The notes beneath the pieces were generated by a model that ran no database searches, was not told the origin of the DNA, and saw only the letters and a program-made list of their open reading frames with translations. Shown piece by piece: positions 1 through 64,000 of a DNA stretch of 64,000 nt (position 1 is the stretch's first letter; each line of letters starts with the position of its first letter). Location: NCBI GenBank assembly GCA_965220265.1, contig CBDCPM010000001.1, positions 30,803 to 94,802 on the forward strand. The letters are read 5' to 3'. The stretch comes from Dehalococcoidia bacterium (lineage in GTDB: Bacteria > Chloroflexota > Dehalococcoidia > Lucifugimonadales > UBA3495). Both the position numbers and the translations under genes were made by a program.

Positions 1-733
1 CCAATTCTCTGACAATGGCACGCACGGACAGTCCCCGGCTTTTGGCCTGATGTACCGCCTCCCACCGGGCCTGCTGGGTGGCAGTAGGTGTGCGGTGCAG
101 CTGGTGGCGAAGGGGTTTTCCCTTGGAGGCAGCGGCCTTGGTCTTGGTCCGCTTCTCCACCGAGGACTCCAGGTCTGCCAGGAGCTTCTGCTGGGTCTCA
201 TCCAGATGGCTGCCAGTTTGATCGTCAGCCGCCCCTGACTTCTCTGGGGTGGAGGAGCGGCCGGTGCCTTCTCCCCACAGGGCCGAGGCGGGCGGGTCCC
301 CCTCCTGAAATTCGACAGTCTCCCCCTGGTATTTGATCATCAGTTCCCCGTCGGCCCGCTCCAGCACCTCCACCTGCAGTCCGGCGTAGCTGGGGCGCTC
401 CGCGCCGGGCAGCAGTTGTAGCACCCTCCACTGGTAGTGGACCGTGTTGTCCCGGGCGACCTTGCGGGTGTGCTGGATACTGACCGTCTCGGTGAGGGAC
501 AAGTCGTCGGGCACCCGCCGGTAGGCCGTCTCCGGCTGCTCCGCCGTCACGGAGAAGCGGGCGTTGAAGCGGGGCAGGAACTCCTGCAGGACGGTGTTGG
601 CCTGGTCCATAGTGGCAGCGCCGGCCAGGCGGAGTTCAGTGACCAGCCGGTCCTGGAAGGTGGACACCATCCGCTCTGCACGGCCCTTGGCCTGTGGCGA
701 CAGGGCGAAGATCTGCTGGATGCCCAATCGTCC
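1..733 (-). pseudogene. Integrase-core (rve) IS transposase fragment (ISNCY/IS1202-like). The N-terminal part is missing and the frame runs off the window start.
   Basis: The minus-strand translation reads STGRLGIQQIFALSPQAKGRAERMVSTFQDRLVTELRLAGAATMDQANTVLQEFLPRFNARFSV...HTRKVARDNTVHYQWRVLQLLPG. The SPQAKGR.ER...QDRLV.ELRL block is typical of rve-type IS transposases. There is no start codon, and homology begins abruptly at about 733. The frame stays open to base 1, which is why it is absent from the ORF track. The tail contains an HTH-like GLSVRAIVRELG. Confidence 0.55.
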
Positions 734-820
734 CGTAGATGGGTGGTGGAACGCACCCTGGCCTGGTTGAGTCGCTGCCGACGGCTGAGCAAAGACTACT
801 ACTGCCGTCTACAGCGTTGA
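734..820 (+). pseudogene. C-terminal remnant (about 29 aa) of an IS5/IS4-type DDE transposase
   Basis: The end of ORF 437..820 reads RRWVVERTLAWLSRCRRLSKDYYCRLQR*. This matches the conserved VER.FaWL..fRRL...YE C-terminal signature of IS5-family transposases. The upstream part of that ORF is not transposase-like. The remnant abuts the rve fragment on the opposite strand. Confidence 0.5.
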
Positions 821-845
821 TCACAATGTGCTAGCCCGCAAGCTG

Positions 846-1982
846 TTAGCCCAAATTAGCGCGTCCCTCGTAAAAATCAGACCGCGCGTTGAGAATCAAC
901 TCGTCCATCCCGAGAAATAACCCCTGCGCTTCTACACTACGGCGGCTGAGCTCCAACAACACCGCTGTGTTGATGAAGGGTCCCGGTTTTCGTAATTCGA
1001 TCAGGTCCATATCAGGGGCAATGGTGTTGCTGGTAACGTTTTCCGTAAGTTCCAGCCACTGTCGGGAGATGCCTTCATCAGCGTGGTTGAAAGCGTAAGT
1101 CAGAGCACTAGCCCAGACGTCCGCAATCTGAACCCCGGGATACTTCCTCGAATCAACGAGCTGCACCGGCTCGGCCAAGTTGTAGATGAACGAGGGGTTG
1201 TTCTCTCTCCCAAACCACATATACGCCTTGTCCTCCCGGCCAAGGAAATTCTCGAAGTAGGCTAAATCCTCTGCTACGGGTTTAGACGCATCGCATCGCA
1301 CCTGCAGAGCCTCGAAATCCTCGGCCCAAGAAGCCAAGAGCCAGTGCACACATGTCGATGACAATTCCAATGACCAGCCCCTGGCGCTGTCCATCGTCTT
1401 TATCGATTTGACATCCCTTTTTATGCGGGCTTTGTTGCAAAGCGCGAATGTGGCTATATGAGCCAAGGGGTCACGTGCTTCAACCGCGAAGCCTTCGCTA
1501 AATAGGAAATGCTCCAGCAATCCATCATCGCTTTCCCTCATCATCCGCTGAAAGCCCTCCAACATCCGCTTTCCGCGCACGTCCCTTGACCTGTAGTGGG
1601 TGTAAAGAAGCACGGCTATGAACCTGTGGAAATCAATGGAATAGAAAAACGCGTTACGCTCTGCTAACGCCGGCTCAAATACATACTCGAAGAATTTGCA
1701 CGCCAAGGCATACTCCTTATTGACGGCCACTATCCTCGTTTGCCGGCTGGTTTCTTCCAAAAGCCAGGATATAGCGTCTCGCCCTTTGGAACGCCTGAGC
1801 AGGGAGTTCCCTTTCAGTTCCGAGGCCCTGATGTTAAATTCTGCGATTGCTTCACGATGCACCTCCAAGGCCCGGCTTTCATCGATAGCAACTGCTGCGT
1901 ATACGAACACTGGCTGCGCTGAGTCCAAAAGGTTGGCCCCAGTGTGGCCGGATTCATCTAGGCAAACGTATTGAGTTGGCAC
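846..1982 (-). CDS. DUF3800 domain protein
   Basis: 378-aa ORF. The N-terminus YVCLDESGHTGAN matches the DUF3800 hallmark (Y.DESG.tg). It has a GTG start preceded by GGAGAG. Local GC (about 50%) is clearly lower than its surroundings, and IS remnants flank it on both sides. Confidence 0.75.
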   Translation of the reverse strand: MPTQYVCLDESGHTGANLLDSAQPVFVYAAVAIDESRALEVHREAIAEFNIRASELKGNSLLRRSKGRDAISWLLEETSRQTRIVAVNKEYALACKFFEYVFEPALAERNAFFYSIDFHRFIAVLLYTHYRSRDVRGKRMLEGFQRMMRESDDGLLEHFLFSEGFAVEARDPLAHIATFALCNKARIKRDVKSIKTMDSARGWSLELSSTCVHWLLASWAEDFEALQVRCDASKPVAEDLAYFENFLGREDKAYMWFGRENNPSFIYNLAEPVQLVDSRKYPGVQIADVWASALTYAFNHADEGISRQWLELTENVTSNTIAPDMDLIELRKPGPFINTAVLLELSRRSVEAQGLFLGMDELILNARSDFYEGRANLG

Positions 1983-2099
1983 TGTGACTCTCCGGGATTT
2001 GGACCTGGCGATTGCCCTTCATGTTGGTTATGTGCGCCCAAGATCACCGACGTTAAATTATACCTTCCATGGTTCGCGCAAGGGTCATTATGTGAATCC

Positions 2100-2405
2100 G
2101 CCCACGCGGGGATTCTCCGGGATGCCCAAGGAACGCCGATCCCGCAGCCTTGCCGTTTCGCCGCCAACGCCGCCTGGCTGGCGATCCAGGTGATGGCACA
2201 TAACCTGGCCCGCTGGACCGCGCGCATCGGTCTGGGTGAGCAACTGGTAACCACCAAGACCCTCCGACGACGCTTCTTCTCCCTCGCCGGACGGCTCACC
2301 CGCTCGGCGCTCCGCCTCACTTTGCATCTTCCCCAGCGCTGGCCCTGGGACACCCAATTCAGTCGCGCCCTCGCTCGATTGCGAGCGCTGTCATCTCCTG
2401 CCTGA
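2100..2405 (+). pseudogene. IS1380-family transposase C-terminal remnant
   Basis: The tail of ORF 1971..2405 reads FAANAAWLAIQVMAHNLARWTARIGLGEQLVTTKTLRRRFFSLAGRLTRSALRLTLHLPQRWPWDTQFSRALARLRAL. This matches the conserved IS1380 transposase C-terminus (NaaWl..a.lAhNL.rW...l....pKTLRrrl...paRl..haRr..L.lp..WPW...f...l.rLral). No catalytic part lies upstream. Confidence 0.6.
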
Positions 2406-2651
2406 CGGCGCCGTCGGTGCCTGACCCATCCACCAGACTACCCAAACGCCTCGTAGACCCGAGCCGGGTCGGTTCCCAAGCGTTTCAGTTTCTGGCTGCA
2501 TACCGCCCTGATAATCTCGCCCAGCACCGCCACTGCGGGCCGTCAACGTCCTCTTTGCGTTGCTACCGCACTCTTCCACAGCCAAATCTATTGGGATCAA
2601 GCCCTCACCGTCTCTCTCCCTTGCCTCACATCGCTTGTCTGACCGGCATGG

Positions 2652-4526
2652 CTACATCCCTGCGGTGGATTCGGGGTTAGTAAACGCTGGGGCATTCGTC
2701 GGAGCAACGGGGGCCGCGCCAGCAGCTCTGGCCAGTTCGATCGCTGATACTATTCTTTCCGCCTCCGCACGCTCCTCGTATTCGCCGGAATAAAGCCACT
2801 CGCTCTCACCGGTTGCGTCAATGCCGGCGCGGTATTTAGTAGTTCTGGCCGTGCCCCATTCGACGATTTTGTGTCCTAACAAACCCGCCAACGTCGCCCC
2901 CAGGATAACGGCTCCGACAAAGAGCCAACCTCCCACTGTCGAAGGGTCGATCAAAGACGAGATTGTCTCCGCGAGATCATCCCACTTCTCCAAGAGATAC
3001 TCCCCCGGGCCCGTATTGAAAGGGAATGAAGGATTGCCCCCTGCGTAAGGGTCGGCGAACCTGCTCTCTGCTATGAAACCGAATTGATCTAGAACGGCAA
3101 AAAGAACCCCCCACAAGAAAATAATCGAAAGCACCGTAGCGCCCGCCACGGGCGGCCATTTTATAAGGTTGCCGACGACTTTCAAGAACTTATTCGAACC
3201 CGTTTCTGCCTCCACTTCAACTTCGACCACAGCCGCAGACTTGACTCTGTTCATCGTCACGGTTTTGCCGGGGAACCGCAAAAGGTTCGCGGAAACGAAA
3301 ACCCGGCCGGCATCGTAGAACACTTGCTCCGGCTCCGGGCTGATAAGCGTTGGCGCATTTGCCGAAGCAACTGGAGCCGCCCCCAGCTCGCTAGGCTCAC
3401 CGGAAGGACGTGCTGCGGGCCGCGGCGCTGAGCTTGCTGACTCGCGTTGGGTTTCCTCGGCAGCAACTTTGTCCACCGCTTCGTTCCGTCCGGTCAGGTT
3501 CCATCTTTTCGCAGACAAAAGGAAGTGATATGCTTGGTCCAAGTCCAGCCCCTGCTCCTCGGGGTTCTCGGTCGCGCCAAACCAGTTTGGGGCCGAAACG
3601 GCATCGTTCAACCACGGCCCGGCAGCATCCAGTGCGATTGCATACGCCAGCATCTGATCCGAACTAGCCACAGCATCCGCCGGGCCCAGACCCGCCAGGT
3701 ATTCCTTCAGCCCCAACCACTGGCCGATCTCATTCAAACCCGACTCAGTAGGTTTGAGTTTGCCTACATTGGTGGGATCAAAAATCAGAAAGTATACGAA
3801 CCCCAGGACGCCGCCGGCGATTGCGTTGATCCACCACTGGGAAATCCATAGCTCCAGCCACAACCCCACGCCAACTCCCAACAGGATCACCGCCAGTATT
3901 ACCGCCCACGCACCCTGTCCTTGGTGTTCCCGCATTACTCGTATCGGGTTATCGCTGAAAAGCCCCTGGTATTGCAGATATTCCCCCAGCCCATCACCCA
4001 CGGCTTCTTTCTGCTCCCCCAGCCGTTCACCCATTCGCTCTACCGTGATCGGCCCCGTGGGTAGCTGGTCGCACACCAGACGCTCCCAATCGAAGTTCGT
4101 CGGCTCCCGGGCAGTCAGCTGATAGGAATATTCACCTCTCCGCGTAGCCCTCCTGACCGGAGTGATTTCCAGCATGCCTCTTTGGCACATCTCGACTACC
4201 GACGTCAGTAAAGTGCGGTCGTTGACCTGCCGGCTCTCCAGCACGGAAACCGCCGCTGCAGACAGCCCACTGGGTGGTTGGGTTACCGGCTCGATCAACT
4301 TGGGATGCTTGGCTTCTCTCCACTTGAAATCCAGGATCCAGAGTGGGATGACCAGCAACAGCGCCAGGCCGGTACCGGGTACGCGGAAAACCCAGGCAGC
4401 TAACTGCTTCCAGCCCATCTCCCCAAAATCAGGGATGATGTATTCTGCGATAACCCCCGCGGGATCGAATACGAACACCAGCGCCATAGCAGCGAGAACC
4501 AGCATGATGACCAACAAGCGCCACAT
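2652..4526 (-). CDS. Polytopic membrane protein with a DUF2207 C-terminal-like region
   Basis: ORF 2652..4721. I prefer the internal ATG at 4526 (MWRLLVIMLVLAAMALV), which is preceded by GGGGAGGAcatt. It has multiple hydrophobic helices. The segment PPSGLSAAAVSVLESRQVNDRTLLTSVVEMCQRGMLEI plus downstream TM helices resembles the DUF2207 membrane-proximal module. A second TM-rich C-terminal half follows. Confidence 0.55.
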   Translation of the reverse strand: MWRLLVIMLVLAAMALVFVFDPAGVIAEYIIPDFGEMGWKQLAAWVFRVPGTGLALLLVIPLWILDFKWREAKHPKLIEPVTQPPSGLSAAAVSVLESRQVNDRTLLTSVVEMCQRGMLEITPVRRATRRGEYSYQLTAREPTNFDWERLVCDQLPTGPITVERMGERLGEQKEAVGDGLGEYLQYQGLFSDNPIRVMREHQGQGAWAVILAVILLGVGVGLWLELWISQWWINAIAGGVLGFVYFLIFDPTNVGKLKPTESGLNEIGQWLGLKEYLAGLGPADAVASSDQMLAYAIALDAAGPWLNDAVSAPNWFGATENPEEQGLDLDQAYHFLLSAKRWNLTGRNEAVDKVAAEETQRESASSAPRPAARPSGEPSELGAAPVASANAPTLISPEPEQVFYDAGRVFVSANLLRFPGKTVTMNRVKSAAVVEVEVEAETGSNKFLKVVGNLIKWPPVAGATVLSIIFLWGVLFAVLDQFGFIAESRFADPYAGGNPSFPFNTGPGEYLLEKWDDLAETISSLIDPSTVGGWLFVGAVILGATLAGLLGHKIVEWGTARTTKYRAGIDATGESEWLYSGEYEERAEAERIVSAIELARAAGAAPVAPTNAPAFTNPESTAGM

Positions 4527-4825
4527 AATGTCCTCCCCATCGCAATATGCGCTGCCGCGCCGATAGCCGTCCGCGATTTCAAACGTTCCCTCTCTAGTAC
4601 TGAGCGTTTGGCTAATTCTCTTGCTTGACCCTGGGTTACGTATCTGGGACTCTCGTAACCGTGTCGGCGGCGTTAGTCCCCGCAATGAGAAGATAAGTGG
4701 CAGCAGTAGCAGCCCGCGCAAGTGGGCAGTAGGAACTACCTTCGAGTGGGAATATCTGCTTCCCTGGTGGCGATCGGTACTTTCTCCGCTTTTGGGGGAG
4801 AGTGGTCTTACGTCCCGGACCCGTC

Positions 4826-5977
4826 CTACGCGTCGCTGGCGTGTGTCCTGACGGCGTTGAAGAGGGGCCGGGCGCGGGGCCTCAGCTTGGCTTTACCGTT
4901 ATGGTCAAAATAGTAAGCGTACTCTTCGTCAGTGCTTCCCCAGAACTTGATGCCTGAAGTGATGAGTCCCTCGTTGTACGCGACCTGAAGACCCTCGTAT
5001 GGTATTTCCACTATGGTCTGGGTGACCATTCCGGAGTTCAACATGACGACCCTCCGGTCGGTGGCCACCACGACGCCGTTGTGAACTTCAGGCGCGAAAC
5101 GCTGAGCCCCGCCCACCGGTTGGCCCAGAGCCGCACCGAAGGCAGTGCTCACGGCCGCTCTGGTCACAGCCTGCGCGATGGTATCGAATTCATCGGCTGG
5201 GCCCCATCGGCCCCCCATCCAATACTCGATGCTCTCGTCATCCTCCAGTATCTCGTGGAGCATCCGGCGCTCGCCGGGATAGACGTCAGTCTTCTCGCCG
5301 GAAAGGTTGCTCATCAGCACGGCTACGATGCGCTCCAGCAGGTTGGGCTCGTTTCGGCCCCACATGGTCGACCGTTCCCGCCACTGGGCGTCGATTCGCT
5401 CCGTTTTGCCCATTGCAGCGTATTGGACTGCCGGCGTCCGACCAAAATCTGGTGCCGCGTTCGTTGAGGCGGATGGTTCCTCGAAATTGGACCCCAGGGG
5501 TGGAGGAGGGTTGGCCTTCGTGTCCTGCACCTTTTCGGCGAACCGACGAGCCTGGCCGTCGCGGACCTCCGTGATCTTGTTGATGCCCCGGGCATCGTCG
5601 TTGCCCAACCAATTGCTCAGGCTCAAGCCTGCGATGGTCAAACCGTCCCCAGCGCCGTCGTAATCCACTGAGGTTATGGTTTCCAAGGGCATCTCAGTGA
5701 CCAAATGTGGTCCAAAGGATGCCCCCTTCAGCATCACCACCCGTTCCCTCGTTACGAGGGCTACTCCCTTGTTCCGCCGCATTCGGTCCATGCGGCCTGC
5801 ATCTTCCCGGAACACGGAGCCAGGGCCCCAAGTGCAGGAAACCAGCGCCTCGATCTCCTCGTCATCTTGCAGTAACTCGTGCAGCGACCGGAGCTCCGAG
5901 GAGTGGTCCTTTCCCCAACCCGGCTGCAGCGTCTGCCAGCGGGCATCGATCCTGCCTCGCTTATCCTGCATAGCCAT
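4826..5977 (-). CDS. Protein with two tandem bacterial PH-like (YokE-type) modules
   Basis: 383 aa with an internal duplication: RIDARWQTLQPGWGKD...LHELLQDDEEIEALVSCTWGP...GVALVTRERVVMLK...ETITSVDYD versus RIDAQWRERSTMWGRN...LHEILEDDESIEYWMGGRWGP...GVVVATDRRVVMLN...VEIPYEGL. The ATG is preceded by GGAGatagata. Confidence 0.55.
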   Translation of the reverse strand: MAMQDKRGRIDARWQTLQPGWGKDHSSELRSLHELLQDDEEIEALVSCTWGPGSVFREDAGRMDRMRRNKGVALVTRERVVMLKGASFGPHLVTEMPLETITSVDYDGAGDGLTIAGLSLSNWLGNDDARGINKITEVRDGQARRFAEKVQDTKANPPPPLGSNFEEPSASTNAAPDFGRTPAVQYAAMGKTERIDAQWRERSTMWGRNEPNLLERIVAVLMSNLSGEKTDVYPGERRMLHEILEDDESIEYWMGGRWGPADEFDTIAQAVTRAAVSTAFGAALGQPVGGAQRFAPEVHNGVVVATDRRVVMLNSGMVTQTIVEIPYEGLQVAYNEGLITSGIKFWGSTDEEYAYYFDHNGKAKLRPRARPLFNAVRTHASDA

Positions 5978-6207
5978 TATCTATCTCCGGGGTAGATTTC
6001 ATTGCGTACGGCATCAACGCCCGACGAGTCCAACAGCGGTCACCTGACACAGACCTCGAGCTTCTACTTCTGACCTACCAACGGTGAGGTGGACCGGGGA
6101 AACTGGATAAATGAAGGAATTGCGCTTTGCGTTCCCTGTAAACCTGCAGTATGCAGAACCTCGCTACGAATCGTGGTCGCAGTATAGCAGCGCGTGCTGT
6201 TTCGGAG

Positions 6208-6275
6208 AAAAAAGGGTGAAACCCTCGGCTGCCCAGCAGGTGCCCGCTGGTTGGAAGACTGGCGGGCACCTGCTG
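6208..6275 (-). terminator. Putative intrinsic terminator (two hairpins plus T6) read on the minus strand
   Basis: A perfect 14-bp stem, CAGCAGGTGCCCGC (6234-6247) with GCGGGCACCTGCTG (6262-6275). On the minus strand it is followed by GGGTttcACCC and TTTTTT (plus-strand A-run 6208-6213). No annotated gene ends nearby; it lies downstream of non-coding element A. Confidence 0.4.
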
Positions 6276-6949
6276 ACGCCCTATTTCTCATCCCTCTGCA
6301 GTGGTGAACCTACACTTTCGCCGGGATAATTGAGGGCCTGTCCCCCTTGCCTCATAGAGAAATGTTGCTGAACTTCGCTCGCACAAGGTCTCCTGGCGGA
6401 TCCAGCCACGAAATGGGAGATAACTTGCCACCGCCGTTGGGAAGACTCGCTGCAACCCATTGGCGGAACTGATTTGCCCGCGCCTTGCGCAGACGGCTCG
6501 GCCTTATTGATACCCACGTTGGATCGCTCAAAATGGTCATTATGTAAAACGACCACTGCCAGAATGCCGCATACCGGCCCAATGGGGATTTCGTCGTCTC
6601 GTTTTTCCGCCCTCGATGATTCAATGCGTCACGTCATGGCAGTGTTCCGTGGAATGGTGTAATGAACGTCAGCCTCTCTGACCTTCAGGCAGCCAAACTG
6701 TGAGGCCGATAACCTGGAAGTTAGGGACGGGCGCGGTCACTCGTGCCGTAGCTGTACCGGCTCCCCATTCTCAGTCTTCCGACGGCGGTGCGGATCGTAG
6801 CCGGCCAAAGGTGCGATAAGTGGCTCTTATCACCCGTTTAGGAGGGTCCGAAGCTTGGCTCGATTTACGTCCTTTTCCGCCACTCGCCGGCGGGCAAATG
6901 ACACGGGGCGGCTCCATCGCTCGACCCTTCGGGCATCGCCCTGGCTTTA

Positions 6950-7717
6950 CTACGCGTCGGAGGCACCCTCAACCGAGTCTGTGGCAGCCGCCTCACCTCT
7001 CTTCCGTATCATCAACCTGACCATATCGGCGAGAAAGTCCCTTTCCTCCTCGGTGAGCTCACTATCCATGGCTTTGGCTTTTCTGGCTCCCTGGTACCCC
7101 CCTTTACGGTCGGTGAGGTCGCCGACTCTCTGTAGATCGCGATACGGGATGCCGTACAACACGGCCACAGCATTTCTGCCCTTCTTTGGCGGAACTGTCT
7201 TCTCAAGACAGGTCAGGCAAAAATACGCCACCGCGGTCAGGGTTTGCGGATCCCGCGAATACACGTCGTACCGCTGTCGCATAGCGGCAAACAGCTTGTC
7301 ATCAAAGTCAACGGTAACTCCCAGGGGCGGATTTGGGTAATCGACCGGAGCGTGTATGGCGGAAGGACGTATCGATGCCAATGTTACCCACGATGGCACA
7401 TGCCGATCCCCGAACACGGGGTCGCGGTCCACGATCTCGGCCCGGATGAATTCCAAGCGTAATTTGCCGGCGCCGATGGTCAGGTCGGCCTGAAATTCCC
7501 ACTCCTCAATGTAATCGCGGACCGCCGCTCGCGCCGATGCCTCGTCCGCATAATGGCCATGGAGTTCCAAAGTGACCTCTCCGCCGTCCATTACCACGTC
7601 AACCCTCCCCCGCCGGTGCACGCTTCGCTGTGTCGATCTGTAATTCACATCATCGTTGCGGGCCACTCGGTAATGCAAAGCCATCACGTGGGGATTAACA
7701 GGTTCGCGGACGCTCAA
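6950..7717 (-). CDS. Hypothetical protein
   Basis: ORF 6950..7750. A TTG at 7717 sits 7 nt after a strong GGAGGAAGG; an alternative ATG lies at 7684. The composition is protein-like, and I recognised no family. Confidence 0.55.
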   Translation of the reverse strand: MSVREPVNPHVMALHYRVARNDDVNYRSTQRSVHRRGRVDVVMDGGEVTLELHGHYADEASARAAVRDYIEEWEFQADLTIGAGKLRLEFIRAEIVDRDPVFGDRHVPSWVTLASIRPSAIHAPVDYPNPPLGVTVDFDDKLFAAMRQRYDVYSRDPQTLTAVAYFCLTCLEKTVPPKKGRNAVAVLYGIPYRDLQRVGDLTDRKGGYQGARKAKAMDSELTEEERDFLADMVRLMIRKRGEAAATDSVEGASDA

Positions 7718-7912
7718 GTGCCTTCCTCCTATTGTCCGGAGAGTTCCCAACGTTTTCGTGCAGTTGCCTGGACCCTGGCCGAACCCCCACTCGGCTTGAC
7801 GCTAAATAGTCCGGCGGCGGATTGTGCCGTCCCTGTTTGGGAAGACAGCGATGACTTGCACTGAGCATCAGAACCTCACCGCCATTTTAAAACTACCCCG
7901 CCACACCCGGAG

Positions 7913-8824
7913 TCACGCCCGCCAGATGTCGAGGCGCTGCCAGTCCGCTAGGAAACCCGTGCGACCTTGAGGAATGCGTGGGTATCGATTCATCAGGGTT
8001 TTCAAGCCCTCTGCCCATCCCGCACCGCCCTGGATGACCCCGGTCAAATAGGCAACCATCACCAACGCGTTATAAAGCCCACCGTTATCAGCCCGATTGA
8101 AGAACCCGGGTGAATCCCTGAATCCACCCAGCCTCTTTGGTACTGCAATCCTGGTGATGAACTCCCTATCCCACAAGCGCTCGTGATGCGCGCAGATGTT
8201 TCTGATCGGCGCCAAGTGGCGCAGGACCGCCCGCAGTATCCGCTCGTCAATCCCGTAGGCGCCGGCAACCAGTCGTCGCACCGGGCGGCAGGTGTCTCCG
8301 TACCATCTGGAAAGCTGACCAAACGACATCACCTCGACAATCGCCCAGATCGGGCAATCCGCAAAATGGTAATGGTGCGTTCCTCTGCCATGCCGGTCAT
8401 AGGCTCGATGCAGGTCTGCCAAATTCTGATAGTACCGTGATGAGAACAGTTGTGAATTCAAGTGCGCAGACGGACCGTCGCCTGCGCCGCCGGCCAGATG
8501 GTGAGCCCATTGGGTACGTACGGATACCTCAATGTGGTTGAAAGCATCCAGGAGCAGAGTGCGCAATTCCCGATCGAATTCATACCGCTCGATCACGGCA
8601 TCGAAGGTAGCGCCAGTTCTGAAGGCGTGCCGGTCGCCGTTTACCGTCCGATCTTCGAAGGGATCCCAGTAGCCCCGCAATCGATAGAAATTGACGTGGC
8701 TGAGGAAATGGGTGGCCTTCTCCGGATGCGGAATCGCCATGCCGCGTTGCCACAACTGGTCCAGGCGATCCTGGATGGACGTACCGGGAGCAGGGGACGT
8801 CAAACTCGTCTCCCCAGTGGTCAT
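7913..8824 (-). CDS. Abi_2 family abortive-infection protein (AbiD/AbiF-like)
   Basis: 303 aa. It contains FLSHVNFYRLRGYWDPF and NICAHHERLWDREF, which are the characteristic Abi_2 motifs (YYRL.gY and H..RlWn). Confidence 0.8.
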   Translation of the reverse strand: MTTGETSLTSPAPGTSIQDRLDQLWQRGMAIPHPEKATHFLSHVNFYRLRGYWDPFEDRTVNGDRHAFRTGATFDAVIERYEFDRELRTLLLDAFNHIEVSVRTQWAHHLAGGAGDGPSAHLNSQLFSSRYYQNLADLHRAYDRHGRGTHHYHFADCPIWAIVEVMSFGQLSRWYGDTCRPVRRLVAGAYGIDERILRAVLRHLAPIRNICAHHERLWDREFITRIAVPKRLGGFRDSPGFFNRADNGGLYNALVMVAYLTGVIQGGAGWAEGLKTLMNRYPRIPQGRTGFLADWQRLDIWRA

Positions 8825-9065
8825 TTTATCGCCTATAGAATAGTAAACCCCCCTGGTGCGCCGTTCCGATGAGAGGCGTGAGGGGTATTGTCAGAACTAA
8901 GCTACTATGCCGATAGCAGGCTGTCAAATCCAATCCTGGTAACTGTTCAGAGTTGATGAGATCTGCGGGCTTTTTGGCCGTTCCCAGAGCCGTGGCCAAG
9001 TAGGCAATTCCGGTGCTGAGCCGATCAGATCCCCTCAAACGTGAACAATTACCAATCCTGGGCCA

Positions 9066-10517
9066 GTAACAGTTCAGACTTGGTGAGGTGAATTGGCCGG
9101 ATCCGGGTTTCCGAACGCTGGCGTGGGTGGCAGTCGTTATGTCATATAGAGGGAGTGGATACTGAGAGTGACCTGACCACCGCCGACCGCGATTTCCTCA
9201 TCGCCATCATCGCCCAACTGCAGGCCACCGTTCTGGAACAGCAGCGGGTGATTGAGCGGTTGGAGCGGCGGATTGCCGAACTGGAGGCCAGGCGAAGCCG
9301 GACGGCCCGCCGCGAATGCCCGGCCTCAAGGCGAAATCGGGTCGCCAGCCCCCAGCGCAGCAGCAGCCCAGAAAGCAGCGACGCCACGGCTTCGCCCGCC
9401 CGCGCATGACACCGACCCATCGGGTGGAGCACGTGGTGGAGAGCTGTCCCGATTGCGGGACGCACCTGACTGGCGGCTGGGTCCAGCGCACCCGGGAAGT
9501 CATCGAGTTGCCGGTGGTTCCGGTGCAAGTCACCGAGCATGTCTTCATCGCCAGGACCTGCCCAGTGTGTCGGCGGCGCCGAGTGCCCACCGCGCAACTG
9601 GACGGCGTGGCACTGGGGCGCCAACGCCTGGGCGTCAACCTGATCAGCCGCATCGCCACGCCACGGGAAGAAGGGCGCCTGCCGATCCGCAGCATCCAGT
9701 GGTATCTGCGCACCGTCCATCAGCTGCGCCTCAGCGTGGGGGCCATTGTGAGCGCCATTCACCAGACCGCGCAACAGGCCCAACCAGCAGTGGCCGCGAT
9801 GGTGGACCGCATCCGCGCCAGCCCAGTGGTCCACGCCGACGAAACCGGCTGGCGTCAGAATGGGAACAACGGTTACGTCTGGACTTTCAGCACTCCCACC
9901 GAGCGCTACTTCCTGCGGCGGGGTCGGGGCAAGGCGGTGGTGGACGAGGCGCTGGGCGAGGCATTCTCCGGAGTACTGGTCAGCGATTTCTACGCCGCCT
10001 ATCACCATTACGATGGCCCCAAGCAACGGTGCTGGGCGCACCTGCTGCGGGACATCCACGACCTGCGGGCCCTCTACCTCAAAGATGCCCCGCTGGCCCG
10101 CTGGGCGGCGGCAGTCCATCGACTCTACGAGGAAGCCAAAGCCTTCTCTCATCCTCAGGCCCAGCGACGGCGTGTCGCTCAACTGGCCTTGGAGCGGAAG
10201 CTGCTGGCCATCTGCCGCCCTTTCCTGTCTGAGCCGTCGGCTGTCCAGGGCAAACTGTGCCGGCGCATCGAGCGCCACATCAAGGAACTCTTCGTCTTCG
10301 TGGCCGAACCGGACGTGCCAGCGGACAACAACGCTGCCGAGCGCAGCCTGCGTCATCTGGTCATCAGCCGCAAGGTCAGCGGCGGCACCCGCTCGGAGCA
10401 GGGCACCGAGAGCAAGATGACGCTGGCATCCATCTTCGGCACCTGGCGCGCCCAAGGTTTAAATCCTCTCGCCGCCTGCCGTCAGCTGCTCACTTCCCCC
10501 CAAGTCTGAACTGTTAC
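9066..10517 (+). mobile_element. IS66-family insertion sequence (single-transposase type)
   Basis: Perfect 18-bp terminal inverted repeats: GTAACAGTTCAGACTTGG (9066-9083) and CCAAGTCTGAACTGTTAC (10500-10517). They start with GTAA, as is typical of IS66. The flanking 8-mers CTGGGCCA (9058-9065) and CTGCGCCA (10518-10525) match 7/8, consistent with the 8-bp target duplication of IS66. Confidence 0.85.
9316..10509 (+). CDS. IS66-family transposase (N-terminal coiled-coil region lies in another frame)
   Basis: 397 aa containing MPGLKAKSG, CPDCGTHL...CPVCRRR (zinc ribbon), VHADETGWRQNG and VSDFYAAYHHY...QRCWAHLLRDI, all IS66 Tnp hallmarks. The leucine-zipper N-terminus (LIAIIAQLQATVLEQQRVIERLERRIAELEAR) is encoded by ORF 9155.. 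in a different frame. Confidence 0.9.
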   Translation: MPGLKAKSGRQPPAQQQPRKQRRHGFARPRMTPTHRVEHVVESCPDCGTHLTGGWVQRTREVIELPVVPVQVTEHVFIARTCPVCRRRRVPTAQLDGVALGRQRLGVNLISRIATPREEGRLPIRSIQWYLRTVHQLRLSVGAIVSAIHQTAQQAQPAVAAMVDRIRASPVVHADETGWRQNGNNGYVWTFSTPTERYFLRRGRGKAVVDEALGEAFSGVLVSDFYAAYHHYDGPKQRCWAHLLRDIHDLRALYLKDAPLARWAAAVHRLYEEAKAFSHPQAQRRRVAQLALERKLLAICRPFLSEPSAVQGKLCRRIERHIKELFVFVAEPDVPADNNAAERSLRHLVISRKVSGGTRSEQGTESKMTLASIFGTWRAQGLNPLAACRQLLTSPQV

Positions 10518-10603
10518 CTGCGCCACGGTAGCAGTGGTGTAAACTACCGCACCAATCCTACAGTCGGACGAGATTCGGCCAGACCATTCCGCGCATAATC
10601 AGC

Positions 10604-11365
10604 ATGGGCGACAAATCGTCAATCGAGTGGACTGACGCAACCTGGAACCCCGTGACAGGTTGCACAAAGGTCACGCGCGGGTGTGACAACTGTTATGCCG
10701 AGCGGTTTGCCGAGCGGTTTCGCGGTACTCTCGGTCATCATTTCGAAAGCGGGTTCGACCTCACACTCCGGCCCGAGAGACTGTCCCAACCCCTCAGATG
10801 GAAGCGTCCGCGAAGGATCTTTGTGAATTCAATGAGCGACCTGTTTCACAAGGATATTCCCAATGACTTCATTGACCGTGTGTTCGACACGATGGAAGCG
10901 GCCGATCGGCACGTTTTTCAGGTACTGACAAAGCGGAGTTCCCTCATGGGAGATTACCTACGGCATCGATACGGATCGGAACTCACCCCACGCCATATCT
11001 GGTGTGGCGTTTCCGTAGAAGACGGCATGGCAACCGCCAGGGTACGACACCTTCAGAAAGCTCCAGTCTCGGTTCGTTTTCTTTCCGTAGAACCGCTGCT
11101 GGGTCCGGTGGGAGATATGGATATTGAAGGGATCTCCTGGGTCATCGTCGGCGGGGAGAGCGGTCCGAAAGCCCGCCCGATGGAGCTGCCCTGGGTCCTT
11201 GACATAAGGGACCTCTGTGCACGGGAAGGAGTTCCGTTTTTCTTCAAGCAGTGGGGCGGACGGACGCCCAAATCAGGCGGACGGCTACTCGAGGGAATAG
11301 AGCATAATGCCACGCCTAATTACCTCAATGCGGAGGAAGGAGATGCCCTTTGTATGGCACCCTAA
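10604..11365 (+). CDS. Phage Gp37/Gp68 family (DUF5131) three-Cys-motif protein
   Basis: 253 aa. The N-terminus SIEWTDATWNPVTGCTKVTRGCDNCYAE (C20-x6-C27-x2-C30) and the C-terminal FFFKQWGG are the conserved features of this family. Confidence 0.8.
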   Translation: MGDKSSIEWTDATWNPVTGCTKVTRGCDNCYAERFAERFRGTLGHHFESGFDLTLRPERLSQPLRWKRPRRIFVNSMSDLFHKDIPNDFIDRVFDTMEAADRHVFQVLTKRSSLMGDYLRHRYGSELTPRHIWCGVSVEDGMATARVRHLQKAPVSVRFLSVEPLLGPVGDMDIEGISWVIVGGESGPKARPMELPWVLDIRDLCAREGVPFFFKQWGGRTPKSGGRLLEGIEHNATPNYLNAEEGDALCMAP

Positions 11366-12593
11366 CTCCCCTCCTCCGGAGGTTGAGGAACACAGCAAGG
11401 CGAAGCTCAATGTTTTTCGCAGATACCTTTGTGCGTATTTAGACAAGATGGGCTTGAATCCAGCTCGGGATGAACTCAAACTCGATCTCGTCGATGGATT
11501 CGCTGGGGGCGGGATATTTCAGGATGGCGGCAACACCGCATCCGGCACACCCCTGATCATGCTTGAAGAGTGCAGGAGCGCCCAGGAGAGACTGAATCAA
11601 AACCGTACCAAACCCCTGCGCTTCGATTGCCAGTATCACTTTGTTGATGTGAACCCCGATCACACCCATCACCTTCGCCAGGTCCTGGCCGACCGTGACT
11701 ACGGAGTCGATGGAGATGAAATTGTTGTCCACGACAGCCGGTTTGAAGACGTAGCTGATGAAATCATTGCAGCGATTCTGCATCGGCAGCCGCGGGCTGG
11801 CCGCGCCATTTTTCTCTTGGATCAAACCGGGTTCTCCCAGGTGGAACTCGACTTGGTTAACCGCATTTTTGCAAAGCTGCCGAGAGCGGAGGTTATCCTG
11901 ACGTTCGCGGCGGACGCGCTGATTAATCATCTCGCAGAAAGGCCACAATTTATACGGGCAGTTGCCCCACTCGAGCTGACGGAATCCCAAATACACGACT
12001 TGATTGAGTTCAGGGACGGCGACGGTGGCAGGGCGTTGGCTCAGCGCGTGTTGCGCGACCATTTTCATGCTGCTACAGGCGCGACCTATGATACGCCCTT
12101 CTTCATCCGGCCCAAGCAGTCCCGCCGCGCCTTATGGTTCCTGCATCTTTCGAGGCACCCAACAGCACGGGACGTCATGATCCAATGCCATTGGAATAGC
12201 TTCAATACCTTCGTGCACTATGGCTCTGGCGGCTTCGACATGATGGGATGGGATGCGTTGAACACCGGCACACTGCCGCTTTTTCACTTTGAGGAACTCG
12301 ATGTGAATCAGATGCGGAATCAACTGCTCGACGACATGCCAGCGGAACTGCATGCTTTGGCAGCTGAAAACCCGGTCACTGTGGACGTGATGCACCATGC
12401 GCTCGCAAACAAAACCGCTGCTCGATTCTCGGACCTCGACGGGGTTGTTCTGGAGTTGGCTCACGCGAGGGAGTTTGACATCATAAATCCCGACGGCAAG
12501 CCACGTTCGCGCAAGCTGACGAGACTTGGGGCGACTGATCGGATTGCAGTGCCCCCAATGCGATTATTTCCCGGCTGGTCGCGAATGCCCTGA
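11343..12593 (+). CDS. tcmP: Three-Cys-motif partner protein TcmP
   Basis: The ATG at 11343 is preceded by GGAGGAAGGAG and overlaps the upstream stop by 23 nt. The N-terminal HSKAKLNVFRRYLCAYL plus its position immediately downstream of a Gp37/Gp68 gene fits the TcmP family definition. It has the glycine loop LDLVDGFAGGGIF. Confidence 0.65.
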   Translation: MPFVWHPNSPPPEVEEHSKAKLNVFRRYLCAYLDKMGLNPARDELKLDLVDGFAGGGIFQDGGNTASGTPLIMLEECRSAQERLNQNRTKPLRFDCQYHFVDVNPDHTHHLRQVLADRDYGVDGDEIVVHDSRFEDVADEIIAAILHRQPRAGRAIFLLDQTGFSQVELDLVNRIFAKLPRAEVILTFAADALINHLAERPQFIRAVAPLELTESQIHDLIEFRDGDGGRALAQRVLRDHFHAATGATYDTPFFIRPKQSRRALWFLHLSRHPTARDVMIQCHWNSFNTFVHYGSGGFDMMGWDALNTGTLPLFHFEELDVNQMRNQLLDDMPAELHALAAENPVTVDVMHHALANKTAARFSDLDGVVLELAHAREFDIINPDGKPRSRKLTRLGATDRIAVPPMRLFPGWSRMP

Positions 12594-13353
12594 ACCAGGG
12601 GCATTGAACTAAGGGAGCACAGCTGGGTCGGTGCGTGCGCTCAATGGAAGTGAGGATTGAGGACCGAGTGATAGACGACAATTAGTCCTGCCGGCCTGTT
12701 GCCTCCTGACGAATCGCGCCACGAGACGTGAGATAGCCGGCCACCGTCGTCGGAAATACCCACTACAACGCATCGGTGGACCTGATCTGTCCGTGCGCCG
12801 TTCCGGCACCCTCCGCTTTATTGATACCCGCGTTGGTTCGCCAAAGAGTCATTACGTAAATCGGTTCGTGCGGGGCGTGTCGCCACTGGCCCGATTGCGA
12901 TTTCCGCCGCCCTGATTTCCACGGGCCGGATTACGGAAATCGCTGCCACGTTGCCCGCCACTCGTCGCCAGGCCTCGCCACCGCACGGTCGTCGCGATGG
13001 AAATCGCAATCCGATCGTCCCCACCAGGATGCCATCTACACGGGACGCTATTGATACCCCTCGCCCCGGGAAAGGGGCCAGATTTGGTCACCGTATCCGG
13101 CCTGCCGGAGGGGAACAGCGCCTTCCGGCGCGGGGCGCGTCAATTTGTGGGCGAAAAAGCCCCCGCCGGATCTACCGGCGAGGGGTAAGGGGGTGACCGG
13201 CGCCGTTTGCCGCCCGGCGCCGTCACTGGTGATTACGCTGGCCCTACGGGAACGGATTGCCGCGCCAGGTGCCGGGCGCGGCCATGCATCAACGCTGGCT
13301 GGCCGGAAACCTACTCTGTTCAGAGTTGAGGGGGAAGTGAGCAGTTGCGCGAT

Positions 13354-14565
13354 TCACGCTTCCCCATGCTGCGACAGGTCTACGCCCCTCTCCTCATCCG
13401 GTTCACTGAGCCGGAGACCCATGGTGTGTTTCAACACCAGCAGGATTATGCTAGTCATGACGAATGACCAGGCAAACGCGGCCAGAATGCCGACCACCTG
13501 GTAAAAAATCTGCTCCAGCCGTGACACGTCGGCTTCCAGCGCGCCGAAACCGACGCCCACGAAGATGCCCGTAGCAACGGCGCCCCACATCCCGCCAACG
13601 CCGTGAATGCCGAACACGTCCAGGGAGTCGTCGACACGCAGCCGGTGCACCAGCTCAACGGCGGCAAAACAGATTGCGCCGGACACGCCCCCGATGATCA
13701 GGGCCGGCATTACGCCCACAAATCCCGCCGCCGGAGTGATGGCCACCAGGCCCGCCACCGCGCCGGCCGCCGCCCCACTGCCCGACTGTCGCTTGGTGAG
13801 TATCCACGAGACGACCGACCAGGACCCCATTCCCGCCGCCGCGGATGTGTTGGTGACGACGAAGGCATTGACGGCGGTCTCAGTGGAAAGATTAAAGCTG
13901 CTGCCCGCGTTGAATCCGAACCACCCGAACCACAGCAGACCCGCCCCCAACATGACCAACGGCACGTTGTGGGGCGTCACGGTTACCGATCCGAAACCGA
14001 TGCGCTGACCCACGATGAGTGCGGCCGCCAACGCCGCCGAGCCCGATGCGATGTGTACGACGGTTCCTCCGGCGAAGTCCAGGGCGAACCCCGCTTCGCT
14101 CATCCCCAGCACGCTGCCCAGATTGCCCAACCAGCCGCCGCCCCAGACCCAGTGGGCCAGCGGGGCGTACACGACGGTTACCCACACTCCGGCGAAGACG
14201 ACGTAGGTGGGAAACTTGAAACGCTCGGCGAACCCGCCCGAAATGAGGGCAACGGTGATGATGGCGAACATTCCCTGGAAAATCATGAATGACTGCTCGT
14301 GGAGACCCACCCCAACCATCCCGAACTTGGAGAGGTCTCCCACGAACCCCAGACCGCCCGCGCTGTTGCCGAACGCCAGGCTGTAGCCCCACAGCACCCA
14401 CAACACGCTCACCACGCTGATCGCAGTGATGGAGTGCATCATCGTCCCAATGACATTTTTATGGCGCACCAGCCCGCCGTAGAAGAGCGCCAGACCGGGC
14501 ACCATGATGAACACCTGACCGGCGGCAATCAGAAAGGACAGGACTTCAAGCTCGGAGAACTCCAT
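13354..14565 (-). CDS. amt: Ammonium transporter (Amt family)
   Basis: About 403 aa and highly hydrophobic. It contains FIMVPGLALFYGGLVRHKNV, DFAGGTVVHI, GWFGFNAGS and HGVGGMWG, which are canonical Amt/AmtB motifs. The ATG is at 14565; a GTG lies one codon upstream at 14568. Confidence 0.95.
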   Translation of the reverse strand: MEFSELEVLSFLIAAGQVFIMVPGLALFYGGLVRHKNVIGTMMHSITAISVVSVLWVLWGYSLAFGNSAGGLGFVGDLSKFGMVGVGLHEQSFMIFQGMFAIITVALISGGFAERFKFPTYVVFAGVWVTVVYAPLAHWVWGGGWLGNLGSVLGMSEAGFALDFAGGTVVHIASGSAALAAALIVGQRIGFGSVTVTPHNVPLVMLGAGLLWFGWFGFNAGSSFNLSTETAVNAFVVTNTSAAAGMGSWSVVSWILTKRQSGSGAAAGAVAGLVAITPAAGFVGVMPALIIGGVSGAICFAAVELVHRLRVDDSLDVFGIHGVGGMWGAVATGIFVGVGFGALEADVSRLEQIFYQVVGILAAFAWSFVMTSIILLVLKHTMGLRLSEPDEERGVDLSQHGEA

Positions 14566-14960
14566 CACTCATCTCTCCATCACTCGTTTCTCCATCCCCC
14601 AGGCGCCGGACAACTCAAAATCCAGGATCCCTCGGTAGCAATGTAGCCGGACTGCCGCGGGGACCTGGTGGTGCGCATTGCCAGTTTAGTGCAACAACTG
14701 CCCCCAATGGCACGGGACCGTCAGACGGGACTGAGGAAGTGCGTGCCCCGCCCACAGCGCCGACGACGAGACCGTACAGGACTCTCACCTGGCGATGGAC
14801 CATTGCCTCACTAAAGCCGTCGTTGTATAGCTGGCGCTCAATCAAACTTGGCATGGAAGGGATAAAGGCGATGCAATTTGGTCCTGGCGGCTTTTGATAC
14901 CGGATCGCGGCGCAGCCCAAGCGCCTTTCCCCACGCCGTTTCCGCAACTCTCGCCCACAC

Positions 14961-15200
14961 CTATTTGCAGTAGTGGGCGTAGTCGGACCTGATCTCCGCC
15001 ATGGTGAGTTCCCCCCGCTCCAGTTGCGCACGCACCCGCTCCTCCACCGCCGCGGCGCTCAGCACAACGGTGCCGCTGGCGCTGGACGCAGTCAGACTAT
15101 GCAGCGTGGTGTTGGCGTCCGCCATGCATCCGGCGTACATACGCGCCATCCTGTCGTCGGCGTCCACCCCGCGGACCAGCACGACCCGCAGGCAGACCAT
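14961..15200 (-). CDS. Small hypothetical protein (79 aa)
   Basis: Only the C-terminal part of ORF 14961..15536 looks protein-like (MVCLRVVLVRGVDADDRMARMY...ELTMAEIRSDYAHYCK). The ATG at 15200 follows GGAGGTGGAGG. Confidence 0.35.
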   Translation of the reverse strand: MVCLRVVLVRGVDADDRMARMYAGCMADANTTLHSLTASSASGTVVLSAAAVEERVRAQLERGELTMAEIRSDYAHYCK

Positions 15201-15265
15201 TGTCGCCTGCGCCTCCACCTCCAGTGCACGGTTGGCTCTCCCAGACACCCAACGACGGGAACCCG

Positions 15266-15760
15266 TCAGGGGAGCCCCGCCCCATCGACCGCCCGATCCG
15301 GCATCCCCGCCCCGAACCTGTGAGACGTCGCCACCGCGGCGAAGTCGGGATCGACGAAGTAGCTCTGCAGCGGGCTGTTGGCCGCCACCGGCCGGGGCAG
15401 CATAATCCCCCGTTCCCGCTGGAACCGCCGCAGCGCGTGGCTCATCCGCATCAGCACCGAGCGCAGCTCCGCCGCTGTCAGGTCGGCCCGTTGGCAAAGT
15501 GTACGCCGGTGTATGCCCGCAGTGCCGGCCCGCCACACGTGGAGCGCCGTACGCCTGGCCGCGGCGTCCAGGCTCGCCGTGAAGTCGGAGGCCAACTGCT
15601 CCGTCCAGCCGCCCGACGGTGGCGATGGGGAGCCTGCCGCCGGTTGCGGCGCGGAGATCTGCCGCCCATCTGGAATACGGACGGTTGCGCCGCCCAGGTG
15701 GCCCAGGAATCTGATCACCTCGTCAACATCGCCCACCACTTCCACTTGGATCCACACCAT
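15266..15760 (-). CDS. Hypothetical protein (about 164 aa)
   Basis: ORF 15266..15892. The ATG at 15760 (MVWIQVEVVGDVDEVIRF) follows GGAGCGAGCAGG. The C-terminal half (IHRRTLCQRADLTAAELRSVLMRMSHALRRFQRERG) looks like a helix-turn-helix. I recognised no family. Confidence 0.45.
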   Translation of the reverse strand: MVWIQVEVVGDVDEVIRFLGHLGGATVRIPDGRQISAPQPAAGSPSPPSGGWTEQLASDFTASLDAAARRTALHVWRAGTAGIHRRTLCQRADLTAAELRSVLMRMSHALRRFQRERGIMLPRPVAANSPLQSYFVDPDFAAVATSHRFGAGMPDRAVDGAGLP

Positions 15761-16088
15761 CCTGCTCGCTCCGCTCTGCCGGCCGGACGGCGGCGGATTG
15801 GCCACCGTCGATTTCGCGCCGTTGACTATAACCCACGCCGCCCGCGCTCGCCCATCGACATGGGTCGCAATGAGGCGATTTCGCCACTCCACCGGGTCGG
15901 CTGCGGCGCATGTAAACCGTCGTCAGCAGGACGGGTGTCGTTGTCGATCTTCCCTGCCGAGCACGGTTCGTCTGATCGGGGACAACCGTTCGTTGCCCAC
16001 GGCTTCAGCGTTGACGCGCGCCGTCATCCGACGGGCGGCAATCTGCGTGATGTCATATCATGGCCCCAGTCTCACCCGGGAGACGAGC

Positions 16089-17195
16089 ATGGGCAGTTGT
16101 CGATATTGCGGCCGCGGCGCCGGTTGGTTCCGCACCAGCCACCCTGGGTGCCGGGACGCCCACCGGAGCGGCCTCGCCCAGATGGTTGACCTGGCGGCCC
16201 GGGCCGCCGAACGTCCCGAGTTCACCCAGCGGCGCGTCATGCAACTCCTGGCGAGGCTGGCTCAGGAATGCTACGTGCCTGCTGAGGATCTTCCTGCGGT
16301 GCTGGCGGCCGGATGGCATCTCTCCCCCATGAACCGCACGGTGGACCACGTTCCCACCCGGGCGGAAACGGACCGGCTGCGGGAACTCCGGGAGGGCCAG
16401 TTTGCCGCGGCCGCGGCCCAGACCCACGAGGAACCGGCCTTGTTGAGCGCGGCGGTGGCTGCCGCGCTAGCGACGAGAAACCAGCCGCGGCGACTGGAGC
16501 GGGTATCGAGACTGTTGGAGCGCTCCGGCCTCACCGACGTTGCTGGCCACACGCTGCTGCTGAGAGCGTGGGAACGGGCGGCGCTGCGGCTGCTGGGCGA
16601 TGCGGGCATCGACCTGGACCGGGAGGCCGCCCTGCTGCGCTACGCTCGCCACTTCGACCTGGACGACGCCGAGCTGGACCGCTATGGAATGCTGCGCCAG
16701 TTCATCCAGGGAGCGGCCATCACGGCGTCGGCCGCCGGCCTGATACCCCACCGGATGACCTTTCCTGACGACGCCGCAGCATCCCTGGGTCTGGACGGAT
16801 CGGAGCAACCGGTATGGCTCTTTGACGACGCGGAGTATCGCCTGTCCCTTCCGCAACCGGATCGGAGCGCGACCATCACGGGCGCGGCCGCGGCGGGCGG
16901 GACCTTGCCTTACTACCCGCCGCGGCTGTTCGTGGGCCGCGCGGCGCCCAGCGAGGACCGGGAGACCGTCGCCACCGGCCGCATGGCGCTGACCAGCCAG
17001 GGCCTGCGTCTGCTTGGCTCGACGGCCGACGTCACGCTGTCCTACGGCGAGGTCCACCGCTGGGAACCCTACCGGGACGGTATCGGCGCCGTCGTGCGGC
17101 AGCCCAACCAGCCGGAGCGGCTGGCGGTCTTTCTCAACGGCGACGGCTGGTTCGCCTACAACCTCGCCCGCAACCTGGCGGCGCTGGCCCCATGA
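16089..17195 (+). CDS. Hypothetical protein with an N-terminal CxxC...C knuckle and a PH/GRAM-like C-terminus
   Basis: The 605-aa ORF 15378..17195 overlaps the opposite-strand gene in its first third. The ATG at 16089 (MGSCRYCGRGAGWFRTSHPGC) follows GGGAGacgagc. The C-terminus TSQGLRLLGSTADVTLSYGEVHRWEP...LAVFLNGDGW resembles bacterial PH-like modules. Confidence 0.55.
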   Translation: MGSCRYCGRGAGWFRTSHPGCRDAHRSGLAQMVDLAARAAERPEFTQRRVMQLLARLAQECYVPAEDLPAVLAAGWHLSPMNRTVDHVPTRAETDRLRELREGQFAAAAAQTHEEPALLSAAVAAALATRNQPRRLERVSRLLERSGLTDVAGHTLLLRAWERAALRLLGDAGIDLDREAALLRYARHFDLDDAELDRYGMLRQFIQGAAITASAAGLIPHRMTFPDDAAASLGLDGSEQPVWLFDDAEYRLSLPQPDRSATITGAAAAGGTLPYYPPRLFVGRAAPSEDRETVATGRMALTSQGLRLLGSTADVTLSYGEVHRWEPYRDGIGAVVRQPNQPERLAVFLNGDGWFAYNLARNLAALAP

Positions 17196-17651
17196 CGACA
17201 GATCGCCATTGGAACCTCCGCTACAGCGCCCGATCTCTGCGCGGCTTCGGACGGCTCGGCCCCGAGCCGGCCGGCCGGCCCGCAGAAACACCGCACCCCG
17301 CGAGGTTCCTGCGTCCCCGTCCCCCATGCGCAATCCCCGCCGCGATCGGTCTGCCAGGTCCCCAGGCAGGGGTCTCAGACCACGGACACCCGTCCGCAGA
17401 TCATGCCCATGGACGGTCGAAATACTGGGGGTGTCGCGCCCAGCCGCGTTGCAACCCGCCGCAGCGTCACTTCACAGCGTTTCGAAAGCGCCATCCGTCC
17501 ACTGCGGGCGGGCGGTAGTCCGTCCACCCCACCGCCCGCAGTGGTGAGACCAGTCTATCCGCTCCGCTCGCGCCGGCGTAAGGACCGGGTGTCACCAAAA
17601 TTGGCGCCACTGACTGCAGGGCCTCTCCGGGAGCCGCCACGGCGGGGTAAA

Positions 17652-17849
17652 ATGGCAGCAGCCATCCCCCAGGAGTTTGCGAGGATGACCACCCCGTCCG
17701 AAGCCGTCGAAATCTACTGCTTCAAGTGCAAGGCCAAGACCGCATCCCGCGACATCGAGGCCGTCACCATGAAGAACGGCCGACCCGCCACCCGCTCCAC
17801 CTGCACAGAGTGCGGCACCAGGAAGTTCCGCATCGGCGTCCTGCCCTGA
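17652..17849 (+). CDS. DUF5679-type small zinc-ribbon protein
   Basis: EIYCFKCKAKTASRDIEAVTMKNGRPATRSTCTECGTRKFRIG matches the C.kCk.k......tmKNGRpa..g.C..CGtk.fRI pattern of DUF5679. Candidate starts are 17652 (ATG) and 17685 (ATG after AGGAG). Confidence 0.65.
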   Translation: MAAAIPQEFARMTTPSEAVEIYCFKCKAKTASRDIEAVTMKNGRPATRSTCTECGTRKFRIGVLP

Positions 17850-17870
17850 CCGGTCTGGTCGATCTTCGCC

Positions 17871-19097
17871 ATGGCGCTGGACCTGGGCCTAACCACATAC
17901 CAGCTGCTGTCCGCGCTGGACGGCGTGGTCGACAACGCTCAGACCCGCACCCAGCGCCTGGACGAGGCCATCAACCGGGCGCTGACCGTGCCCTCAGGTG
18001 AAGCGGCCTTCCGCACCGCCGCGGTGGGCCGTCGTCCCTACATCTCCGCCCGCACCGGCCCCGAGGGCCTGCTGAACAGCATCGCCCCGCCGGACCTTCC
18101 CGCCGACTGGACCGCGGTCTCCGTGGACGGCTCTCACATCGACGTGGACCGCCACCTGCCCCTGCGCTGCCACCTCATCAACCTCGGCGGCTGCACCATC
18201 ACCTACGGCAGAGAGTTCGGCTGCCAGCTGTTCAGCGAGCCCGCCCTGGCCGTGGACGACGACGACCTGTACCTCCGTCCTCCCGACGGGACACGCGGCG
18301 AGGCCCTGATCGCCGGCCCCCTGCTCGGCGCGCTGCGCACGGTGCGGGAGGTGAAACGCCTGGCCGACGCCATTGAGAACTTGCCCGATGACCGACCCGC
18401 GCTGGCCCTGCTGGACGGCACCCTGGCCTTCTGGGACCTGCAGCGCGGACAGTATCCCCGCCACGTCGCCGACACCCTCATCGGCGACCGTCTGCAGCCC
18501 GCCCTGGCCCGTCTGCGGGCAGCGGCCACCGACCGGCGTCCGGTGGCCGTGGCCGCCTACACCTCCCGGCCCCGCACCACCGAGGCGTCCGGCGCCGTGC
18601 GCCTCATGCTCTGCGACCAGGGCGACGCCGACTGCAACCGCCTCTGCACCGCCCGCCATTCCCAGTCGGAAACCTGCGACGGGGCGGCGGACTTCGACGA
18701 CCGTGAGCTGTTCGATCTGTTGCTGGAGCCGGGTCACCGCTCGCCCCTCTATCGTTCCAGCCACCTGGCCGCCCGCTTCGCCCTGGGGCTGGCCACCGGA
18801 CAGGAGTGGAGCCACTTCTACTACCTGAACGGCGGCACGGAGATCGCCCGCGTCGAGGTGCCCGACTGGCTGGCCGGTGATCCCGAACTCCTGGCGCTCA
18901 GCCACGCCATGCTGGTGCGGCAGTGCCAGCTGGGCCTGGGCTACCCCGTGGCCATCTCCGAGGCCCACGAGCAGGCCGTCATCACCGGCCACGACCGGGA
19001 GGAGTTTCGCCGCATGGCCCTGATGCTGCTGGAACAGCGCGGCCTGCCCACCCCCGAGTCCGCCAAGGCTTTCTCCAAGCGCCGGCCCTGGGTCTGA
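17871..19097 (+). CDS. nurA: NurA-domain 5'-3' nuclease
   Basis: 408 aa. VSVDGSHID, LALLDGTLAFWDL and GYPVAISEAHEQAVITGHDREEF fit the NurA catalytic and C-terminal motifs (DGS, DG.l, YP..l..AH..A.i). Confidence 0.7.
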   Translation: MALDLGLTTYQLLSALDGVVDNAQTRTQRLDEAINRALTVPSGEAAFRTAAVGRRPYISARTGPEGLLNSIAPPDLPADWTAVSVDGSHIDVDRHLPLRCHLINLGGCTITYGREFGCQLFSEPALAVDDDDLYLRPPDGTRGEALIAGPLLGALRTVREVKRLADAIENLPDDRPALALLDGTLAFWDLQRGQYPRHVADTLIGDRLQPALARLRAAATDRRPVAVAAYTSRPRTTEASGAVRLMLCDQGDADCNRLCTARHSQSETCDGAADFDDRELFDLLLEPGHRSPLYRSSHLAARFALGLATGQEWSHFYYLNGGTEIARVEVPDWLAGDPELLALSHAMLVRQCQLGLGYPVAISEAHEQAVITGHDREEFRRMALMLLEQRGLPTPESAKAFSKRRPWV

Positions 19098-19241
19098 TCC
19101 CCTCCTCGTTATCCGCACCCAGCCTCACGTCGGCGTCGGCCGACGATAAACCGGCGCCAACACGCGTCGCCGCTGTTCCATCGCCCGCGCCGGATGAGCG
19201 CTGGCCACCGGCGATGTTCCGCACCGGCTGGCCGCCGCCGG

Positions 19242-19442
19242 CGCCGCCGAGTTATAGGTCCCGCTGAGCTGCTGCGCCACGGTGAGACAAACCACCCGAT
19301 GTCCGTCCGCGACCAGAGACCCGAACCGTTCCGTGAAGTCCCCGGGCGTGGGCTGCGACGTGCTGGGCAGTTGCGGCGACGACCGCAGCCGCGCGTAGAA
19401 CTGGGCGGGATTGATGTCGATGCCCTGGCGGTAGGTTTCAAA
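19242..19442 (-). pseudogene. DegV-family (fatty-acid-binding) gene fragment
   Basis: The minus-strand translation FETYRQGIDINPAQFYARLRSSPQLPSTSQPTPGDFTERFGSLVADGHRVVCLTVAQQLSGTYNSAA matches the DegV N-terminal core (y.DG.di.p.eFY..l....lP.TSQPspgdf...f..l...g..vi.i.lSs.LSGTynsA). A stop codon lies immediately upstream, so about 35 N-terminal residues are missing. The sequence stops resembling DegV after about 67 aa. Confidence 0.6.
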
Positions 19443-19640
19443 TTACACGGACAGAGTCGCTGGACAACAACAAATCTCGGTCAATGACGCTGCAAATTGA
19501 CCCGAGGGCGCCGAGGTGGAGTACGCCTACCGCGCCGGCTACGACAGCCGGGGCCGGGTGTCGGCGTTTCTGGGTACACGGTGCTTTCCTACGAACTGGC
19601 TGCGCTTGGTGGCCGCCGTGCCGTGCAGCGGCCGGTGAGT

Positions 19641-20439
19641 TCATCCCATCCGCTGCGCCCGGTCGAACTCCTGCGGTGTAACGATTGCCGGGAAGGCGTT
19701 GGGCACCCTAACCGCGGTCTCGGGATTCGCCATATCCCGCTTCGCTGCCACGGCGGTGCCGCAGTAGACCTCGTTGCCCAGGATGCGGCGTACGTGCCTA
19801 GTCTCCCACCGGCCGACCGTCGGCGGGTTGGCGCCGCTGGCGTTCAGTTCCGCCGCGATCTCGAACTCGGCGGCTCCTTCGAGGCGCAGGTCGAAGATCG
19901 TCCGGACCCTCTCCAAAGCCGGTGGGTCCAGTTCCAGCTTGTAGCGACGCAAGCCCTGGTCCCGGACGACGACCTTGCGGTAGCCGTAGGGTGCCTGGGC
20001 GAACACATAGAACCCCCGTTGGGCGGCTGCCCTCATGCCGCGTCGAACCCGTTCCGAGTGGTCGCTGCGCTGGTATTCCTCGATGCCCGAGACAATTGCC
20101 GCCATGTTGTTTTCAGTAGCCATAACTAGATCCACTCCATTGGCCGCCAGCCTCGCCTGAATGCTCGTTGAGCTCGTCCGCCCTCCGGGAGATGCGGCTC
20201 AGTTCGGACACCAGCACCTTCCCGAACGGAGGCTCGGCGGCGGCGGCATCCGCCATCATTCGGAGCAACCGGCCGCGTTCCCCGCGGAGGTCGACGTACC
20301 CCTCGACCACCAGCAGGTTGTTTCGCTCGGCGTAGCTTAGAGCCACGTCGAGCTGGTTCCTGATGGACGCCATGCCATCGTCGGGCGCGCTGGCGTAGAT
20401 TGCCGCTCGTTGGGTTACGGTGTCTTGGTTTGGTGCCAT
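19641..20439 (-). pseudogene. Serine recombinase (resolvase/large-serine-recombinase type), frameshifted and C-terminally truncated
   Basis: The N-terminal fragment (ATG 20439 after AGGAGG) reads RAAIYASAPDD...LLVVEGYVDLRGERGRLLRMMADAAAAEPPFGKVLVSELSRISRRADEL. The recombinase-domain fragment (19641..20135) reads ANGVDLVMATENNMAAIVSGIEEYQRSDHSERVRRGMRAAAQRGFYVFAQAPYGYR. The two are joined only by a frame change near 20160. It ends at RAQRMG with no zinc-ribbon or coiled-coil region. Confidence 0.75.
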
Positions 20440-20545
20440 CTTTGCCACCTCCTGACCGCACCCGGCCCCACGGGGCCGGGCCTGATTTTTGGCGCCATTG
20501 GGGTTCATGCCGTTCCCGGTCGTTTTGCTGGACAACCTCCCGTTG

Positions 20546-21088
20546 CTAAGGTCCGCTGACGGTGAGTTCCGTCCGGTTGGACAGCATCCGGCCGTCACCG
20601 GTGCAGACGGCGCCGGCGGCGGTGCAGTCCGTGGTGACGGCCAGGACGATGACCACGTCGACGTCCCCGGCGGGCCGGACGTGGATCCGCCACCGCACGT
20701 TGCCAGGCGGCTCAATGCGCGGCGACCGGGTGATCTTCCCGCCCGTCACCGTGAAGGCGTGGTCCCGCAGCGTCTCGTAGCTGAAGTCCGGGTGGGGTTC
20801 CTCGCTGAACCTCAGCTCGAAGGTGAACACCGTCTCCCCGTCGTGGGGCTGGGGCACATCCAGGACGCTGGCGGTCAGGGGCGGCTTGGTGTCGTTGCCA
20901 ACCGCCTGCCCGCTGAACGACCTGCCCGCGTTGCCAGCCCGGTCCCGTATGCGGGATGCCGACGCGTCCGGCGGCGGAGTATAGCTAACTGTCACCGTGT
21001 CCCCAAAGGCCACCGCCGAGGCTAGGGTCAGGGTCACCACGCTGCCCGACACTGATACCCGGTCCACTGCCCGCTCCACCTTCGCCAC
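20546..21088 (-). CDS. Ig-like (SwmB/SbsA-type) repeat ORF lacking a credible start; probably a detached C-terminal module of the upstream giant gene
   Basis: VSVSGSVVTLTLASAVAFGDTVTVSYTPPPDASASRIRDRAGNAG is a typical bacterial Ig-like repeat. Coding-like sequence (GLFYIVSTPGTTTFRVTV) continues upstream of the first possible start codon. It is in frame with the TAG stop of the 1973-aa gene. Confidence 0.45.
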   Translation of the reverse strand: MAKVERAVDRVSVSGSVVTLTLASAVAFGDTVTVSYTPPPDASASRIRDRAGNAGRSFSGQAVGNDTKPPLTASVLDVPQPHDGETVFTFELRFSEEPHPDFSYETLRDHAFTVTGGKITRSPRIEPPGNVRWRIHVRPAGDVDVVIVLAVTTDCTAAGAVCTGDGRMLSNRTELTVSGP

Positions 21089-21229
21089 CGTTACCCTGAA
21101 GGTGGTAGTCCCAGGCGTCGAGACGATGTAGAACAGTCCCTCGATCAGGCCCGCTGCGAGGCCCGTCGGCCTCCCGCCCGTCCCGCGCCGCGTTGCCCTG
21201 TCGGCCCCGCCCGCCGTCGTCGCCGGGCG

Positions 21230-24200
21230 CTACTCGAACAGGTCGGAATGAGCGAGGTAGGCGTAGATCGAGGTCGCAAAATTGGTAGCATAGCTGACCC
21301 AGAACCGCTCCGTGCCGTCGGACCAGATGCCCAGAGGCCCGTCGAAGAAGGCCGGGCTCCCGAAATCGCCCAGGTAGACGACGAGGCTGAGGTCCTTGGC
21401 CGGCCGGCGGGCCCCGCCCGCGAGGGCGTAGGCGTACGCGACGTCATCGGTATTGTCGATGACCCAGATCGTATTCCCGTCGGACCACAGGCCTATCGGC
21501 CGGTCGTTGCCCGGGGCCAAGTCGAACTCGCTGCTTTCGTCGCGACCGCCGAAGTCGTCCCCGGCAGCCAGGTGGTAGGCGTAGAGCTTTTTGGCCCTGC
21601 CGTCGGCGACCCAGATGGTGCTGTCGTTGCCCCAGATGTCGCGCGGGTTGTCGTTGCCGCCAGCCAGGTCGATGTTGCGGGTCTCGTCGTAGCTCGTCCC
21701 GTTGGTCCTGTCGTAGGCGTAGAGCTTGTCATCTTGGTAATCGGACACCCAGATGGTGCTGTCGTTGCCCCAGACGCCGATCGGATGTGCGTTTGCACTG
21801 GTCAACACTACGTCCCGCCCTATGTCGGCGCCGGTGCTGAGGCTGTGGGCTTCAAACGTGGGGGGTGTGCTGGCGTTATTCATCCGCCAGAGCGTTTCGC
21901 CGTCGGACCAGATGGTATACGTTCTGATGTTGCTGGCGGGAACGATGTCCCGGCCTTCGTCTCGCGTCAGCAGGTTGGCGACGCGGCGGGTCAAGACCCG
22001 GTCGCGGCGAAGCGTTCCGTCCTCGGTGTGGCAGCTCGCGTTGGCGTTGAGGCAGTAGACCCAGACCTGGGACTGGCCGTCGCTCACCCACATCCGCTCG
22101 CCGTCCGACCAGAGGCCGCGCACCTCGGCCGGGAGAGACGCCAAGCCGTCTGAGGCGACTTGCAGCAGGGGCAGGTCGCGCGCCGGGTCGCGCCGGCCGC
22201 CGGCGAGGTAGTACGCCAACACCTGGGGACGGCCCGCATCGGACCAGCCCGACACCCAGAGCGTGACGCCGTTGGACCAGATGTCCCAGGGGTCGCCCTC
22301 GATGCCGGTGATGTCGAGCTGGCTCATCCGGCGCCCGTCGGCCAGGTTGTAGGCGCGCAGTTCGCCGCTGACGCCTTCCACCACCCAGAGGGTCGTCCGG
22401 TCCGACCACAGGCCGCGCGCCACGTGGCTGGGGGGCAGCAGGATCGCGCGCCCGGGCGCCAGCTCCGCCGCGCCCGTCGCCTCCGCGCGGTTGCGGAAGG
22501 AGGAGAGCCGGTAGGCCTTGATCACCTGGGATTCGTCCGCCAGCCAGAGCAGCTCGCCGTCCGACCACACCCCGGTCGGACCGAACGGCCCCAGCCGCGC
22601 CCCTTCCCGGCTGAACTCCTCGGTGAAGCGGGGTTCTTGTTCATTTCCTACCACATCAGCCCGCTCCACCCCGTGCAGGATGTCCGAGAGCGGGCGTCGG
22701 GAGCCGGTCTCGAGGTCGTAGGCATAGAGCGCGCTTATCCCGTCGTGGCTTGATAACGTCCCTTGGGAATGCAGGTACGGCGGAAAGGCGGCGGGAAGGA
22801 TGTGCGGCGCGAAGGGAATGAAGTAGTGCCGCAAGTCCCCCGAATTCACAACGACGAGCTCGATGGTGCGGGGCCAATCCGAGAGGCCGTCCGCGACCCA
22901 CAGCGTGCTCCCGTCGGACCACAGCCCGTTCGGGTGGGAGTTGCCGTAGGCGTGATGCAGAGTGAGGTCTTCGGCAACCTGCTCGGACACCGAATGCCGT
23001 CGGCCCAGGTCAATCACCCCCAGCGACTGACCCGAGATCACCTGGAGGAACGGTGCGCCGTTGTAGGTGGTCAGGCTCACCAGGGGCTCCAGCACCCGGT
23101 CCCCCAACTTCGGCGGCGTCCAGCCGGGGGCGTTGTTCCGCAGGTCCAAGGTCTTCAGCCCGGTCAGCCCGTCGAAGTCGTCCGGCCGCAGGAAGGAAAT
23201 GTTCCGGCCCGACAGGTCCAGGGAGGTGATCTTCGCCAGCTCGGCCGGCAGCGCCGAGTAGCAGGCGTCGTCCGCCGGCGTGGCCGCCAGGATGGCCGTC
23301 CGCACCTGGCCGGTCCGCTGGCAGATGTAGGCGAACCCCGTGTACCATGCGCCGTTGTAGATGGTCAGGCTCGCCAGATGCCTCAGGATGCGGTCCCCCG
23401 ACTCCGGCAGTGTCCAGCCGGGGTCGTTGTCCCGCAGGTCCAGGTAGATCAGCGCGGCCAGGTTGTCGAACACGGTCTCCGGCAGGCCGCTCAGCGAGTT
23501 CCGTTCCAGGTACAGGTAGGTCAGCGCGGCCAGGTCGTCGAACACGTCTTCCGGCAGCGCCGTCAGCGAGTTCCGTTCCAGGAACAGGAAGGTAAGGCCC
23601 CTCAGCCCGTCGAGGTCCCCCGGCCGCAGGGCGGTAATGCCACGGTTCCGCAGGTTCAGGTTCGTGATGTGCTCCAGCTCGTAGATGTCCACCGCCGCGC
23701 AGCCGGCGGCGGTGACCTCGCCTCTCGCCAGGATGGCGTCCCGCACGGCCTGGGTGCGGGAGCAGATGTCCACCGTCCGCACGTACGGTTCGCCGTTATA
23801 GGTGGTCAGGCTCAGCAATGGCCCCAGGACCGGGTCCCCCGACATGGGCAGCGGCCAGTCGGGGTCGTTGCCCCGAAGGTCCAGCGTCTCCAGGCCAGTC
23901 AGCCCGGCGAAGTCGTCCGCCTGCAGGCCGGTGATGCCCCGGGTCGACAGGTCCAGGCTCTCGATCTGCGCCAAGGACACCTCCGGCACCTGGCCGCAGG
24001 GAACGGTGTAGGGCACCTGGCCCAGGATGGCCGTCTCCACGTCGTCGGTGCGGGAGCAGATGTCCGTCCTGGTGGGCTGGGCGTAATCCTCGTTGTTGTA
24101 GGTGGTCAGGCTCACCAACAGCAGCATGACCCGGTCCTCCGCCACGGGCAGCGTCAGGGAGGCGTTGTTCCGCAGGTTCAGGTTAGTGAGAGCGGCCAGG

Positions 24201-27151
24201 TTGTCGAACACGTTCTCCGGCAGCGTCGTCAGCTGGTTGGAGGAGAGGTCCAGGACGGTCAGGCTGGTCAGCGAGTCGAACTCGTCCTCCCGCAGCGCCG
24301 TCAGCGAGTTGGAGTACAGTCTCAGGGTGGTCAGGCTGGTCAGCGAGTCGAACACGTCCTTCGGCAGCGCCGACAGGTCGTTGGTGCTCAGCTTCAGCTC
24401 GGTCAGGCTGGTCAGGCCGTCGAACACGTCCGCCGGCAGCTCCGACAGTTCGTTGCTATGCAGGTACAGCGCCGTCAGGCCAGTCAGCCCGGCGAAGTCC
24501 CCCGACGCCAGGGCGGGGATGCTCAGGCTCGACAGGTCCAGGACCGTGATCTTCGCCAGCTCGGCGTCGTCCACCGCCGCGCAGTCGGTGGAGGTGACTG
24601 CGGAAGTCGCCAGGATGGTCGTCTCCACGTCGTCGGTGCGGTCGCAGATGCTCACCGTGGCCCTGACCGTCTGCTGCGCCTTCTTCGGGTCGGGGGTGTG
24701 CTCCGGCGTTGCGGCGTAGGCGTCGGGGGACTCCGGTCCCGGGCCCTGGGCATTGATGGCCTGCACCCGGTAGGCGTAGCGGGTCCCCGCCGCCACCGTG
24801 TCGTCGGTGTAGGAGGCGGCCGCCGAACCCGTGTCCTCGGCGATGACGGTGACCCCGGCCGGCCCCTGGCCGTCGCCGTAGGTGTCGCCGTCCCGGGAGC
24901 GGCGCAGCACCCGGTATCCGGTGATGGAATCGTCGCCGGGGTCGTCCCAGCTCAGCAGCACCTGGCTCTCGCTGGCGGCGGTGACCAGCCCGGTGGGCTG
25001 GGCCGGTGGCGCCGGTTCCTGCGGCGTCTCCGCGTTGACGTCGCCGGAGCGGGGGCTGCGCCCGTTGGCGTTGACAGCCTCGACCCGGTACACGTAGCGG
25101 GTGTGGGGGGTCACCGACGAGTCGGTGTAGGAGGTCGCCGCCGTGCCGGTGTCGTCCTCTATCGCCGCGAAGTCCGCCGCGCCCTGGCCGTCCCCGTACT
25201 CGTCGCCGTCACGGGAGCGGCGCAGCACCCGGTAGCCGGTGATGGAACTGTCCGACGGGTCGTCCCAGGCGAGGGTCACCGAGTCGTGGCTCACCGCGCC
25301 CACCGTCAGTCCGGTGGGCTGGGTCGGCGTGGACGAGTCCTCCGGTTCCTCCGGTTCCGCAGGAGCCTCCGGGGTCTCCACGTTGACGTAGCCGGAGCGG
25401 GGGCTGCGCCCGTTGGCGTTGACGGCCTCGACCCGGTACACGTAGCGGGTGTGGGGGGTCACCGACGAGTCGGTGTAGGAGGTCGCCGCCGTGCCGGTGT
25501 CGTCTTCTATCGCCGCGAAGTCCGCTGCGCCCTGGCCGTCCCCGTACTCGTCGCCGTCACGGGAGCGGCGCAGGACCCGGTAGCCGGTGATGGAACTGTC
25601 CGACGGGTCGTCCCAGCTCAGCAGCACCTGGCTCTCGCTGGCGGCGGTGACCAGCCCGGTGGGCTGGGCCGGTGGCGCCGGTTCCTGCGGCGTCTCCGCG
25701 TTGACGTCGCCGGAGCGGGGGCTGCGCCCGTTGGCGTTGACAGCCTCGACCCGGTACACGTAGCGGGTGGGGGGGGTCACCGACGAGTCGGTGTAGGAGG
25801 TCGCCGCCGTGCCGGTGTCGTCCTCTATCGCCGCGAAGTCCGCTGCGCCCTGGCCGTCCCCGTACTCGTCGCCGTCACGGGAGCGGCGCAGCACCCGGTA
25901 GCCGGTGATGGAACTGTCCGACGGGTCGTCCCAGGCGAGGGTCACCGAGTCGTGGCTCACCGCGCCCGCCGTCAGTCCGGTGGGCTGGGCCGGCGTGGAC
26001 GAGTCCTCCGGTTCCTCCGGTTCCGCAGGAGCCTCCGGGGTCTCCACGTTGACGTAGCCGGAGCGGGGGCTGCGCCCGTTGGCGTTGACGGCCTCGACCC
26101 GGTACACGTAGCGGGTGTGGGGGGTCACCGACGAGTCGGTGTAGGAGGTCGCCGCCGTGCCGGTGTCGTCCTCTATCGCCGCGAAGTCCGCTGCGCCCTG
26201 GCCGTCCCCGTACTCGTCGCCGTCCCGGGAGCGGCGCAGGACCCGGTAGCCGGTGATGGAACTGTCCGACGGGTCGTCCCAGCTCAGCAGCACCTGGCTC
26301 TCGCTGGCGGCGGTGACCAGCCCGGTGGGCTGGGCCGGTGGCGCCGGTTCCTGCGGCGTCTCCGCGTTGACGTCGCCGGAGCGGGGGCTGCGCCCGTTGG
26401 CGTTGACAGCCTCGACCCGGTACACGTAGCGGGTGGGGGGGGTCACCGACGAGTCGGTGTAGGAGGTCGCCGCCGTGCCGGTGTCGTCCTCTATCGCCGC
26501 GAAGTCCGCTGCGCCCTGGCCGTCCCCGTACTCGTCGCCGTCACGGGAGCGGCGCAGCACCCGGTAGCCGGTGATGGAACTGTCCGACGGGTCGTCCCAG
26601 GCGAGGGTCACCGAGTCGTGGCTCACCGCGCCCGCCGTCAGTCCGGTGGGCTGGGCCGGCGTGGACGAGTCCTCCGGTTCCTCCGGTTCCGCAGGAGCCT
26701 CCGGGGTCTCCACGTTGACGTAGCCGGAGCGGGGGCTGCGCCCGTTGGCGTTGACGGCCTCGACCCGGTACACGTAGCGGGTGTGGGGGGTCACCGACGA
26801 GTCGGTGTAGGAGGTCGCCGCCGTGCCGGTGTCGTCCTCTATCGCCGCGAAGTCCGCTGCGCCCTGGCCGTCCCCGTACTCGTCGCCGTCCCGGGAGCGG
26901 CGCAGGACCCGGTAGCCGGTGATGGAGCTGTCCGACGGGTCGTCCCAGGCGAGGGTCACGGAGTCGTGGCTCACCGCGTCCACCGTCAACCCGGTGGGCT
27001 GGGCCGGGGCGGAGCCCTCCTGACCCTGCACCGGCAGGACGCCGGACAGGACGGCTGCTAGGCTGAACGCGGCCAGGACTACCAGCAGTGTGACGACGAT
27101 GAGGGCGGCGCGTCTGCCCGGGGGTTTGAGCCGAAGGGTGATGCCCGTCAT
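21230..27151 (-). CDS. Giant secreted or anchored protein: signal/TM anchor, 7 FN3 domains, 4 LRR modules, about 10 propeller-like blades
   Basis: 1973 aa. The N-terminal hydrophobic anchor is AALIVVTLLVVLAAFSLAAVL. Seven FN3 units carry VTLAWDDPSDSSITGYRVLRR...YVYRVEAVNANGRS. Four LRR modules each open with IC.RT..V..AIL and carry L.L..N.L..LP..VFD.L..L. The C-terminal repeats are GLWSDG.T(L/I)WV.D...(L)YAY. Confidence 0.9.
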   Translation of the reverse strand: MTGITLRLKPPGRRAALIVVTLLVVLAAFSLAAVLSGVLPVQGQEGSAPAQPTGLTVDAVSHDSVTLAWDDPSDSSITGYRVLRRSRDGDEYGDGQGAADFAAIEDDTGTAATSYTDSSVTPHTRYVYRVEAVNANGRSPRSGYVNVETPEAPAEPEEPEDSSTPAQPTGLTAGAVSHDSVTLAWDDPSDSSITGYRVLRRSRDGDEYGDGQGAADFAAIEDDTGTAATSYTDSSVTPPTRYVYRVEAVNANGRSPRSGDVNAETPQEPAPPAQPTGLVTAASESQVLLSWDDPSDSSITGYRVLRRSRDGDEYGDGQGAADFAAIEDDTGTAATSYTDSSVTPHTRYVYRVEAVNANGRSPRSGYVNVETPEAPAEPEEPEDSSTPAQPTGLTAGAVSHDSVTLAWDDPSDSSITGYRVLRRSRDGDEYGDGQGAADFAAIEDDTGTAATSYTDSSVTPPTRYVYRVEAVNANGRSPRSGDVNAETPQEPAPPAQPTGLVTAASESQVLLSWDDPSDSSITGYRVLRRSRDGDEYGDGQGAADFAAIEDDTGTAATSYTDSSVTPHTRYVYRVEAVNANGRSPRSGYVNVETPEAPAEPEEPEDSSTPTQPTGLTVGAVSHDSVTLAWDDPSDSSITGYRVLRRSRDGDEYGDGQGAADFAAIEDDTGTAATSYTDSSVTPHTRYVYRVEAVNANGRSPRSGDVNAETPQEPAPPAQPTGLVTAASESQVLLSWDDPGDDSITGYRVLRRSRDGDTYGDGQGPAGVTVIAEDTGSAAASYTDDTVAAGTRYAYRVQAINAQGPGPESPDAYAATPEHTPDPKKAQQTVRATVSICDRTDDVETTILATSAVTSTDCAAVDDAELAKITVLDLSSLSIPALASGDFAGLTGLTALYLHSNELSELPADVFDGLTSLTELKLSTNDLSALPKDVFDSLTSLTTLRLYSNSLTALREDEFDSLTSLTVLDLSSNQLTTLPENVFDNLAALTNLNLRNNASLTLPVAEDRVMLLLVSLTTYNNEDYAQPTRTDICSRTDDVETAILGQVPYTVPCGQVPEVSLAQIESLDLSTRGITGLQADDFAGLTGLETLDLRGNDPDWPLPMSGDPVLGPLLSLTTYNGEPYVRTVDICSRTQAVRDAILARGEVTAAGCAAVDIYELEHITNLNLRNRGITALRPGDLDGLRGLTFLFLERNSLTALPEDVFDDLAALTYLYLERNSLSGLPETVFDNLAALIYLDLRDNDPGWTLPESGDRILRHLASLTIYNGAWYTGFAYICQRTGQVRTAILAATPADDACYSALPAELAKITSLDLSGRNISFLRPDDFDGLTGLKTLDLRNNAPGWTPPKLGDRVLEPLVSLTTYNGAPFLQVISGQSLGVIDLGRRHSVSEQVAEDLTLHHAYGNSHPNGLWSDGSTLWVADGLSDWPRTIELVVVNSGDLRHYFIPFAPHILPAAFPPYLHSQGTLSSHDGISALYAYDLETGSRRPLSDILHGVERADVVGNEQEPRFTEEFSREGARLGPFGPTGVWSDGELLWLADESQVIKAYRLSSFRNRAEATGAAELAPGRAILLPPSHVARGLWSDRTTLWVVEGVSGELRAYNLADGRRMSQLDITGIEGDPWDIWSNGVTLWVSGWSDAGRPQVLAYYLAGGRRDPARDLPLLQVASDGLASLPAEVRGLWSDGERMWVSDGQSQVWVYCLNANASCHTEDGTLRRDRVLTRRVANLLTRDEGRDIVPASNIRTYTIWSDGETLWRMNNASTPPTFEAHSLSTGADIGRDVVLTSANAHPIGVWGNDSTIWVSDYQDDKLYAYDRTNGTSYDETRNIDLAGGNDNPRDIWGNDSTIWVADGRAKKLYAYHLAAGDDFGGRDESSEFDLAPGNDRPIGLWSDGNTIWVIDNTDDVAYAYALAGGARRPAKDLSLVVYLGDFGSPAFFDGPLGIWSDGTERFWVSYATNFATSIYAYLAHSDLFE
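24950..27000. repeat. About three near-identical tandem copies of a 666-bp unit (two FN3 domains each) inside the giant gene
   Basis: The string GCTGGCGGCGGTGACCAGCCCGGTGGGCTGGG recurs at 24971, 25637 and 26303, an exact 666-nt spacing. Long flanking stretches are identical apart from scattered substitutions. Confidence 0.9.
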
Positions 27152-27680
27152 GGCGCATCACCCCGGAGGGGTCGTGATTCGACCGGATTGGCGTGGGATG
27201 GACCCGGAGGCTGCTGTGGGGCTAGCGGAGGGCCATATGAGAGGAAAAATCGGGGGGGATGACAGGGGTAGGTAAAGGCCGAGATTAGGTACAAAACCTC
27301 GGAATGTACGAGAGTTGAACACAGACCTCTCCAGCCTTGAGCGAGGGTGAAAGCCGCGTCTTCAGGTTTGTAAACCATAGTCCGCAACATCAACCGAAAT
27401 GAGGGTCATCAACATGACGCGAAAATACCTACCCCTGTCAGGGGGGGGGTGAACATTTGTGCTAGGCCCACGGGGGCAGGCGCGGGCGCCCGCGTCGTCG
27501 CGTCAGGCCCTGTCGTCTCCACTCCGTCTACCGGCCTACCGAATGGCAAGTGAATACCTCCCGCGGTGGGGCTGTTCGGGTCTGAATTAAACTCCCGCCA
27601 TGCCTCCCGTTTCTATGGCAAGGCCGTGGAATATCTCTGTAATTTACGTGTAATCCTATGCAGGGCGGCCCTCGAACAGC

Positions 27681-27686
27681 TATAAT
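27681..27686 (+). promoter_or_regulatory. Possible -10 box (TATAAT) for the kinase gene
   Basis: A perfect TATAAT lies 65 nt upstream of the ATG at 27752, which itself follows AAGGAGG. I found no convincing -35. Confidence 0.3.
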
Positions 27687-27751
27687 GAGCGGCGGCTGGG
27701 CCGAACGGTTTCCGGACCCGGTGCGCCCACGCCGTAAGGAGGCGGGAACCG

Positions 27752-29113
27752 ATGGACCAAGCCGACCGGAGGGAGATACGCGAGCTGCGGGAGCGCCTCT
27801 CCAAACTGAGCGAGGCCAGCCTGCGCATCAACGAGAGCCTCGACTTCGAGACGGTGTTGCAGGGGGTGCTGGACTCCGCCCGGTCGCTCACCGGAGCCCG
27901 CTACGGGGTGATCATCCTCCTCGACGATGCCGGGGGCATCCAGGACTTCCTGACCTCGGGGCTGACTGCCGAGGAGACCCGGCGGCTGTGGGAGGTGCCG
28001 GGGGGCCGGGGGCTCTTCGAGTACGTCGTCGGGACCGCCGGGCCGCTGCGGGTGCAGGACTTCCAGTCCCACATGAGGTCGCTGGGCCTGCCGGAGTTGA
28101 GCCTGCCCATGCCGGTGGGCGCCGTCTTCCCCTTCCTGGCCGCGCCGGTCCGCCACCGGGGCGAGGGCGTGGGCAACTTCTTCCTGGCCGAGAAGGAGGG
28201 GGGCGGCGAGTTCACCCCCGAGGACGAGGAGACCCTGGCGATGTTCGCCGCCCAGGCGGCGCTGGTCATCGCCAACGCCCGCCGCTACCGGGACGAGCAG
28301 CGGGCCAGGACCGACCTGGAGACCCTGATCAACACCGCTCCCGTGGGGGTGGTGGTCTTCGAAGGGAGGACCGGGGCGCCGGTTTCCTTCAACCGGGAGG
28401 CGGTGCGAATCCTCAACGGCCTGCGCACGCCGGAGCTGCCCCCGGAGCACCTGCTGGAGTTGCTGACCATCCGGCGGGCCGACGGGCGGGAGGTCTCCCT
28501 GGAGGAGCTGTCCATCGTCCAGGCGCTGAGCATCGGGGAGACGGTGCGGGCCGAGGAGATCGTCCTCCAGGTGCCCGACGGCCGCAGCGTCACCACCCTG
28601 CTCAACGCCACGCCCATCCGGTCGGAGGACGGGGAGGTCGAGTCCTACGTGGTGACCCTGCAGGACCTGACGCCCCTGGAGGAGCTGGAGCGGCGGCGCG
28701 CCGAGTTCCTGGGCATGGTCAGCCACGAGCTGCAGGCGCCCTTGGCCGCCATCAAGGGGTCGGCCGACACCCTGCTGGAGAATGCCCCGGACCTGGACCC
28801 GGCCGAGATGACCCAGTTCTTCCGCATCATCCGCGACCAGTCCGAGAGCATGCGCCATCTGATCGGCGACCTGGTGGACGTGGCGCGCATCGAGACCGGC
28901 ACCCTGCCGGTTTCCCCGGAGCCGGTGGAGGTCACCGTCCTGGTGGAGACGCGCGACATTCCCGGCGAGATCGTTCGCCGTGTCTGGAACGAGGGCCGGC
29001 GCGATTACGACACCCCGCATCGCTCCGGTCCGGAGACGCCGTCTGAGACGACCGGCGCGGGACCCGCTGGGGCGTTTACACTCCGCGCCAGCGCAGCAGG
29101 GCGTTACACCTGA
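27752..29113 (+). CDS. GAF-PAS-HisKA sensor histidine kinase lacking the HATPase_c domain (truncated or fused)
   Basis: 453 aa. The GAF region is ARYGVIILLDDAGG...GNFFLAEKEGGGEFTPEDEETLAMFAAQAALVIANARRY. A PAS-like segment follows, then the H-box FLGMVSHELQAPLAAIKG. After PEPVEVTVLVE the sequence turns into an unrelated tail (TRDIPGEIVRRVWNEGRRDY...) with no N, G1 or G2 boxes. Confidence 0.8.
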   Translation: MDQADRREIRELRERLSKLSEASLRINESLDFETVLQGVLDSARSLTGARYGVIILLDDAGGIQDFLTSGLTAEETRRLWEVPGGRGLFEYVVGTAGPLRVQDFQSHMRSLGLPELSLPMPVGAVFPFLAAPVRHRGEGVGNFFLAEKEGGGEFTPEDEETLAMFAAQAALVIANARRYRDEQRARTDLETLINTAPVGVVVFEGRTGAPVSFNREAVRILNGLRTPELPPEHLLELLTIRRADGREVSLEELSIVQALSIGETVRAEEIVLQVPDGRSVTTLLNATPIRSEDGEVESYVVTLQDLTPLEELERRRAEFLGMVSHELQAPLAAIKGSADTLLENAPDLDPAEMTQFFRIIRDQSESMRHLIGDLVDVARIETGTLPVSPEPVEVTVLVETRDIPGEIVRRVWNEGRRDYDTPHRSGPETPSETTGAGPAGAFTLRASAAGRYT

Positions 29114-29310
29114 CCAGATCCGGCGAGCCCGTCATCACCAAAGCGCTCCAGCGCAACCACGCACCCTCGTCGGCCCTGCCCATGGCGCCTACAATCTACC
29201 CGGCAACGTCATCAAACCCACCCCGGTTCCAGTACTCCCCAACGATGGCGTCCGGGTCACCCCAGTCAGCCCGACCCTCGGCAATGTCAGCTTCCCCCGC
29301 AATTCCACAA

Positions 29311-29775
29311 TCAGCCGGAACCAGCAGCCGAGCTGCCGCCATCGTCAGACACCCGGCTCGCCCGGGGCGCCCGGTTCAGCCCACGTTCCCCTACCGCAAT
29401 CGCCGCCTCCCGCAGTGCCCGGCCAGCCTCGACGGTCGCATCCGGATCCCCGGCGGCCCTGGCCCCATCCAGCCGGAACGCTGCCCACCACAGCGCCGAC
29501 AACGGATCCGGGTTGGCTCCCGCGACGCCGGCCCAGGGCTGTTGCTGGGGCTGCCAGTTGACGGCCGCCCGGTGTTCCCGGGCCGCCGCCGTCATCGTCT
29601 CCGCCGCAGCCAACAACTCCCGCAGCAGCGCTGCTTCACGGTCCGAAGGCGGACCGCCCTCGCCGGACCCGCGACGGGCCAGCGCCCGCTTGCCGTACCG
29701 TACCGCCGCCCGGGCCAATTGCGCCCGGGCGCGGGTTTGCGCTTTCCGCAGTTCAGGAATGCTGGCAGTGCTCAT
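29311..29775 (-). CDS. Hypothetical alanine/arginine-rich protein
   Basis: 154-aa ORF. The ATG at 29775 is preceded by GGAGGAAGtcg at ideal spacing. I recognised no family, and the high-GC composition makes coding status uncertain. Confidence 0.45.
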   Translation of the reverse strand: MSTASIPELRKAQTRARAQLARAAVRYGKRALARRGSGEGGPPSDREAALLRELLAAAETMTAAAREHRAAVNWQPQQQPWAGVAGANPDPLSALWWAAFRLDGARAAGDPDATVEAGRALREAAIAVGERGLNRAPRASRVSDDGGSSAAGSG

Positions 29776-30512
29776 CGACTTCCTCCGCGCTCCGTATTGC
29801 CTTCAAATCCGGTGATATTTTCGCCAGTCCATACGACCGCCGTCAACATCAACCGCCCCGGCACCGACTCCGCGACTGTCCTCCTGGAGATTGGGGTTGC
29901 TCAGCTCTGCACGGGGTAACGTCATTCGGCGCTCCGACCACGATCAGTGCTCCAATCACGATTTTTGCAAGGCGGAATACGTCCCCGCCGCCGAGCGCTC
30001 CGGCCCGGTCAGCCCCTCCCGCTGCCGCCCGCCTGAGCGACTCTTCGGCGATGACCGCGGTGGCAGCCCCGCCGTTGGAGCAGGCGTCCCGCTGTGCGAC
30101 AATTGCCCCGGCGGGCCGGTTGTCGCCCGTGAACGGGATGGGCGATTTCAACGCAGACCTTCCGCCGTGGAGGACCCGATGGTGGAACGACGGAAACCCA
30201 TCGTAACCGAGCTGGCCCTGGCCGACGCCCTGGACCAGCTGGTCAACCTGATCGAGGAGCTCAGGGCCGACGTCAGCCTCCGCGTGGAGATCACCACTGA
30301 CGAGACCGACCTGGTGAAGCTGGTCTTCTCCCGCACTCCCGACGTGGGATTTCCCCTGCAGCGGGAGGTACGCGACATTCCCGCCCAGATCGTTCGCCGT
30401 GTCTGGAACGAGGGTCTGCGCGACTACGAGATCGTGTAGCTCTGCAGGGACCCGTTCTACAGCGACTGAAACTACCTGGCGTAAGCCAACGCCAAGCTGA
30501 CATTCACGGCTT

Positions 30513-31214
30513 TCAGGCCGACAGTCCACTCCCTTCCCGGTGGTGCTGATCCAGCCGCCTACCAGTGATCCCCGCCAGCCGCTCGTCCACCATCATCCCC
30601 TCAGTCACGTTGTGAGCCCGCAGCTCCGCCATCTTCATCCTGAAACCGTGGCTCCCCCTAGTCGCCTTCGCACGGTTGCAGTATGGACACAACAACTGTA
30701 GGTTGCGGACCTCATCCTCACCGTCGTCGCTCAGCGCCACTATGTGGTCCGCCTCGAACCGCATGTGATGCGGTTGATGAAACCCGCACCCCGGGCACAC
30801 GCCACGCTGCACCGCGTAGAGGCCCATCCGAACCTCTTCGGGAACATTCCGCCGGTCGGACCCGCCACGGCGCGGTCGAGGCGGCCTTTTCTCGTACACC
30901 TCCGCCGATTCCACGTATTCCTCCAGCAGCGCCACATCCATGGGGCGGTCGGGCTCCCGGTACAGGTAGCGCCCCCGACTAACCCGGGTGATCAGCTGGG
31001 GCGACGGTTTGCTATGCCCTTGGGAGGTGCAGCCCGCCAAGTCGCTGAGTTCTCGATTGACCAAGTTGCGATCCCGCTTCGCCCCGGGGTCGAAGTCGGC
31101 TATCCCTGAGATCGCCACCAGCTCGTAGATCTCCTCGGTGGAAAGGACACGCCCCTGGTTTGCCGCCATAACCTGCACGATGTGGGGTCGCAGGTTGCTC
31201 GCTGATTTAGTCAA
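30513..31214 (-). CDS. HNH endonuclease with an N-terminal winged-helix-like region
   Basis: CPGCGFHQPHHMRFEADHIVALSDDGEDEVRNLQLLCPYCNRAK is a canonical HNH (C..C...H...DHi....G......NLq.lC..CN) motif. I prefer the TTG at 31214, 7 nt after GGAGG; the ORF track starts at 31244. Confidence 0.8.
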   Translation of the reverse strand: MTKSASNLRPHIVQVMAANQGRVLSTEEIYELVAISGIADFDPGAKRDRNLVNRELSDLAGCTSQGHSKPSPQLITRVSRGRYLYREPDRPMDVALLEEYVESAEVYEKRPPRPRRGGSDRRNVPEEVRMGLYAVQRGVCPGCGFHQPHHMRFEADHIVALSDDGEDEVRNLQLLCPYCNRAKATRGSHGFRMKMAELRAHNVTEGMMVDERLAGITGRRLDQHHREGSGLSA

Positions 31215-31463
31215 CTGCCAACCTCCGCTGCGGTAACCGTGCAACGCTTCAAAACTGATCTTCCAGGCCGATTATTCCATGTCACCCATACACCATACTA
31301 CTGCATCACCGTTGCAAGATTGTACTGTATTACCTCTTTACTTCATCACCATTGCACCGTTGCACCAAACAATTTGCCATCCCAGGTCCCCTCTTTTTGC
31401 TGGAGCCCCCTCTGTCCCTGGTCAACTACATTTGCCGACTTGTCGTCCACTATTTTTGCCGGT

Positions 31464-31856
31464 TCACCTCGTCGGCCGCGCTACTCTCGCCCCTTGCTGG
31501 CCGGCGTCGGTGCGGTAGCTGCGGACGTAAAACCGCAGGATGACAGAGCGGTGCACGACCCGGTCAATCGCCGCGGCGGTGGCCATGGAGTTGGCAAAGA
31601 TGCGCTCCCACTCTGAGAAAACCAGGTTGGACGTGATGCCCAGCGACCTCCGCTCGTAGCGTTCGGCGATGAGAGTGAAGATGACCTCGGACTCTTCGGT
31701 TCCCTGGGGCAGGTAGCCCAGGTCGTCCACGAGCAGGAAGTCGAAGTTGTCCAGCTTGCACAGCGGGCGAGGCACGCCCAGGTCGCGCTTGGCAGCCAAG
31801 AGCTCCTGCACCAAGCGGTAGTCCGGTGCGAAGAGGACCGAGTGGTCGGTCTCCAC
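31464..31856 (-). pseudogene. istB: IS21-family IstB helper ATPase, C-terminal two-thirds only
   Basis: FDFLLVDDLGYLPQGTEESEVIFTLIAERYERRSLGITSNLVFSEWERIFANSMATAAAIDRVVHRSVIL matches IstB from Walker B onward. The Walker A region and istA are absent. Confidence 0.8.
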
Positions 31857-32343
31857 CAGAATTGGAATTATGGATCACCGGTAGACCATTGCACCGTTGC
31901 ATCAATGCACCATAGCACCTGTCGGAGATCCAAGATCCGGAGGAAAGAGAATTTCTCCCGTGTACCGCCGCTGAATCCGCATTCGCAGGCTGGTAAGGAC
32001 ATAGAACACGGCGACGATCCGCGATCCCCCAGCTGGTTTTCCGGACCCGGGGAACCTGTCCCGGGAACTGCTCGCATCTCCGGGGCTGCTTGACGTTCCG
32101 ATACCACTGTTGCAGACATTGGCGGGACGCCAAAACACTTGGGAGCATCCGCCAGACCTGGAGAGGGCGACGTCCGGGTAATTACGTCGGAATCCGGGTG
32201 TGTTTCCGGGGTAAACAACTTCTCGCAGCTGCTACGACCTTGGCAGCTGCAACGTCCGTCAGAGCCCACAACAACGTCTCGGGCCAGCTTCACCAAGTCG
32301 ATTCGCATGGTACGATGGCCGAGTAACGTCAGCCTGACGCCCC

Positions 32344-32452
32344 GTGTTTTGGTGTCCCGTTTAACGTGTTTTGGTGTCCCGTTTAACGTGTTTTGGTGTC
32401 CCGTTTTCGTGTTTTGGTGTCCCGTTTAACGTGTTTTGGTGTCCCGTTTTAG
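32344..32452 (+). repeat. Iteron array: five contiguous direct repeats of GTGTTTTGGTGTCCCGTTTAAC (21-22 bp)
   Basis: The copies lie at 32344-32365, 32366-32387, 32388-32408, 32409-32430 and 32431-32452. They differ only in the last 2-3 nt. There are no spacers, so this is not a CRISPR array. The array lies upstream of the primase/RepA-like genes. Confidence 0.85.
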
Positions 32453-32480
32453 CAGCTTTACATATTGCGATTACCCTCAT

Positions 32481-32523
32481 CCCTACTACCCTACACTCCC
32501 TACTGCCCTACCGGGGAGTAGGG
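32481..32523 (+). repeat. Four phased CCCTAC repeats plus one inverted GTAGGG
   Basis: CCCTAC occurs at 32481, 32489, 32498 and 32506 (8-9 nt phasing). GTAGGG occurs at 32518-32523, directly after the iterons. Confidence 0.6.
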
Positions 32524-32527
32524 AGTG

Positions 32528-32572
32528 GGTCGGGCGGACGCTCTTGGGGAGCGCCGCCCGACCTGGGGTTTT
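32528..32572 (+). terminator. Strong GC hairpin followed by a T-run (terminator-like or origin structural element)
   Basis: GGTCGGGCGGACGCTC (32528-32543) pairs with GAGCGCCGCCCGACC (32549-32563) with one bulge. TGGGGTTTT follows. Confidence 0.45.
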
Positions 32573-32676
32573 CCTACATCGCCGAGCGCCGGAACGCCGG
32601 CTATTGCCGGTGATTTCGCCCATCGACACAGCGGTGCGAAGCTTGCCGAATTCCAAGATTAGATCGCCCCGAAGTG

Positions 32677-32705
32677 TTGACAAGAACCTGAACCCGGCAA
32701 TAAGT
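32677..32705 (+). promoter_or_regulatory. Sigma70-like promoter for the replicon operon
   Basis: TTGACA (32677-32682), a 17-nt spacer, then ATAAGT (32700-32705). It lies about 55 nt upstream of the first gene of the module. Confidence 0.45.
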
Positions 32706-32761
32706 TACCCATGTTCTGGTAATACATTACCGGGAATATTGCCATTATGAGGGGAGATCAA

Positions 32762-33136
32762 ATGCCGACCATCGACGATCGACTGTCCGACACGGCGATA
32801 CGTTTGGGTCGCTACGAAGGCCCTGGAGGGTTCAGTGTTTGGCGCGACGATTCACCCGACGGGATCATGTTGATCGGCATTATCTGGGAAAAGTCGACCA
32901 AGGATGGCATGAAACGAGAATCATGGGATGCCTACGGATCCGTCCACTGGCCCGCAGCGCGTATGGCCACCGGCTATGACTTGGCGTCGGCGCGTTTGCA
33001 GGCACTGGAGATGCTTGCTCGGAACGGCGTCCTGAGCACCGACGCCGACGCAAACCTCTCCGGGTGGCTCGAGTCGGGCGAGGATATGCCTGTCATGGCT
33101 TCTGCCAGGACCTTCCTGCCAGAACTGGCAATCTAG
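32762..33136 (+). CDS. Hypothetical protein (124 aa)
   Basis: ORF 32747..33136. The second ATG (32762) follows GGGGAGatcaa. I recognised no family. Confidence 0.5.
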   Translation: MPTIDDRLSDTAIRLGRYEGPGGFSVWRDDSPDGIMLIGIIWEKSTKDGMKRESWDAYGSVHWPAARMATGYDLASARLQALEMLARNGVLSTDADANLSGWLESGEDMPVMASARTFLPELAI

Positions 33137-33215
33137 GTAATCGTAGAAAAAAGTTGGGATATGGCCGGCGCGCGTCGCCATTTCACAGTGCAGAGAGAGC
33201 AAAGTCAGGAGCGCT

Positions 33216-33368
33216 ATGGCACGGGACAAGCGAATGACCGTCATGGTCGAACCGGAGTTCTTGGACGAGGTGAAAGAGGCGGCCAGAAAGCGGCGGATGA
33301 AGATGTCCGAATGGGTCCGCTGGGTGGTCGAGAACGAACTCAGGCTCGAGAAGGACCGGGAGTCATGA
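33216..33368 (+). CDS. Ribbon-helix-helix (CopG-like) small DNA-binding protein, 50 aa
   Basis: It is below the ORF-track size cut-off. ATG 33216 follows AGGAgcgct. The translation is MARDKRMTVMVEPEFLDEVKEAARKRRMKMSEWVRWVVENELRLEKDRES, a beta-strand then two helices as in RHH proteins. Its stop overlaps the next start (ATGA at 33365-33368). Confidence 0.6.
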   Translation: MARDKRMTVMVEPEFLDEVKEAARKRRMKMSEWVRWVVENELRLEKDRES

Positions 33369-34528
33369 CAACGGCCAGCTCCGTTGACTGGCCAGGCCTG
33401 GTACAGGCTGTCGCCACGTCGCTGGTGGGCGAACCGACCCACAAGACCGCCACCGAGTGGCGTTTCCGGCGCCGCGGTTCGCTGGCCATCAACGTGGCCG
33501 GAGAGCACGCCGGCCAGTGGTACGACTTCGAGGCTGGTGTTGGCGGCGGCGGCGTGGATCTGGTGACTCATCTCATGGGCTGTGATCGGTCGGCCGCAGT
33601 GGCTTGGCTGCAGGACCAACGCCTGCTGCCCGACACTCCGTGCCGCGTCGCAGTAGGCTGTCCCGTGCCGCCTCCCAAACCTGTCGCAAATCGTGCTGAT
33701 CCCCCCGATCACGCTGACCGCGTCGCGTGGGCGCGGACCACCTGGCGGATGGGTGAGCCGGTACCGAGAGATCGTGCTCATCCCGTGCGACAGTGGTTGG
33801 TCAGGCGCCACCTTTGGCACCCAGAACTGCCGGTACCCGATGGGCTGCGGTGGCTGCCAGCCGCCGCCGAGAGGCGCCGCCACAGTGGGGCCGGGAGCAT
33901 CGTCGCCCTTGCCGCCGAGCCATTGGAATGGGCACTTTCCTGGCCCCAGTTGCCGCCGGCGCGAGGTGTCCAACTCATCGCGGTTGCCCCTGATGGCGCG
34001 GCCGCGGAGCTGGAGACCAGGTCCGGCTGGCTGGGCAAGCAGAGCCGCGGGATGTTGACCGATTGCGTTGCCGTGTTTGGCAACCCCCTCTGGGCCGAGG
34101 TCACCGCGCCGGCGCGCATCGCCGAGGGTATCGCCGATACTCTGGCGCTGGCCAGCCGCTACGAAGGCCCCGCATTGGGTACCTTGGGCACGGGTTCGAT
34201 GCGTTCCGACAACTTGGCTTCATGGTTGGCCAGCGCGCCTTCGGGCTCCGTCATCCACTGCGATGACGATCCTGGCGGACAGCGGGCCGCCGCCGATTTG
34301 CGACGGGCTATCAGGGCTGCGGGCGGACGTTGCACCGCGGTCCTGCCTGCTGTTGATGGCGCCAAGGATCCGGCAGCCGCGGCAGCCAGCTTCCCACCCC
34401 TGCCGTCCCTTCCTCCGGAATGGCGCGATTACGCGGTGACGTTGCGGGACTGCAATCCAACCTGGGCAGTGTGGGAGGTTTACCGGCAGGCCGGTGTGGC
34501 TTTCTTCGTTCCAGAGGATGGCGGGTGA
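33365..34528 (+). CDS. Primase-like protein with a C-terminal Toprim domain
   Basis: WRFRRRGSLAINVAGEHAGQWYDFEAGVGGGGVDLVTHLMGCDRSAAVAWL resembles the N-terminal module of plasmid and phage primases. The Toprim signatures are IAEGIADTLAL (Glu) and VIHCDDDPGGQRAA (DxD). ORF 33161.. is trimmed to the ATG coupled to the RHH gene. Confidence 0.7.
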   Translation: MTTASSVDWPGLVQAVATSLVGEPTHKTATEWRFRRRGSLAINVAGEHAGQWYDFEAGVGGGGVDLVTHLMGCDRSAAVAWLQDQRLLPDTPCRVAVGCPVPPPKPVANRADPPDHADRVAWARTTWRMGEPVPRDRAHPVRQWLVRRHLWHPELPVPDGLRWLPAAAERRRHSGAGSIVALAAEPLEWALSWPQLPPARGVQLIAVAPDGAAAELETRSGWLGKQSRGMLTDCVAVFGNPLWAEVTAPARIAEGIADTLALASRYEGPALGTLGTGSMRSDNLASWLASAPSGSVIHCDDDPGGQRAAADLRRAIRAAGGRCTAVLPAVDGAKDPAAAAASFPPLPSLPPEWRDYAVTLRDCNPTWAVWEVYRQAGVAFFVPEDGG

Positions 34529-34530
34529 GT

Positions 34531-35664
34531 ATGACGTCGCTCGATGGCATACTCGCCGGCGAGGAGCTCGGTGCCACCGGGCAGGACCACCTGTCCGAAC
34601 TTAGGGCGTGGCTCAGAGCCAACCCCGAGGATCAACTGGTTCGCGATGAGCTGCGTCGGTTGGCCAGCGAGCTGGATACCATCGGCGAGATCGCCAACCA
34701 GCGCGAGGTACGGGCGATCACCGATATCACCGGCAACTTACCCCGTTCCCTGCTCTCGGTCGCGGGCGGCAATGGGGCCATCTTGACCGAAGGCAGCGTG
34801 GCGCTGTTGGCCGGTGCCGGAGGTGTCGGCAAGTCGGCCCTGATGGTCTCCTTGGCCCTGGGCGTCGCCCGGCTGGGCGACGGCGTCCGCGGTGCGGTGG
34901 TCGAGGGAATATTCGACGGTGTCGGCGGTCCGGTGATACTGGTCACCTACGAGGACGTTCCCGAGGTGACCGCCTGGCGAATGCGTAATCTGGTGGCCGA
35001 GGTGATGGGGCGGGAGACCGAGGAAGCGCGCCAGGAGGTCTTTGGTCGAATCTACGTGATCGATCTGTTGGGCCGCCCGCTGTTCGGCCCTATGTCCACC
35101 CCCGGCCGTTCGGCGTCTTACAATGCTCCCCCCGGTCCGCTTACTGGTTGGTCCGATCTGTGGTTGGCGGCCGCCAGGATAAGGCCGGGTCTCATCATCG
35201 TTGACCCGGCACTGTCCGCTTTCTCGGGGGAGAGCAACGCGGCGGCGCCCGTTCGGGAGTTTCTGGGGGCGCTATCCCTCCGGGCCAAGACCCTTGGTAC
35301 CGGCGTTCTCCTCACCGCTCACTCCAACAAGGCAGCCCGTGGTGGCATGCAGGACCCCTATGACCCCGGCCAGGTGGGTGGCAGCGCGGCCTGGGTGGAC
35401 GGCGCCAGGGGCGTTCTGGCCATGACCCGCCCTCAGACGGAGGATGACGATGAGAACGCCGGAGGCAGCGAGTTGCAACTAGCGGTTGCCAAGAGCAACT
35501 ACGGCCCCTCCCTGGTCACCGTGGGCCTGAATTCAATACGTGCCGCCGGGGGCGCCATCGTCGGCTTCAGGGCCGAAGGCACTTGGACCGGGCCGGGTCT
35601 GAATTATGCTCAGCAGCAATCCGCTCAAGGGTCGAGCAAGAAATATGCTTCCATCGCGGATTGA
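34531..35664 (+). CDS. RepA-like RecA-fold ATPase (AAA_25 type)
   Basis: Walker A is LLAGAGGVGKSALMVSLALG and Walker B is GLIIVDPALSAF. The LLTAHSNKAAR motif is also present. The ATG at 34531 lies 2 nt after the primase stop. Confidence 0.8.
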   Translation: MTSLDGILAGEELGATGQDHLSELRAWLRANPEDQLVRDELRRLASELDTIGEIANQREVRAITDITGNLPRSLLSVAGGNGAILTEGSVALLAGAGGVGKSALMVSLALGVARLGDGVRGAVVEGIFDGVGGPVILVTYEDVPEVTAWRMRNLVAEVMGRETEEARQEVFGRIYVIDLLGRPLFGPMSTPGRSASYNAPPGPLTGWSDLWLAAARIRPGLIIVDPALSAFSGESNAAAPVREFLGALSLRAKTLGTGVLLTAHSNKAARGGMQDPYDPGQVGGSAAWVDGARGVLAMTRPQTEDDDENAGGSELQLAVAKSNYGPSLVTVGLNSIRAAGGAIVGFRAEGTWTGPGLNYAQQQSAQGSSKKYASIAD

Positions 35665-37216
35665 TACAGAGATAACCTCAGTCTACGAGGTCTACCACGC
35701 CCAAGAGGGAAACTCGCCTGAGTCGGTACTTGGTGCGCCCTCCAAGGACGACGTGGCCCAGACCCGCGAGATCCTGATCAACGAAATGGGCGGGCCGGAG
35801 CCCCAGGAGCTGGTTGCCTGGCTGATGGCTGGTGAGTGCCCCATGGATGCTCTACAGGAGTGTGCCGGCTGGATGGAGCGCATGTGGACGGAACAGGGGC
35901 TGCCCGTTGACGACCACATGATAGTCTCGGCGGCGGGCATGGCCAGGCTGGTCAGATTCAAACTGCCGGCCCTGAAGGCTCAGTGGGAGGAACTGGAGGG
36001 CAAGGATGTCCGGTTCCCGCTGGCGCCGGTGGTAAAGGCGTGGCAGGAACGTCCCCAACTGGTGGAGCCGGAACGTCGTTCCAGAGGAATCATCCCGGCC
36101 ACCTTCGCCCGGCGCAATCACCGGCTGCCCTTCCTGAGCAATCCCCAGCCGCCGGCCCTTCCCGGTTATGTCGAATCCGACATTACCCAAGCCCATCTGC
36201 CCGGCCTGATTCCTGACCGGCCTCCCTTGCCGGCGCTGCTCTCCCTGTACGACCGAGCGGCGGCCCCTCTGCGTCGTGGTCGGGGGGCGGCTCTGTCGCT
36301 GCGCCTGTTTATCGAGTCGCTCCTCTCCCTGCCTGTGGCGGCCCGCGACGGACGATTGCACGAGCTGCGCTTCACCATACGGGAGGTTGCCGGGGAATGG
36401 CTGGGGTGGAACCTCAAGGATTACCGTCCCACTGGTGCCCAGAAGGGCATGGCGCTCCGGCGCGCGGTCAACGAGGTCCGCGGTATGTTCGTTGATATGC
36501 CGCGGGGCGGCCTCTACTACCCAATATCGCCCCTGGCCATCTCGGGCCTTAAGCTGGAGGACCAGTTAGCCTTGATCGTGTGTCTCCCGTCAGGCTCGGA
36601 CGTCGGCCCCCCCGTGGACCGCACGATACTGCGGCAGTTAGGCAAAGTCTCCGGTCCGGCCTACCGGGCCTACCTGGCTCTTTGTTGCGAATGGGACCGG
36701 GTGGGTGGCCACAACGGTAGGCTCATCCGTCCCACACGTCCCGGCGTGATGCGATCGTCCGGCGGCCACGTTGTGGACAACCAGGGCAACGTGCTGCTGG
36801 GCAAAGGAGATCGGCCGGTGAACTCGCCCTACCATACCAACGCCGTACGAACCGGCCGCAGCGAGGCGAACCCTGCGCGTTTCAAGTACCGCGAGTATTC
36901 ATCGGGCGATCTCATCGGGATCTGCTATCCAACTGACGTTCTGACCCGCGATTCCGACCTCAGAAAGTACAAGCACCGGGCCCGCAAGGCCATTATCGAC
37001 ATCGCGGCCATGGGCGGTTGCACCATCGAGCGTCTCGGAAGCAATCCTCGCAACGACGGCCTGCCCTGGCGGGTGATGCCGCCAGATCCGTACTGGCCGC
37101 CGGACAGCTATCCGACGGTCGAGTCTGGCAACTCCGATTATCAACAGTTGCCGGCCGACATTCTCCTCACCGTGGGTCAGGGAGTGGCCCCAGTAGGGGC
37201 AGACATTTTTGAGTAG
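35645..37216 (+). CDS. Large hypothetical protein, putative replication initiator or accessory protein
   Basis: About 523 aa with an uncertain start (ATG at 35606 or 35645, overlapping the upstream gene end). I recognised no motifs. The functional guess rests only on its position between RepA-like ATPase and an inverted iteron copy. Confidence 0.45.
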   Translation: MLPSRIDTEITSVYEVYHAQEGNSPESVLGAPSKDDVAQTREILINEMGGPEPQELVAWLMAGECPMDALQECAGWMERMWTEQGLPVDDHMIVSAAGMARLVRFKLPALKAQWEELEGKDVRFPLAPVVKAWQERPQLVEPERRSRGIIPATFARRNHRLPFLSNPQPPALPGYVESDITQAHLPGLIPDRPPLPALLSLYDRAAAPLRRGRGAALSLRLFIESLLSLPVAARDGRLHELRFTIREVAGEWLGWNLKDYRPTGAQKGMALRRAVNEVRGMFVDMPRGGLYYPISPLAISGLKLEDQLALIVCLPSGSDVGPPVDRTILRQLGKVSGPAYRAYLALCCEWDRVGGHNGRLIRPTRPGVMRSSGGHVVDNQGNVLLGKGDRPVNSPYHTNAVRTGRSEANPARFKYREYSSGDLIGICYPTDVLTRDSDLRKYKHRARKAIIDIAAMGGCTIERLGSNPRNDGLPWRVMPPDPYWPPDSYPTVESGNSDYQQLPADILLTVGQGVAPVGADIFE

Positions 37217-37226
37217 GAAAAGCCCT

Positions 37227-37247
37227 GAAAACGGGACACCAAAACAC
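37227..37247 (-). repeat. Single inverted iteron copy
   Basis: GAAAACGGGACACCAAAACAC is the reverse complement of GTGTTTTGGTGTCCCGTTTTC (the repeat-3 variant of the array). It lies 11 nt after the stop at 37216. A degenerate inverted copy (16 of 18 nt shared with the iteron core) lies at 32121-32138. Confidence 0.8.
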
Positions 37248-37300
37248 ACGGCTCCGTTCGGCCCCTGCGCGGTGTCTGGCTCCGGCTGCGAGGGAGAATT

Positions 37301-37648
37301 GTGTTGACCAATTACGAACGACTGCTCTTGAAGGCGTATCAGAAGAAATACGGTCCTCAAGAGTCGTTGTTCAGGTTTTCCAAAAGCCATTGGCCCGACT
37401 GTGCATACGCGGCCAATGTAACGGCGCCGATCATGATGCCTGATTCCACGCCGCACCCGCTCATATCATGCAATGGGTGCCTTTTTCGCAAGCAGTACAT
37501 GATCGCGGTCAGATGCAACCCGAACCGACCGGACTGGTTATCCCGGGATAACGACTGTGAACTTTGTGCCTACGGGTGGGACTGCCAAACCTGGTTTCGT
37601 GTCAGCGGCGCCGGCGAAGCGGTGGAGGTCGTCTTACGGACGGTGTGA
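37301..37648 (+). CDS. Cys-rich hypothetical protein (115 aa)
   Basis: A GTG start 4 nt after GAGGGAG. It contains CNGC...C...C..C...C cysteine clusters. I recognised no family. Confidence 0.45.
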   Translation: MLTNYERLLLKAYQKKYGPQESLFRFSKSHWPDCAYAANVTAPIMMPDSTPHPLISCNGCLFRKQYMIAVRCNPNRPDWLSRDNDCELCAYGWDCQTWFRVSGAGEAVEVVLRTV

Positions 37649-38389
37649 CCGGAAGGCTGATCACCCCGTCACGTGGGGCGATACAGGATTAGTGCCGTTT
37701 CTGTCCAAAGAGCAAAACAGCCTGCGTTTTCCCACCAAATCTGACCTGTTGAGATTTCGTAATGGCATCCCGCCCAGCGTGATCATCATTGACCATGCCA
37801 CCGTTCCTCAAATCGCACGGGAAGTCAGAACGGAAGAGTTTCCTGTCGAGGCGCCGGAAGAACGCGCCGAGCGCTGGCGCAACGCTGACCGTGCCGAGAG
37901 GAAACGTATGTTGGCTGAATGGCGATGACTTTGTTGTTGGACGCGTCGCGAGATGATCACCGGATCAGCCTTCCGCACGCGCACCGTGAGACGGATTACA
38001 AAAGAGCTGACCTGCGTCGCCGACTATTGGCGATTGTGCCCGGTGAGCATCCATCAGGTGGTGCCGAGGGAAAAATTAGAACACGCCCGAAAATCACCGT
38101 TTTGGGCTGGTTTGCGCCGCAATCGCCGGGGCTCAGCCTTGGAGAGGCCGAGAAGCAGCCGCAAAGGTACTGTGGGATCTGTCGATGCGAATGCCCTCTG
38201 GCCTTTTTAGAACAGGATCTCGACCCCAGTTTCCTGCCATGCTGGCGGGGGCTGACCTAGCCGAGCATTCGTCGGCAAACAACCTGAAAATTGCACCTGC
38301 CATTAATGACAACAGCGGTGTGATGTTGTTATGGTGCATAGGTGACGCGGTGCATAGGTAAGATGGTGTGATGCAGGAGGTCAGCAGCT

Positions 38390-39052
38390 ATGCCGGTGAT
38401 CGCCATAGTCAATCAGAAGGGGGGCGTCGGCAAAACATGCTTGGCTACCAACTTGGCTTCTGCTTTAGGTAACGGAGAACCAACGCTTCTTCTGGATTGC
38501 GATCCCCAGGGCAGCGCGTCGGGTTGGATCGCCCTGGCTCCCCAGGAACGGCTGCAACTCACGGTCCGGGCCGTAGAGGAAGGAACTTTGGTCCGCCAGG
38601 TGAGAGCAGCCGTCGATGAATATCAATGGGTTGTCATCGACTGTCCCCCGGGCATCACCCGTGTCAATGCGGACGCCATTCGCGCGTCTGACATCGTACT
38701 CATACCCTGCAAGCCCCGTGTTTGGGACGTGTGGGCCTGCGAAGATATCGTTGAGGCGGTGAAGCACCGGCAGGCCGGGAATCGGGGACGGCCCAAAGCT
38801 GCGTTCGTCATTAGCATGGGGCGACCCCGCACACGCTTTACCCAGCAGATCAGCACAGCGCTGGCGGAACTGGGGTTGCCCATCTTGCAGGGGCGCACTA
38901 CGGAAAGAGAGGCCTATGCTGTGGCGGCCGGCGAGGGAAAGTCAGTGCTCGAAGGCCGGGACCGGGTGGCCATGGCTGAGATTAACGCTATTTGCGACGA
39001 AGTACAGGAGATGTGTGATGGCATTCGCGCGAAGACCCGAATCGCCCGATAA
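38390..39052 (+). CDS. parA: ParA/Soj-family partition ATPase
   Basis: MPVIAIVNQKGGVGKTCLATNLASAL...LLLDCDPQGS is the deviant Walker A of ParA. The ATG follows GGAGG. Confidence 0.9.
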   Translation: MPVIAIVNQKGGVGKTCLATNLASALGNGEPTLLLDCDPQGSASGWIALAPQERLQLTVRAVEEGTLVRQVRAAVDEYQWVVIDCPPGITRVNADAIRASDIVLIPCKPRVWDVWACEDIVEAVKHRQAGNRGRPKAAFVISMGRPRTRFTQQISTALAELGLPILQGRTTEREAYAVAAGEGKSVLEGRDRVAMAEINAICDEVQEMCDGIRAKTRIAR

Positions 39053-39233
39053 CCAGGAACGGAGAGAGGCCTTCCGGGAGCAGGCGGGCGCGCCGAACGT
39101 TACCGTGCTGCACTGCCGCATCCCTTCTGAACTGCACCGGCGGTTACGGCATCTGGTGGTTGACGAGGATTCCAGCGTGACGGCTATGGTCATCGAGATG
39201 CTGGAGGAAGGCCTCCAGCGACGCGGCCGCTAG
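39018..39233 (+). CDS. Small RHH-type partner of ParA (ParG-like centromere-binding protein candidate)
   Basis: 71 aa from the ATG at 39018, overlapping the parA end. VTVLHCRIPSELHRRLRHLVVDEDSSVTAMVIEMLEEGLQRRG has the RHH beta-alpha-alpha pattern. Confidence 0.55.
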   Translation: MAFARRPESPDNQERREAFREQAGAPNVTVLHCRIPSELHRRLRHLVVDEDSSVTAMVIEMLEEGLQRRGR

Positions 39234-39452
39234 CGCATTATGGCAGCACGGGGTGCTCTGATAATCGGGTGCTTTGGTTATTTGGTGCAACAATCAAATG
39301 GTGAGATGGTAATCTCACACGCCTCCGTGCGGCCTCCCCTGCCGATGCTCTCGTATAGCGGCGATGTGTCGAAGGCGGCAGAGATCCGCTGACTACGGGT
39401 GTTCTACTTGAGCGGCTGACGTCGATGGCAACATTATTGGGGCCCATTGAAA

Positions 39453-40514
39453 ATGGCCAACGAACACACGCTGTTGAGTTTCATCGCCAGGCGGTACATC
39501 GCCGCCCGGGAGGACGCCGCCACCGATGCGCTCGGGTTCATACTGAACCGGTCGGAGGCGGCTAGAAATAGGCTTACGGACATCTTGCGTGAGCAAGTGC
39601 CCAACATTGTGCCGGTTGCTACGGTCAAAAACCAATTCTCCGACGCTGATGGAGGCATCCCTGATGTGGCGTGTTTCGACGCGGCCGGCCAAGTCCAAGC
39701 TCTCATAGAGGCCAAATTTTCGGCGCCTTTGACACATCATCAACCGAACACCTATTGGCAACGTCTGCCGCCCGACGTGCCAACGGCCCTCGTTTTCCTG
39801 GCTCCATCTGACCGATTGGATCATCTGCTCGGCGATTTGACCGAACGTCTCAAAGCAGTCGGCTTCCGGATGGGCGATCAGCACGGCGCAACTAACCTCA
39901 TCACGGTTCGGGATACGGCGAGCCTGCGTCACCTGATACTGATCAGTTGGGATGAGTTGCTGGACCGGTTAGCACAACCGGCGAGATCGGGTGAGGATTC
40001 GCAAACCCAGTTTGAAATCGAACAACTCCGAGGCCTCGTCAGACGTGAATACGATGAAACCGATCTCCGTAGGGACCGGGTTTTGCAGGATCTCATCCGG
40101 GAGGCTCTCAATCGGGCAGCGCGACGCGGGTGGGCCAACACCGAGAACTTGAGCAGCGGTGGACATAGTGAGTTCGCTGGCAGATATTTGCTGCTTGCTG
40201 GAACCTACGCCTTCCTCGGCGTGAACCGCAAAGCTTGGCGAGCGACAGATCGCCCCTTGTGGCTGATATTCAACAGGTACGGCGGCAGCCGTGAACGCGT
40301 CCCGACCGAAGAGGTCCGCGTGAAACTGGGTGGTCGGGGCAATTCGGAATGGCCTCTGTATCGGGCTGACGACTACTGTGTGCCTCTGGAGATGCCGCCG
40401 CCGGGTGCCGCCGCCGAGGCAAGGATCGCCTCCGTGGTTGCTCAACTCGAAGAAATTGCCCAATTGATCGATCCCCGCGGACCAACTTATCCTGTCCTGA
40501 CGGGTGCCCAATGA
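39453..40514 (+). CDS. PD-(D/E)xK nuclease-fold protein, family not recognised
   Basis: GGIPDVACFDAAGQVQALIEAKFSAPL gives a classic D...(D/E)xK arrangement (PD-x19-EAK) after an N-terminal helical region. The C-terminal 180 aa are unassigned. Confidence 0.5.
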   Translation: MANEHTLLSFIARRYIAAREDAATDALGFILNRSEAARNRLTDILREQVPNIVPVATVKNQFSDADGGIPDVACFDAAGQVQALIEAKFSAPLTHHQPNTYWQRLPPDVPTALVFLAPSDRLDHLLGDLTERLKAVGFRMGDQHGATNLITVRDTASLRHLILISWDELLDRLAQPARSGEDSQTQFEIEQLRGLVRREYDETDLRRDRVLQDLIREALNRAARRGWANTENLSSGGHSEFAGRYLLLAGTYAFLGVNRKAWRATDRPLWLIFNRYGGSRERVPTEEVRVKLGGRGNSEWPLYRADDYCVPLEMPPPGAAAEARIASVVAQLEEIAQLIDPRGPTYPVLTGAQ

Positions 40515-40772
40515 TCTGACCCACTTGGGATCTCGCAGGCCATCGCACCGAACGACCTGTCATCCAACGTTCTAACACCGCCCACATCTGGATGAACTGA
40601 TGTGCCGCTGGTCACGGTTGCTTTGGCCAGCCATGCTAAGCGTTGCAGAAGAGGTGCCGCCTGGAGCGAGAATATCGGCCCCTCATAAAAGTCTGATAAG
40701 GGCGATTTATCGGATATTTATGGACAGTCGGGACAAGCCAAGCCGGCCGCGAGTCCCGCAGAGGCAGACGTC

Positions 40773-41186
40773 ATGATCACGTTGGTGAGTTGGAACATCG
40801 CCATGAGGCTCCAGGCGGTGGATGAGCTACTGGCCATGGACGCCGACGTGGCCCTCCTGCAAGAGGTGGGTCCAGGGGCCCTGGAGCGCTTGGCCGTCGC
40901 TGGTGGCGACGTCGCGGTCAGTCCCCAGGACCCCTGGGAGCCCTGGCCGAGGGACCACTTCGACCGCTGGCCCATGGTGGTGAAGCTGTCGGATCGGGTG
41001 GAGGTGGAGTGGTTCAGGCAGATCCTGCCCAGTACCCCCAGTGAAGGTGACGACGAAATCGCCGTCAGCAACGTCGGTGTCGAAAACGGCCGCCAGGTGC
41101 TTACCCTGGCGGCCGTTGTTAGCGTTTCCGGACCAAAAGGCACTCAGTGCCTTTGGAAGAGTTTCAGGGCCCCTCAGCGGCTCTGA
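40773..41186 (+). pseudogene. Endonuclease/exonuclease/phosphatase (EEP) family gene, N-terminal half only
   Basis: MITLVSWNIAMRLQAVDELLAMDADVALLQEVGPG matches the EEP N-terminal motif (SWNi......l.......DvvlLQEv). The ORF stops at 137 aa, before any GDFN or SDH catalytic motifs. No clean continuation exists in other frames. Confidence 0.45.
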
Positions 41187-41979
41187 CGTAGAGTGTTTCC
41201 TGGGGAAACACCCTGGAACCGGCGATTTCCGCGACGTCCGCGGCCAGTGCGGTTCCAGGGTGATGTTGGTCAACTACGACGGCAACTCCACCAGCCGGTA
41301 TGGCGTCGAAGCCTGGTCCGATTTTCGCTTTCGCCGCCGCGGCGCCAGGGCGTGCAGGTCCGATGAGGTGAAAACAGAGCCTCTGCGGGTCTCTACGCCC
41401 GACCAATTCGCCGGGAAACGGCTCCATTGGGTCGATTGAGCTCCGGTTCTAATTTTGTGGCGCTCCAGGAGCAAGGCCGATGCAACGCTGGCGGTGCGCC
41501 TCGTGGCCGATGACAGCCGAATGCTGGGTGCGCCACCACATGAGCGGGAAACATCAGGGCACCCCCCGAAAACGGCCGAATCGCCCGATTTTGGGAAAAT
41601 CGTCGTTCTGAGAGCCGCGGAGAGGTCCTGAAACCGGTCCAGGCGACATAGCCCCCTTGCCGCGGGAAAAGGATCCTCCGATTTAGAACACGGCCCTTGC
41701 CGGCATCCGCTGGGCACCCTGTTGACCGCGGAGATGGTGTTGGAAGAGGAGGATCTGCCGACGACAGTTGCTGAAGGTGCGCGGACGTCGCACTTCCCCA
41801 CCTCAATCCGTGCCGGCTGCCGCCGAGCCTCCGCATCAAAAACCGGCGTCAGACCGTGTTGGTGGTGGGTAGTGGAAAATGGCCGACTGCCCCGGCGTAG
41901 GCGGAGCAAACGCCAGTCCCGTCAATATCCGACATGAAGACCCCGCGCCGCCCGAGCGCAGCGCCAAGGAGCAGAACCA

Positions 41980-42597
41980 ATGCAACCTGAATATCTTTCC
42001 TCCTCCCACAACGGGAATGCCGCTAACGACCGGGCCACCGCTGCCCTGCTGGTTGGCGGCGGCGTCGACGGCGTGTCCGCCTTCGTCCTGCGCCACTGGC
42101 GTCCCGGGACCGACCCGCCGGAGCCGGTGTTCGTCACCTGGCTGCTGAAAATCGGTTGTTTCTGCCTGACGGTGAGATACGGTCGGTTCTCCTTGAAGCG
42201 CGGAGAGTGGTGCATCGACACCGGGTCGGGCCCCAGGATCACGCCGTCGCCGCTGGAGCAGGCTCAGGTGGAGGCGCTGTTGATCAGGGAGATCCTGCAG
42301 GAGCGGCTGAACCGTCCGCTGTCCGTTGCGTCGGCCCTGGCCCTCTTCGATATGGACCCCGACCGGCGCATCGAGCGCCTGGCGCGACGAAGCCGCGTTC
42401 CGCTGCTGTGGGACCTGGAAGGCTACACCGGGCGATTGGCCGATGCCGCGGCAAGAGCCGGGCTCCGCCAGCCACTGGAAAGATGGCAGGCCCTGGAGGA
42501 GATATCCGCCCTCATCGAGGGCGCCGCTCCCGTTGGCGCCGGCCCATTCCGTGACGACATCAAAAGCAGCGCATCAAAGGAGCGCCACCAACCATGA
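41980..42597 (+). CDS. NERD-like paralogue 1 (nuclease motif degenerate)
   Basis: 205 aa, with the ATG after AGGAGcagaacca. It is colinear with the next gene product: GCFCLTVRYGRFSLKRGEWCIDTGSGPRITPSPLEQAQVEA...ALFDMDPDRRIERLARRSRVPLLW. Confidence 0.5.
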   Translation: MQPEYLSSSHNGNAANDRATAALLVGGGVDGVSAFVLRHWRPGTDPPEPVFVTWLLKIGCFCLTVRYGRFSLKRGEWCIDTGSGPRITPSPLEQAQVEALLIREILQERLNRPLSVASALALFDMDPDRRIERLARRSRVPLLWDLEGYTGRLADAAARAGLRQPLERWQALEEISALIEGAAPVGAGPFRDDIKSSASKERHQP

Positions 42598-43334
42598 GAA
42601 TGTATCCGAGAGAGTTTCCGGCCGGCCGTCGCAAGAAGCCGAAGCGGCAGGCGGAAAGACGCGTCTACGAAGCCCTGGCTGGAAGCGACCGCCAGGGCTT
42701 TATCTATTACGAGTGGCGCCAGGGATATGAGCACATCGAGCTGGACTTCGCCGTGTGGGTCAAGGGCCTGGGGCGCTTCGCCCTGCAACTGAAAGGCGGT
42801 CAGTATCTCATCGTCGACGGTGAGTGGCACTTGAAGACCAGGGCCGGCGTCCAGCCGATCGCCGCCTCCCCGTTGGACGAGGCCTGGCTGGCCATGCTGG
42901 ACCTGCACGACGACATCAAGGAACTGGCGGAGACCACTTACAACCCCTTCGTGATCCCGGTGCTGGTGTTCCCCGACATGGAGCCCGACGAGGCCATCGA
43001 GAAGCTGGCGCGCCGGAAGGGGGTTTACCTGGTCTGGCGCACCGAGGACCTCATGGCGGACCTGATCGCCATCGTCCGAAGCCGGGGAGTGACCGACGCG
43101 TTGACGATGGACCGCATTGCCCGCGAGGTGGCGGCCGTCACGGACGGCCTGATCCAGCTGGATGTGCCGGCAGGAGAGAAGACTCGTGCCGAAATCGAGA
43201 GGCCAAGCACCCTGTCCCTGTCGGTGGGCGGTCGCAACGTCCTGCGAGTCAGCGCCGGGGAGATGCACCTGCGGGTTCGGACCATCATCGGCATTGGGAC
43301 GCCGCAAAAGGGGAGCGCCGGACGCCGGCGTTGA
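42594..43334 (+). CDS. NERD-domain protein (paralogue 2, nuclease motif retained)
   Basis: 246 aa. AERRVYEALAG...YEHIELDFAVWVKGLGRFALQLKGGQY fits the NERD pattern (E..v...L.....E.DfvV....g...ieVKgg). Its start overlaps the paralogue-1 stop (ATGA at 42594-42597). Confidence 0.65.
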   Translation: MRMYPREFPAGRRKKPKRQAERRVYEALAGSDRQGFIYYEWRQGYEHIELDFAVWVKGLGRFALQLKGGQYLIVDGEWHLKTRAGVQPIAASPLDEAWLAMLDLHDDIKELAETTYNPFVIPVLVFPDMEPDEAIEKLARRKGVYLVWRTEDLMADLIAIVRSRGVTDALTMDRIAREVAAVTDGLIQLDVPAGEKTRAEIERPSTLSLSVGGRNVLRVSAGEMHLRVRTIIGIGTPQKGSAGRRR

Positions 43335-43359
43335 GGGCTGTGTCCCCGTGGTCGATCAA

Positions 43360-43407
43360 GCAGAGAGCGCCGGTGGGGACCCGTTCCACCGGCGCTCTCT
43401 GCTTTGG
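43360..43407 (+). terminator. Intrinsic terminator or attenuator hairpin
   Basis: A perfect 17-bp stem, GCAGAGAGCGCCGGTGG (43360-43376) with CCACCGGCGCTCTCTGC (43386-43402). The loop is 9 nt, and TTTGG follows. Confidence 0.6.
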
Positions 43408-43481
43408 CATCGCGGCGAGCCCGCCACTTTTCACATCCCCAATTCCAATCCAATCGATAGATCAATCAGGAGAACAGCAAC

Positions 43482-45257
43482 ATGAACCACGACACCGCGG
43501 GCGTTGGGCCCGCCATTCTTGACCGGCACCCGGGGCTGGACGAGGGCCAGCGGGAGCTCATCGGGCGCTTGGAAGGCCCGACTTTGGGCATCGCCGGTCC
43601 CGGCTCGGGCAAGACCCTGGCGGTGGCGCTCCGGGGCGCCAACATCCTGCTGCAGGGCAAGGCCAGGCCCGAGGAGCTGGTGCTGTGCACCTACTCGCGG
43701 GCTGCGGCACGGGAGCTTCGCCAGCGTTTCATCAGGCTGACCAGCGCCGCCGGCTGCACAGGAGACCTGACCAAGGTGCGCATCGGCACCATCCACGGCC
43801 TGTGTGGCCGGATCCTGCGCTCCCACGCTCACCGCGCCGGTCTCCGGTCTGACTTCAAGGTGCTCAACGAGGACGAGCAGTGGCATCTCCTGATGCAGCA
43901 CTACGACGATGTATTCGGTTCCGACCTGCACGTTCTGGAGGGGGAGGGCTGGCGCTGGAAAGAGCCGCATCTGGTGATCCGGCACGGCTGCAAATATTTC
44001 GAGCGGATCTGCGACGAGCTCATCGCCCCTGATGAACTGATCGATTCCGGCGACCCATTCCACGCCGCCCTGGGCCGGTGCTATCTCCGCTACCGGGACC
44101 TGCTCCTCGATGAGGGGCGGGCGGACTTCGATCACCTGCAGCGGTGGGCCGCGGAGCTCCTGGAGGACGACCGCATCGCGGACCCCATCGCAGACGGCAC
44201 CAGGTATCTGATCTGCGACGAGTACCAGGACACGAGCGCCGTCCAGGAGCGCCTGCTGCTGCGGCTGTCCCGCAGCCACGGCAACATCTGCGTGGTGGGG
44301 GATGACGACCAGGCAATCTACCGTTTCCGCGGCGCCAGCGTGAGGAGCCTCCTGGAGTTTCCCGACCGCTTCGCCAACTGCCACACCGTGGAGCTGGGCG
44401 TCAACTACCGCAGCCATCCGGACATCGTGCGCTTTTACGACGGGTGGATGGCCACCGCCGCCGACTGGTCCAGTCCCGATGCGGGCGGTCGGCCCTTCCG
44501 CTACCCCAAGTCCATCACGCCCCACGACACCGGCGCGCATCGGGAGTATCCGGCGGTCATAGCCGTGGAGGGCCGGAGCGCCGGGAACGAGCGGAGACAG
44601 CTGGTGGAGTTGGTGGAGTTCCTGAAGGGCCGCGGGGTCATCGCCCGGTACGACCAGGTGGCGTTGCTGCTGCACTCGGTGCAAGGAGCCTCGGCCGTCG
44701 GCTACCTGGACGCCCTGGAAGGCGCGGGGATAGCGGTGAACCGCGCGCCTTCCGGAACCGGGAGACGCCGACGCGCCGGTTCCCGCCGGGGTCTCACCGT
44801 CACCACCATCCACCAGGCCAAGGGCCGGGAATGGGACGTGGTGATCGTGGGCTCACTGAACTTCGACAACCCCGACGTGGATCCGGTGGGCCGGGAGCTC
44901 GCGCCCTACGTGCGGAGGCCCGCCTTCGAGCCGGCCGACCGCATCGCGGAGTTCGACCACGCCCGCCAGCACTACGTGGCCTTCTCCCGGCCGCGGAGTC
45001 TGCTGGTGCTGACTGCCAGCGGCCGTGTGCATCCTCGTTTTGAAGACGCCTGGGAGCGCCTGCCCCGCTGGGACCGGATGGACCGCCGGGCGCTGGCCCG
45101 CCAGCGGTTTCGGCCGCCGGAGTCATCCGTTGATGAGGAGCGTGCCCAGAGACCGGTGCGGGTCATCCCATACCTGAGGCGGCTGGATGTGTGGCTTGGA
45201 CGCGCTGCTGCTGCAACCGGTGCGATGCCGCAGAGGCGGAAAGACCGCCGCTCGTAG
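43482..45257 (+). CDS. UvrD/Rep-type SF1 helicase (short form, 591 aa)
   Basis: Motif I is IAGPGSGKTLA. It also contains ICDEYQDTS, VVGDDDQAIYRFRGA, VNYRSHPDIV and TIHQAKGREWDVVIV. The ATG follows AGGAGaacagcaac. Confidence 0.9.
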   Translation: MNHDTAGVGPAILDRHPGLDEGQRELIGRLEGPTLGIAGPGSGKTLAVALRGANILLQGKARPEELVLCTYSRAAARELRQRFIRLTSAAGCTGDLTKVRIGTIHGLCGRILRSHAHRAGLRSDFKVLNEDEQWHLLMQHYDDVFGSDLHVLEGEGWRWKEPHLVIRHGCKYFERICDELIAPDELIDSGDPFHAALGRCYLRYRDLLLDEGRADFDHLQRWAAELLEDDRIADPIADGTRYLICDEYQDTSAVQERLLLRLSRSHGNICVVGDDDQAIYRFRGASVRSLLEFPDRFANCHTVELGVNYRSHPDIVRFYDGWMATAADWSSPDAGGRPFRYPKSITPHDTGAHREYPAVIAVEGRSAGNERRQLVELVEFLKGRGVIARYDQVALLLHSVQGASAVGYLDALEGAGIAVNRAPSGTGRRRRAGSRRGLTVTTIHQAKGREWDVVIVGSLNFDNPDVDPVGRELAPYVRRPAFEPADRIAEFDHARQHYVAFSRPRSLLVLTASGRVHPRFEDAWERLPRWDRMDRRALARQRFRPPESSVDEERAQRPVRVIPYLRRLDVWLGRAAAATGAMPQRRKDRRS

Positions 45258-45332
45258 TCCTGACGGCCAATGACGACCTGGACGGCGACGAGAACGTCGC
45301 CGCGACCCTGCTGCAAGGAGGTGAACAACATC

Positions 45333-45455
45333 ATGCACACTGAGAACGGCGTCACTGCTAGGGCGAGGGCTCCGCCTGTCCGATATGCGTGGTGCGCCGC
45401 ATGGACCCGTCGGCACACCGGCGGTCCGGTTGCATCCCCAACCTCACCTGGGTAG
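45333..45455 (+). CDS. Candidate 40-codon small ORF or leader peptide
   Basis: The ATG at 45333 lies 8 nt after AAGGAGGTGA, a near-perfect SD, in an otherwise gene-free gap. The peptide is MHTENGVTARARAPPVRYAWCAAWTRRHTGGPVASPTSPG. A terminator-like hairpin follows. The composition is not clearly protein-like. Confidence 0.3.
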   Translation: MHTENGVTARARAPPVRYAWCAAWTRRHTGGPVASPTSPG

Positions 45456-45502
45456 AGCCATGCCCAGAAACAATCCACCGCGCTCGTATGTTCCACTGAC
45501 GT

Positions 45503-45540
45503 GGGCCGGCCTGGGACACATCCCGGGTCGGCCCGTTTTC
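45503..45540 (+). terminator. Intrinsic terminator or attenuator hairpin
   Basis: GGGCCGGCCTGGG (45503-45515) pairs with CCCGGGTCGGCCC (45522-45534) over 13 bp, including two G-U wobbles. The loop is ACACAT, and GTTTTC follows. Confidence 0.5.
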
Positions 45541-45596
45541 ATGTCTGAGCCACCGGCGCGATCGACAACACCAAATCTCAAAAGAGGTAACAACAG

Positions 45597-46301
45597 ATGA
45601 AAGTCGTAAACAACGACGACGACAACAACCGACCCCTGACCCTGGCCGAGATGGAGGCCTGCCAGCAGTTCGAGGCAAGCAACCGGGAGGGCCAGGCCCT
45701 GTTCCACCCCCAGGTGGCCGCCGGCCAGCCCGTCCCGAACTGCGTCGCCCTCTTCGAGGAGGTCGGCCGCTTCGCCGTAACCATCCCGAAAGGCCGGTGC
45801 TCCGTAGAGGACGGGCAGTGGTTCCGCCACGATGCCGACGGCGCTGTGGCGGCGGTCGACAACCCCCTGGAGGGCGCCTGGCAGGCCGCCAAGGCGGTCC
45901 GCGCCGAGATCAAGCGCGAGCTGGACCTCAACACCTACGTCATCGCGGTGTTGTGGTTCCCCGACATGGAGGAGGACGAGGACATCCTGGAAGAAGCCGA
46001 AGGGCGCAGCGTACACCTGATCTTCGGCGAGGTTGACCTGGTCCAGCGGCTGGTCAGTCTACCCAAGGACGATGAGCTGCAGACGCACCTCAGCCGCCGG
46101 TACATCAAGCAGGAGGTGGCGGCGTTGAGTCGCCCCTCTGCCGAGGTGTCGCCGGAACCGGCCGAGGACTCCTCACCCGCAGTGAGGGGGCGGGTCGGCG
46201 CGTTGGTCCTGGAGCGGGTGGAAACCGTAAACGTCTACATCACCATCGTGTATGGCGATATGGGAGACGATCCCCCGCTGATCACCGTGCGGAGCCAGTA
46301 G
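45597..46301 (+). CDS. NERD-like paralogue 3 (nuclease motif degenerate)
   Basis: 234 aa, with the ATG after AGAGGtaacaacag. GRFAVTIPKGRCSVEDGQWFRHDADGAVAAVDNPLEGAWQAAKAV...YVIAVLWFPDMEEDEDILEEAEGRSVHLIF is colinear with paralogues 1 and 2. Confidence 0.55.
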   Translation: MKVVNNDDDNNRPLTLAEMEACQQFEASNREGQALFHPQVAAGQPVPNCVALFEEVGRFAVTIPKGRCSVEDGQWFRHDADGAVAAVDNPLEGAWQAAKAVRAEIKRELDLNTYVIAVLWFPDMEEDEDILEEAEGRSVHLIFGEVDLVQRLVSLPKDDELQTHLSRRYIKQEVAALSRPSAEVSPEPAEDSSPAVRGRVGALVLERVETVNVYITIVYGDMGDDPPLITVRSQ

Positions 46302-46392
46302 GCTCAAAGGGGCGCCCGGGCGTTGCTTTCCGCTTTGCCCGGGCGCGTGCGGCGCATCATTCGCTGCTTACGTGCTAGGATGTAACTACGTA

Positions 46393-46414
46393 TTTGCAAT
46401 TACTATTTTGCAAT
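46393..46414 (+). promoter_or_regulatory. Direct-repeat operator overlapping a -10-like box upstream of brnT
   Basis: TTTGCAAT occurs at 46393-46400 and 46407-46414, followed by GATAAT. A 10-bp perfect GC hairpin (GCGCCCGGGC...GCCCGGGCGC) lies just upstream, at roughly 46311-46345. Confidence 0.4.
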
Positions 46415-46433
46415 GATAATAAGGCAGGCCTCG

Positions 46434-46736
46434 GTGCAGTGGACTTGGGACCCGGAAAAGAACGATGAGAACCGGCGCAAACATCACATCTCATTTGAGA
46501 TGGCCAGGCTGGTGTTCGACGACCCGCTGTATGTGTCGGTTGAGGATCCCTACGAAGACGAACCCAGATCGCGCACCTTCGGCATGGTTGAAGAGGTGCT
46601 CATCTTAGTGATTCACACCTGGCCGGAAATAGGCTTGGACGAGCGTAAATATCCGGGACGGATCATCAGCGCTCGGAGGGCCACCGTCCGTGAGAAGGGG
46701 GAATATGAAGAAAGGAGACGCTGGTCTGACCGATGA
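46434..46736 (+). CDS. brnT: BrnT (DUF497) ribonuclease toxin
   Basis: VQWTWDPEKNDENRRKHHISFEMARLVFDDP...GRIISARRATVREKGEYEE matches BrnT (f.WD..K...N..KHgvsFeeA..vF.D...riISaR.At..E...Y). I prefer the GTG at 46434 after AAGGCAGG over the ATG at 46413, which sits inside the promoter. Confidence 0.85.
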   Translation: MQWTWDPEKNDENRRKHHISFEMARLVFDDPLYVSVEDPYEDEPRSRTFGMVEEVLILVIHTWPEIGLDERKYPGRIISARRATVREKGEYEERRRWSDR

Positions 46737-47115
46737 GCAACGCGCCGAGCTGGCGGCGTTGGCCGAGCTTCCGGAAGACCAGATTGACACGACGGATATC
46801 CCCGAGGTTTTGGACTGGACCCACGCCCGCCGCGCTGACCTTTACCGGCCGATCAAACAGCAGGTCACCCTGCGGTTGGATGCGGATATTCTGGCCTGGT
46901 TCAAGGAACGCGCTCCGGGCGGTCGTGGCTATCAGACCGATATCAACAGAGCCTTGAGAGAGCACATCAGTCGTTCTAGTGGAACCGACGCATCCACGTG
47001 CTTGCCCGGCAACAACGATGTATTGGCAGCTCTCAAGGATGGTGAGATCACAGTTTCGCAGGCCGGTCGGAAAATCCGGGAGTCTCGTGCTGAGGCGCGG
47101 GATAATGACGTCTGA
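46705..47115 (+). CDS. brnA: BrnA antitoxin
   Basis: DIPEVLDWTHARRADLYRPIKQQVTLRLDADILAWFKERAPGGRGYQTDINRALREHI is the BrnA signature. The ATG at 46705 follows AGGGGGaat and overlaps the brnT end. Confidence 0.8.
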   Translation: MKKGDAGLTDEQRAELAALAELPEDQIDTTDIPEVLDWTHARRADLYRPIKQQVTLRLDADILAWFKERAPGGRGYQTDINRALREHISRSSGTDASTCLPGNNDVLAALKDGEITVSQAGRKIRESRAEARDNDV

Positions 47116-47504
47116 GGATCAGAGGTTCGCTCGAGTCTGGTGGGCGATGGCATCCTCAACCTCGCCACTCCATGTGGGGCGACGTTCCGCCAGGCGATTT
47201 CCTGGGTGGGCCCAAAGGGCCGTTCCAGCTCGTGCAGGGGCACTATCCCGGTTCATGCGCTATCAGCTCAATGAATTCGTAAACCAGCGATTTCCCGTCG
47301 TGCAGGGCGCTGGTGGACAGCAGCCCGCCCGCGGCGGATGACTCCTCGCATCTCCATCTGGGGAACTTCCCGGTACGCCATCGCAACACTGTCAGTTTCG
47401 AAGTGCAGCAATGGTCGCCCATCTGGCTCCCAAGGTGGTCAAATATCCTGAGAATCTTCGCGGTTCCCCCGGTCAAAGTCGGCAAAAAATGGCTTTTAGG
47501 CCCC

Positions 47505-47717
47505 TTACCAAGGCCATGGCCTCATCAATCCCCATTCGGTGACTCTGCCGGCATTGTCCCGCCAGGCCGGTGTGACATAGATGCCCACCAACCACCGTTG
47601 GATTGCGTATCGGATGCGGGTGGGAGCCACGGCCAACTCTTCCGCCAACTGGGGCACCGACCGTGGGCCATGGCTCAGGCAGCGCCCGATTTGATGGCAC
47701 AGGTGGTCATACCCCAT
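47505..47717 (-). CDS. Small HTH protein coupled to the recombinase (possible excision or regulatory factor)
   Basis: 70 aa. GPRSVPQLAEELAVAPTRIRYAIQRW looks like a helix-turn-helix. Its ATG overlaps the recombinase stop (TGATG at 47715-47719). Confidence 0.4.
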   Translation of the reverse strand: MGYDHLCHQIGRCLSHGPRSVPQLAEELAVAPTRIRYAIQRWLVGIYVTPAWRDNAGRVTEWGLMRPWPW

Positions 47718-48742
47718 CAGGCCTTCTTCTTCCGCTTGCGGGAATACAACTGGGCGACGACGCTGCGGCCGGCGAACTGTGCCCCGACGTAACGGGCCAC
47801 CGTCTGGGATGACTTCCAGCGGCCCACGGCCTGGAGCTGGGGCATGGTGGCGCCGGCTTCCGCCAGGTCGACGGCCATGCCGACCCGGCAGCTGTGGCCG
47901 CTGTAGCCTTCCCCCAGACCGGCGGCCACCGCGGCGGCGGCGATGCGTTCGCTGATGGTGGCCGGCTTCAGGTCGAACACCTTCTCTTCGCCCTCGTCCT
48001 TTTCCTCCCCGGGCAGCAGCTGTTGCCTGGGTCGGATCCGGTCCACCGCCTTCATGGTGGGCGGTCCCAGGTAGAGCACCACGCCCTCGCCCTCCTGGTC
48101 GGTCTTGGACCAGGGTATGGTCAACCGGCCGGACCCGTCCGGCTCGGTGACGATGTGTTTCCAGAGGATTTCGGCGGCCTCGGAGCGGCGCAGCAGGGCG
48201 TCGCGCATCACCGAGATCAGGGCGATGTCCACCAGGCCGCGGCGTCGGGCGTTGCGGGAATGCTCCATTCCGCGCTCGGTCTTTCGTGGGTTGCGGGCGG
48301 TTTCCCGGATCTTCTCGAGGTCTTCACCGGTGAGGGGTTTGGCGCGTTTTTCGCGTTGGCCCGCTTCCTTGGCGCGGTTGACGAACCCCTTGATGACCAT
48401 GGCCACCCTATCTTTGCAGGGGCTGTCGTATTTCGCGGACCGGTGCTCGGCGGCGATGCTGGAGGCGTAGCCTCTGAGGGTGTTGGGTTTCTTGCCGACT
48501 AAACCCTGTGTGAAGATGAACACGGCCACGGTTTCCGGATCGGCCGGCAGGGATTGAAATCCCCTTGCCTGGCACCACTCTTCGAAGGTGTTCCATTGCT
48601 GGCCCTGCTGATAGCGGGTGGTTTTAGCCCGGCTTTCCTCGGCCACCTCGCTGACCAGTTTCTCCATCAGCTCCCGCACGTCCGGTAGGTTGGCGGGGGA
48701 TGGGGGAGCCTGGGGCTCTGGGGACAGTACGGGTGTGGTCAT
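47717..48742 (-). CDS. Tyrosine site-specific recombinase (Cre/phage-integrase family)
   Basis: 341 aa. It has an N-terminal SAM-like core-binding region (TTRYQQGQQWNTFEEWCQARGF), then LLRRSEAAEILWKHI, GYSGHSCRVGMAVDLAEAG (HxxR) and GRWKSSQTVARYVG (catalytic Tyr). Confidence 0.9.
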   Translation of the reverse strand: MTTPVLSPEPQAPPSPANLPDVRELMEKLVSEVAEESRAKTTRYQQGQQWNTFEEWCQARGFQSLPADPETVAVFIFTQGLVGKKPNTLRGYASSIAAEHRSAKYDSPCKDRVAMVIKGFVNRAKEAGQREKRAKPLTGEDLEKIRETARNPRKTERGMEHSRNARRRGLVDIALISVMRDALLRRSEAAEILWKHIVTEPDGSGRLTIPWSKTDQEGEGVVLYLGPPTMKAVDRIRPRQQLLPGEEKDEGEEKVFDLKPATISERIAAAAVAAGLGEGYSGHSCRVGMAVDLAEAGATMPQLQAVGRWKSSQTVARYVGAQFAGRSVVAQLYSRKRKKKA

Positions 48743-48929
48743 TTTGTTTTCCTTCGGGATTAATAACTAAAACTTACATTATGATTCTTGACTATACATA
48801 ATCTTTCTGATAAAATCAAGATTAGTATAAAACTAAGTATGATCAGCAGTTAAAAACTAATAAATTTAGTGTTTCCTGGTGCAGGGCTGCCGCTGGACCC
48901 CATTGTCCCAGGTTCGCCATTGTCCCAGG
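48743..48929. promoter_or_regulatory. AT-rich (about 25% GC) divergent control region with repeated motifs
   Basis: It contains TTGACT-N17-TAAAAT. Three AAAACTAA-like repeats are present. AATCTT and AAGATT form an inverted pair. CCATTGTCCCAGG occurs twice (48900-48912 and 48917-48929). The region lies between the recombinase and the MTase-like gene. Confidence 0.5.
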
Positions 48930-49014
48930 ACACCGCATGATTTGGCTCAAACGTTCCCCACTTTCAGGGGCGCCTGGGATAACGCAATGTCCCGCCATGG
49001 GGTATAATGGGATA

Positions 49015-49980
49015 ATGCCGCTACCACGAAACCTCACCGACGACCAGGTGCGCTACGTCCGCACCTCGCTGAAATCCTCGGTCCAACTGGCCGACGAGCT
49101 GCCGGTGGACCGGAAGGCGATCGACCGGATCAGGCACCGGCAAACCTACAAGGATGTCCCCGATGCGCCGCCCACCGCCGATCCTCCCGCCGCCCTGCGT
49201 CGCAACGACTACGTGTTGGGCGACGCCCTCGAGCTGATGGCTGATCTGCCCGACGGATATGCGGAGACCGTGGTTGCCATGCCGCCCTTGTTCCGGCCGC
49301 CGCACGCGAGCCAGTCCCAGGTACGGCAGGCCAGGTCAAGCCATGTCGATCGCCAGAAGTCGATCATCCGGGAGGGCCGGCGCGTCGCCGGGCCCAACGG
49401 GGTGCTGCTCTACGTGCATCGTTACGACCTGACGGCTGACCTGCTGGACGTCGGTCCCGGCGGAATTCCGGAGTTCTCCCCGGAGCAGGTCATCGTCTGG
49501 GATACCTTGGCCAAAGAGGACCCGCCCTCTGCTTCCACGCGCCGGATCCCGGGGCAGCATCGCGCCATCTATGTCTTCGCCGGGGACCGCTGGCGCCTCC
49601 CGCTGGATATCAGGGACCAGGTCGGAGATTGGGGAGACCTGTGGCCCTTCAGAGCGCAACTCCGGGACGGTGACTTGCGGGAATTCCCTGAGGAACTGGC
49701 CGATCGCCTCATCGCCATGGGTCGCGGGCGGGTGCTGGACCCCTTCGCCGAGCTGGGCGCCATTGGACTGGCGGCGGCCAGGAAGAACCGGGAGTGGACC
49801 CTCTTCGGCAAGAGCGCGGTGGACCAGCACACGTTTCGTCGAAACCTGCAGGCGTTCTACCAGGAACGCGCTTTTCCAACAAAGACGGTGGTGCAATCCG
49901 TGCGTCCGCCTCCGCAGAGCAGGTCCACCGGCAAGGGGCGATCGCGGCCACCTGGGCCGGACCAGCGGATCTTGCTCTGA
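49015..49980 (+). CDS. N4/N6 DNA-methyltransferase-like protein with degenerate catalytic and SAM motifs and an N-terminal HTH
   Basis: The layout matches N6_N4_Mtase: LGDALELMADLPDGYAETVVAMPPLF (in place of D/SPPY/F) and EFPEELADRLIAMGRGRVLDPFAELGAIGLAAARKNREW (in place of DPF.GSGTT). TATAAT at 49003-49008 ends 6 nt before the ATG at 49015, so the mRNA may be leaderless. Alternative starts are 48937 and 48997. Confidence 0.6.
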   Translation: MPLPRNLTDDQVRYVRTSLKSSVQLADELPVDRKAIDRIRHRQTYKDVPDAPPTADPPAALRRNDYVLGDALELMADLPDGYAETVVAMPPLFRPPHASQSQVRQARSSHVDRQKSIIREGRRVAGPNGVLLYVHRYDLTADLLDVGPGGIPEFSPEQVIVWDTLAKEDPPSASTRRIPGQHRAIYVFAGDRWRLPLDIRDQVGDWGDLWPFRAQLRDGDLREFPEELADRLIAMGRGRVLDPFAELGAIGLAAARKNREWTLFGKSAVDQHTFRRNLQAFYQERAFPTKTVVQSVRPPPQSRSTGKGRSRPPGPDQRILL

Positions 49981-50110
49981 TGCCCCGCCTTCCGTGCAGT
50001 TGTCCTTCCGGCACGGCCGGAAGCCGGATCTTGGTAACCCTCCCCCATGGGATCTTGAGGCTTTTGACGCAGTAGGTACTAACTAACTATGATGGTTTCG
50101 GGAGGCCATC

Positions 50111-50515
50111 ATGATGATTGACCGAGAACAGAGATATCGGGACATGGCGATGCGGGGCAAGTACCGGAGACTGTACGCCCACCTCTGCGGCCTGGGCTCC
50201 CGGGAGTGGAACGCTTCCTTCACCGAGGTGGAGGCGGTGCTGGGCTTCCAGCTTCCTGTCTCGGCCCGTATGCACCGGCCCTGGTGGGCCAACCAGAGCC
50301 GAGGGAACGGGCACAGCCACGCCCTGGCCTGGACCACGGCCGGATGGGAGACCGCCCAGGTCGACATGGAAGCCGAGACGCTGCTGTTCCGGCGTAGGGA
50401 GCCCGAGCCCATTGGAAACCTTGATCTCGACGAGTTATGGCCCGTCCACTCTGCCGGCGCGTGGCCGTCAGACCTCAGCCTCCGCCGGGAGGACGTCTAC
50501 CACGAGAGGATTTAA
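50111..50515 (+). CDS. Putative antitoxin of VapC: conserved LP.SAR...WWAN module plus a short VapB-like tail
   Basis: 134 aa, with the ATG after GGAGGccatc. YRRLYAHLCGL...FTEVEAVLGFQLPVSARMHRPWWANQ...HALAWTTAGWE is a widespread module of unknown function. The tail ends LSLRREDVYHERI, and vapC starts 8 nt downstream. Confidence 0.55.
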   Translation: MMIDREQRYRDMAMRGKYRRLYAHLCGLGSREWNASFTEVEAVLGFQLPVSARMHRPWWANQSRGNGHSHALAWTTAGWETAQVDMEAETLLFRRREPEPIGNLDLDELWPVHSAGAWPSDLSLRREDVYHERI

Positions 50516-50523
50516 CTCGGGGG

Positions 50524-50946
50524 ATGTTCGTCGATACCAACATCCTGGTGAACGCCCGCATCCGCGAGGCGCCGCACCACGAAATCGCCAGGGAAGGTTT
50601 GGAAAGCGCCCTTCGCGGTCCCGAACCGCTGTGCATCAGCCGCCAGGTCATGCGCGAGTATCTGGCGGTCGTCACCCGTCCCCAGGCCTGGCCGGTGCCC
50701 ATCACCCGCGGGGAGGCCCTCGACGACATCGGGCGCCTGAGCAGAGCTTTCGAAGTGCTTGAGGATGGCCCGCGGGTGACTGACATGCTGGTGGCCCTGT
50801 GCCGGGACGTCCAGGTGGGAGGCAGGCAGGTCCACGACGCCAACATCGTGGCCACCATGCTGGCCCACGGCGAGCGCCGGCTGCTCACCTTCAACACCGC
50901 GGACTTCCGGCGCTACGGCGGCCGACTTGAACTGGTAACCGGCTGA
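50524..50946 (+). CDS. vapC: PIN-domain toxin VapC
   Basis: MFVDTNILVNA...QVHDANIVATMLAHGERRLLTFNTADFRRY carries the canonical PIN acidic residues and layout. Confidence 0.9.
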   Translation: MFVDTNILVNARIREAPHHEIAREGLESALRGPEPLCISRQVMREYLAVVTRPQAWPVPITRGEALDDIGRLSRAFEVLEDGPRVTDMLVALCRDVQVGGRQVHDANIVATMLAHGERRLLTFNTADFRRYGGRLELVTG

Positions 50947-51121
50947 CTCCCGCCCGGTTCCGTGTCCGGGTCCGCCGACCACGGCAGCCGGCTTGCCGCG
51001 CTGCCGAATTCAGTTTTGTGTTCCCCACGCTCGTATCGAGCGGCTGCAGCCGGCGCTTCCGGCAACCCGGCGTGCGCTGCCCCCTGGCATAATCACATCC
51101 GATGACCATGGAGGTCATGCC

Positions 51122-51595
51122 ATGAAATGGAAAGATCTCATCGACCTGGCGCGGGAGATGGCGACAACTCCGCCGTCTGACCGTCTCCACCAGGCCAAAC
51201 TTCGTCTCGCGGTCGCCACCGTCTATTACGCCATGTACCACGCCCTGGCCCGCAGCAACGCGGACCTGCTGATCGGTCCGTCCGAAACGGAGGGCAGCGC
51301 GCCGGAGTGGAACCGCGTCCACATGGCCCTGGGCGGGGACTCGGCGCATGAGCTGCTGCAGGCCGACTTCTCCCGCCATCCCGAGGCGATCCGGCGGTTC
51401 GTCGATGAGTTCCTCGCCGCGCATGATCAGCGGCTGCTGGCCGAGGAGGACCCGGCGGCCACCTTCACCACCGACCAGGCCCGGGACTGGGTTGATCGAG
51501 CCGAGACGGCCATCGCCGAGTTCCTTACCATAGGGCCCGAACAACGCCGAGCCTTTGCCCTTGAGTTGCTGCCGGTCCAACCATTGGAGAAATAG
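51122..51595 (+). CDS. HEPN-like all-helical protein
   Basis: 157 aa from the ATG at 51122, after GGAGGtcatgcc. AVATVYYAMYHALARSNADLL resembles the HEPN helix (sRaYYA.fHa..all). The usual R..aDY motif is not intact (QRLLAEED). Confidence 0.45.
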   Translation: MKWKDLIDLAREMATTPPSDRLHQAKLRLAVATVYYAMYHALARSNADLLIGPSETEGSAPEWNRVHMALGGDSAHELLQADFSRHPEAIRRFVDEFLAAHDQRLLAEEDPAATFTTDQARDWVDRAETAIAEFLTIGPEQRRAFALELLPVQPLEK

Positions 51596-51616
51596 TTCCC
51601 ATCGGCAGGGCTGTGG

Positions 51617-54256
51617 TCATACGGTGAGGTCCACCGGCGCCCACCCATCGCCGCGGTAGCGCCAGGCATGGCGTGGTCCCTGGCCGAGGATGACCACAGC
51701 CCCGCAGCCGGAGCCCAGTATCCGCTGGGCCACGTCCATGGGGAACTCGCTCACCGGCTTGACCTCCGCGTAGGCTTCGAGGTCGCTCAGCACTATCCGG
51801 AAATCGGGGATCCAGCCGCTGAACCGCGCCGGCTCGTACTCCCAGGAGATGCCCTGCCGGTCGAAGTACGCCGCCCACCGGGCCTCCAGCTGACTGCGGA
51901 AGGTGACGCCGCCGTACTCGGTGATGACGGGAGTCTGCTCGGCACCCAGGGTGTGGGGAGCTACGTCGGTGGCCCACCGGTGCAGCGCGGCGGCGGTGCC
52001 CTCCCTCAGCAATCGGTCCCTTTCAGAACGCTGTCCCGGCTGGCGGGTGATCTCGAGGAGCGCCTGGGTGTAGCGGCCTAGGTTGTCGGCCACGGCCTTT
52101 GACAGTCCCAACCCGCCGCCCACCTTGTCCCAGATGACGATGGCGCGGCGCACCTCGCTGCTGCGGCCGTCGCGCACCACCTGGACGTTCTGGTGCGTGG
52201 TGCGGACGTCGGCGGGGTGGACCGACTCCCGGCTGCACATGACGGTCCGCAGGGCTCGGGCCACGTCGCGCCTGGTGCTGGCGTCGTCGAACCAGTCCTC
52301 CCAGATGATGATCAGCGTCGCGGTGGTGCGCAGGTTGGTCACCACCTCGGGGATGCCCTCAACGTCGTAGTGAACGTCTCGCCACTCGACGTCGCCCCCC
52401 TCCCGGATGGAGCAACCGACGATCCGTTCCCAGGTCACCGCCTGGGCGTGGGTGCCGTACTCCAGGTGGCCCAGGTCTGACACCCGGGGCTCCTGCAACG
52501 TGACCGTGGCGCCGCTGCGCGTGATGGGCCTGGTCTCCCGGGGCGGAGCGTGGCGCGCCGTGATCACCGTCTCGCCGCCCGACTCCCGCCAGGCCAGGAT
52601 GGAGTAGCTCTGCTTGGCGTGGAAGTAGGTGGCCAGCGGATAGGCGTCTCGCGCCGCCTCCCGGCGGGTCACCTCGCTGGTCAATAGTTCGGTTTCGCCG
52701 CCCGGCATCAGTTGCACGATGCGCGCTCGCCCGTCGGCAGCGTCCCGGATATCGTTGCGGTGAGGTTGCTGCGGGTCCCCAGTCTGGAACTCCGGCGCGT
52801 AGTGGTCACCGCGGGCGATCTCACGCAGCGTCTGGGGCAGCTGCTCCGGCCAGGCGTCGGTGGGCGACGGGATGGCGCGCTCCATCCCGTTGAGATCGGT
52901 TTCCTTGGCCAGGCAGCGGCCGTGGGTGTTCCTGATGTTGGGATTGGACGGATACAGCCGGGCCGGCTCCACCGGCTGGCCCCAGTAGGTCTCGAGGCTG
53001 TCCTCGTGGAACTGGAAGGCGTGGCGCGGCGCCACGATGATGAACCGGCCTGGACCGGTGCGTCCCACCCGTCCGGCCCGCTGTTTCACCTGCCCCACCG
53101 AGTGGGGCAGCCCCAGGTTGAAGCCCACCTGCAGGTCGGGGATGTCCATGCCCATCTCCATGGCGCTGGTGCTGGCGATGCCGCGAATGTCGCCGATCCT
53201 GAGCGCCTCCTCGATGCGCTCCCGGCGCATCAGGCCGGAGCGGTAGGCCATGGCGTCCCGGGACTCCACGATGATGGCGTCCTCGGTGATGCTGCGGGCG
53301 GCCTCGATACCGGCGGCGGCGCGCTCCGCCAGTTGCCGGTCGTCGATGAAGGCGATGTACGACCGGTCGGGGTCCTCGCTGATCACCTCCCGCACCGCCG
53401 CCTGCAGGTCCCGCCAGCCCTCGTCGTGGGGCTCACGGCCGACGACGTGCTGCACGGTGAGCTCGGCGCGGGGGCTGCCGTCGTACCGGTCGTCCACCAC
53501 CTGGAAGGGGAGGCCCGTGAGCGTTTCGAGGTGCTGGGCCGGGTTGTGGATGGTGGCGCTGGCCGCGATGATACGCAGGGGCTCGAACTGCGCCATCAGT
53601 TCCCGGCGCTTCTGCTGCAGGCGGTGCAGCAGGTAGAGGCAGTGGGTGCCCAGCGCGCCGTCGTAGGTGTGGGCCTCGTCCAGGATGAGAAACGCCAGGT
53701 TGGAAATGAAGCGCCTGACGTTGTACTGGGTGTTCTGCACTTCTCTCAGGTCGTGGCGCAGTGGCCGTCTGCCGTAGAGGGGCTCGGAGTAGGCCATCAG
53801 CCACTGCTGGATCACGTCGGGGGTCATCAATGCCAGGCGGGTACGCTGCAGGATCTGCCGCCGCTCGGTGAGGTCGCGCACGTCGCCGTCGATGCGGTTG
53901 ATGGCGTCGGGATCCAGGCCGGCGGCCTCCGCCATGCCCTGCCAGCGAATGACCTGGTCCCGGGCCAGGGCCTTGATGGGGTAGACGGCGATGGCCGTGG
54001 CGTTGGGGTGGTTTGCAAGGTGATCCAGGGTGGGCGCCTGGAAAACCAGGGACTTGCCGCTGGCGGTGCCGGTGCTGATCACCAGGTTGTGCTCCTGGCC
54101 CACGAGCTCCAAACCCATGGCCTGGTGCAGGTACAGCTGGCCATCGCCCGTCTGGGCCTGCACCGCGGGCCAGACGGGGCTGGCGGTCAGCCAGGCAGGG
54201 GCATCGCCGTGGCGGGCCTCCTGGCCGGGGATGGTGATCTCGTCGTGAATCTCCAC
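51617..54256 (-). CDS. DEAD/DEAH-box SF2 helicase (YprA/Lhr-like core) fused to a C-terminal PD-(D/E)xK nuclease module
   Basis: 879 aa. The helicase motifs are STGTASGKSL (I), FLILDEAHTY (II), AASATI (III) and VKQRAGRVGRTG (VI). The last about 100 aa, FRSQLEARWAAYFDRQGISWEYEPARFSGWIPDFRIVLSDLEAYAEVKP, match the small F.S.lEa....l......ye......Y.PDF......EVK endonuclease fold. A GTG start lies 6 nt after the RelE stop. Confidence 0.8.
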   Translation of the reverse strand: MEIHDEITIPGQEARHGDAPAWLTASPVWPAVQAQTGDGQLYLHQAMGLELVGQEHNLVISTGTASGKSLVFQAPTLDHLANHPNATAIAVYPIKALARDQVIRWQGMAEAAGLDPDAINRIDGDVRDLTERRQILQRTRLALMTPDVIQQWLMAYSEPLYGRRPLRHDLREVQNTQYNVRRFISNLAFLILDEAHTYDGALGTHCLYLLHRLQQKRRELMAQFEPLRIIAASATIHNPAQHLETLTGLPFQVVDDRYDGSPRAELTVQHVVGREPHDEGWRDLQAAVREVISEDPDRSYIAFIDDRQLAERAAAGIEAARSITEDAIIVESRDAMAYRSGLMRRERIEEALRIGDIRGIASTSAMEMGMDIPDLQVGFNLGLPHSVGQVKQRAGRVGRTGPGRFIIVAPRHAFQFHEDSLETYWGQPVEPARLYPSNPNIRNTHGRCLAKETDLNGMERAIPSPTDAWPEQLPQTLREIARGDHYAPEFQTGDPQQPHRNDIRDAADGRARIVQLMPGGETELLTSEVTRREAARDAYPLATYFHAKQSYSILAWRESGGETVITARHAPPRETRPITRSGATVTLQEPRVSDLGHLEYGTHAQAVTWERIVGCSIREGGDVEWRDVHYDVEGIPEVVTNLRTTATLIIIWEDWFDDASTRRDVARALRTVMCSRESVHPADVRTTHQNVQVVRDGRSSEVRRAIVIWDKVGGGLGLSKAVADNLGRYTQALLEITRQPGQRSERDRLLREGTAAALHRWATDVAPHTLGAEQTPVITEYGGVTFRSQLEARWAAYFDRQGISWEYEPARFSGWIPDFRIVLSDLEAYAEVKPVSEFPMDVAQRILGSGCGAVVILGQGPRHAWRYRGDGWAPVDLTV

Positions 54257-54262
54257 GGTGTA

Positions 54263-54523
54263 CTACCTGCGACGGTACGATTCGCGTCGGTGAGCGACGC
54301 GCACCACCAGGATGATCAGCTCGTCGTCCAGCAGTTCGTACAGGATGCGGTGGTCGCCCACCCGCTGGCGGCGCAACCCCCGCAACCCGCCCTTCAGCGG
54401 GCTGCCGGCCAGCGGGTGTTCCCCCAGTGCGTCGATGGCCGCGATGACCCGCTCCCTGGCCTCTCGGGGCAGTTGCGCCAACTCCCGTTGGGCGCTGCCC
54501 CTAATCCGGATCGAGTAGCTCAC
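54263..54523 (-). CDS. RelE/ParE-family toxin
   Basis: 86 aa. LRRQRVGDHRILYELLDDELIILVVRVAHRRESY is the RelE/ParE C-terminal signature. Confidence 0.85.
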   Translation of the reverse strand: MSYSIRIRGSAQRELAQLPREARERVIAAIDALGEHPLAGSPLKGGLRGLRRQRVGDHRILYELLDDELIILVVRVAHRRESYRRR

Positions 54524-54722
54524 GCCTGACCTCGTCCCAGTCCAGGACCGGATCGGAGGGATCCCGCAGCCGCTCCAGGGCCACGGTCAGGTCGTCGAAG
54601 TCCTCCAGGTAGCTCTCCAGGGCCTGCCGGATCACCTCGGCGCGACTGCGGTTGAGAGCCGCTGCCGCCGTGTCCAAGGCCTCGGCCACTTCATCGGGCA
54701 CTCGGGCGGTGATCTGTGCCAT
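54501..54722 (-). CDS. RHH-type antitoxin
   Basis: The ATG at 54722 follows GAGG. MAQITARVPDEVAEALDTAAAALNRSRAEVIRQALESYL is a ribbon-helix-helix. It overlaps the toxin start by 23 nt. Confidence 0.8.
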   Translation of the reverse strand: MAQITARVPDEVAEALDTAAAALNRSRAEVIRQALESYLEDFDDLTVALERLRDPSDPVLDWDEVRRELLDPD

Positions 54723-54812
54723 TGCTGGAAACCTCGAGTAGGCGTGATTACCGTTGATGTCACTGACATTGTACGCAATCACGATAGCCGAAGCCACCAG
54801 GCGTCGTCAACG

Positions 54813-55127
54813 TCACTCAAACTCCGTGGGCTTCGTTGATGCGGCGCAGCACATCGGTCCACAGGCCTTCAGATCACCGGCGCGAGTGTCAAAGGCGTGG
54901 CCGGCCGGGATCCGTTCGCCGCACCAGCCGCAGATCCGCTGGAGCAGGGCAGCGCGCAACGCCTCCGGAAACGACGCCGGATCCAGCGCAGACCGGTGGT
55001 TGCGGCAGTACCAGTCGGCCAGGTCGTCGGCGATGGCCGGAATCGACTGCTCCACTATGTCCAGAGTGAGACCATCCTGCCATTCGGCGAAACGGCGCAT
55101 CCGGTCATCGGTCATTGCATTCTCCAT
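54813..55127 (-). CDS. Hypothetical protein with a Cys-rich C-terminus
   Basis: 104-aa ORF. The C-terminus reads CGWCGERIP...CGPMCC. I recognised no family. Confidence 0.45.
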   Translation of the reverse strand: MENAMTDDRMRRFAEWQDGLTLDIVEQSIPAIADDLADWYCRNHRSALDPASFPEALRAALLQRICGWCGERIPAGHAFDTRAGDLKACGPMCCAASTKPTEFE

Positions 55128-55158
55128 GCTCTTTCCGTGAGCGCGGCCTCGCGCGGAC

Positions 55159-55578
55159 CTACACTGATGGAAACTTCCGGGGAAGCGGGCGACTGATCGC
55201 CGGCACTCCGGTGTAGACGAGGACGTCTATCTGTCCCTCGACACTGGGTCTGGGCAATGTTACGTTCGCTTTGAGAATGGGCTTTCGCTTGCTGCAATAT
55301 CCAGCGAACAGGATCATCTCTGGCGGGGCCGGGTCTAGGTACAGCACTGCCACGGTGCGCTGGTCGTTCTCCCTAGGCCTGAGTTTGGCAAGCAGTTCCG
55401 GCAGGGTGTCGGCGATCATGAGCCGCTGGTCGGAGTTCATGCCGGCCCATTGGTGAGGGTGCTGGAGCGTCAGGCTTTCGCATTCTTCCCGCAGGCAGGT
55501 CGAGATGGCTTCGTACTCGATCATCAGGGCTGATATGCGTCCCGCTTCCGCGGGTGTTACGGGCGCTGGTTGGCTCAT
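55159..55578 (-). CDS. Hypothetical protein (139 aa), possibly a degenerate retropepsin-like fold
   Basis: The ATG at 55578 follows GGAGGtgtg. The C-terminal GQIDVLVYTGVPA resembles the DTGA motif of clan AA proteases, but with Y in place of D. Confidence 0.45.
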   Translation of the reverse strand: MSQPAPVTPAEAGRISALMIEYEAISTCLREECESLTLQHPHQWAGMNSDQRLMIADTLPELLAKLRPRENDQRTVAVLYLDPAPPEMILFAGYCSKRKPILKANVTLPRPSVEGQIDVLVYTGVPAISRPLPRKFPSV

Positions 55579-56260
55579 CACACCTCCGCAACGCCCCTGG
55601 TACGCTGATTCTCCGTTTAGCCAAGCTCCACCACCCCGTTGGTGGTGCGCCGTCCACCGGCGGGGTGGCACTTGACTCCTTTGCCCCTTCGGTCGCGGGG
55701 AACAGCGCTATGAGTCGTTCTTCCTGGGGCCTCCGATGTCTGTCGCTGTGAAGAGGAAGCTGGCCGTGAAACTGTACTCCAATGGCGCGTGCCAGCCAAG
55801 GATGTGGGGGGACTCCGCCATGGAGATTGCCAGGTTCGGTCCGACCAGAATCCTTCCGAACTCCGCCGTCGCCCATTGTACCGCCATTGGCAATGGTCAC
55901 CACGTTACCCGACGTAATGGAGGTTGTGCGAATCAACCGAGTATCATAGATAAGAGCCTCCAACCGACTACCGTGCTTCGACTTCGCTGAGTCGATCTCG
56001 CCACCAGCGGTTTCCGGGTGGACCTACCGTTCACATGGTTCCTGAATAACTTCACCAAATTAGCTGGAGCCTGTCAGCCGAATGTGTCCGCAAAACGAGT
56101 TGTCTGGCCTTGTTAGCCGTTAGATCCACCACGGACTTCTCAGGTCACATTCCGGTCGACGAACCAAGACGCTTTTCGCTGCGGTGGCCAAACGCCCGTG
56201 TCACTCGGAGGTAGGAGCGGCTTCAGAAACCAATCTCCCAGATAAGGAGAACAGCAACCT

Positions 56261-57049
56261 ATGCCAAAGTTTGAGTTTATCGGCGTGGACGGGTGTCCTT
56301 GCGGTTGGTTCAGCGTCGGGTTCAGCAGAAGTGGCAAGTACGATTTTAAAACGTTCCCCACATTTAGATGCCTTCTGGACCATTACTGCGCAGCCACTTC
56401 GATCCTGGTGGACATTCCCATCGGACTTCCAACCGGCTCCGAGGGACGGATCTGCGACAAGGAGGTTAGGAAGAAATTGGGCAAGCGCGGAAGCAGTGTT
56501 TTCCCGGCACCGACCAGGAGAACGGTAGAGCACGTTGCCCAGCATCCGGACGATTACAAGGGCGCCAAATCAGCTGCGATGGGGAGTTCCGGTAAATCCA
56601 TCAGCAAGCAGACATTTGCAATTTCGCACAAGATTGCTGACGTGGATGACGCACTGCTCAATTACGGCGGAGGGAGGGTATTCAACGTCCGGGAAATTCA
56701 TCCAGAAGTTCTCTTCTGGGCATTCAACAACAGGAATGCTATGACATTCAGGAAAAAGGAGAGAGGAGGGAAGGGGATAGACGAACGCATCCGTGTCCTT
56801 GAACAGGTAGAGCCACGAACAAGAGCGATTTACGATAAAGCATGCGCGAAGTTTTTGAGGAAGGACGTAGCGAGGGACGATATTCTCGATGCTCTTGCTG
56901 CAGCAGTAACCGCCCGAATGGGTTCGGAGCAGATCCAGAAGTTTCCGATGGGGCTTGAAGAGTCGCCGACAGATGGCAGGGAGCTGTCGATGGAGATGGT
57001 TTTCTGGATTCCCAATCGCGAAAATGCGGCGATAACAGACGATAATTGA
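56261..57049 (+). CDS. DUF429 domain protein (predicted RNase H-like nuclease)
   Basis: FIGVDGCPCGWF, RICDKEVRKKLGKRGSSVFPAP, EIHPEVLFW and DDILDALAAAVTA match the DUF429 conserved blocks. Confidence 0.75.
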   Translation: MPKFEFIGVDGCPCGWFSVGFSRSGKYDFKTFPTFRCLLDHYCAATSILVDIPIGLPTGSEGRICDKEVRKKLGKRGSSVFPAPTRRTVEHVAQHPDDYKGAKSAAMGSSGKSISKQTFAISHKIADVDDALLNYGGGRVFNVREIHPEVLFWAFNNRNAMTFRKKERGGKGIDERIRVLEQVEPRTRAIYDKACAKFLRKDVARDDILDALAAAVTARMGSEQIQKFPMGLEESPTDGRELSMEMVFWIPNRENAAITDDN

Positions 57050-57053
57050 GGCC

Positions 57054-58559
57054 TTAGGGTCGGTGTCCACGCCCGCCATGCACATTATGAATAAGGTTGG
57101 ACGCGAAGTCCTTCGTATCTCCCTTCATCACAACTCCCCGGATTGGGACTGATTTTTTGGTCGGCGCGGAAAGGTTTTCAGCGTGCACCACGCATTCGAC
57201 CATTCCCTTCACGTGGTCGTCTGTAAAGTTGACGCAGAGTTCGACATCAAAATATTCTTCCCCAGTGCCATGCCGCCACTGTTCGCATTCCAAGCTGAAT
57301 GACTTAACCGGTTCGTCCGGACGTGTGGGCTTGTAGTAAAAAGCGTTTGGGTCCCGCCTTCGGTCCTGTTCTCCCCCCAACCAATCCGGATATAACGCAG
57401 ACTCGGGTAACATGAGGCGGTCCATGAGCCCGGGAAGCGGGTTGAAAGCCGAGACCCAGCGGCCTTGGGGTGGCTCCGGAGGAAACGGAAGTTCTAAACT
57501 CGTTCCGTTTGCTATATCGAGTTTGTCATCCATCTCATGCCACGGCGGCGACACCTCGAAGTTGCCTCTTGCGACGATATCAACCAGCGTGTCTTTGCCG
57601 GGGCGCGTCCCGCGGTTCTCCACGAGAAAACGAAACGCCGGACGACCCGAACTTTGTTGCAAGGCGAGGTGCAGGTTGGACAATATGCTCTGGCACTCGT
57701 CGATCCACCTCGGGTAATCCCGGTCGCGGTATCTGGCGATCTCATCCCCTGACGCGGGGACGAACACATCCGCCGCCCTTGCCTGCATCATGATGCGTTC
57801 CAAGGGCGATACCGCAGTGGAGTTTCCCCGTGTCGTTCGTTCATTCGGACCGAAGTACTTGCTTATCGGGCATCTGGACTTCAGAGCTTGGATCAGTTCC
57901 GAGATGTCGGCCTCGGTCAGGGGCTCGAAGACCTGGCACTCGAATTCCAGCTTTTCAACCTCCTGCCCCTGGTTGGTCACGCACCGAATCAGAAAATCGG
58001 GCTCAACTTTCCTCAGACGGTTGACCTCTTCCCGTAAGCGAGCGTTTTCGCGTTCCGCTGGATTGTTCTCGGGTGGAAGGATCCAATCCTCGGGTATGGG
58101 CTCAAAGGGCAGGCCCAGGCCCCTTGCCGTCATCATGGGACCGCCGTCGTGGGTCAGAAGGCGCACGTCCGCGCCAGAATGCTCACGACTGTATTTGTGG
58201 CAGCAACCGACAATCTCATCGTCCGGCTTGCCGTAATCGAGACGGTCCTCCAGTTCTAGGCTGGGCCTGCTCAGCGCTTCCAGATGCAGTTCGACCCGTG
58301 GACCGCTTTCTCGGATCAGCTCGTGGCCGTCTTTGCCGGTGGCGATGTTCCGGAACACCTGATACGTCTTCCGGGCGCGTTGGCTCACCCGGTCGTTGCC
58401 CCGATTCTTCTGGTTATCGATCTCTCTTTGAACCGGGCGGCACACCAGCAGATGCACCTCGTCGAAGTCGTGCCATTGAGTCCAATCGATTTGCTCCAGA
58501 GGGAGACATTGAATGAACAGGTTGGTATCGGGAAAAAGATATAGAACCCTGGCCGGCAT
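57054..58559 (-). CDS. PIN-like domain protein with a large uncharacterised C-terminal region (501 aa)
   Basis: The N-terminal LYLFPDTNLFIQC...REIDNQK...DDEIVGCC...VRLLTHDGGPMMTARGLG fits a PIN-like fold (DTN, D, D). It is followed by a coiled-coil (ERENARLREEVNRLRK) and 300 aa of unknown function. GC is lower here, about 52%. Confidence 0.65.
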   Translation of the reverse strand: MPARVLYLFPDTNLFIQCLPLEQIDWTQWHDFDEVHLLVCRPVQREIDNQKNRGNDRVSQRARKTYQVFRNIATGKDGHELIRESGPRVELHLEALSRPSLELEDRLDYGKPDDEIVGCCHKYSREHSGADVRLLTHDGGPMMTARGLGLPFEPIPEDWILPPENNPAERENARLREEVNRLRKVEPDFLIRCVTNQGQEVEKLEFECQVFEPLTEADISELIQALKSRCPISKYFGPNERTTRGNSTAVSPLERIMMQARAADVFVPASGDEIARYRDRDYPRWIDECQSILSNLHLALQQSSGRPAFRFLVENRGTRPGKDTLVDIVARGNFEVSPPWHEMDDKLDIANGTSLELPFPPEPPQGRWVSAFNPLPGLMDRLMLPESALYPDWLGGEQDRRRDPNAFYYKPTRPDEPVKSFSLECEQWRHGTGEEYFDVELCVNFTDDHVKGMVECVVHAENLSAPTKKSVPIRGVVMKGDTKDFASNLIHNVHGGRGHRP

Positions 58560-58731
58560 CTTCTCTCCTCAATTTCGGGCACGTCGAGATCGGAGACCAC
58601 GGCTACTACGCTGGAGGATCGTTCCCGAGCTCTGGTCAGCCGGTCACACCGCATCCGAGCAGTTCGTCGCATCACCTACCGGCGCAGATCATGGACCGCC
58701 TATGACTGTCCCTGCATGGCTCTGTTCAATC

Positions 58732-59169
58732 TCAGCTGTAGCGCGTTTCCACGTCTAGTATGTAGGCGAACATCCAGTCCCTGGTCCACAACCGCTGGGG
58801 CACCGGCTTAGAATCGTAGGCGTCTTTTGATACCCCGATCCATAATACGGTGTCATCTTCGTACCGCTCGACCCTTGCCGTCGGTATTTCCTTTTGTATC
58901 TGATCTTGGGCTTGCCACAGGGTCTCGTAGATGGGGCGATGCAACTGTTTATCATCGAACCGCAGCCCCACCGAGTCCTGGCCATCCTCGTCCAGGACCA
59001 GCATATGAACGATGCCTTCGTATCCGGTATGGAAGGCTCGCCAGCGTCCGCTGAAACCGTGCTGCTGCGGGTTAATAGCGTCGATGCCACGGTCCCTCAG
59101 TCGCTCCGTCAGCGGGAGGTAAAACTGACTGTAGGCCTCTTGGCCGAAATCCCCAGCGGTATCCGTCAC
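58732..59169 (-). CDS. DUF4268-like protein
   Basis: 145 aa. The overall pattern (F...L...L...., W.AF, V.L.F......n..iYe.L......I..E.......W, W...L) resembles DUF4268. This is recalled from memory only. Confidence 0.4.
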   Translation of the reverse strand: MTDTAGDFGQEAYSQFYLPLTERLRDRGIDAINPQQHGFSGRWRAFHTGYEGIVHMLVLDEDGQDSVGLRFDDKQLHRPIYETLWQAQDQIQKEIPTARVERYEDDTVLWIGVSKDAYDSKPVPQRLWTRDWMFAYILDVETRYS

Positions 59170-59228
59170 ACCGTTGCCCCCGTTTGTAGATTGCCAACCG
59201 CACCAAAGCTTCGGCTGTGGTATTAGTA

Positions 59229-59266
59229 TTGTATGCTATTGAGTATAATTACTCAATAGCATACAA
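59229..59266. promoter_or_regulatory. Perfect 17-bp-arm palindrome overlapping a TATAAT box (operator/promoter)
   Basis: The arms are TTGTATGCTATTGAGTA and TACTCAATAGCATACAA, separated by the 4-nt spacer TAAT. TATAAT lies at 59244-59249, and the ATG of the ATPase gene is at 59274. Confidence 0.65.
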
Positions 59267-59273
59267 TGAGTCC

Positions 59274-60530
59274 ATGCCTGTCTTTCAACGTTCCCACGTC
59301 ACGGCCCTTTCCCATCGCTTGGAGGAGGCTCCAAGCCGGATCATTGCGGTATTCGGCCCCCGGCAGACCGGCAAGACCACCATCGTACGCCAGGCACTCG
59401 GGCAGATACCGCAGCGGAGCCTTTACTTGGCAGTGGATGAACCCGATTCTCCCGCCTTCGTCTTTGAGGCCAATCCGGTCGGCAGGAATACCATCCTGGC
59501 ACCCCAGGTGCGAAATACCGAGTGGCTGGTCCGGAACTGGGAGGTGGCCAGGTCCCAGGCGGAGCGCTCCGAGGCGGGTTTCGTGTTGGTCCTGGACGAA
59601 ATCCAGAAGGTTCCCGACTGGTCCGAAACCGTCAAGGGCCTGTGGGATGCCGACCGCGCCCGGGAATGCCCCCTTCACGTCGTCATCCTGGGGTCCGCCC
59701 CTCTGCTCCTGCAATCCGGTCTGAGCGAGAGCCTGGCCGGACGCTTCGAGTCGCTCCGGGTCGCCCACTGGTCGTTTCCGGAGATGTCCCGCGCCTTTGA
59801 TTTCACCCTGGACGAATACCTTTACTTTGGCGGATACCCGGGCGCTGCGCCGTTGGTGCGTGATCAGGACCGGTGGCGCGACTACGTGCTGCAGGGCCTG
59901 ATCCAGCCCAACATCGAGCGGGACATCCTGGCCATGACCCGGGTGGACAAGCCGGCGCTACTGAGGCGGCTGTTCGAGTTGGGGGCCGAGTATTCCGGTC
60001 AGATTCTGTCCTACAACAAGATGCTGGGCCAGCTCACGGACGCCGGCAACACCACCACCCTGGCCCGGTATCTGGACCTGCTGGCCAGCGCCGGCCTGCT
60101 CGCCGGCCTGCCCAATCATTCCAACCAGGCTCACCGCCGCCGGGGATCCAGCCCCAAGCTCAACGTCCTGAACACCGCCCTGATGACCGCCGGGTCCGGG
60201 TACTCTTTCGACGAGGCACGCGCGGATCGCACCTTCTGGGGCCGGGTGGTGGAAAGCGCGGTGGGCGCGCACCTCTATAACACAGAGGCGTCGGACATCG
60301 CCCTGGAGTACTGGCGGAAGAATCAGCACGAGGTTGACTTCGTGCTGCAACGGGGTCGCCGGGTGGTGGCCATCGAGGTCAAGAGCGGCCCGCAGCGACG
60401 GGACGCCTCCGGCATGGCGGAGTTCGACAAGCAGTTCAGCCCCGTCCGCTCCCTGGTGGTGGGAGCGGACGGAATCCCTCTCAACGAGTTCCTGAGCGAG
60501 CCCGCGGAGCATTGGTTCGAGGCAGCATGA
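59274..60530 (+). CDS. AAA_14/DUF4143-type ATPase with a PD-(D/E)xK-like C-terminus
   Basis: Walker A is IIAVFGPRQTGKTTIV and Walker B is VLVLDEIQKV. ARYLDLLASAGLL is the DUF4143 block. The C-terminal HEVDFVLQRGRRVVAIEVKSG is a D...E.K motif. Confidence 0.85.
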   Translation: MPVFQRSHVTALSHRLEEAPSRIIAVFGPRQTGKTTIVRQALGQIPQRSLYLAVDEPDSPAFVFEANPVGRNTILAPQVRNTEWLVRNWEVARSQAERSEAGFVLVLDEIQKVPDWSETVKGLWDADRARECPLHVVILGSAPLLLQSGLSESLAGRFESLRVAHWSFPEMSRAFDFTLDEYLYFGGYPGAAPLVRDQDRWRDYVLQGLIQPNIERDILAMTRVDKPALLRRLFELGAEYSGQILSYNKMLGQLTDAGNTTTLARYLDLLASAGLLAGLPNHSNQAHRRRGSSPKLNVLNTALMTAGSGYSFDEARADRTFWGRVVESAVGAHLYNTEASDIALEYWRKNQHEVDFVLQRGRRVVAIEVKSGPQRRDASGMAEFDKQFSPVRSLVVGADGIPLNEFLSEPAEHWFEAA

Positions 60531-63500
60531 GCGTCATCGTCCAGCGCACCTGCACCGAGGTTTTGTCACACACGGAAGCCCAGCGCCGCGAACCGATCAC
60601 TGGGTCGCTCGAGCTGTTCCGCTCTGCCCCGGCGTATGTCCTGCTGGGCGACCCGGGCTCGGGCAAGAGCACGACGTTCACCACCGAGGCCGACTTCCTT
60701 GGCGCCGAAGGCATCTTGAAGTCCGCCCGTGATTTTCTGGCATCTGATGTCCACTGCCACCCCGAGTGGCGGGGCAAGACCCTGTTCATCGACGCATTGG
60801 ACGAGATGCGGGTCGGTTCCGGCGACCGCCGCGAAGCCCTGGACAGCATCAGGCGTTCCCTGGACGCCCTGGGCCGACCGCCTTTTCGCATCTCATGCCG
60901 GGAGGCGGATTGGCTGGGCGACAACGACCGGGAGCGGCTGGCCATGGTGTCCCCGGACGCCAGTGTGAGGGTTCTCCGGCTCGATCCCCTCACCGACCGG
61001 GATGTCGCGCAGATCCTGGAAGCGCATCCTGACGTTGGCAGCGCTCAGGGGTTCGTGTCGGAGGCGCGGGAGCGAGGAGTTGACACCCTGCTCAGCAATC
61101 CACTGACCCTGAATATGCTGGCAGCGGCCGTCAGTGGGAACGGCATCTGGCCCCAGGGTAGGCTGGAGACCTTCGAAATGGCCTGTTTCCAGATGGCCAG
61201 GGAACGCAATCGGGAACATTCTATAAGCGATCCGCCGCCTCCTGCTGAGCGACTGCTGGACGACGCCGGTCAGCTGTGCGCCGATCAGTTGCTTTCCGGC
61301 GCTGCCGGGTGGTCGCTGGTCTACGATGACACGGATACCGACTTCATCAACGTGAGCGACCTGGAGCATTCAGAGTCCGCGGCCGCGAAGCGTGCTCTGT
61401 CCTCCAGGCTCTTCACCGGATTGGGCGCTGACGGCAGTCGCGTTGCGCCGGTGCACCGACAAATCGCCGAGTTTCTCGCCGCCCGTTATCTGGCTCATCT
61501 AATCGAAGATAGACTTCCGGCCAATCGGGTCGTTCAACTGATCGCCGCGGGAGATGGGGCGGTGGTAACGGTATTTCGGGGACTGTCGGCCTGGCTGGCG
61601 GCGCTCTGCCCGGCGGCGCGCCATGATCTGATCGGCCGCGATCCCGTGGGCGTCGGGTTGTATGGCGACCTCCACGGTTTCTCCGTGGATGACAAGCGGA
61701 CGTTGCTGGCGTCTCTGAACCGTGAAGTGGCCGACTACGGCATCAATGCCGCCGCCTTTGCGCCGCTGGCCACTCCCGACATGGAGTCCGCCATCAGAGA
61801 TCTTCTGCATGATCCACGCCGGGATCGAGATCACCAGGCGGCAACGGACCTCATTCTACGCGCCCTGCGCCCTGGCGCGCCGTTGGCCGGTCTCGCGGCC
61901 GTGTTGCTCGAGGTCATCTATGACGATACCCGGTGGCCCCGCGTGACCAAAGCAGCGCTCGATGCGTTCATCCATACCACAACGGAGAGTGATGAAGGAA
62001 CAACTCGCTTGCGGCGGATACTGCTCGATACCAGCAATGGGACGATTGGCGATCCGGATAACGAACTGCTGGCGTCCCTGCTGGCCGCCCTCTATCCTGG
62101 GGAGGTACCTCCGTCGGAGATCTGGCGATATCTCACCGCGAAGGGCAATGCGGATCTCATCGGAGCCTATTTCGTGTTCTGGGAACGCCGGCTCCTGGAG
62201 CAGTCGTCCGACCGGGATATCGCGGAGCTCCTCGATCGCCTGAACGAACTGATGCCCGATCTGCGTGCGACGTTCCGGAGGTATTACCTGGACCGTCTGC
62301 CGACCAGACTCCTGGCGAGGGCCCTGGAAAGCTTGGGCGATGAACAGGAACCAGTTCGACTCTACAATTGGCTGAGCGCCGGCACCTACCCGTTTTGGGA
62401 CCCTCCCAGGTTGCCGGATAAATCCGTCGCCCAGATACGCGGCTGGCTGGAGCAGCGGCCTGATGTCTACAAAGCTCTGTTGCTGGAGGGTCTGGACCGT
62501 TGTCCGGACGGTGGCGGGTTCGACACTCATGCCGGCGAGGTCTGGAACCTCCAGCATGGCTGCGATCCTCCAGATGACTTCGGTCTGTGGTGCCTGGAAA
62601 CCGCCGTTGCGTGGGCGGACGTTCACCGCCGCGCCGCGGATCACCTGCTTTGGTATGCCGTCCACTTCTGTGGTCAGGAAGCCGGAGGCCTGGGGCTAAC
62701 CCGGTCGATTTTATGGGAACGCACCCGTGGTCACGAGGGGCTTGAACGCCGTCTGGCGGAACTCCTGCGACCGCCGCCGGCCGCACCACCCATTCCGGAG
62801 CGCAACGTTGATACCGGCCAGGCCGATGCTGATCGTGGGCGCCGGCAGTGGGTTGGGCGCGTTCGGCCTCACGCCGATGCCCTGCGCGAAAACAGAGCCA
62901 ATCCGAAGCTGCTGTTCGACTTGGCCATGGTTCATTTCGGCGGCTTCCCGCCGCCCGTGGTTGGTGTGGGTCCAGAACAGGGCCTCGCGGGAGTTCTGAG
63001 AGATGACGAACTCGTGGAGGCTACGATGGCTGGGCTCCGAGGGACGGTCAGTCGAAGCGATGTCCCCGGGGTTGCGGAGATCGTTCGGCTGTTTACCGAG
63101 TCCCAAGTGCACCCGTTGAGCCTGCCGTTTCTGGCTGGAATGGACGAAATGGGCCGGGACGATCCCGAAGGAGTGGAACGATTGGGCCCACTCCAGATGC
63201 GCCAGGCCCTGGCCTTCAACTACTGTACTCCTAATGGCCCCGACGGCGACCCGCCGTGGTATCTGAGATGGCTGGACTCGCGTCCTGAACTCGTGGCGGA
63301 TGTGCTGGTGCAGTGCGCGGTCCCAGCCATTCGCGGTGGCAAAGAGCATGTTCCCGAGCTGTATCAACTCGTCCACCATGGGAGCTACGCCCGGGTCGCC
63401 GCACACGCCAGCCCACGTCTCCTGGCGTCATTTCCGCTCCGCTGCAGTCTGCGCCAACTCGAGACGTTGGATGGATTGCTGTGGGCCGCCCTGCAGCACG

Positions 63501-64000
63501 CCGACCGGACGGCCCTGCAAGAGTTGATGGAAGAGAAACTTTCCCGGAAGAGCTTGAACCTGGCCCACCGAATCCGTTGGCTGGCGGTCGGCACGATCAT
63601 GGTGCCGGGGACCTATCTCGAACCCCTGGAAAGATTGGTCAGGGGCAGGGATGATCGGATCAGGAAGATGGCGGCTTTCTTCGCCCCCGACGAGAGCCTC
63701 CCTTTCCTGGTCGAGAGCCTGGACGCTCGAACCCTGCAGACCCTCATCGGTTTGATGGGCCGAACCTTCGAACCCATCGAGTCACGCGGTTGGGTCACCG
63801 CCGAGATGCGCGCCGCGGAGCAGGTCGACCGGTTGATACACCGGCTGGGGTCCCTGACCGGCGATGACGCGGCGCTGGCGTTGGACGCGCTGGTCGATGA
63901 TGAGGCGCTGTCAAAGTGGCGCGTTTTTTTGGCACGGGTCAGAGACCGGCAGCGAGTCATCCACCGGGATGCCTCATACCATCATCCGAATCTGGAGCAG
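60527..64000 (+). CDS. NACHT-type STAND NTPase with a long helical C-terminal region; partial, 3' end outside the window
   Basis: The frame is open from the ATG at 60527 to base 64000 (1158 codons). It is absent from the ORF track because no stop is reached. Walker A is YVLLGDPGSGKSTT (aa 37-50) and Walker B is TLFIDALDEM. LSNPLTLNML is a NACHT-typical motif. More than 800 aa of helical-repeat-like sequence follow. The ATG overlaps the upstream stop (ATGA at 60527-60530). Confidence 0.8.
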   Translation, partial: MSVIVQRTCTEVLSHTEAQRREPITGSLELFRSAPAYVLLGDPGSGKSTTFTTEADFLGAEGILKSARDFLASDVHCHPEWRGKTLFIDALDEMRVGSGDRREALDSIRRSLDALGRPPFRISCREADWLGDNDRERLAMVSPDASVRVLRLDPLTDRDVAQILEAHPDVGSAQGFVSEARERGVDTLLSNPLTLNMLAAAVSGNGIWPQGRLETFEMACFQMARERNREHSISDPPPPAERLLDDAGQLCADQLLSGAAGWSLVYDDTDTDFINVSDLEHSESAAAKRALSSRLFTGLGADGSRVAPVHRQIAEFLAARYLAHLIEDRLPANRVVQLIAAGDGAVVTVFRGLSAWLAALCPAARHDLIGRDPVGVGLYGDLHGFSVDDKRTLLASLNREVADYGINAAAFAPLATPDMESAIRDLLHDPRRDRDHQAATDLILRALRPGAPLAGLAAVLLEVIYDDTRWPRVTKAALDAFIHTTTESDEGTTRLRRILLDTSNGTIGDPDNELLASLLAALYPGEVPPSEIWRYLTAKGNADLIGAYFVFWERRLLEQSSDRDIAELLDRLNELMPDLRATFRRYYLDRLPTRLLARALESLGDEQEPVRLYNWLSAGTYPFWDPPRLPDKSVAQIRGWLEQRPDVYKALLLEGLDRCPDGGGFDTHAGEVWNLQHGCDPPDDFGLWCLETAVAWADVHRRAADHLLWYAVHFCGQEAGGLGLTRSILWERTRGHEGLERRLAELLRPPPAAPPIPERNVDTGQADADRGRRQWVGRVRPHADALRENRANPKLLFDLAMVHFGGFPPPVVGVGPEQGLAGVLRDDELVEATMAGLRGTVSRSDVPGVAEIVRLFTESQVHPLSLPFLAGMDEMGRDDPEGVERLGPLQMRQALAFNYCTPNGPDGDPPWYLRWLDSRPELVADVLVQCAVPAIRGGKEHVPELYQLVHHGSYARVAAHASPRLLASFPLRCSLRQLETLDGLLWAALQHADRTALQELMEEKLSRKSLNLAHRIRWLAVGTIMVPGTYLEPLERLVRGRDDRIRKMAAFFAPDESLPFLVESLDARTLQTLIGLMGRTFEPIESRGWVTAEMRAAEQVDRLIHRLGSLTGDDAALALDALVDDEALSKWRVFLARVRDRQRVIHRDASYHHPNLEQ

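Follow-up and report, generated by a model that had tools for sequence, protein, structure and literature searches.

IMEX such as CTX-phi, TLC and the gonococcal genetic island are circles with a dif-like site, which integrate by tyrosine recombination at the single chromosomal dif. They end up flanked by co-oriented dif-like sites, and tandem arrays can form. In the plasmid resolution sites cer and psi, a Xer core is accompanied on its XerC side by accessory DNA of about 160-180 bp. The dif modules of Acinetobacter plasmids are bounded by pdif sites and depend on XerC/XerD (PMC10132070, PMC6449649, PMC13141974). IS elements are also associated with such sites: the "dif hunters" of the IS1202 family (ISAjo2 group), which have TGT...ACA ends, insert 3-5 bp outside the XerC arm (PMC10132070). 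A literature search found no paper on such sites in Chloroflexota.

The window analysed here is a stretch of 64,000 nucleotides (C1:30803-94802) from the 5.08-Mb, four-contig assembly of a Dehalococcoidia bacterium (GCA_965220265.1). Two of its intergenic loci, A and B, had been noticed as homologous. They are probably best read as copies of a MITE-like repeat carrying a putative tyrosine-recombinase cassette junction.

Loci A and B and their repeat family

A and B align over 164 nt at 73.2% identity (blastn, 89.7 bits, E ~5e-18), and the best of 100 dinucleotide-shuffled versions of B reached only 22.9 bits. The similarity of about 70-75% in the original prediction is thus real, and the three aligned blocks quoted there were all found in both loci. 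The extents first proposed (6320-6625 and 12650-12975) were corrected to 6344-6627 for A and 12670 to about 12945 for B. The picture of two copies had to be widened, as A and B are members of a larger family. The features of the two loci and the module-only copies in the window are as follows.

6344-6627, plus strand: element A, a full MITE-like copy (nhmmer 190 bits, profile positions 2-206; IRL...IRR scan unit of 284 bp)
6344-6373, plus strand: left terminal repeat of A, CCCTTGCCTCATAGAGAAATGTTGCTGAAC, sharing homology with the ends of a 1.66-kb rve-transposase IS
6504-6550, plus strand: module of A (score of 19.2 with the matrix of published sites, third best of about 10 million positions)
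6504-6514: first block of the A module, TTATTGATACC, followed by the gap CACGTT
6521-6533: C-arm region of the A module, GGATCGCTCAAAA, with a 2-nt insertion in common with the copy in genome G024
6534-6539: spacer of the A module, TGGTCA
6540-6550: D arm of the A module, TTATGTAAAAC
6615-6627, plus strand: degenerate right-end repeat of A, GATGATTCAATGC
12670-12692, plus strand: 23-nt "X" repeat, GATAGACGACAATTAGTCCTGCC, at the left edge of B (short multi-copy blast matches of B positions 70-112)
12695-12863, plus strand: core of B (nhmmer 162 bits, profile positions 14-207; family positions ~46-207 after the remnant)
12695-12705, plus strand: IS-end remnant of B, CCTGTTGCCTC
12818-12862, plus strand: module of B, at whose left edge a 90%-identical 2.8-kb segment begins
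12818-12828: first block of the B module, TTATTGATACC, followed by the gap CGCGTT
12835-12845: C arm of the B module, GGTTCGCCAAA
12846-12851: spacer of the B module, GAGTCA
12852-12862: D arm of the B module, TTACGTAAATC
12864-12945, plus strand: right part of B ("class f"), homologous to 6552-6627 of A and containing the third of the aligned blocks
2056-2099 (C1:32858-32901), plus strand: module-only copy (nhmmer E = 6.6e-5)
55912-55953 (C1:86714-86755), minus strand: module-only copy, TGATTCGCACAA-CCTCCA-TTACGTCGGGT

Element A consists of an IS-type left terminal repeat, an interior of about 130 nt, the 45-bp module, a right part of 76 nt ("class f") and a degenerate right-end repeat. Its sharply conserved core is 6344-6551, and its 284-bp IRL...IRR unit is the same as locus L034 of G024. 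The left end of B is rearranged: the X repeat is followed by the IS-end remnant, and family positions ~10-45 are lost. An IS or MITE end adjoins the X repeat in 8 of its 15 genomic copies. Because the C arm of A carries a 2-nt insertion and B has no left terminal repeat, both loci may be inactive relics.

The surroundings of the loci were also reconsidered. The strong minus-strand terminator ascribed to A does exist as hairpins with a T-run at 6212-6277 (a terminator-like hairpin with T-run at 6226-6212 and a second hairpin at about 6237-6277 in the sequence), and it does not belong to the repeat of A; the segment 5980-6339 is a separate repeat outside element A, 88% identical to C4:3457854-3458215. 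Locus B sits between two convergent genes. Its position downstream of amt was correctly described, with a terminator-like hairpin of amt at 13184-13160 intervening.

A family profile was built from eight copies and searched with nhmmer. The host genome holds about 10 long copies of ~207 nt (E 1e-60 to 1e-18) and about 30 module-only copies, which match just the last 45-50 nt of the profile; the module by itself is counted about 36 times. Long copies are present in 10 of 25 congeneric sponge-associated SAR202/Dehalococcoidia genomes, with at least 60 in the genus and at most 19 per genome, and are absent from 16 other genera of the same order. A scan for the module pattern in one genome per prokaryotic species gave matches almost only in entries named "Dehalococcoidia bacterium" or "SAR202 cluster" and in sponge-derived Chloroflexi MAGs. 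Given this distribution, the element is specific to one genus of sponge-associated SAR202 Dehalococcoidia. Between 32 and 33 copies align over ~207 columns with a mean identity of 74%, and the left edge of the alignment is sharp at GCATTGCCTCA.

Gap runs in the alignment are mainly 1-2 nt, which agrees with the earlier observation that the indels are not multiples of three. Likewise, the absence of a shared open frame was borne out, any one frame being open in at most 7 of 32 copies. The non-coding claim is therefore upheld. A protein-coding fragment was rejected on these grounds and because period-3 variation is weak, and the clustering of ORFs over the element is explained by DNA similarity alone. 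As part of the explanation favoured here, A and B are probably diverged copies of a repeat of 210-285 bp confined to one genus, which would act as DNA rather than as RNA or protein.

An IS-derived left end and a MITE-like form

The original prediction had also considered the decayed ends of an unrecognised mobile element. This idea is half right: the left ~30 nt form the outer end of an rve-transposase IS resident in the genome. What the prediction missed is the independent 45-bp module at TTATTGATACCC...GTCATTAYGTAAA. That stretch, although quoted, was not recognised as the most conserved part of the element, a module with a dif-like 11-6-11 arrangement. The motif GCATTGCCTCA..AAAnGTTACyGAA starts both the long element and the 1.66-kb IS, of which full or partial copies lie at C4:437241-435587, 3222434-3220763, 2820025-2821684 and other places. 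In alignments with three copies of the IS, the family profile starts at its own position 1 and at position 1 of the IS (E = 5e-4 to 3e-3). The homology covers the first ~30 nt of the profile and continues more weakly to about position 70. The right end of the IS reads ...TTCGGTAACATTTCTCAATGAGGCAAC. The IS encodes a protein of 506-533 aa with an rve (DDE) integrase-core domain (Pfam E = 1e-9); this transposase scores much lower than the IS481, IS21 and IS3 models demand and reaches the cut-off of no curated IS model.

Complete copies of 234-246 bp with both terminal repeats were found at no fewer than six loci in several genomes, including C3:121250-121495 in the host. In each, the matching inverted repeat, CTCCTTTCGGTAGCGTCCTATTTGAGGCAATGC (...TATTTGAGGCAATGC), follows one base after the module and closes the copy. 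The search for terminal inverted repeats suggested at the outset was thus rewarded in the complete copies, while the right repeat of A is degenerate and B has no left one. Because its terminus matches the IS and complete copies carry both repeats, the long element is regarded as a MITE-like derivative of this IS. No consistent target duplication was seen around six complete copies, and no TSD length could be assigned to the parent IS. Since no target duplications were recognised, we only infer that the long element has transposed.

The element resembles MITEs in being short (207-285 bp, or 234-285 bp where complete units are considered), non-coding and multi-copy, with about 10 copies in the host genome and 60 or more across the genus, and in having terminal inverted repeats that match those of a co-resident autonomous IS. 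Unlike MITEs, it has no detectable TSD, and many copies are without one end. A further difference is that its interior holds a recombinase-type site, which also exists apart from the MITE.

The dif hunters of the IS1202 family are comparable insofar as, in both cases, dif-like sites are found in physical association with an rve/DDE IS. Here, however, the dif-like site lies inside the IS-derived repeat, and complete IS copies are found away from modules. Insertion of the IS1202 type was rejected: the IS terminus faces the C arm from a distance of ~160 bp, the ends begin with GCATTGCC..., and the transposase is below every curated IS cut-off.

The 45-bp module and its likeness to dif

The module has an 11-6-11-6-11 build, TTATTGATACC, 6 bp, GGTTCGCnCAA, 6 bp, TTAYGTrAAnc. 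Its parts differ in conservation among 36 modules:

D'-like block, 11 nt, TTATTGATACC: 1.30 bits per position
Gap, 6 nt: 0.54 bits per position
C arm, 11 nt, GGTTCGCnCAA: 1.43 bits per position
Spacer, 6 nt: 0.91 bits per position
D arm, 11 nt, TTAYGTrAAnc: 1.30 bits per position
Flanks of the module: 0.2-0.4 bits per position

The module exists independently of the IS. There is no IS-end motif within 1.5 kb of 25 of the 36 modules, and the long repeat encloses the module in about a quarter of the copies. A PWM was made solely from 21 published proteobacterial dif-like sites (Table 8 of PMC10132070) with the spacer neutralised and was run over both strands, about 10 million positions. Four modules and one related single-copy site are among the top 8 matches, and about 13 modules are among the top 45. 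All modules found in this way are in the exact C-arm/6/D-arm register, and the site of A ranks third. The inner arm ends, CnCAA and TTAYG, are inverted repeats. With two inverse 11-bp arms, a spacing of 6 bp and dif-like arm sequences, the last 28 bp of the module have the architecture and the arm sequences of a dif/Xer core and are, in sequence, dif-like. What counts against dif is that the D arm mostly starts with TTACG, not with the nearly universal TTATG. Moreover, chromosomal dif proper is a single site at the terminus, whereas about 36 copies of the module are found in islands.

A single-copy relative of the module was found across the genus. The pattern TTCGCnnAnnnnnCRTTAYGT occurs 0-2 times per genome in most congeners and 14-28 times in module-rich genomes. 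A single-copy variant (GGTTCGCACAA, 6 bp, TTATGT, with an inverted ACATAACG ~38 nt later) is present in no fewer than 18 genomes, one copy in each, and is conserved even where the flanks differ. The canonical form CATAA-N6-TTATG is present nowhere in the host genome, and this genus-wide site is the nearest thing to a canonical dif here. In the host, where its position is C4:61480, it is flanked by a CoA-transferase gene and a tRNA cluster. This is the minimum of the cumulative GC skew, not the predicted terminus, and the orientation of rpoBC, 16S rRNA, tuf and rpsL places the origin near C4:61480 and the terminus at ~2.2-2.8 Mb. In 8 complete relatives, the site and dnaA are 8-48% of the chromosome apart. 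Coding-strand bias is uninformative for the terminus. The position of the single-copy site thus fails to show that it is the true dif, as GC skew and gene orientation put it at the switch point opposite the terminus. The site is therefore a candidate for the true dif, and the link to XerC/D that would follow from it is putative. The Dehalococcoides dif sites predicted in 2011 are unrelated.

The long element can also be compared with cer and psi. About 160 bp of conserved DNA lie on the C-arm side of the dif-like core, giving a total of ~207 bp. In contrast to cer and psi, at least the first 30-70 bp of this DNA are an IS terminus, it shows no evidence of PepA, ArgR or ArcA sites, and the element is dispersed in the chromosome instead of being present once per plasmid.

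Junctions and mosaic flanks

Segments on either side of the modules are shared between loci and mostly break off within the module. In the host, pairs that share their left side are up to 99.5% identical over 0.6-1.5 kb and diverge 0-8 nt before the right end of the module. In pairs that share their right side, homology begins 19-44 nt before the same point. For instance, a 2.8-kb segment to the right of B (amt and its 3' region) is 90% identical to C4:3174335-3171590, starting 44 nt before the right end of the module. The right flank of the module at 2056-2099 is 86-87% identical to the right flanks of two other modules, from 29-39 nt before the right end.

The genus-wide set comprised 96 module instances and alignments of at least 85% identity. 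The module is where 18 of the 22 alignments on the left and 14 of the 22 on the right come to a stop (32 of 44 in total). An analysis anchored on a conserved motif is, by its design, biased towards breakpoints close to it. An alignment running through the module was seen in one pair only. In genome G013, the left flank of the G000 module at C4:3663125 is joined to the right flank of the G000 module at C1:20524.

Locus A is a mosaic. On its left side, 1,669 nt are 94.8% identical to G009 up to position 6548; on its right side, ~1.5 kb are 95-96% identical to G024 from the C arm/spacer onwards. The right flank of the G009 copy is a type I-E-like CRISPR array, and the left flank of the G024 copy is the X repeat. 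The identity between A and G009 already drops in the middle of the element, near 6423, which indicates that ordinary homologous exchange between copies also occurs. The cargo beside modules includes the amt gene, the CRISPR array, and Abi and other defence-type genes.

Neighbouring modules tend to point the same way. Among pairs less than 30 kb apart, 19 of 21 are co-oriented (p = 2e-4). All six modules in the 20-44 kb region of C1, A and B included, have the same orientation, and in G009, 20 of 23 modules are on one strand. Co-oriented sites with reassorted segments are what the integration and excision of circles by site-specific recombination would be expected to produce. These lines of evidence for recombination are all comparative.

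The described cassette systems share several of these features. As in the dif modules of Acinetobacter plasmids, dif-like sites of 28 bp, with 11-bp C and D arms on either side of a 6-bp spacer, are numerous in the genus outside the terminus. In both, the sites delimit gene segments that occur in differing combinations across replicons, and IS elements are associated. The same module in different contexts, joined at the sites, is seen here in the 32 of 44 alignments. However, the sites of Acinetobacter alternate C/D and D/C, whereas neighbours are co-oriented here (19 of 21). The segments here are multi-kb and lie on megabase chromosomal contigs of a Chloroflexota symbiont. A third conserved 11-bp block is present, and about a quarter of the copies are inside an IS-derived repeat.

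With IMEX, the modules have in common the co-oriented dif-like sites and the arrays. The arrays here are found at many loci, unlike those of IMEX, and none is next to C4:61480. Integration at a chromosomal dif is not the pattern seen in the host, where all modules are more than 400 kb away from the single-copy dif-like site. Integron arrays and CALINs also consist of co-oriented sites that part exchangeable segments, and a site sequence that is homogeneous within a lineage is likewise found in sedentary chromosomal integrons. In contrast to integrons, the module has neither an extended imperfect palindrome of the attC type nor the fold, the recombinase in the window has no IntI signature, and the segments are multi-gene and several kb long instead of single promoterless ORFs. 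Judged by these comparisons, the element lacks defining features of each known system, namely the pdif orientation, the dif locus of IMEX, attC and, for the recombinase in the window, IntI, a recognisable TSD as in MITEs, and the geometry of IS1202.

Proposed explanation and alternatives

In the reading considered probable, a tyrosine recombinase, either the host XerC/XerD pair or the island family, would bind the two inverted arms, and strand exchange would take place in the 6-bp spacer. Recombination between two co-oriented modules would excise the kilobases between them as a circle with one module, and the excised circle could dock at any other module. The outcome would be arrays of co-oriented modules with reshuffled multi-kb segments in between. 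The MITE form, mobilised in trans by the IS transposase, may carry the docking site to new loci. A composite transposon consisting of left repeat, module, cargo, module and right repeat was rejected, as no such pair lies within reach.

If the module is active, the genus carries dozens of chromosomal docking sites that exchange kilobase-sized gene blocks. This would carry the principle of dif modules, IMEX and integrons beyond proteobacterial plasmids and into chromosomes, those of uncultured symbionts in the Chloroflexota, and would help to explain how large, island-rich genomes are assembled. A recombination site inside a transposable repeat would also be a simple means of seeding new cassette platforms. 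A bolder idea, offered tentatively and with considerable doubt, is a two-tier system of gene shuffling in the SAR202 sponge symbionts, in which the 45-bp docking site moves circular segments and itself rides a MITE moved by the rve transposase. Such a system, if true, would be an integron-like platform whose attachment site transposes. For the annotation of these metagenome-assembled genomes, the module is a concrete marker of island boundaries.

The alternative that survives best, though it seems unlikely, is passive debris. The long repeat would be a decayed MITE or solo IS end, the module would be the terminus or an internal piece of some other mobile element, and the mosaics would stem from nested insertions, deletions and RecA-type exchange. 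A and B would then belong to an ordinary repeat family. The region is indeed crowded with IS fragments, the left end of the repeat is IS-derived, both A and B have lesions, and the identity between A and G009 falls in the middle of the element and not at the module. Yet debris does not predict the strong co-orientation of neighbouring modules. The 25 of 36 modules standing clear of any IS-end motif, the exact register in which the 11-6-11 blocks fit published dif-like sites, and the overlap of left-hand and right-hand units in the same 28 bp speak against it as well.

A regulatory role is still less probable. The module could be a promoter or operator before island genes, or the element could be an unstructured transcript, such as a 3' UTR or sRNA ending at the hairpins at 6212-6277. 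The module of A contains a sigma-70-like TTGATA, 16 nt, CAAAAT, terminator-like hairpins follow A on the minus strand, and a shared promoter would likewise give a conserved motif with variable flanks. The module of B, however, has no promoter match, and B, between convergent genes, has no gene to drive. Furthermore, conservation within the module is lowest at the supposed -10 region and highest in the "spacer" blocks, and a promoter leaves unexplained why conserved left units end at many modules. A sigma-70 promoter was accordingly rejected, being matched in A and not in B and having the wrong conservation pattern.

A structured non-coding RNA or 3'-UTR family, the leading idea of the original prediction, is close to refuted and hardly credible: the element is conserved, non-coding and ~210 nt long, and its 8-nt inverted repeat GGCGAACC ... 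GGTTCGCC takes, by eye, G-U-compatible changes in some copies, but the consensus fold of 32 copies from 10 species (RNAalifold, 220 columns, mean identity 74%) has an energy of just -3.07 kcal/mol and 4 pairs for the plus strand and of -3.0 kcal/mol for the minus strand, which at this length and variation amounts to no structure, and Rfam gave no match at the gathering threshold across the window and none in A or B even at E<=1. TnpB/IscB omega-RNA, IS110 bridge RNA and group II introns were also rejected. Within 1.5-4 kb, the copies have no protein family in common at a fixed position, which speaks against a guide or bridge RNA belonging to an adjacent nuclease or recombinase. No intron model of the Rfam scan matched in the window.

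Candidate recombinases

For the reading as a tyrosine-recombinase junction, two kinds of candidate enzyme are encoded by the host. A XerD-like gene lies at C4:2656679-2657608 and a XerC-like gene at C4:3981639-3982670, and their proteins are 37% identical to each other. In addition, there are six paralogous island-borne tyrosine recombinases, one of them in the window:

47717-48742, minus strand: island tyrosine recombinase of 341 aa, candidate enzyme of the module (Pfam PF00589; paralogue comparison)

The window recombinase gave a weak match to a XerC-type NCBIfam model and none to an integron-integrase model. The host XerC/XerD pair and the island recombinases are rated about equal as candidates. 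The genes of the island recombinases adjoin module clusters or sit within them. Across the 25 congeners, the number of island recombinase copies correlates with the number of modules (Spearman 0.77, p = 7e-6); the corresponding value for genome size and modules is 0.63.

Surroundings of the module

The neighbourhood of copy B, one of two MITE-like repeat copies in the window, contains a duplication. The amt gene and its 490-nt 3' region (window 12819-15600) recur at C4:3174335-3171590 over 2.8 kb with 90% identity, and one end of this duplication falls within the module, the 45-bp dif-like block carried by B. A lone third copy of ATTGATACCC, which is the first block of the module only, lies at window 13051-13060, 190 nt to the right of B's module.

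In the congeneric genome G009, the locus L023 holds the module orthologous to that of copy A. There, on contig C1 from about position 1708, a CRISPR array resembling type I-E starts 3 nt past the D arm of the module; its repeat is GGGTCTATCCCCGCGCGTGCGGGGGAACCC, and its spacers are about 32 nt long. Judged from the repeat orientation, the side adjoining the module is the trailer end.

A 23-nt repeat, GATAGACGACAATTAGTCCTGCC, occurs at window 12670-12692 and at 14 other genomic places. Eight of the 15 copies adjoin ends of the rve-transposase IS or its MITE derivative, and at C4:1851086 the repeat makes a palindrome centred on CCTGTTGCCTCA. It could serve as a favoured target, or else make up the outer extremity of one IS end.

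Single-copy dif-like site and candidate recombinase

Nowhere in the 5.08-Mb assembly does the canonical dif core CATAA-N6-TTATG occur. A genus-wide single-copy site, GGTTCGCACAA-GGCACG-TTATGTTGACG, is present at C4:61480-61545, with the inverted partner ACATAACGTGC 38 nt downstream. The site has a CoA-transferase gene on one side and four clustered tRNA genes on the other, and the GC skew switches there; it could represent either an atypical dif or a site used by another recombinase. dnaA (C4:1.53 Mb, minus strand) coincides with neither of the skew switch points, which fall near 0.065/4.18 Mb and near 2.68 Mb.

The gene for the island tyrosine recombinase (window 47717-48742, minus strand), a candidate enzyme for the module, is immediately preceded on its upstream side by 110 nt (48760-48870) that are strongly AT-rich, with short inverted ATTATG/CATAAT repeats. 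This stretch may be the gene's own site or its promoter.

Defence-type genes

The abiF RNA motif is usually located upstream of Abi_2-domain genes. A sub-threshold match (27.2 bits against a gathering score of 37, E = 0.14) lies at window 8847-8885, minus strand, near the following gene:

7913-8824, minus strand: Abi_2-domain gene, with the abiF-like match 23 nt upstream

The long repeat copy at C3:17273 has, about 0.5 kb upstream, a Cas9-like ORF of 1074 aa (MTANINGYCLGIDMGTNSIGWAAV...) at C3:13514-16738 (minus strand).

Follow-up and report, generated by a model that had tools for sequence, protein, structure and literature searches.

A putative nuclease-helicase defence module with catalytically degenerate NERD-like paralogues in Dehalococcoidia

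Analysis of 64,000 nucleotides of Dehalococcoidia DNA (GCA_965220265.1, CBDCPM010000001.1:30803-94802; this whole stretch is hereafter called the window) revealed a compact module in which a predicted active nuclease of the NERD type (P2), a UvrD-type helicase and a catalytically dead paralogue of the nuclease (P3) are encoded in a conserved order, with a small leader ORF ahead of P3 and, in some loci, a further dead paralogue (P1). Judged from sequence, the chances are about even that the module is a previously undescribed variant of the nuclease-helicase defence systems, mobile and carried in the defence islands of SAR202/Dehalococcoidia, a group of uncultivated marine Chloroflexota. We infer the defence function from gene neighbourhood and domain composition, and the nuclease-helicase defence reading draws in particular on the position of the module among restriction and other anti-phage genes.

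Results

Gene content and paralogy

All features lie on the plus strand. ORF calling returned, at the coordinates and lengths given by the first-pass annotation, the genes of P1 (41980-42597, 205 aa), P2 (42594-43334, 246 aa), the helicase (43482-45257, 591 aa) and P3 (45597-46301, 234 aa), and these coordinates place the stop codon of P1 within the start of P2, in the ATGA overlap described there. All parts in that inventory of genes and hairpins are real, while a fifth gene, the small leader ORF, and a third hairpin had been overlooked. The three small proteins, proposed as paralogues from their motifs, are true paralogues by BLASTP (P1-P2, E 6e-19; P2-P3, E 6e-19; P1-P3, E 4e-10), and the colinear core attributed to them (GRFA, G.W, PL(D/E).AW and FPDME.D..I) can be seen in the alignments.

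The catalytic signature E…D…QxK is kept in P2 only, among the three paralogues, in keeping with the earlier view that one looks active and the others degenerate; two details of that view required correction, as the motif of P2 is QxK rather than ExK and its NERD score lies below the Pfam cut-off. Residues E21, D51, Q65 and K67 are invariant in 44 P2 orthologues, which share 63-80% protein identity. Among 150 representatives of the superfamily, the active sites of the P2-like clade read EDQK (n=62) or EDEK (n=24), so that Q replaces the E of (D/E)xK in most P2 members and the canonical ExK is found in 24 of the 150. Membership of the PD-(D/E)xK superfamily was assessed from the presence of an acidic residue on beta2, (D/E/Q)xK on beta3 and, often, a Glu on alpha1. 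The AF2 model of P2, whose core has a pLDDT >90, predicts this arrangement in an alpha-beta-beta-beta-alpha-beta core bearing the catalytic residues: a helix at residues 16-29 (E21), strands at 35-43, 47-56 (D51) and 61-66 (Q65, K67), a helix at 93-112 and a strand at 120-126.

Foldseek placed Cdn1, MspJI, EndoMS, Card1 and Can2 at the top for P2, and NucS, the R.BspD6I small subunit and Card1 for P3, the best structural match of P3 being NucS/EndoMS (2vld, prob 0.94) and the second the R.BspD6I small subunit. All top-probability matches of both proteins are PD-(D/E)xK enzymes, at weak scores (best E 4e-3, TM 0.2-0.35). Structural matches of P2 and P3 are common to many unrelated PD-(D/E)xK enzymes.

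Against Pfam NERD (PF08378), P2 scores 14.5 bits (E 0.053, profile positions 3-111 of 111), with a gathering score of 22.1 bits, and P1 and P3 give no match to this profile. NERD is matched by 12 of the 44 P2 orthologues (best E 0.0034) and, at E<=0.01, by 17 of 149 superfamily representatives (best 1.1e-8), in which it is the sole recurrent Pfam family. These matches link the superfamily to NERD, the window proteins alone being below the gathering score, and the P1/P2/P3 family appears to be a divergent branch of NERD. The NERD-like, PD-(D/E)xK-like fold that had been proposed is supported by the AF2 models of P2 and P3, by Foldseek and by the representatives' NERD matches; conserved residues and predicted fold together mark P2 as a predicted PD-(D/E)xK protein of the NERD type whose E-D-(Q/E)xK site is intact.

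The loss of catalytic residues noted in P1 and P3 extends through both families, the corresponding positions being N/T/L-P in P3 and V/T/variable in P1. The folds of P2 and P3 were compared by the order of secondary-structure elements and by hhalign: the AF2 model of P3 has the same element order as P2, and the two families match profile-to-profile with 99% probability (E 6.5e-18). The P3 family comprises 192 clusters (60-96% identity), and P1 is likewise a conserved family, with 174 database clusters. P3 and P1 share the PD-(D/E)xK fold of P2 with the catalytic site destroyed, yet purifying selection on both is strong. In the monomer models, the conserved C-terminal tails of both P2 and P3 have low confidence.

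The helicase assignment proved sound, with a PF00580 match at 8.7e-54 (183.5 bits) and motifs readable in the translation (Walker A GPGSGKT, DEYQD, VGDDDQAIYRFRGA and TIHQAKGREWD). Further Pfam domains are AAA_19 and UvrD_C_2 (28.3, cut-off 27.4), while UvrD_C reaches 25.5, marginally below its cut-off of 25.6. The protein thus has the features of the UvrD/Rep (SF1A) type with a divergent C-terminal half, and its match to PcrA/UvrD structures (E ~5e-32) is confined to residues 19-316. The best PADLOC matches are GajB HMMs, which cover the N-terminal half at 6e-45. The helicase is equally close to PcrA/UvrD and to GajB.

Conservation and genomic context

Of 22 distinct loci, whose flanks are unrelated, 19 have the order P2-helicase-P3 intact, which supports the proposal of a conserved functional unit, and in the distinct loci compared the helicase always lies between P2 and P3. 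The first-pass annotation had gone further, describing a fixed four-gene cassette in which the paralogues bracket the helicase; this does not hold, since P1 is found in 5/22 loci only and takes one of three places: ahead of P2, past P3, or in the gap that separates a P2-like gene from the helicase. P1 represents a genuine paralogue family, though an accessory one.

The edges of the module are sharp, similarity between loci beginning ~50 nt upstream of P2 and ending at the hairpin that follows P3; together with the unrelated flanks, they indicate that the module moves independently of any single backbone. All named hosts belong to Dehalococcoidia/SAR202, and multiple divergent copies occur per genome. 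Decay is frequent, in the form of split or frameshifted helicases and of solo P2 genes (2/22 loci, L018 and L028), as expected of costly accessory genes. The three intercistronic hairpins and the R(A/G)PP leader ORF are conserved along with the genes. An exo/endo/phosphatase (EEP) gene upstream was considered as a core part and rejected: it adjoins the module only in L001-4, is distant in L016 and L025, and survives as a 93-residue remnant in the window.

A defence-island or mobile-element-like context, as suggested earlier, was recovered across loci. The neighbours include restriction genes (Type IIG RM, REase_II and McrBC, the last seen twice and in differing contexts), SoFic/Fic, DrmMI-like and other methylases, AriA-like proteins and a KAP NTPase, as well as PemK and BrnTA toxin-antitoxin pairs and many transposases and integrases. 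Counting against the defence reading, the host genomes are rich in restriction-modification genes and transposases throughout, not just near the module. In the window and several loci, moreover, the backbone around the module is plasmid- or ICE-like and includes ParA, an AAA_25 ATPase and a tyrosine recombinase.

A search of PLSDB plasmids for near-identical copies of the cassette DNA gave no match, tblastn recovered no relative of P2 in 72,556 plasmid and 50,697 phage records, and a profile-guided scan of IMG/VR viral contigs found none; a scan of JGI metagenomes returned 5 loci only. The module had been thought to be no named system, and PADLOC v2, NCBIfam, Pfam and PHROGs indeed assign none to P1, P2 or P3. 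PADLOC also gave no match for two ORFs upstream, the literature search found no described system matching the module, the profile search of PDB sequences gave nothing meaningful, and Foldseek against BFVD returned weak matches only, to uncharacterised and MmcB- or Mrr-like proteins.

Intercistronic hairpins and the small leader ORF

Both hairpins listed earlier are real and recur in related loci. Hairpin 1 (43359-43403), a GC-rich stem-loop of 20 bp on the 3' side of P2, folds at -45 kcal/mol (z -6.4), and its core GCGCCGGTGG/CCACCGGCGC is conserved in ~12/15 aligned loci; its 3' side is T-rich, with only UUU after the U-rich 3' arm. Hairpin 2 (45501-45541) has a 16-bp stem and a loop of 4 (45501-45536), with UUUUC directly 3' of the stem. 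Its folding energy is -33.7 kcal/mol (z -4.4), and it lies 47 nt past the stop of the small ORF and ~60 nt ahead of the P3 start. Across 16 loci, 90% of cells are paired, three pairs are changed on both sides, and G-U wobbles fall on the sense strand; the terminator scan and its retention in these loci mark it as a putative intrinsic terminator. Hairpin 3 (46312-46346; 11-bp GC stem, GCGCCCGGGCG...CGCCCGGGC) stands directly 3' of the P3 stop, lacks a U tract and has a z of only -1.5 from the window sequence alone; it is conserved in the alignment of regions downstream of P3 and forms the right edge of similarity between loci. Rfam gave no match in 38-49 kb of the window (E<=1), and the hairpins and leader thus do not belong to a known RNA family.

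Between the helicase and hairpin 2, upstream of P3 and co-oriented with it, lies the small leader ORF (45315-45455 with its SD). A strong SD, AAGGAGGTG (45315-45323), precedes an ORF of 40 codons from the ATG at 45333 to the stop at 45455, and both SD and ATG are conserved in the alignment of related loci. The codons for R-A-P-P stand at 45366-45377 (codons 12-15). The leader is present in 16/19 trios. In 15 distinct loci R(A/G)PP lies 11 codons past the ATG, and the codons for R, A/G and the second P vary synonymously. Conservation of the stretch as an RNA structure was considered and rejected, as Arg is kept through CGG, CGA, AGA and AGG. The motif is followed by 3 to >80 non-conserved codons.

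RAPP and RGPP are reported to be the strongest and most robust arrest motifs and to be refractory to EF-P (PMC12992588). As in ApdA, ApdP, the Streptomyces RAPP/RGPP uORFs and the SecM-type RAGP peptides, an invariant R-(A/G)-P-P core is encoded in a short, co-oriented upstream ORF, and as in newer RAPP/RGPP examples the downstream gene is unrelated to protein localisation; by these features the leader is a candidate arrest peptide. It differs in lacking a signal peptide and in carrying the motif away from the C-terminus in most loci; in characterised arrest peptides the motif is close to the C-terminus and the stalled ribosome remodels the mRNA around the downstream start. In the window ~125 nt separate the motif from hairpin 2 and ~220 nt separate it from the P3 ATG, a spacing from which no direct coupling mechanism is evident, and no anti-terminator pairing between leader and hairpin 2 was evident in the minimum-free-energy fold of 45300-45610. 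The first-pass annotation had read the hairpins as a sign of conditional read-through. This is plausible, and the R(A/G)PP ORF offers a candidate mechanism that was not among the evidence cited for it; simple partial termination at the hairpins, setting subunit stoichiometry, is a possible alternative.

Discussion

Operons combining a nuclease with an SF1 or SF2 NTPase form a recognised class of defence systems, whose components generally assemble into complexes (10.1101/2025.07.10.664194), and a GajB-like UvrD helicase can pair with alternative effectors (10.64898/2025.12.08.692795). Gabija resembles the module in that adjacent genes in defence islands encode a UvrD-family SF1 helicase and a nuclease, each as a stand-alone protein. 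However, its nuclease GajA is an OLD ABC-ATPase/TOPRIM protein, whereas that of the module is a small, NERD-type PD-(D/E)xK protein, the module adds dead paralogues and a leader ORF, and the GajB match spans the generic N-terminal half only. Gabija was rejected as an identity, given that the cassette has no GajA homologue and PADLOC GajB-type matches concern the helicase only. Nhi and Nhi-like proteins combine a NERD/PD-(D/E)xK-type nuclease with an SF1 helicase and belong to the same nuclease-NTPase class, but in a single polypeptide without an inactive paralogue. This identity was rejected too: nuclease and helicase are separate genes in 19/19 trios, and P2 has no PADLOC match. The superfamily representatives, at 84-377 aa among the 150 listed, are too short for a helicase domain. 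Hachiman (HamA and HamB), AbpAB and PD-T4-x likewise pair a small PD-(D/E)xK effector with a larger helicase; in these Hachiman-type systems, however, the helicases are SF2, HamA is DUF1837 rather than NERD, and, unlike in the module, no degenerate nuclease copy is kept as a third conserved gene.

Retention of a dead paralogue has parallels in R.BspD6I, BbvCI-type enzymes and XPF-ERCC1, where it is the obligate partner of an active PD-(D/E)xK nuclease, and RecBCD/AddAB couple inactivated paralogous domains to UvrD-like motors. The homology to these pairs is at fold level only, the heteromer of the module is inferred, and its genes are separate, small and island-borne. By analogy with heterodimeric restriction enzymes and XPF-ERCC1, P2 may pair with the dead paralogue or paralogues as an asymmetric nuclease that would nick or cut foreign or aberrant DNA; the core would be P2, the helicase, the small leader ORF and P3, with P1 as an optional extra subunit. 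The UvrD-type motor would load at the nick or end and unwind or translocate, causing more damage or delivering the nuclease, as in MutH-UvrD and GajA-GajB. By attenuating transcription or stabilising parts of the transcript, the hairpins may grade the amounts in which the three proteins are made, and the R(A/G)PP leader may stall ribosomes and so make synthesis of P3, encoded past terminator-like hairpin 2, responsive to the condition of the translation machinery. A stronger form of this scheme, in which the arrest leader would set the amount of P3 relative to P2 and the motor, and an upset of translation by a phage or plasmid would turn a restrained complex into a DNA-cutting one, is put forward as a long shot.

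Among the alternatives, the one that survives best, although unlikely, is that the module serves DNA processing of its carrier element (replication, recombination, resolution or establishment) rather than attack on invaders, for instance end processing as in AddAB/RecBCD or nick-and-unwind initiation. UvrD/PcrA-type helicases serve rolling-circle plasmids, and in AddAB/RecBCD, SF1 helicases are combined with PD-(D/E)xK or helicase paralogues of which some are active and others inactivated. The plasmid- or ICE-like backbone indicates that the module could serve the element itself: the window, L001-3, L011, L016 and L017 have ParA no more than a few kb away, the AAA_25 ATPase and tyrosine recombinase are found in the window, integrases or transposases flank most loci, and the 63-80% protein identity of the orthologues is high. 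Yet many loci lack element backbone genes within 8-10 kb but have restriction or other defence genes there, the module has no linked Rep or relaxase gene, the edges are sharp and the flanks unrelated, and the plasmid, phage and IMG/VR collections searched hold no relatives.

The separate control that P3 appears to have, behind its own arrest-motif leader and terminator-like hairpin, also fits a toxin-antitoxin-like addiction or abortive infection system, which we regard as a rather slim prospect. P2 and the helicase would be a DNA-damaging toxin and P3 (with P1) a decoy subunit keeping P2 inactive in hetero-oligomers. The supply of P3 would last only while ribosomes kept translating past the R(A/G)PP leader and terminator, such that translation shut-off or loss of the element would free active P2. 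The conservation of P3 and P1 though catalytically dead, the rarity of solo P2 and the BrnTA and PemK pairs adjoining the module are consistent with this, as are the P2 and P3 tails, low confidence in monomer models often being seen in interface segments. Antitoxins, however, are normally encoded first and made in excess, whereas P3 is encoded last, behind a terminator; an unrestrained P2 toxin should be lethal at the solo P2 loci, unless these are inactive; and the helicase has no obvious role in a scheme built on a presumed P2-P3 interaction. Accessory DNA repair, a lineage-specific mismatch or damage pathway of a NucS/EndoMS-like or MutH-like endonuclease with UvrD, would follow the classical nick-and-unwind pair of MutH (a PD-(D/E)xK nickase) and UvrD and draws on the NucS/EndoMS match of P3, the EndoMS match of P2 and a helicase as near to PcrA/UvrD as to GajB, but it is highly improbable given the patchy, multi-copy, island-borne distribution, the frequent pseudogenisation, flanks that hold transposases, restriction-modification genes and toxin-antitoxin pairs in place of housekeeping genes, and structural matches that are weak and shared with many unrelated PD-(D/E)xK enzymes.

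Conclusions

SAR202/Dehalococcoidia are abundant, uncultivated, marine and sponge-associated bacteria, and to our knowledge their immune repertoire is essentially uncharted; the nuclease-NTPase class is, as far as we know, described almost wholly from Proteobacteria and Firmicutes. If the module is a defence system, this anti-phage class would gain a stand-alone NERD nuclease with one or two pseudo-nuclease paralogues and a UvrD motor. The arrangement of active and dead paralogues provides a compact model for pseudo-enzymes that regulate or direct nucleases. In turn, the R(A/G)PP leader may extend arrest-peptide regulation to a DNA-targeting module and offers a testable link between translation status and nuclease activation. 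Were translation gating true, the module would be the first known immune system under a nascent-peptide arrest sensor and the first known in which pseudo-nuclease paralogues, as part of the system, regulate a NERD nuclease.

Gene content and conservation of the module

The interval 41980-46301 had been flagged in the first-pass annotation as a candidate undescribed defence cassette, in which three small NERD-like paralogues (P1, P2 and P3) bracket a UvrD-type helicase. All four open reading frames (ORFs) were found on the forward strand exactly where it had placed them: P1 at 41980-42597 (205 aa), P2 at 42594-43334 (246 aa), the helicase at 43482-45257 (591 aa) and P3 at 45597-46301 (234 aa), with the coordinates of P1 and P2 giving an ATGA overlap at their junction. 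The proposed paralogy of the small proteins is real, as each pair aligns by BLASTP over ~150-170 residues (P1-P2 E 6e-19, P2-P3 6e-19, P1-P3 4e-10), and the family profiles of P2 and P3 align to each other at 99% probability (E 6.5e-18). The helicase was also correctly named, matching PF00580 in Pfam (E 8.7e-54) and the structures of PcrA and UvrD (E ~5e-32), the latter over residues 19-316 only.

The 11 relatives found in named genomes all belong to Dehalococcoidia or SAR202 MAGs, three of which carry two copies each. The order P2-helicase-P3 is kept in 19 of 22 distinct loci, and P1 is present in five loci at three alternative positions: ahead of P2 and overlapping it by ATGA (the window, L007-9, L015), downstream of P3 (L026), and after a P2-like gene but before the helicase (L027). 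As a conserved gene set, the suggested unit holds for the trio and not for P1, which is optional. The flanks differ from locus to locus without relationship, and DNA similarity between loci runs from ~50 nt upstream of P2 to just past a hairpin that follows P3; these unrelated flanks and sharp limits mark the trio as a discrete module that is portable, to which P1 is accessory.

Decay is common among the relatives. The helicase is split by a ~1.4-kb insertion in one locus (L012:9397-10781) and frameshifted into two ORFs in another (L001:8891-10991), P3 is truncated in L011, and P2 occurs alone in L018 and L028. Upstream of P1 in L015 lies a 67-residue P2 fragment (L015:6962-7120), a trace of duplication. 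Searches of PLSDB plasmids, GenBank phages and IMG/VR turned up no relative, and JGI metagenomes yielded only five.

One predicted nuclease and two degenerate paralogues

The family of P2 is tight and unannotated, with 582 database clusters, of which the 120 listed are at least 63% identical; residues E21, D51, Q65 and K67 of P2 are invariant across 44 orthologues. The AlphaFold model, with a core pLDDT >90, places these four residues on alpha1, beta2 and beta3 of an alpha-beta-beta-beta-alpha-beta core, which in the predicted structure is the PD-(D/E)xK arrangement. The best Foldseek matches are all PD-(D/E)xK enzymes (Cdn1, MspJI, EndoMS, Card1, Can2), with weak scores (best E 4e-3, TM <=0.32).

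The assignment of these proteins to NERD held in part. P2 covers the whole Pfam NERD profile at a sub-threshold E of 0.053, and Pfam returned no match for P1 or P3. An exhaustive profile search delineated a superfamily of 651 clusters at 50% identity, of which the 150 representatives listed are all small and stand-alone. Among these, the P2-like clade carries E-D-QxK in 62 and the canonical E-D-ExK in 24, and in the P3-like clade the catalytic positions are occupied by residues that are small or hydrophobic. Because NERD alone recurs among the Pfam families matched by the representatives (17/149, best E 1.1e-8), the label "NERD-like" is, judged by profile matches, right for the superfamily, the window proteins themselves not being NERD by Pfam.

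The loss of catalytic residues from the outer paralogues and their retention in the middle one, as first described, were borne out at family level. P3 represents a conserved family of 192 clusters (60-96% identity) that has N/T/L-P at the catalytic positions throughout, and P1 a genuine family of 174 clusters that keeps the core motifs and has V/T/variable residues there. The predicted structures of P2 and P3 agree in the order of their secondary-structure elements; the best structural matches of the P3 model are NucS/EndoMS, the small subunit of the heterodimeric enzyme R.BspD6I, Card1, McrC and Cdn1. The C-terminal tails of P2 (residues 195-246; 43176-43334) and P3 (183-234; 46143-46301) are conserved within each family. 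The monomer models predict them as short beta-strands at pLDDT <50, and they may form the interface of a hetero-complex.

Hairpins and a small leader ORF

The two hairpins noted at first reading proved real and conserved among loci, and both are kept even where P3 identity is only ~45%. Hairpin 1 (43359-43403, forward strand; -45 kcal/mol, z -6.4) follows P2; hairpin 2 (45501-45536, forward strand, followed by UUUUC; z -4.4) lies ~60 nt before P3. Across 16 loci, 90% of the cells of hairpin 2 pair; where only one side has changed, the result on the sense strand is a G-U wobble. Both sides have changed in three pairs, and the covariation score was reached by 22 of 500 shuffles. This pattern fits an RNA-level stem, with modest covariation evidence. 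A third, GC-rich hairpin without a U tract (46312-46346, forward strand) stands directly after the P3 stop and is likewise conserved, and similarity between loci ends just beyond it. A search of Rfam over 38-49 kb (E <=1) returned nothing. Probably the hairpins set graded expression levels for the three genes.

Alignment of the 339-nt helicase-P3 spacer between loci revealed a conserved ribosome-binding site, AAGGAGGTG, and an ATG. They open a small unannotated ORF on the forward strand (45333-45455; 45315-45455 with its perfect Shine-Dalgarno sequence), which the first-pass annotation lacked. This leader ORF is conserved in 16 of 19 trios over its first ~15 codons, M-x(4-5)-G-x-N-A-x-x-R-(A/G)-P-P, beyond which neither frame nor length is kept. 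The invariant R-(A/G)-P-P occurs in 15 distinct loci, 11 codons after the start (12 in one). Its Arg codon may be CGG, CGA, AGA or AGG, and the A/G and second Pro codons also vary synonymously, which points to selection on the peptide. Among ribosome-arrest cores, the two reported to be most robust are RAPP and RGPP (PMC12992588; also PMC10951233); both are EF-P-refractory, strongly avoided in proteomes and employed in short upstream ORFs of a wide range of genes (PMC12992588). Unlike in characterised arrest peptides, the motif here does not stand at the C-terminus, and ~125 nt separate it from hairpin 2; the minimum-free-energy fold of 45300-45610 showed no obvious alternative pairing of the leader with that hairpin. 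P3 synthesis may respond, through the leader, to the status of translation.

Genomic neighbourhood

The module is flanked in the window by an AAA_25 ATPase, ParA, a 355-aa ORF and a 93-residue exo/endo/phosphatase remnant upstream, and by BrnT/BrnA, a tyrosine recombinase, a methylase-like gene and a DEAD/MZB helicase downstream. In other loci McrBC adjoins it directly (L025) or lies within 7 kb (L021), and further neighbours include PemK, Fic, N6/N4 and C5 methylases and many transposases. When 92 ORFs around the module in 11 genome loci were scanned in bulk, the matches included SoFic (3), ParA (3), transposases, Type IIG restriction-modification enzymes (best E 4.6e-221), DrmMI-like methylases, Type II REases, AriA-like proteins, a KAP NTPase, a Type ISP domain and Uma2. 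By these raw counts, the setting is that of a defence island and mobile element.

On the upstream side, an HNH endonuclease (30513-31244, minus strand), the AAA_25 ATPase (34420-35664), a 536-aa ORF with no assigned family (35606-37216) and, after it, ParA (38390-39052) look like a plasmid or integrative-element backbone. The 355-aa ORF (39447-40514) matches no family significantly, MksE reaching only E 0.021; the stretch ...DVACFD...ALIEAKF... in its translation resembles a D...ExK nuclease motif, and the ORF may encode another PD-(D/E)xK protein. The exo/endo/phosphatase-family remnant (40773-41186) aligns with the intact homologues of L025 and L016 over only the first 93 of ~264 residues. 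Beside the trio in L001-4 the gene is intact, and in the window 41186-41980 holds no convincing gene. Immediately downstream of the module, overlapping ORFs encode a BrnT toxin and BrnA antitoxin (46413-47115), with a promoter-like site at 46393-46420. The tyrosine recombinase (47717-48742, minus strand), the N6_N4 methylase-like gene (48937-49980, a weak match) and the 879-aa DEAD/Helicase_C protein with an MZB Zn-binding domain (51617-54256, minus strand) may be more defence or mobile-element cargo. Elsewhere in the window, a very long ORF of 1973 aa (21230-27151, minus strand; GC3 0.92) lies within a 66-73% GC block, other blocks having 52-60% GC; the composition is mosaic.

Proposed mechanism and relation to known systems

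In our judgement there is an even chance that the module, a candidate on sequence grounds, works like a nuclease-helicase defence system. Beyond the composition, conservation, active-site status and fold class observed, we infer a mechanism in which P2 and its dead paralogue(s) would form an asymmetric complex and the UvrD-type motor would act on the nick or end made by it. Precedents are Gabija, MutH-UvrD and heterodimeric or pseudo-subunit nucleases. Complex formation is general in the nuclease-NTPase defence class (10.1101/2025.07.10.664194).

With ParA and transposases among the neighbours, the module might instead process DNA for its carrier element, which we consider unlikely. An addiction logic of toxin and decoy, in which the degenerate paralogues would accompany a predicted active nuclease, appears rather improbable. 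Accessory DNA repair by the nuclease and UvrD-type helicase is very improbable.

As a candidate defence system, the module is not a member of Gabija, since it lacks GajA, nor of Nhi, in which nuclease and helicase are fused. The initial view that it is not a named system agrees with PADLOC, NCBIfam and PHROGs, none of which matched P1, P2 or P3, and with a literature search that returned no described equivalent joining a NERD nuclease, retained dead paralogues and a UvrD helicase. What would most surprise a specialist is the presence of conserved pseudo-nuclease subunits and an arrest-motif leader inside one candidate immune operon.

What the first reader, a model, noticed from the sequence alone, without database searches (positions are those of the whole stretch)
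51617..54797. RHH/RelE toxin-antitoxin pair in one operon with an SF2 helicase / PD-(D/E)xK nuclease fusion
Seen in the sequence:
- Three same-strand genes lie with almost no spacing. The antitoxin overlaps the toxin by 23 nt, and the helicase GTG start is 6 nt after the RelE stop.
- The 879-aa helicase has a complete DEAD/DEAH core (TGTASGKS, DEAH, SAT, QRAGRVGR).
- It then has about 350 aa of unknown sequence without the four-Cys cluster expected for a YprA/MrfA DUF1998 module.
- It ends in a small endonuclease module (FRSQLEARW...IPDF...AEVKP).
- A HEPN-like gene converges on its 3' end.

Inference: this may be a TA-stabilised or TA-regulated helicase-nuclease effector, reminiscent of defence helicases but with an architecture I cannot assign to a named system.
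Basis: partly seen in the sequence, partly recalled or inferred. Interest (0 to 1): 0.6.

Follow-up and report, generated by a model that had tools for sequence, protein, structure and literature searches.

The report
Toxin-antitoxin cassette docked on helicase-nuclease gene
A mobile, multi-copy gene of uncultured marine SAR202 bacteria encodes a DNA-unwinding motor fused to a DNA-cutting domain, most likely an anti-virus or anti-plasmid weapon, and a self-contained toxin-antitoxin cassette with its own switchable promoter has been inserted directly in front of it, so it probably controls the gene's expression but is not required for it.

Summary
RHH antitoxin, RelE/ParE toxin and an 879-aa helicase lie on the minus strand, with a 23-nt overlap and then a 6-nt gap.

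The "unknown" middle of the helicase is the OB-CON-DUF1998 canopy of the YprA/MrfA family (Foldseek to MrfA 6ZNP, E 9e-43, TM 0.74). It has only one Cys in place of the four-Cys zinc cluster. The C-terminal 100 aa fold as a PD-(D/E)xK nuclease of the Hjc/Bax1/phage-resolvase type, with E-D-ExK intact.

The gene is accessory:
- It is present in 18 of 49 species of one genus and in none of 32 sister genera.
- It occurs in 1-4 copies per genome, and many copies are decayed.
- Intact copies are under purifying selection (dN/dS 0.15).

The gene directly upstream varies: a Cys-rich 104-aa ORF, RHH-RelE, or Phd-VapC. The RHH-RelE unit (54262-54812) is an autonomous cassette with a conserved promoter and palindromic operator. 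It is absent from the paralogue on contig C3. Elsewhere it survives after the helicase was replaced by an MmeI-type enzyme.

Relatives at 44-53% identity are the last gene of PDC-M33-like candidate defence operons.

Verdict: a new variant of YprA-family helicase-nuclease defence effectors. TA coupling is likely transcriptional but facultative. No RNA data were available.

The parts
54723..54812 (-). Promoter/operator of the TA cassette. It holds -35 TTGACG (54810-54805), -10 TATCGT (54786-54781), the palindrome ATGTCAGTGACAT (54769-54757), and outer inverted arms GTGATT (54782-54777) and AATCAC (54749-54744).
   Evidence: The promoter scan found its only hit of the region here. An alignment of 14 cassette copies conserves TTGAC(G/A), TATGGT/TATCGT and ATGTC-N3-GACAT. 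The outer arms co-vary (GTGATT/AATCAC versus GTTGAG/CTCAAC), and L025 carries a perfect 41-bp palindrome.
54501..54722 (-). RHH (CopG/RelB-like) antitoxin, 73 aa from the conserved ATG. The ORF is open back to the GTG at 54797.
   Evidence: Pfam RHH_1 at 4e-11 and NCBIfam RelB-like antitoxin at 3e-12. The start was chosen from the conservation of ATGGC(A/G)CAGATCAC and of the upstream promoter.
54263..54523 (-). RelE/ParE-superfamily toxin, 86 aa. Its GTG start overlaps the antitoxin stop by 23 nt.
   Evidence: Pfam ParE_toxin at 4.4e-14; TIGR02385 RelE_StbE at 27.9 bits, exactly at its cut-off. It is one of only 3 PF05016 genes in the genome.
52952..54256 (-). Helicase-nuclease gene, aa 1-435: N-terminal beta-strand (NTR) plus the RecA1/RecA2 SF2 motor (Walker A K68, DEAH 193-196, SAT 233, motif VI 392-399).
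   Evidence: Pfam DEAD at 1.5e-20 and Helicase_C at 1.7e-10. phmmer to YprA/MrfA 6ZNP at 1.8e-38. AF2 model with pLDDT 87. The motif residues are invariant in alignment A1.
51947..52951 (-). Helicase-nuclease gene, aa 436-770: helical linker plus the OB-CON-DUF1998 (MZB) canopy, with no four-Cys zinc cluster.
   Evidence: Foldseek of the full model against MrfA 6ZNP_A gives E 9.4e-43, TMt 0.74 and 806 aligned columns. TIGR03817 matches aa 9-732 at 3e-59. The Pfam MZB hit is weak, at 9e-4. There is 1 Cys in this region, and 0-2 in all 25 clade members aligned.
51617..51925 (-). Helicase-nuclease gene, aa 778-879 plus the stop codon: PD-(D/E)xK nuclease domain with catalytic E791, D817, E831 and K833.
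   Evidence: The AF2 domain model has pLDDT 88.7. Foldseek PDB hits are TT1808, Hjc, the Bax1 nuclease, DrdV and VRR-NUC (prob 0.97-0.99). The best BFVD hit is a phage 'restriction endonuclease domain' protein at E 1.4e-6. phrog_21138 matches at 5e-17. It is 41-51% identical to phage proteins, some annotated as Holliday junction resolvase. The motif residues are invariant in A2 and nearly so in A3.
54813..55127 (-). orf104: a small Cys-rich protein (C-x2-C ... C-x3-CC). It is the commonest dedicated upstream partner of the helicase. In this copy the TA cassette sits between the two genes.
   Evidence: It is found only in helicase-bearing genomes (14 of 81). At least 14 of 18 full hits lie directly upstream of a helicase copy or remnant. 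In contig C3 its stop codon is 16 nt from the helicase ATG. It has no hit in any profile library.
51122..51595 (+). It ends 21 nt from the helicase stop codon.
   Evidence: It has high GC3 and is conserved at this position in about 10 loci. Its only profile hit is a weak phrog_5176 match at E 0.015.

Best explanation
What it is:
- The 879-aa gene encodes an accessory, horizontally mobile member of the YprA/MrfA family of SF2 DNA helicases.
- It has the complete MrfA architecture: N-terminal strand, RecA1, RecA2, helical linker and OB-CON-DUF1998 canopy.
- The canopy has lost its zinc cluster.
- A phage-type PD-(D/E)xK nuclease (Hjc/Bax1-like) with intact catalytic residues is fused to the C-terminus.

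How it most likely works (inferred by analogy with MrfA and with the YprA-family effectors DruE and ARMADA ArmC):
1. The motor loads on single-stranded or forked DNA of an invading phage or plasmid.
2. It translocates 3'->5' using ATP.
3. The tethered nuclease cuts the DNA it is threading.
This makes it a one-protein helicase-coupled nuclease effector of defence islands or inter-element conflict.

Population behaviour in this SAR202 genus:
- The gene has lost the three partner genes (PDC-M33A/B/C-like) that precede its 44-53% identical relatives.
- It lives as a multi-copy module that recombines often and decays often.
- It never has promoter space of its own. It is always butted against an upstream same-strand gene: orf104, RelE or VapC.

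The RHH-RelE pair:
- It is an autonomous type II toxin-antitoxin cassette (54262-54812).
- It has its own conserved promoter and palindromic operator.
- It was inserted between orf104 and the helicase start codon.
- Because the helicase starts 6 nt after the RelE stop with no terminator, it is probably read from the antitoxin-controlled promoter (inferred, not shown).
- The two modules are separable. The helicase is maintained without the cassette, and the cassette is maintained without the helicase.
For: Architecture:
- Pfam, NCBIfam and PDB sequence hits.
- Full-length AF2 model with pLDDT 87 that superposes on the whole of MrfA 6ZNP (E 9e-43, TMt 0.74).
- Nuclease fold and motifs.

Accessory and mobile, yet functional:
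- Four copies in the window's genome, two of them pseudogenes.
- Present in 18/49 species of the genus and 0/32 other genera of the order, with many fragments.
- 42 loci in SAR202/Dehalococcoidia MAGs, often several per genome, surrounded by IS21, IS630, IS5 and IS701 transposase genes.
- dN/dS of 0.15 over 21 intact copies, with all three regions constrained.

Defence context:
- Relatives P0211, P0214 and P0216 directly follow PDC-M33A/B and DUF6339+SspD-like (M33C) genes.
- P0231 follows a DndB-like gene. P0227 sits beside an SF1-helicase/DUF559 gene, PemK and IS110.
- In three genomes an MmeI-type restriction-modification gene has replaced the helicase behind the same TA cassette.
- The window itself is a defence-rich region, with PIN, DUF4143-ATPase and NERD/UvrD modules (earlier notes).

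TA cassette:
- The paralogue on C3 lacks exactly 54256-54816.
- The promoter and operator are conserved with co-varying arms in 14 copies.
- Two of the genome's 3 RelE genes abut helicase copies.
- Among RelE copies at least 85% identical, 9 are linked to a helicase, and the 3 'unlinked' ones still carry the first 33 nt of the helicase ORF.
- All three upstream types end 6-45 nt from the start codon.

Precedent: C-terminal nuclease fusions and loss of the 4-Cys cluster are both documented in defence-type YprA helicases (Bell et al. 2025, bioRxiv 10.1101/2025.09.15.676423). DruE is an ATP-driven helicase-coupled nuclease (bioRxiv 10.64898/2026.05.13.724313).
Against:
- The protein matches no defence-system HMM over its full length. 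The best PADLOC hit, SngC, covers only the motor.
- By sequence it is nearest to compact 'repair-like' YprA proteins: TIGR03817 at 201 bits, versus 34-60 bits for DrmA, DpdJ and DruE models.
- The two closest outgroup homologues sit next to MutL (P0098, 70% identity) and a DEDDh exonuclease (P0105, 64%).
- PDC-M33 is itself only a candidate system, and the window's genome lacks M33A/B.
- A self/non-self discrimination mechanism is not identified.
- The RelE junction is identical in all copies, so it reflects one insertion event that was then spread by recombination, not repeated recruitment.
Confidence: 0.6

Rival explanations
1. DNA-repair helicase. This would be an MrfA-like crosslink or adduct repair enzyme in which a fused PD-(D/E)xK endonuclease replaces the separate MrfB exonuclease. 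Under this reading the TA genes are irrelevant neighbours.
For: - The best structural and sequence match is the repair helicase MrfA.
- It has the compact size and lacks the BrxA-like and zinc-module insertions typical of ARMADA and Druantia helicases.
- The closest curated family is TIGR03817.
- Homologues P0098 and P0105 lie next to MutL and a DnaQ-like DEDDh exonuclease.
Against: - It is patchy: 18/49 species of one genus and none in 32 sister genera.
- It is multi-copy, with frequent pseudogenes and remnants.
- There is no conserved synteny. It is embedded among IS elements, TA pairs and restriction genes.
- It was replaced by an MmeI-type gene in three genomes.
- Three relatives sit in PDC-M33-like operons.
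- The P0105 locus is a one-directional array of small unknown genes that looks like a mobile element.
Confidence: 0.12
2. Mobile-element housekeeping with incidental TA hitch-hiking. The helicase-nuclease would serve replication, recombination or resolution of an integrative or plasmid element: the int-MTase-DUF7662/PIN-helicase block, or a plasmid-like contig C1. The TA cassette would only stabilise that element, and its position in front of the helicase would have no regulatory meaning.
For: - A tyrosine recombinase and an MTase-like gene travel with the helicase in the window, in C3 and in L003.
- The nuclease domain's closest relatives are stand-alone phage proteins, some annotated as Holliday junction resolvases.
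- The TA cassette persists intact beside decayed or deleted helicases, which is the behaviour of an addiction module.
- The RelE junction has a single origin.
- An earlier unverified note reports a plasmid-like iteron replicon in the window.
Against: - Most copies have no integrase, MTase or replicon nearby. Homology breaks sharply at the helicase start and stop.
- Two further, unrelated upstream modules (orf104, Phd-VapC) also abut the start codon on the same strand with no promoter space. This argues that read-through from upstream is the rule.
- The MrfA-type canopy helicase is not a known replicative or resolvase-associated helicase.
Confidence: 0.2

Closest known systems
MrfA/YprA of Bacillus subtilis (PDB 6ZNP; Roske et al. 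2021, PMC7797055)
   Same: - It shares the whole domain order: N-terminal strand, RecA1, RecA2, helical linker and OB-CON-DUF1998 canopy.
- Foldseek gives E 9e-43, TMt 0.74 and 806 aligned columns.
- phmmer gives 1.8e-38 over the motor.
   Different: - It has no four-Cys zinc site (1 Cys).
- It carries an extra C-terminal PD-(D/E)xK nuclease instead of a separate MrfB DEDDh exonuclease partner.
- It is accessory, multi-copy and patchy rather than a single housekeeping gene.
Defence-type YprA helicase-nuclease effectors: DruE (Druantia III) and ArmC (ARMADA), as described in Bell et al. 2025 (bioRxiv 10.1101/2025.09.15.676423) and bioRxiv 10.64898/2026.05.13.724313
   Same: - It is a YprA-family motor with a nuclease fused at the C-terminus.
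- It resides in defence islands or mobile elements.
- Loss of the DUF1998 zinc cluster has a precedent in Dpd.
- A RelE-like domain also occurs in ARMADA type II (ArmD).
   Different: - It is half the size or less, at 879 aa.
- It has no BrxA-like insertion, no beta-barrel or MarR zinc modules, and no BrxHII, PglX or DruH partners.
- The nuclease is Hjc/Bax1/phage-resolvase-like, not Vsr-type or PLD.
- PADLOC DruE, DrmA and DpdJ models hit only the helicase motifs.
PDC-M33 (PADLOC candidate defence system; M33A, M33B, M33C)
   Same: Homologues of the helicase-nuclease at 44-53% identity (P0211, P0214, P0216) are the gene directly after M33A/M33B/M33C-like genes. The M33C-like gene carries DUF6339 plus an SspD/PAPS-reductase-like domain.
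   Different: - The window's genome has no M33A/B, and only an unlinked PAPS-reductase-like hit.
- PADLOC's M33 models do not include a helicase.
- PDC-M33 is an untested candidate. No paper in the library mentions it.
RelBE-type type II toxin-antitoxin operons, including the three-gene relBEF arrangement of E. coli (the relBEF example is from my own knowledge)
   Same: - An RHH antitoxin lies upstream of, and overlaps, a RelE/ParE-fold toxin.
- A palindromic operator overlaps the promoter.
- A third gene follows without a gap.
   Different: - Here the third gene is a 2.6-kb helicase-nuclease.
- The cassette is demonstrably an insertion between two older partners, orf104 and the helicase.
- Toxicity and autoregulation are untested.
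XPB-Bax1 helicase-nuclease pair of archaea (PDB 6P4O/6P66)
   Same: - An SF2 DNA helicase works with a PD-(D/E)xK nuclease of similar fold.
- The Bax1 nuclease domain is among the best structural hits, and is the best (weak) PDB profile hit, with the E/D/ExK motifs aligned.
   Different: - The helicase family is different: XPB rather than YprA.
- The proteins are separate rather than fused.
- The role is repair.
- Sequence similarity is not significant (E 0.34).

Membership tests
YprA/MrfA (DUF1998) helicase family | SF2 RecA1/RecA2 motor with DEAH box and motif VI | tested here: met
   Pfam DEAD and Helicase_C hits. K68, D193, E194, H196, R393 and R396 are invariant in A1. phmmer to 6ZNP gives 1.8e-38.
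YprA/MrfA (DUF1998) helicase family | N-terminal beta-strand (NTR) and OB-CON-DUF1998 canopy after RecA2 | tested here: met
   The AF2 model has strand 3-9 and a beta-rich stretch at 510-710. Foldseek aligns 806 columns to the whole of MrfA with TMt 0.74. TIGR03817 covers aa 9-732. The Pfam MZB hit is only sub-threshold, at 18.8-20.3 bits against a cut-off of 24.2.
YprA/MrfA (DUF1998) helicase family | Four-cysteine zinc cluster in DUF1998 | tested here: not met
   There is one Cys (C674) in aa 655-745, and 0-2 Cys in all 25 aligned clade members. The same loss is reported for Dpd helicases, so it does not exclude family membership.
MrfAB repair pair | Adjacent or fused MrfB-type DEDDh exonuclease; stable single-copy chromosomal gene | tested here: not met
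   There is no exonuclease gene in the window neighbourhood. The gene is multi-copy, patchy and often decayed. Only the 64%-identical homologue P0105 follows a DEDDh exonuclease.
DISARM | Split DrmA helicase and DrmB (DUF1998), a DrmC PLD nuclease, and a DrmMI/MII methyltransferase with DrmD/E | tested here: not met
   The helicase and DUF1998 are fused, and there are no PLD or SNF2 genes. DrmA models hit only the helicase motifs, at 29-34 bits. The nearby N6_N4_Mtase-like gene scores below the Pfam cut-off and is present in only a few loci.
ARMADA / Druantia YprA lineage | BrxA-like domain after RecA1, beta-barrel and MarR zinc modules inside RecA2, and size above about 1400 aa | tested here: not met
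   The model runs from RecA1 (ending about aa 255) straight into RecA2 (about aa 265-430) with no inserted domains. The protein is 879 aa with 5 Cys in total. The features are as defined.
PDC-M33 candidate system | M33A, M33B and M33C genes in an operon | tested here: not met
   tblastn of the L056 and L057 M33A/B/C proteins finds no A or B in the window's genome or in loci L001-L052. Only an unlinked hit to the SspD-like half of M33C was found. The feature is met for relatives P0211, P0214 and P0216.
PD-(D/E)xK nuclease superfamily | alpha-beta-beta-beta-alpha-beta core with E ... D ... (D/E)xK catalytic residues | tested here: met
   The model has pLDDT 88.7 with elements H25-36, E40-43, E55-59, E62-68 and H76-83. 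Foldseek hits are Hjc, Bax1, TT1808, DrdV and VRR-NUC. E791, D817, E831 and K833 are invariant in A2. Enzymatic activity cannot be tested with these tools.
Type II RelBE/ParDE toxin-antitoxin | Small antitoxin gene upstream of and overlapping a RelE/ParE-fold toxin, with an autoregulatory operator | tested here: met
   Pfam RHH_1 and ParE_toxin hits, with TIGR02385 exactly at its cut-off. The two genes overlap by 23 nt. A conserved palindrome with co-varying arms overlaps the promoter. Toxicity and neutralisation cannot be tested here.
HEPN (for the convergent gene 51122-51595) | HEPN profile match and Rx4-6H motif | tested here: not met
   There is no hit in Pfam (E up to 1), NCBIfam, PADLOC or PDB. 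I saw no Rx4-6H motif on reading the sequence.

The most novel reading that the evidence does not exclude
Toxin-antitoxin cassettes act as interchangeable expression gates for an orphaned helicase-nuclease effector. At least two unrelated TA families directly abut its start codon on the same strand: RHH-RelE at 6 nt and Phd-VapC at 45 nt. A third family, HigB/HTH, lies further upstream in the same array. The gene never has a promoter of its own. Under this reading the nuclease would be produced mainly when the antitoxin is lost and the TA operator is derepressed, for example after phage-induced shut-off of host expression. An addiction module would thus serve as the infection sensor of a DNA-degrading defence.
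Probability: 0.2. Interest if true: 0.7.

Novelty: new variant of a known kind. Interest (0 to 1): 0.45.

Why it matters
YprA-family helicases are the shared engine of DISARM, Dpd, Druantia and ARMADA.

This clade shows a minimal version of that engine:
- an MrfA-sized motor,
- no zinc site,
- a phage-resolvase-type nuclease in place of Vsr or PLD.

In some lineages it is the last gene of an uncharacterised four-gene candidate system (PDC-M33-like). In SAR202 bacteria it stands as an orphan that swaps upstream modules. That makes it a compact, tractable model for how a helicase-coupled nuclease is targeted and restrained.

It also offers a natural experiment: the same effector with and without a TA cassette. 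This can test whether type II TA promoters are used to gate defence genes.

Finally, it documents very active cassette-level recombination in the defence islands of an abundant but uncultured marine lineage.

Tried and rejected
1. **DISARM-like pairing with the neighbouring MTase-like gene (48937-49980).** Rejected. The MTase match is below the Pfam cut-off, the gene is present in only a few loci, and there are no DrmB, DrmC or SNF2 genes.

2. **Integron-like or site-specific 'gene cassette' explanation for the sharp homology breaks at the helicase start and stop.** I found no conserved motif or repeat at the upstream or downstream junctions. The 3' breakpoints differ and sometimes fall inside the last codons. 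I attribute the pattern to recombination among paralogous copies and IS activity.

3. **Single gain of the TA state on the helicase tree.** The tree shows the RelE, orf104 and VapC states scattered: 9 changes for RelE, at least 6 of them forced. Yet the junction sequence is identical in all copies. This means one insertion shuffled by recombination or gene conversion, not repeated insertion.

4. **M33 partners hidden in the window's genome.** None were found.

5. **HEPN identity of the convergent gene.** No support was found.

6. **Close homologues on sequenced plasmids or phages.** None were found for the full protein (at most 30% identity on plasmids). Only the nuclease domain matches phage genes.

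7. **Literature on PDC-M33 or DUF6339.** The library holds none.

Full report
**Observation.**

On the minus strand lie three ORFs: 54501-54797 (RHH), 54263-54523 (RelE/ParE) and 51617-54256 (879 aa).

- The RelE GTG at 54523 overlaps the RHH stop by 23 nt.
- The helicase GTG at 54256 lies 6 nt after the RelE TAG.
- The protein has only five Cys.
- Profile searches confirm RHH_1 (4e-11), ParE_toxin (4e-14; RelE_StbE exactly at its cut-off) and DEAD plus Helicase_C.
- The antitoxin probably starts at the conserved ATG at 54722, because 54723-54812 is a conserved promoter/operator.

**Anatomy of the large protein.**

The '350 aa of unknown sequence' is the YprA/MrfA canopy.

- TIGR03817 aligns to aa 9-732 (3e-59, far below its equivalog cut-off).
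- Pfam MZB (DUF1998) hits weakly at aa 667-736.
- The best solved relative by sequence is B. subtilis YprA/MrfA.
- A full-length AlphaFold2 model (pLDDT 87, pTM 0.79) matches MrfA 6ZNP over 806 columns (E 9e-43, TM 0.74 on the target).
- The model includes the N-terminal strand that is a family hallmark (Bell et al. 2025).
- The four-Cys zinc site is absent. There is one Cys in the region, and 0-2 in all 25 clade members down to 30% identity. The same loss is described for Dpd helicases.
- There are no BrxA-like, beta-barrel or MarR insertions, so this is not an ARMADA/Druantia-type helicase.

**Nuclease domain.**

- Residues 778-879, modelled with 34 homologues (pLDDT 88.7), give a restriction-endonuclease-like fold.
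- PDB hits are TT1808, archaeal Hjc resolvases, the Bax1 nuclease domain, DrdV and VRR-NUC (prob 0.97-0.99, TM 0.4-0.5).
- The best viral hit is a phage 'restriction endonuclease domain' protein (E 1.4e-6, TM 0.63).
- The domain hits phrog_21138 (5e-17).
- It is 41-51% identical to phage proteins, some annotated as Holliday junction resolvase.
- It has about 2,700 mostly stand-alone relatives of 180-200 aa.
- E791, D817, E831 and K833 are invariant in the fused clade. The exception is P0218, where they are replaced.

**Population behaviour.**

- The organism is a SAR202/Dehalococcoidia MAG (record titles).
- Its genome has four copies: this one, an intact 91% paralogue on contig C3, and two frameshifted copies on the chromosome.
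- Among 81 related genomes, the gene occurs in 18 of 49 species of the same genus and in none of 32 other genera. It occurs in 1-4 copies with many fragments.
- Dozens of short 'proteins' in the databases are C-terminal remnants.
- Intact copies are nevertheless constrained: median dN/dS is 0.15 overall, with 0.13 for the motor, 0.12 for the canopy and 0.26 for the nuclease.
- This excludes a housekeeping repair gene with conserved synteny.

**Neighbourhood mosaic.**

DNA homology between copies breaks sharply at the helicase start and stop. Directly upstream, always on the same strand, lies one of three modules:

| Upstream module | Approx. copies | Junction to helicase start |
|---|---|---|
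| orf104 | 12 | TGA + 16 nt + ATG |
| RHH-RelE | 13 | TAG + 6 nt + GTG |
| Phd-VapC | 7 | TAG + about 45 nt + ATG |

- HigB(Gp49)/HTH pairs and an ASCH gene often lie further upstream.
- Transposase genes of several IS families surround the loci.
- orf104 is a Cys-rich 104-aa protein with no profile hit.
- orf104 occurs only in helicase-bearing genomes and almost always directly upstream of a helicase copy or remnant, so it is the older dedicated partner.

**The TA cassette.**

- The C3 paralogue is collinear with the window from 47499 to 55146 but lacks exactly 54256-54816. The cassette is therefore an insertion between orf104 and the helicase.
- It carries its own conserved -35/-10 and an ATGTC-N3-GACAT palindrome.
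- The palindrome is flanked by arms that co-vary between lineages. One copy is a perfect 41-bp palindrome. This is the signature of an RHH operator.
- The genome has only three PF05016 genes, and two of them abut helicase copies.
- Among RelE genes at least 85% identical in relatives, nine are helicase-linked.
- The three apparently free ones retain the first 33 nt of the helicase ORF. These are followed by an insertion and an MmeI-family restriction-modification gene.
- On the helicase tree the RelE state is scattered, yet the junction is identical everywhere. The simplest reading is one insertion redistributed by recombination among copies.
- The modules are separable. Intact helicases exist without the cassette, and intact cassettes exist beside decayed or deleted helicases.

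**Distant relatives.**

An exhaustive search found 16,748 relatives. Those that keep the nuclease tail include:

- P0211 (53%), P0214 (48%) and P0216 (44%). Each directly follows genes matching PADLOC PDC-M33A, M33B and M33C (DUF6339 plus an SspD/PAPS-reductase-like half).
- P0105 (64%), which follows a DnaQ-like exonuclease in a one-directional array of unknown genes.
- P0098 (70%), which follows a true MutL.

Tail-less relatives at about 33% identity sit beside DndB-like, SF1-helicase/DUF559, PemK and IS genes.

The window's genome lacks M33A/B.

**Interpretation.**

The best-supported reading (0.6) is an orphaned, mobile YprA-family helicase-coupled nuclease of defence islands.

- It would act like MrfA as a 3'->5' ssDNA translocase, and like DruE/ArmC as a motor-driven nuclease on invading DNA (inferred).
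- It is probably co-transcribed from whichever module lies upstream. In this copy that is an antitoxin-controlled promoter.

Rivals are a repair role (0.12) and a mobile-element maintenance role with purely incidental TA hitch-hiking (0.2).

The linkage is real and non-random, and regulation is plausible, but the TA pair is facultative and the architecture is assignable.

An earlier agent's report on a homologous locus in another genome reached the same picture. I saw it only after my own analysis, and I re-derived each of its points here.

**Limits.**

- No transcript data were available.
- No formal placement in the published YprA phylogeny was made.
- All functional statements are inferences from homology and context.

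Noticed in passing
L062 (G005:C1), L063 (G010:C3) and L064 (G039:C39), just after the RelE stop: The same RHH-RelE cassette is followed by only the first 33 nt of the helicase ORF. An AT-rich insertion with CAGGATT-like repeats comes next, and then a roughly 1000-aa MmeI-family type IIL restriction-modification gene. One defence gene has replaced another behind the same TA cassette.
   Followed up: partly
window 54813-55127 (-): orf104 is a Cys-rich (CxxC...CxxxCC) 104-aa protein with no profile hit. It is found only in helicase-bearing genomes and almost always directly upstream of the helicase. It might supply in trans a zinc module that the Cys-less DUF1998 lacks, but this was not tested.
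   Followed up: partly
window 47499-55146 versus G000:C3:80839-87956, and window 44004-45990 versus C3:73714-75677: Contigs C1 and C3 of the same assembly share a collinear block at 70-87% identity: NERD/UvrD module, integrase, MTase-like gene, DUF7662-PIN, unknown gene, helicase and orf104. They could be paralogous islands, plasmids, or co-assembled related strains. Assembly contamination is 5.4%.
   Followed up: no
window 50111-50946 (+) and 51122-51595 (+): A DUF7662 gene overlapping a PIN (VapC-like) gene, plus the 157-aa unknown gene, travel together as a convergent module downstream of the helicase in about 8-10 loci.
   Followed up: partly
Loci L003, L004, L006, L017, L025 and others, upstream of the helicase: Same-strand arrays run ASCH-domain gene, HigB(Gp49)/HTH pair, Phd/VapC pair, orf104, (RHH/RelE), helicase. 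That places up to three different TA families in tandem in one array.
   Followed up: partly
Proteins P0226-P0255: The wider Cys-less YprA clade (about 860 aa, 30-37% identity) carries a different, beta-rich C-terminal domain of about 100 aa with a conserved W..W(N/Q)P.TG motif in place of the nuclease. Its fold and role are unknown.
   Followed up: no
L056 and L057 (and L061): The operon is PDC-M33A-like, M33B-like, then DUF6339 fused to an SspD/PAPS-reductase-like domain, then the helicase-nuclease. In L056 it lies next to T4SS-pilin-like genes. This could be a DNA-modification-based defence system with the helicase-nuclease as its effector.
   Followed up: partly
Protein P0218 (L058): This full-length homologue (39% identity) has its nuclease catalytic residues replaced (LAASW, and LVD in place of EVK). 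It appears to be an inactivated-nuclease variant.
   Followed up: no
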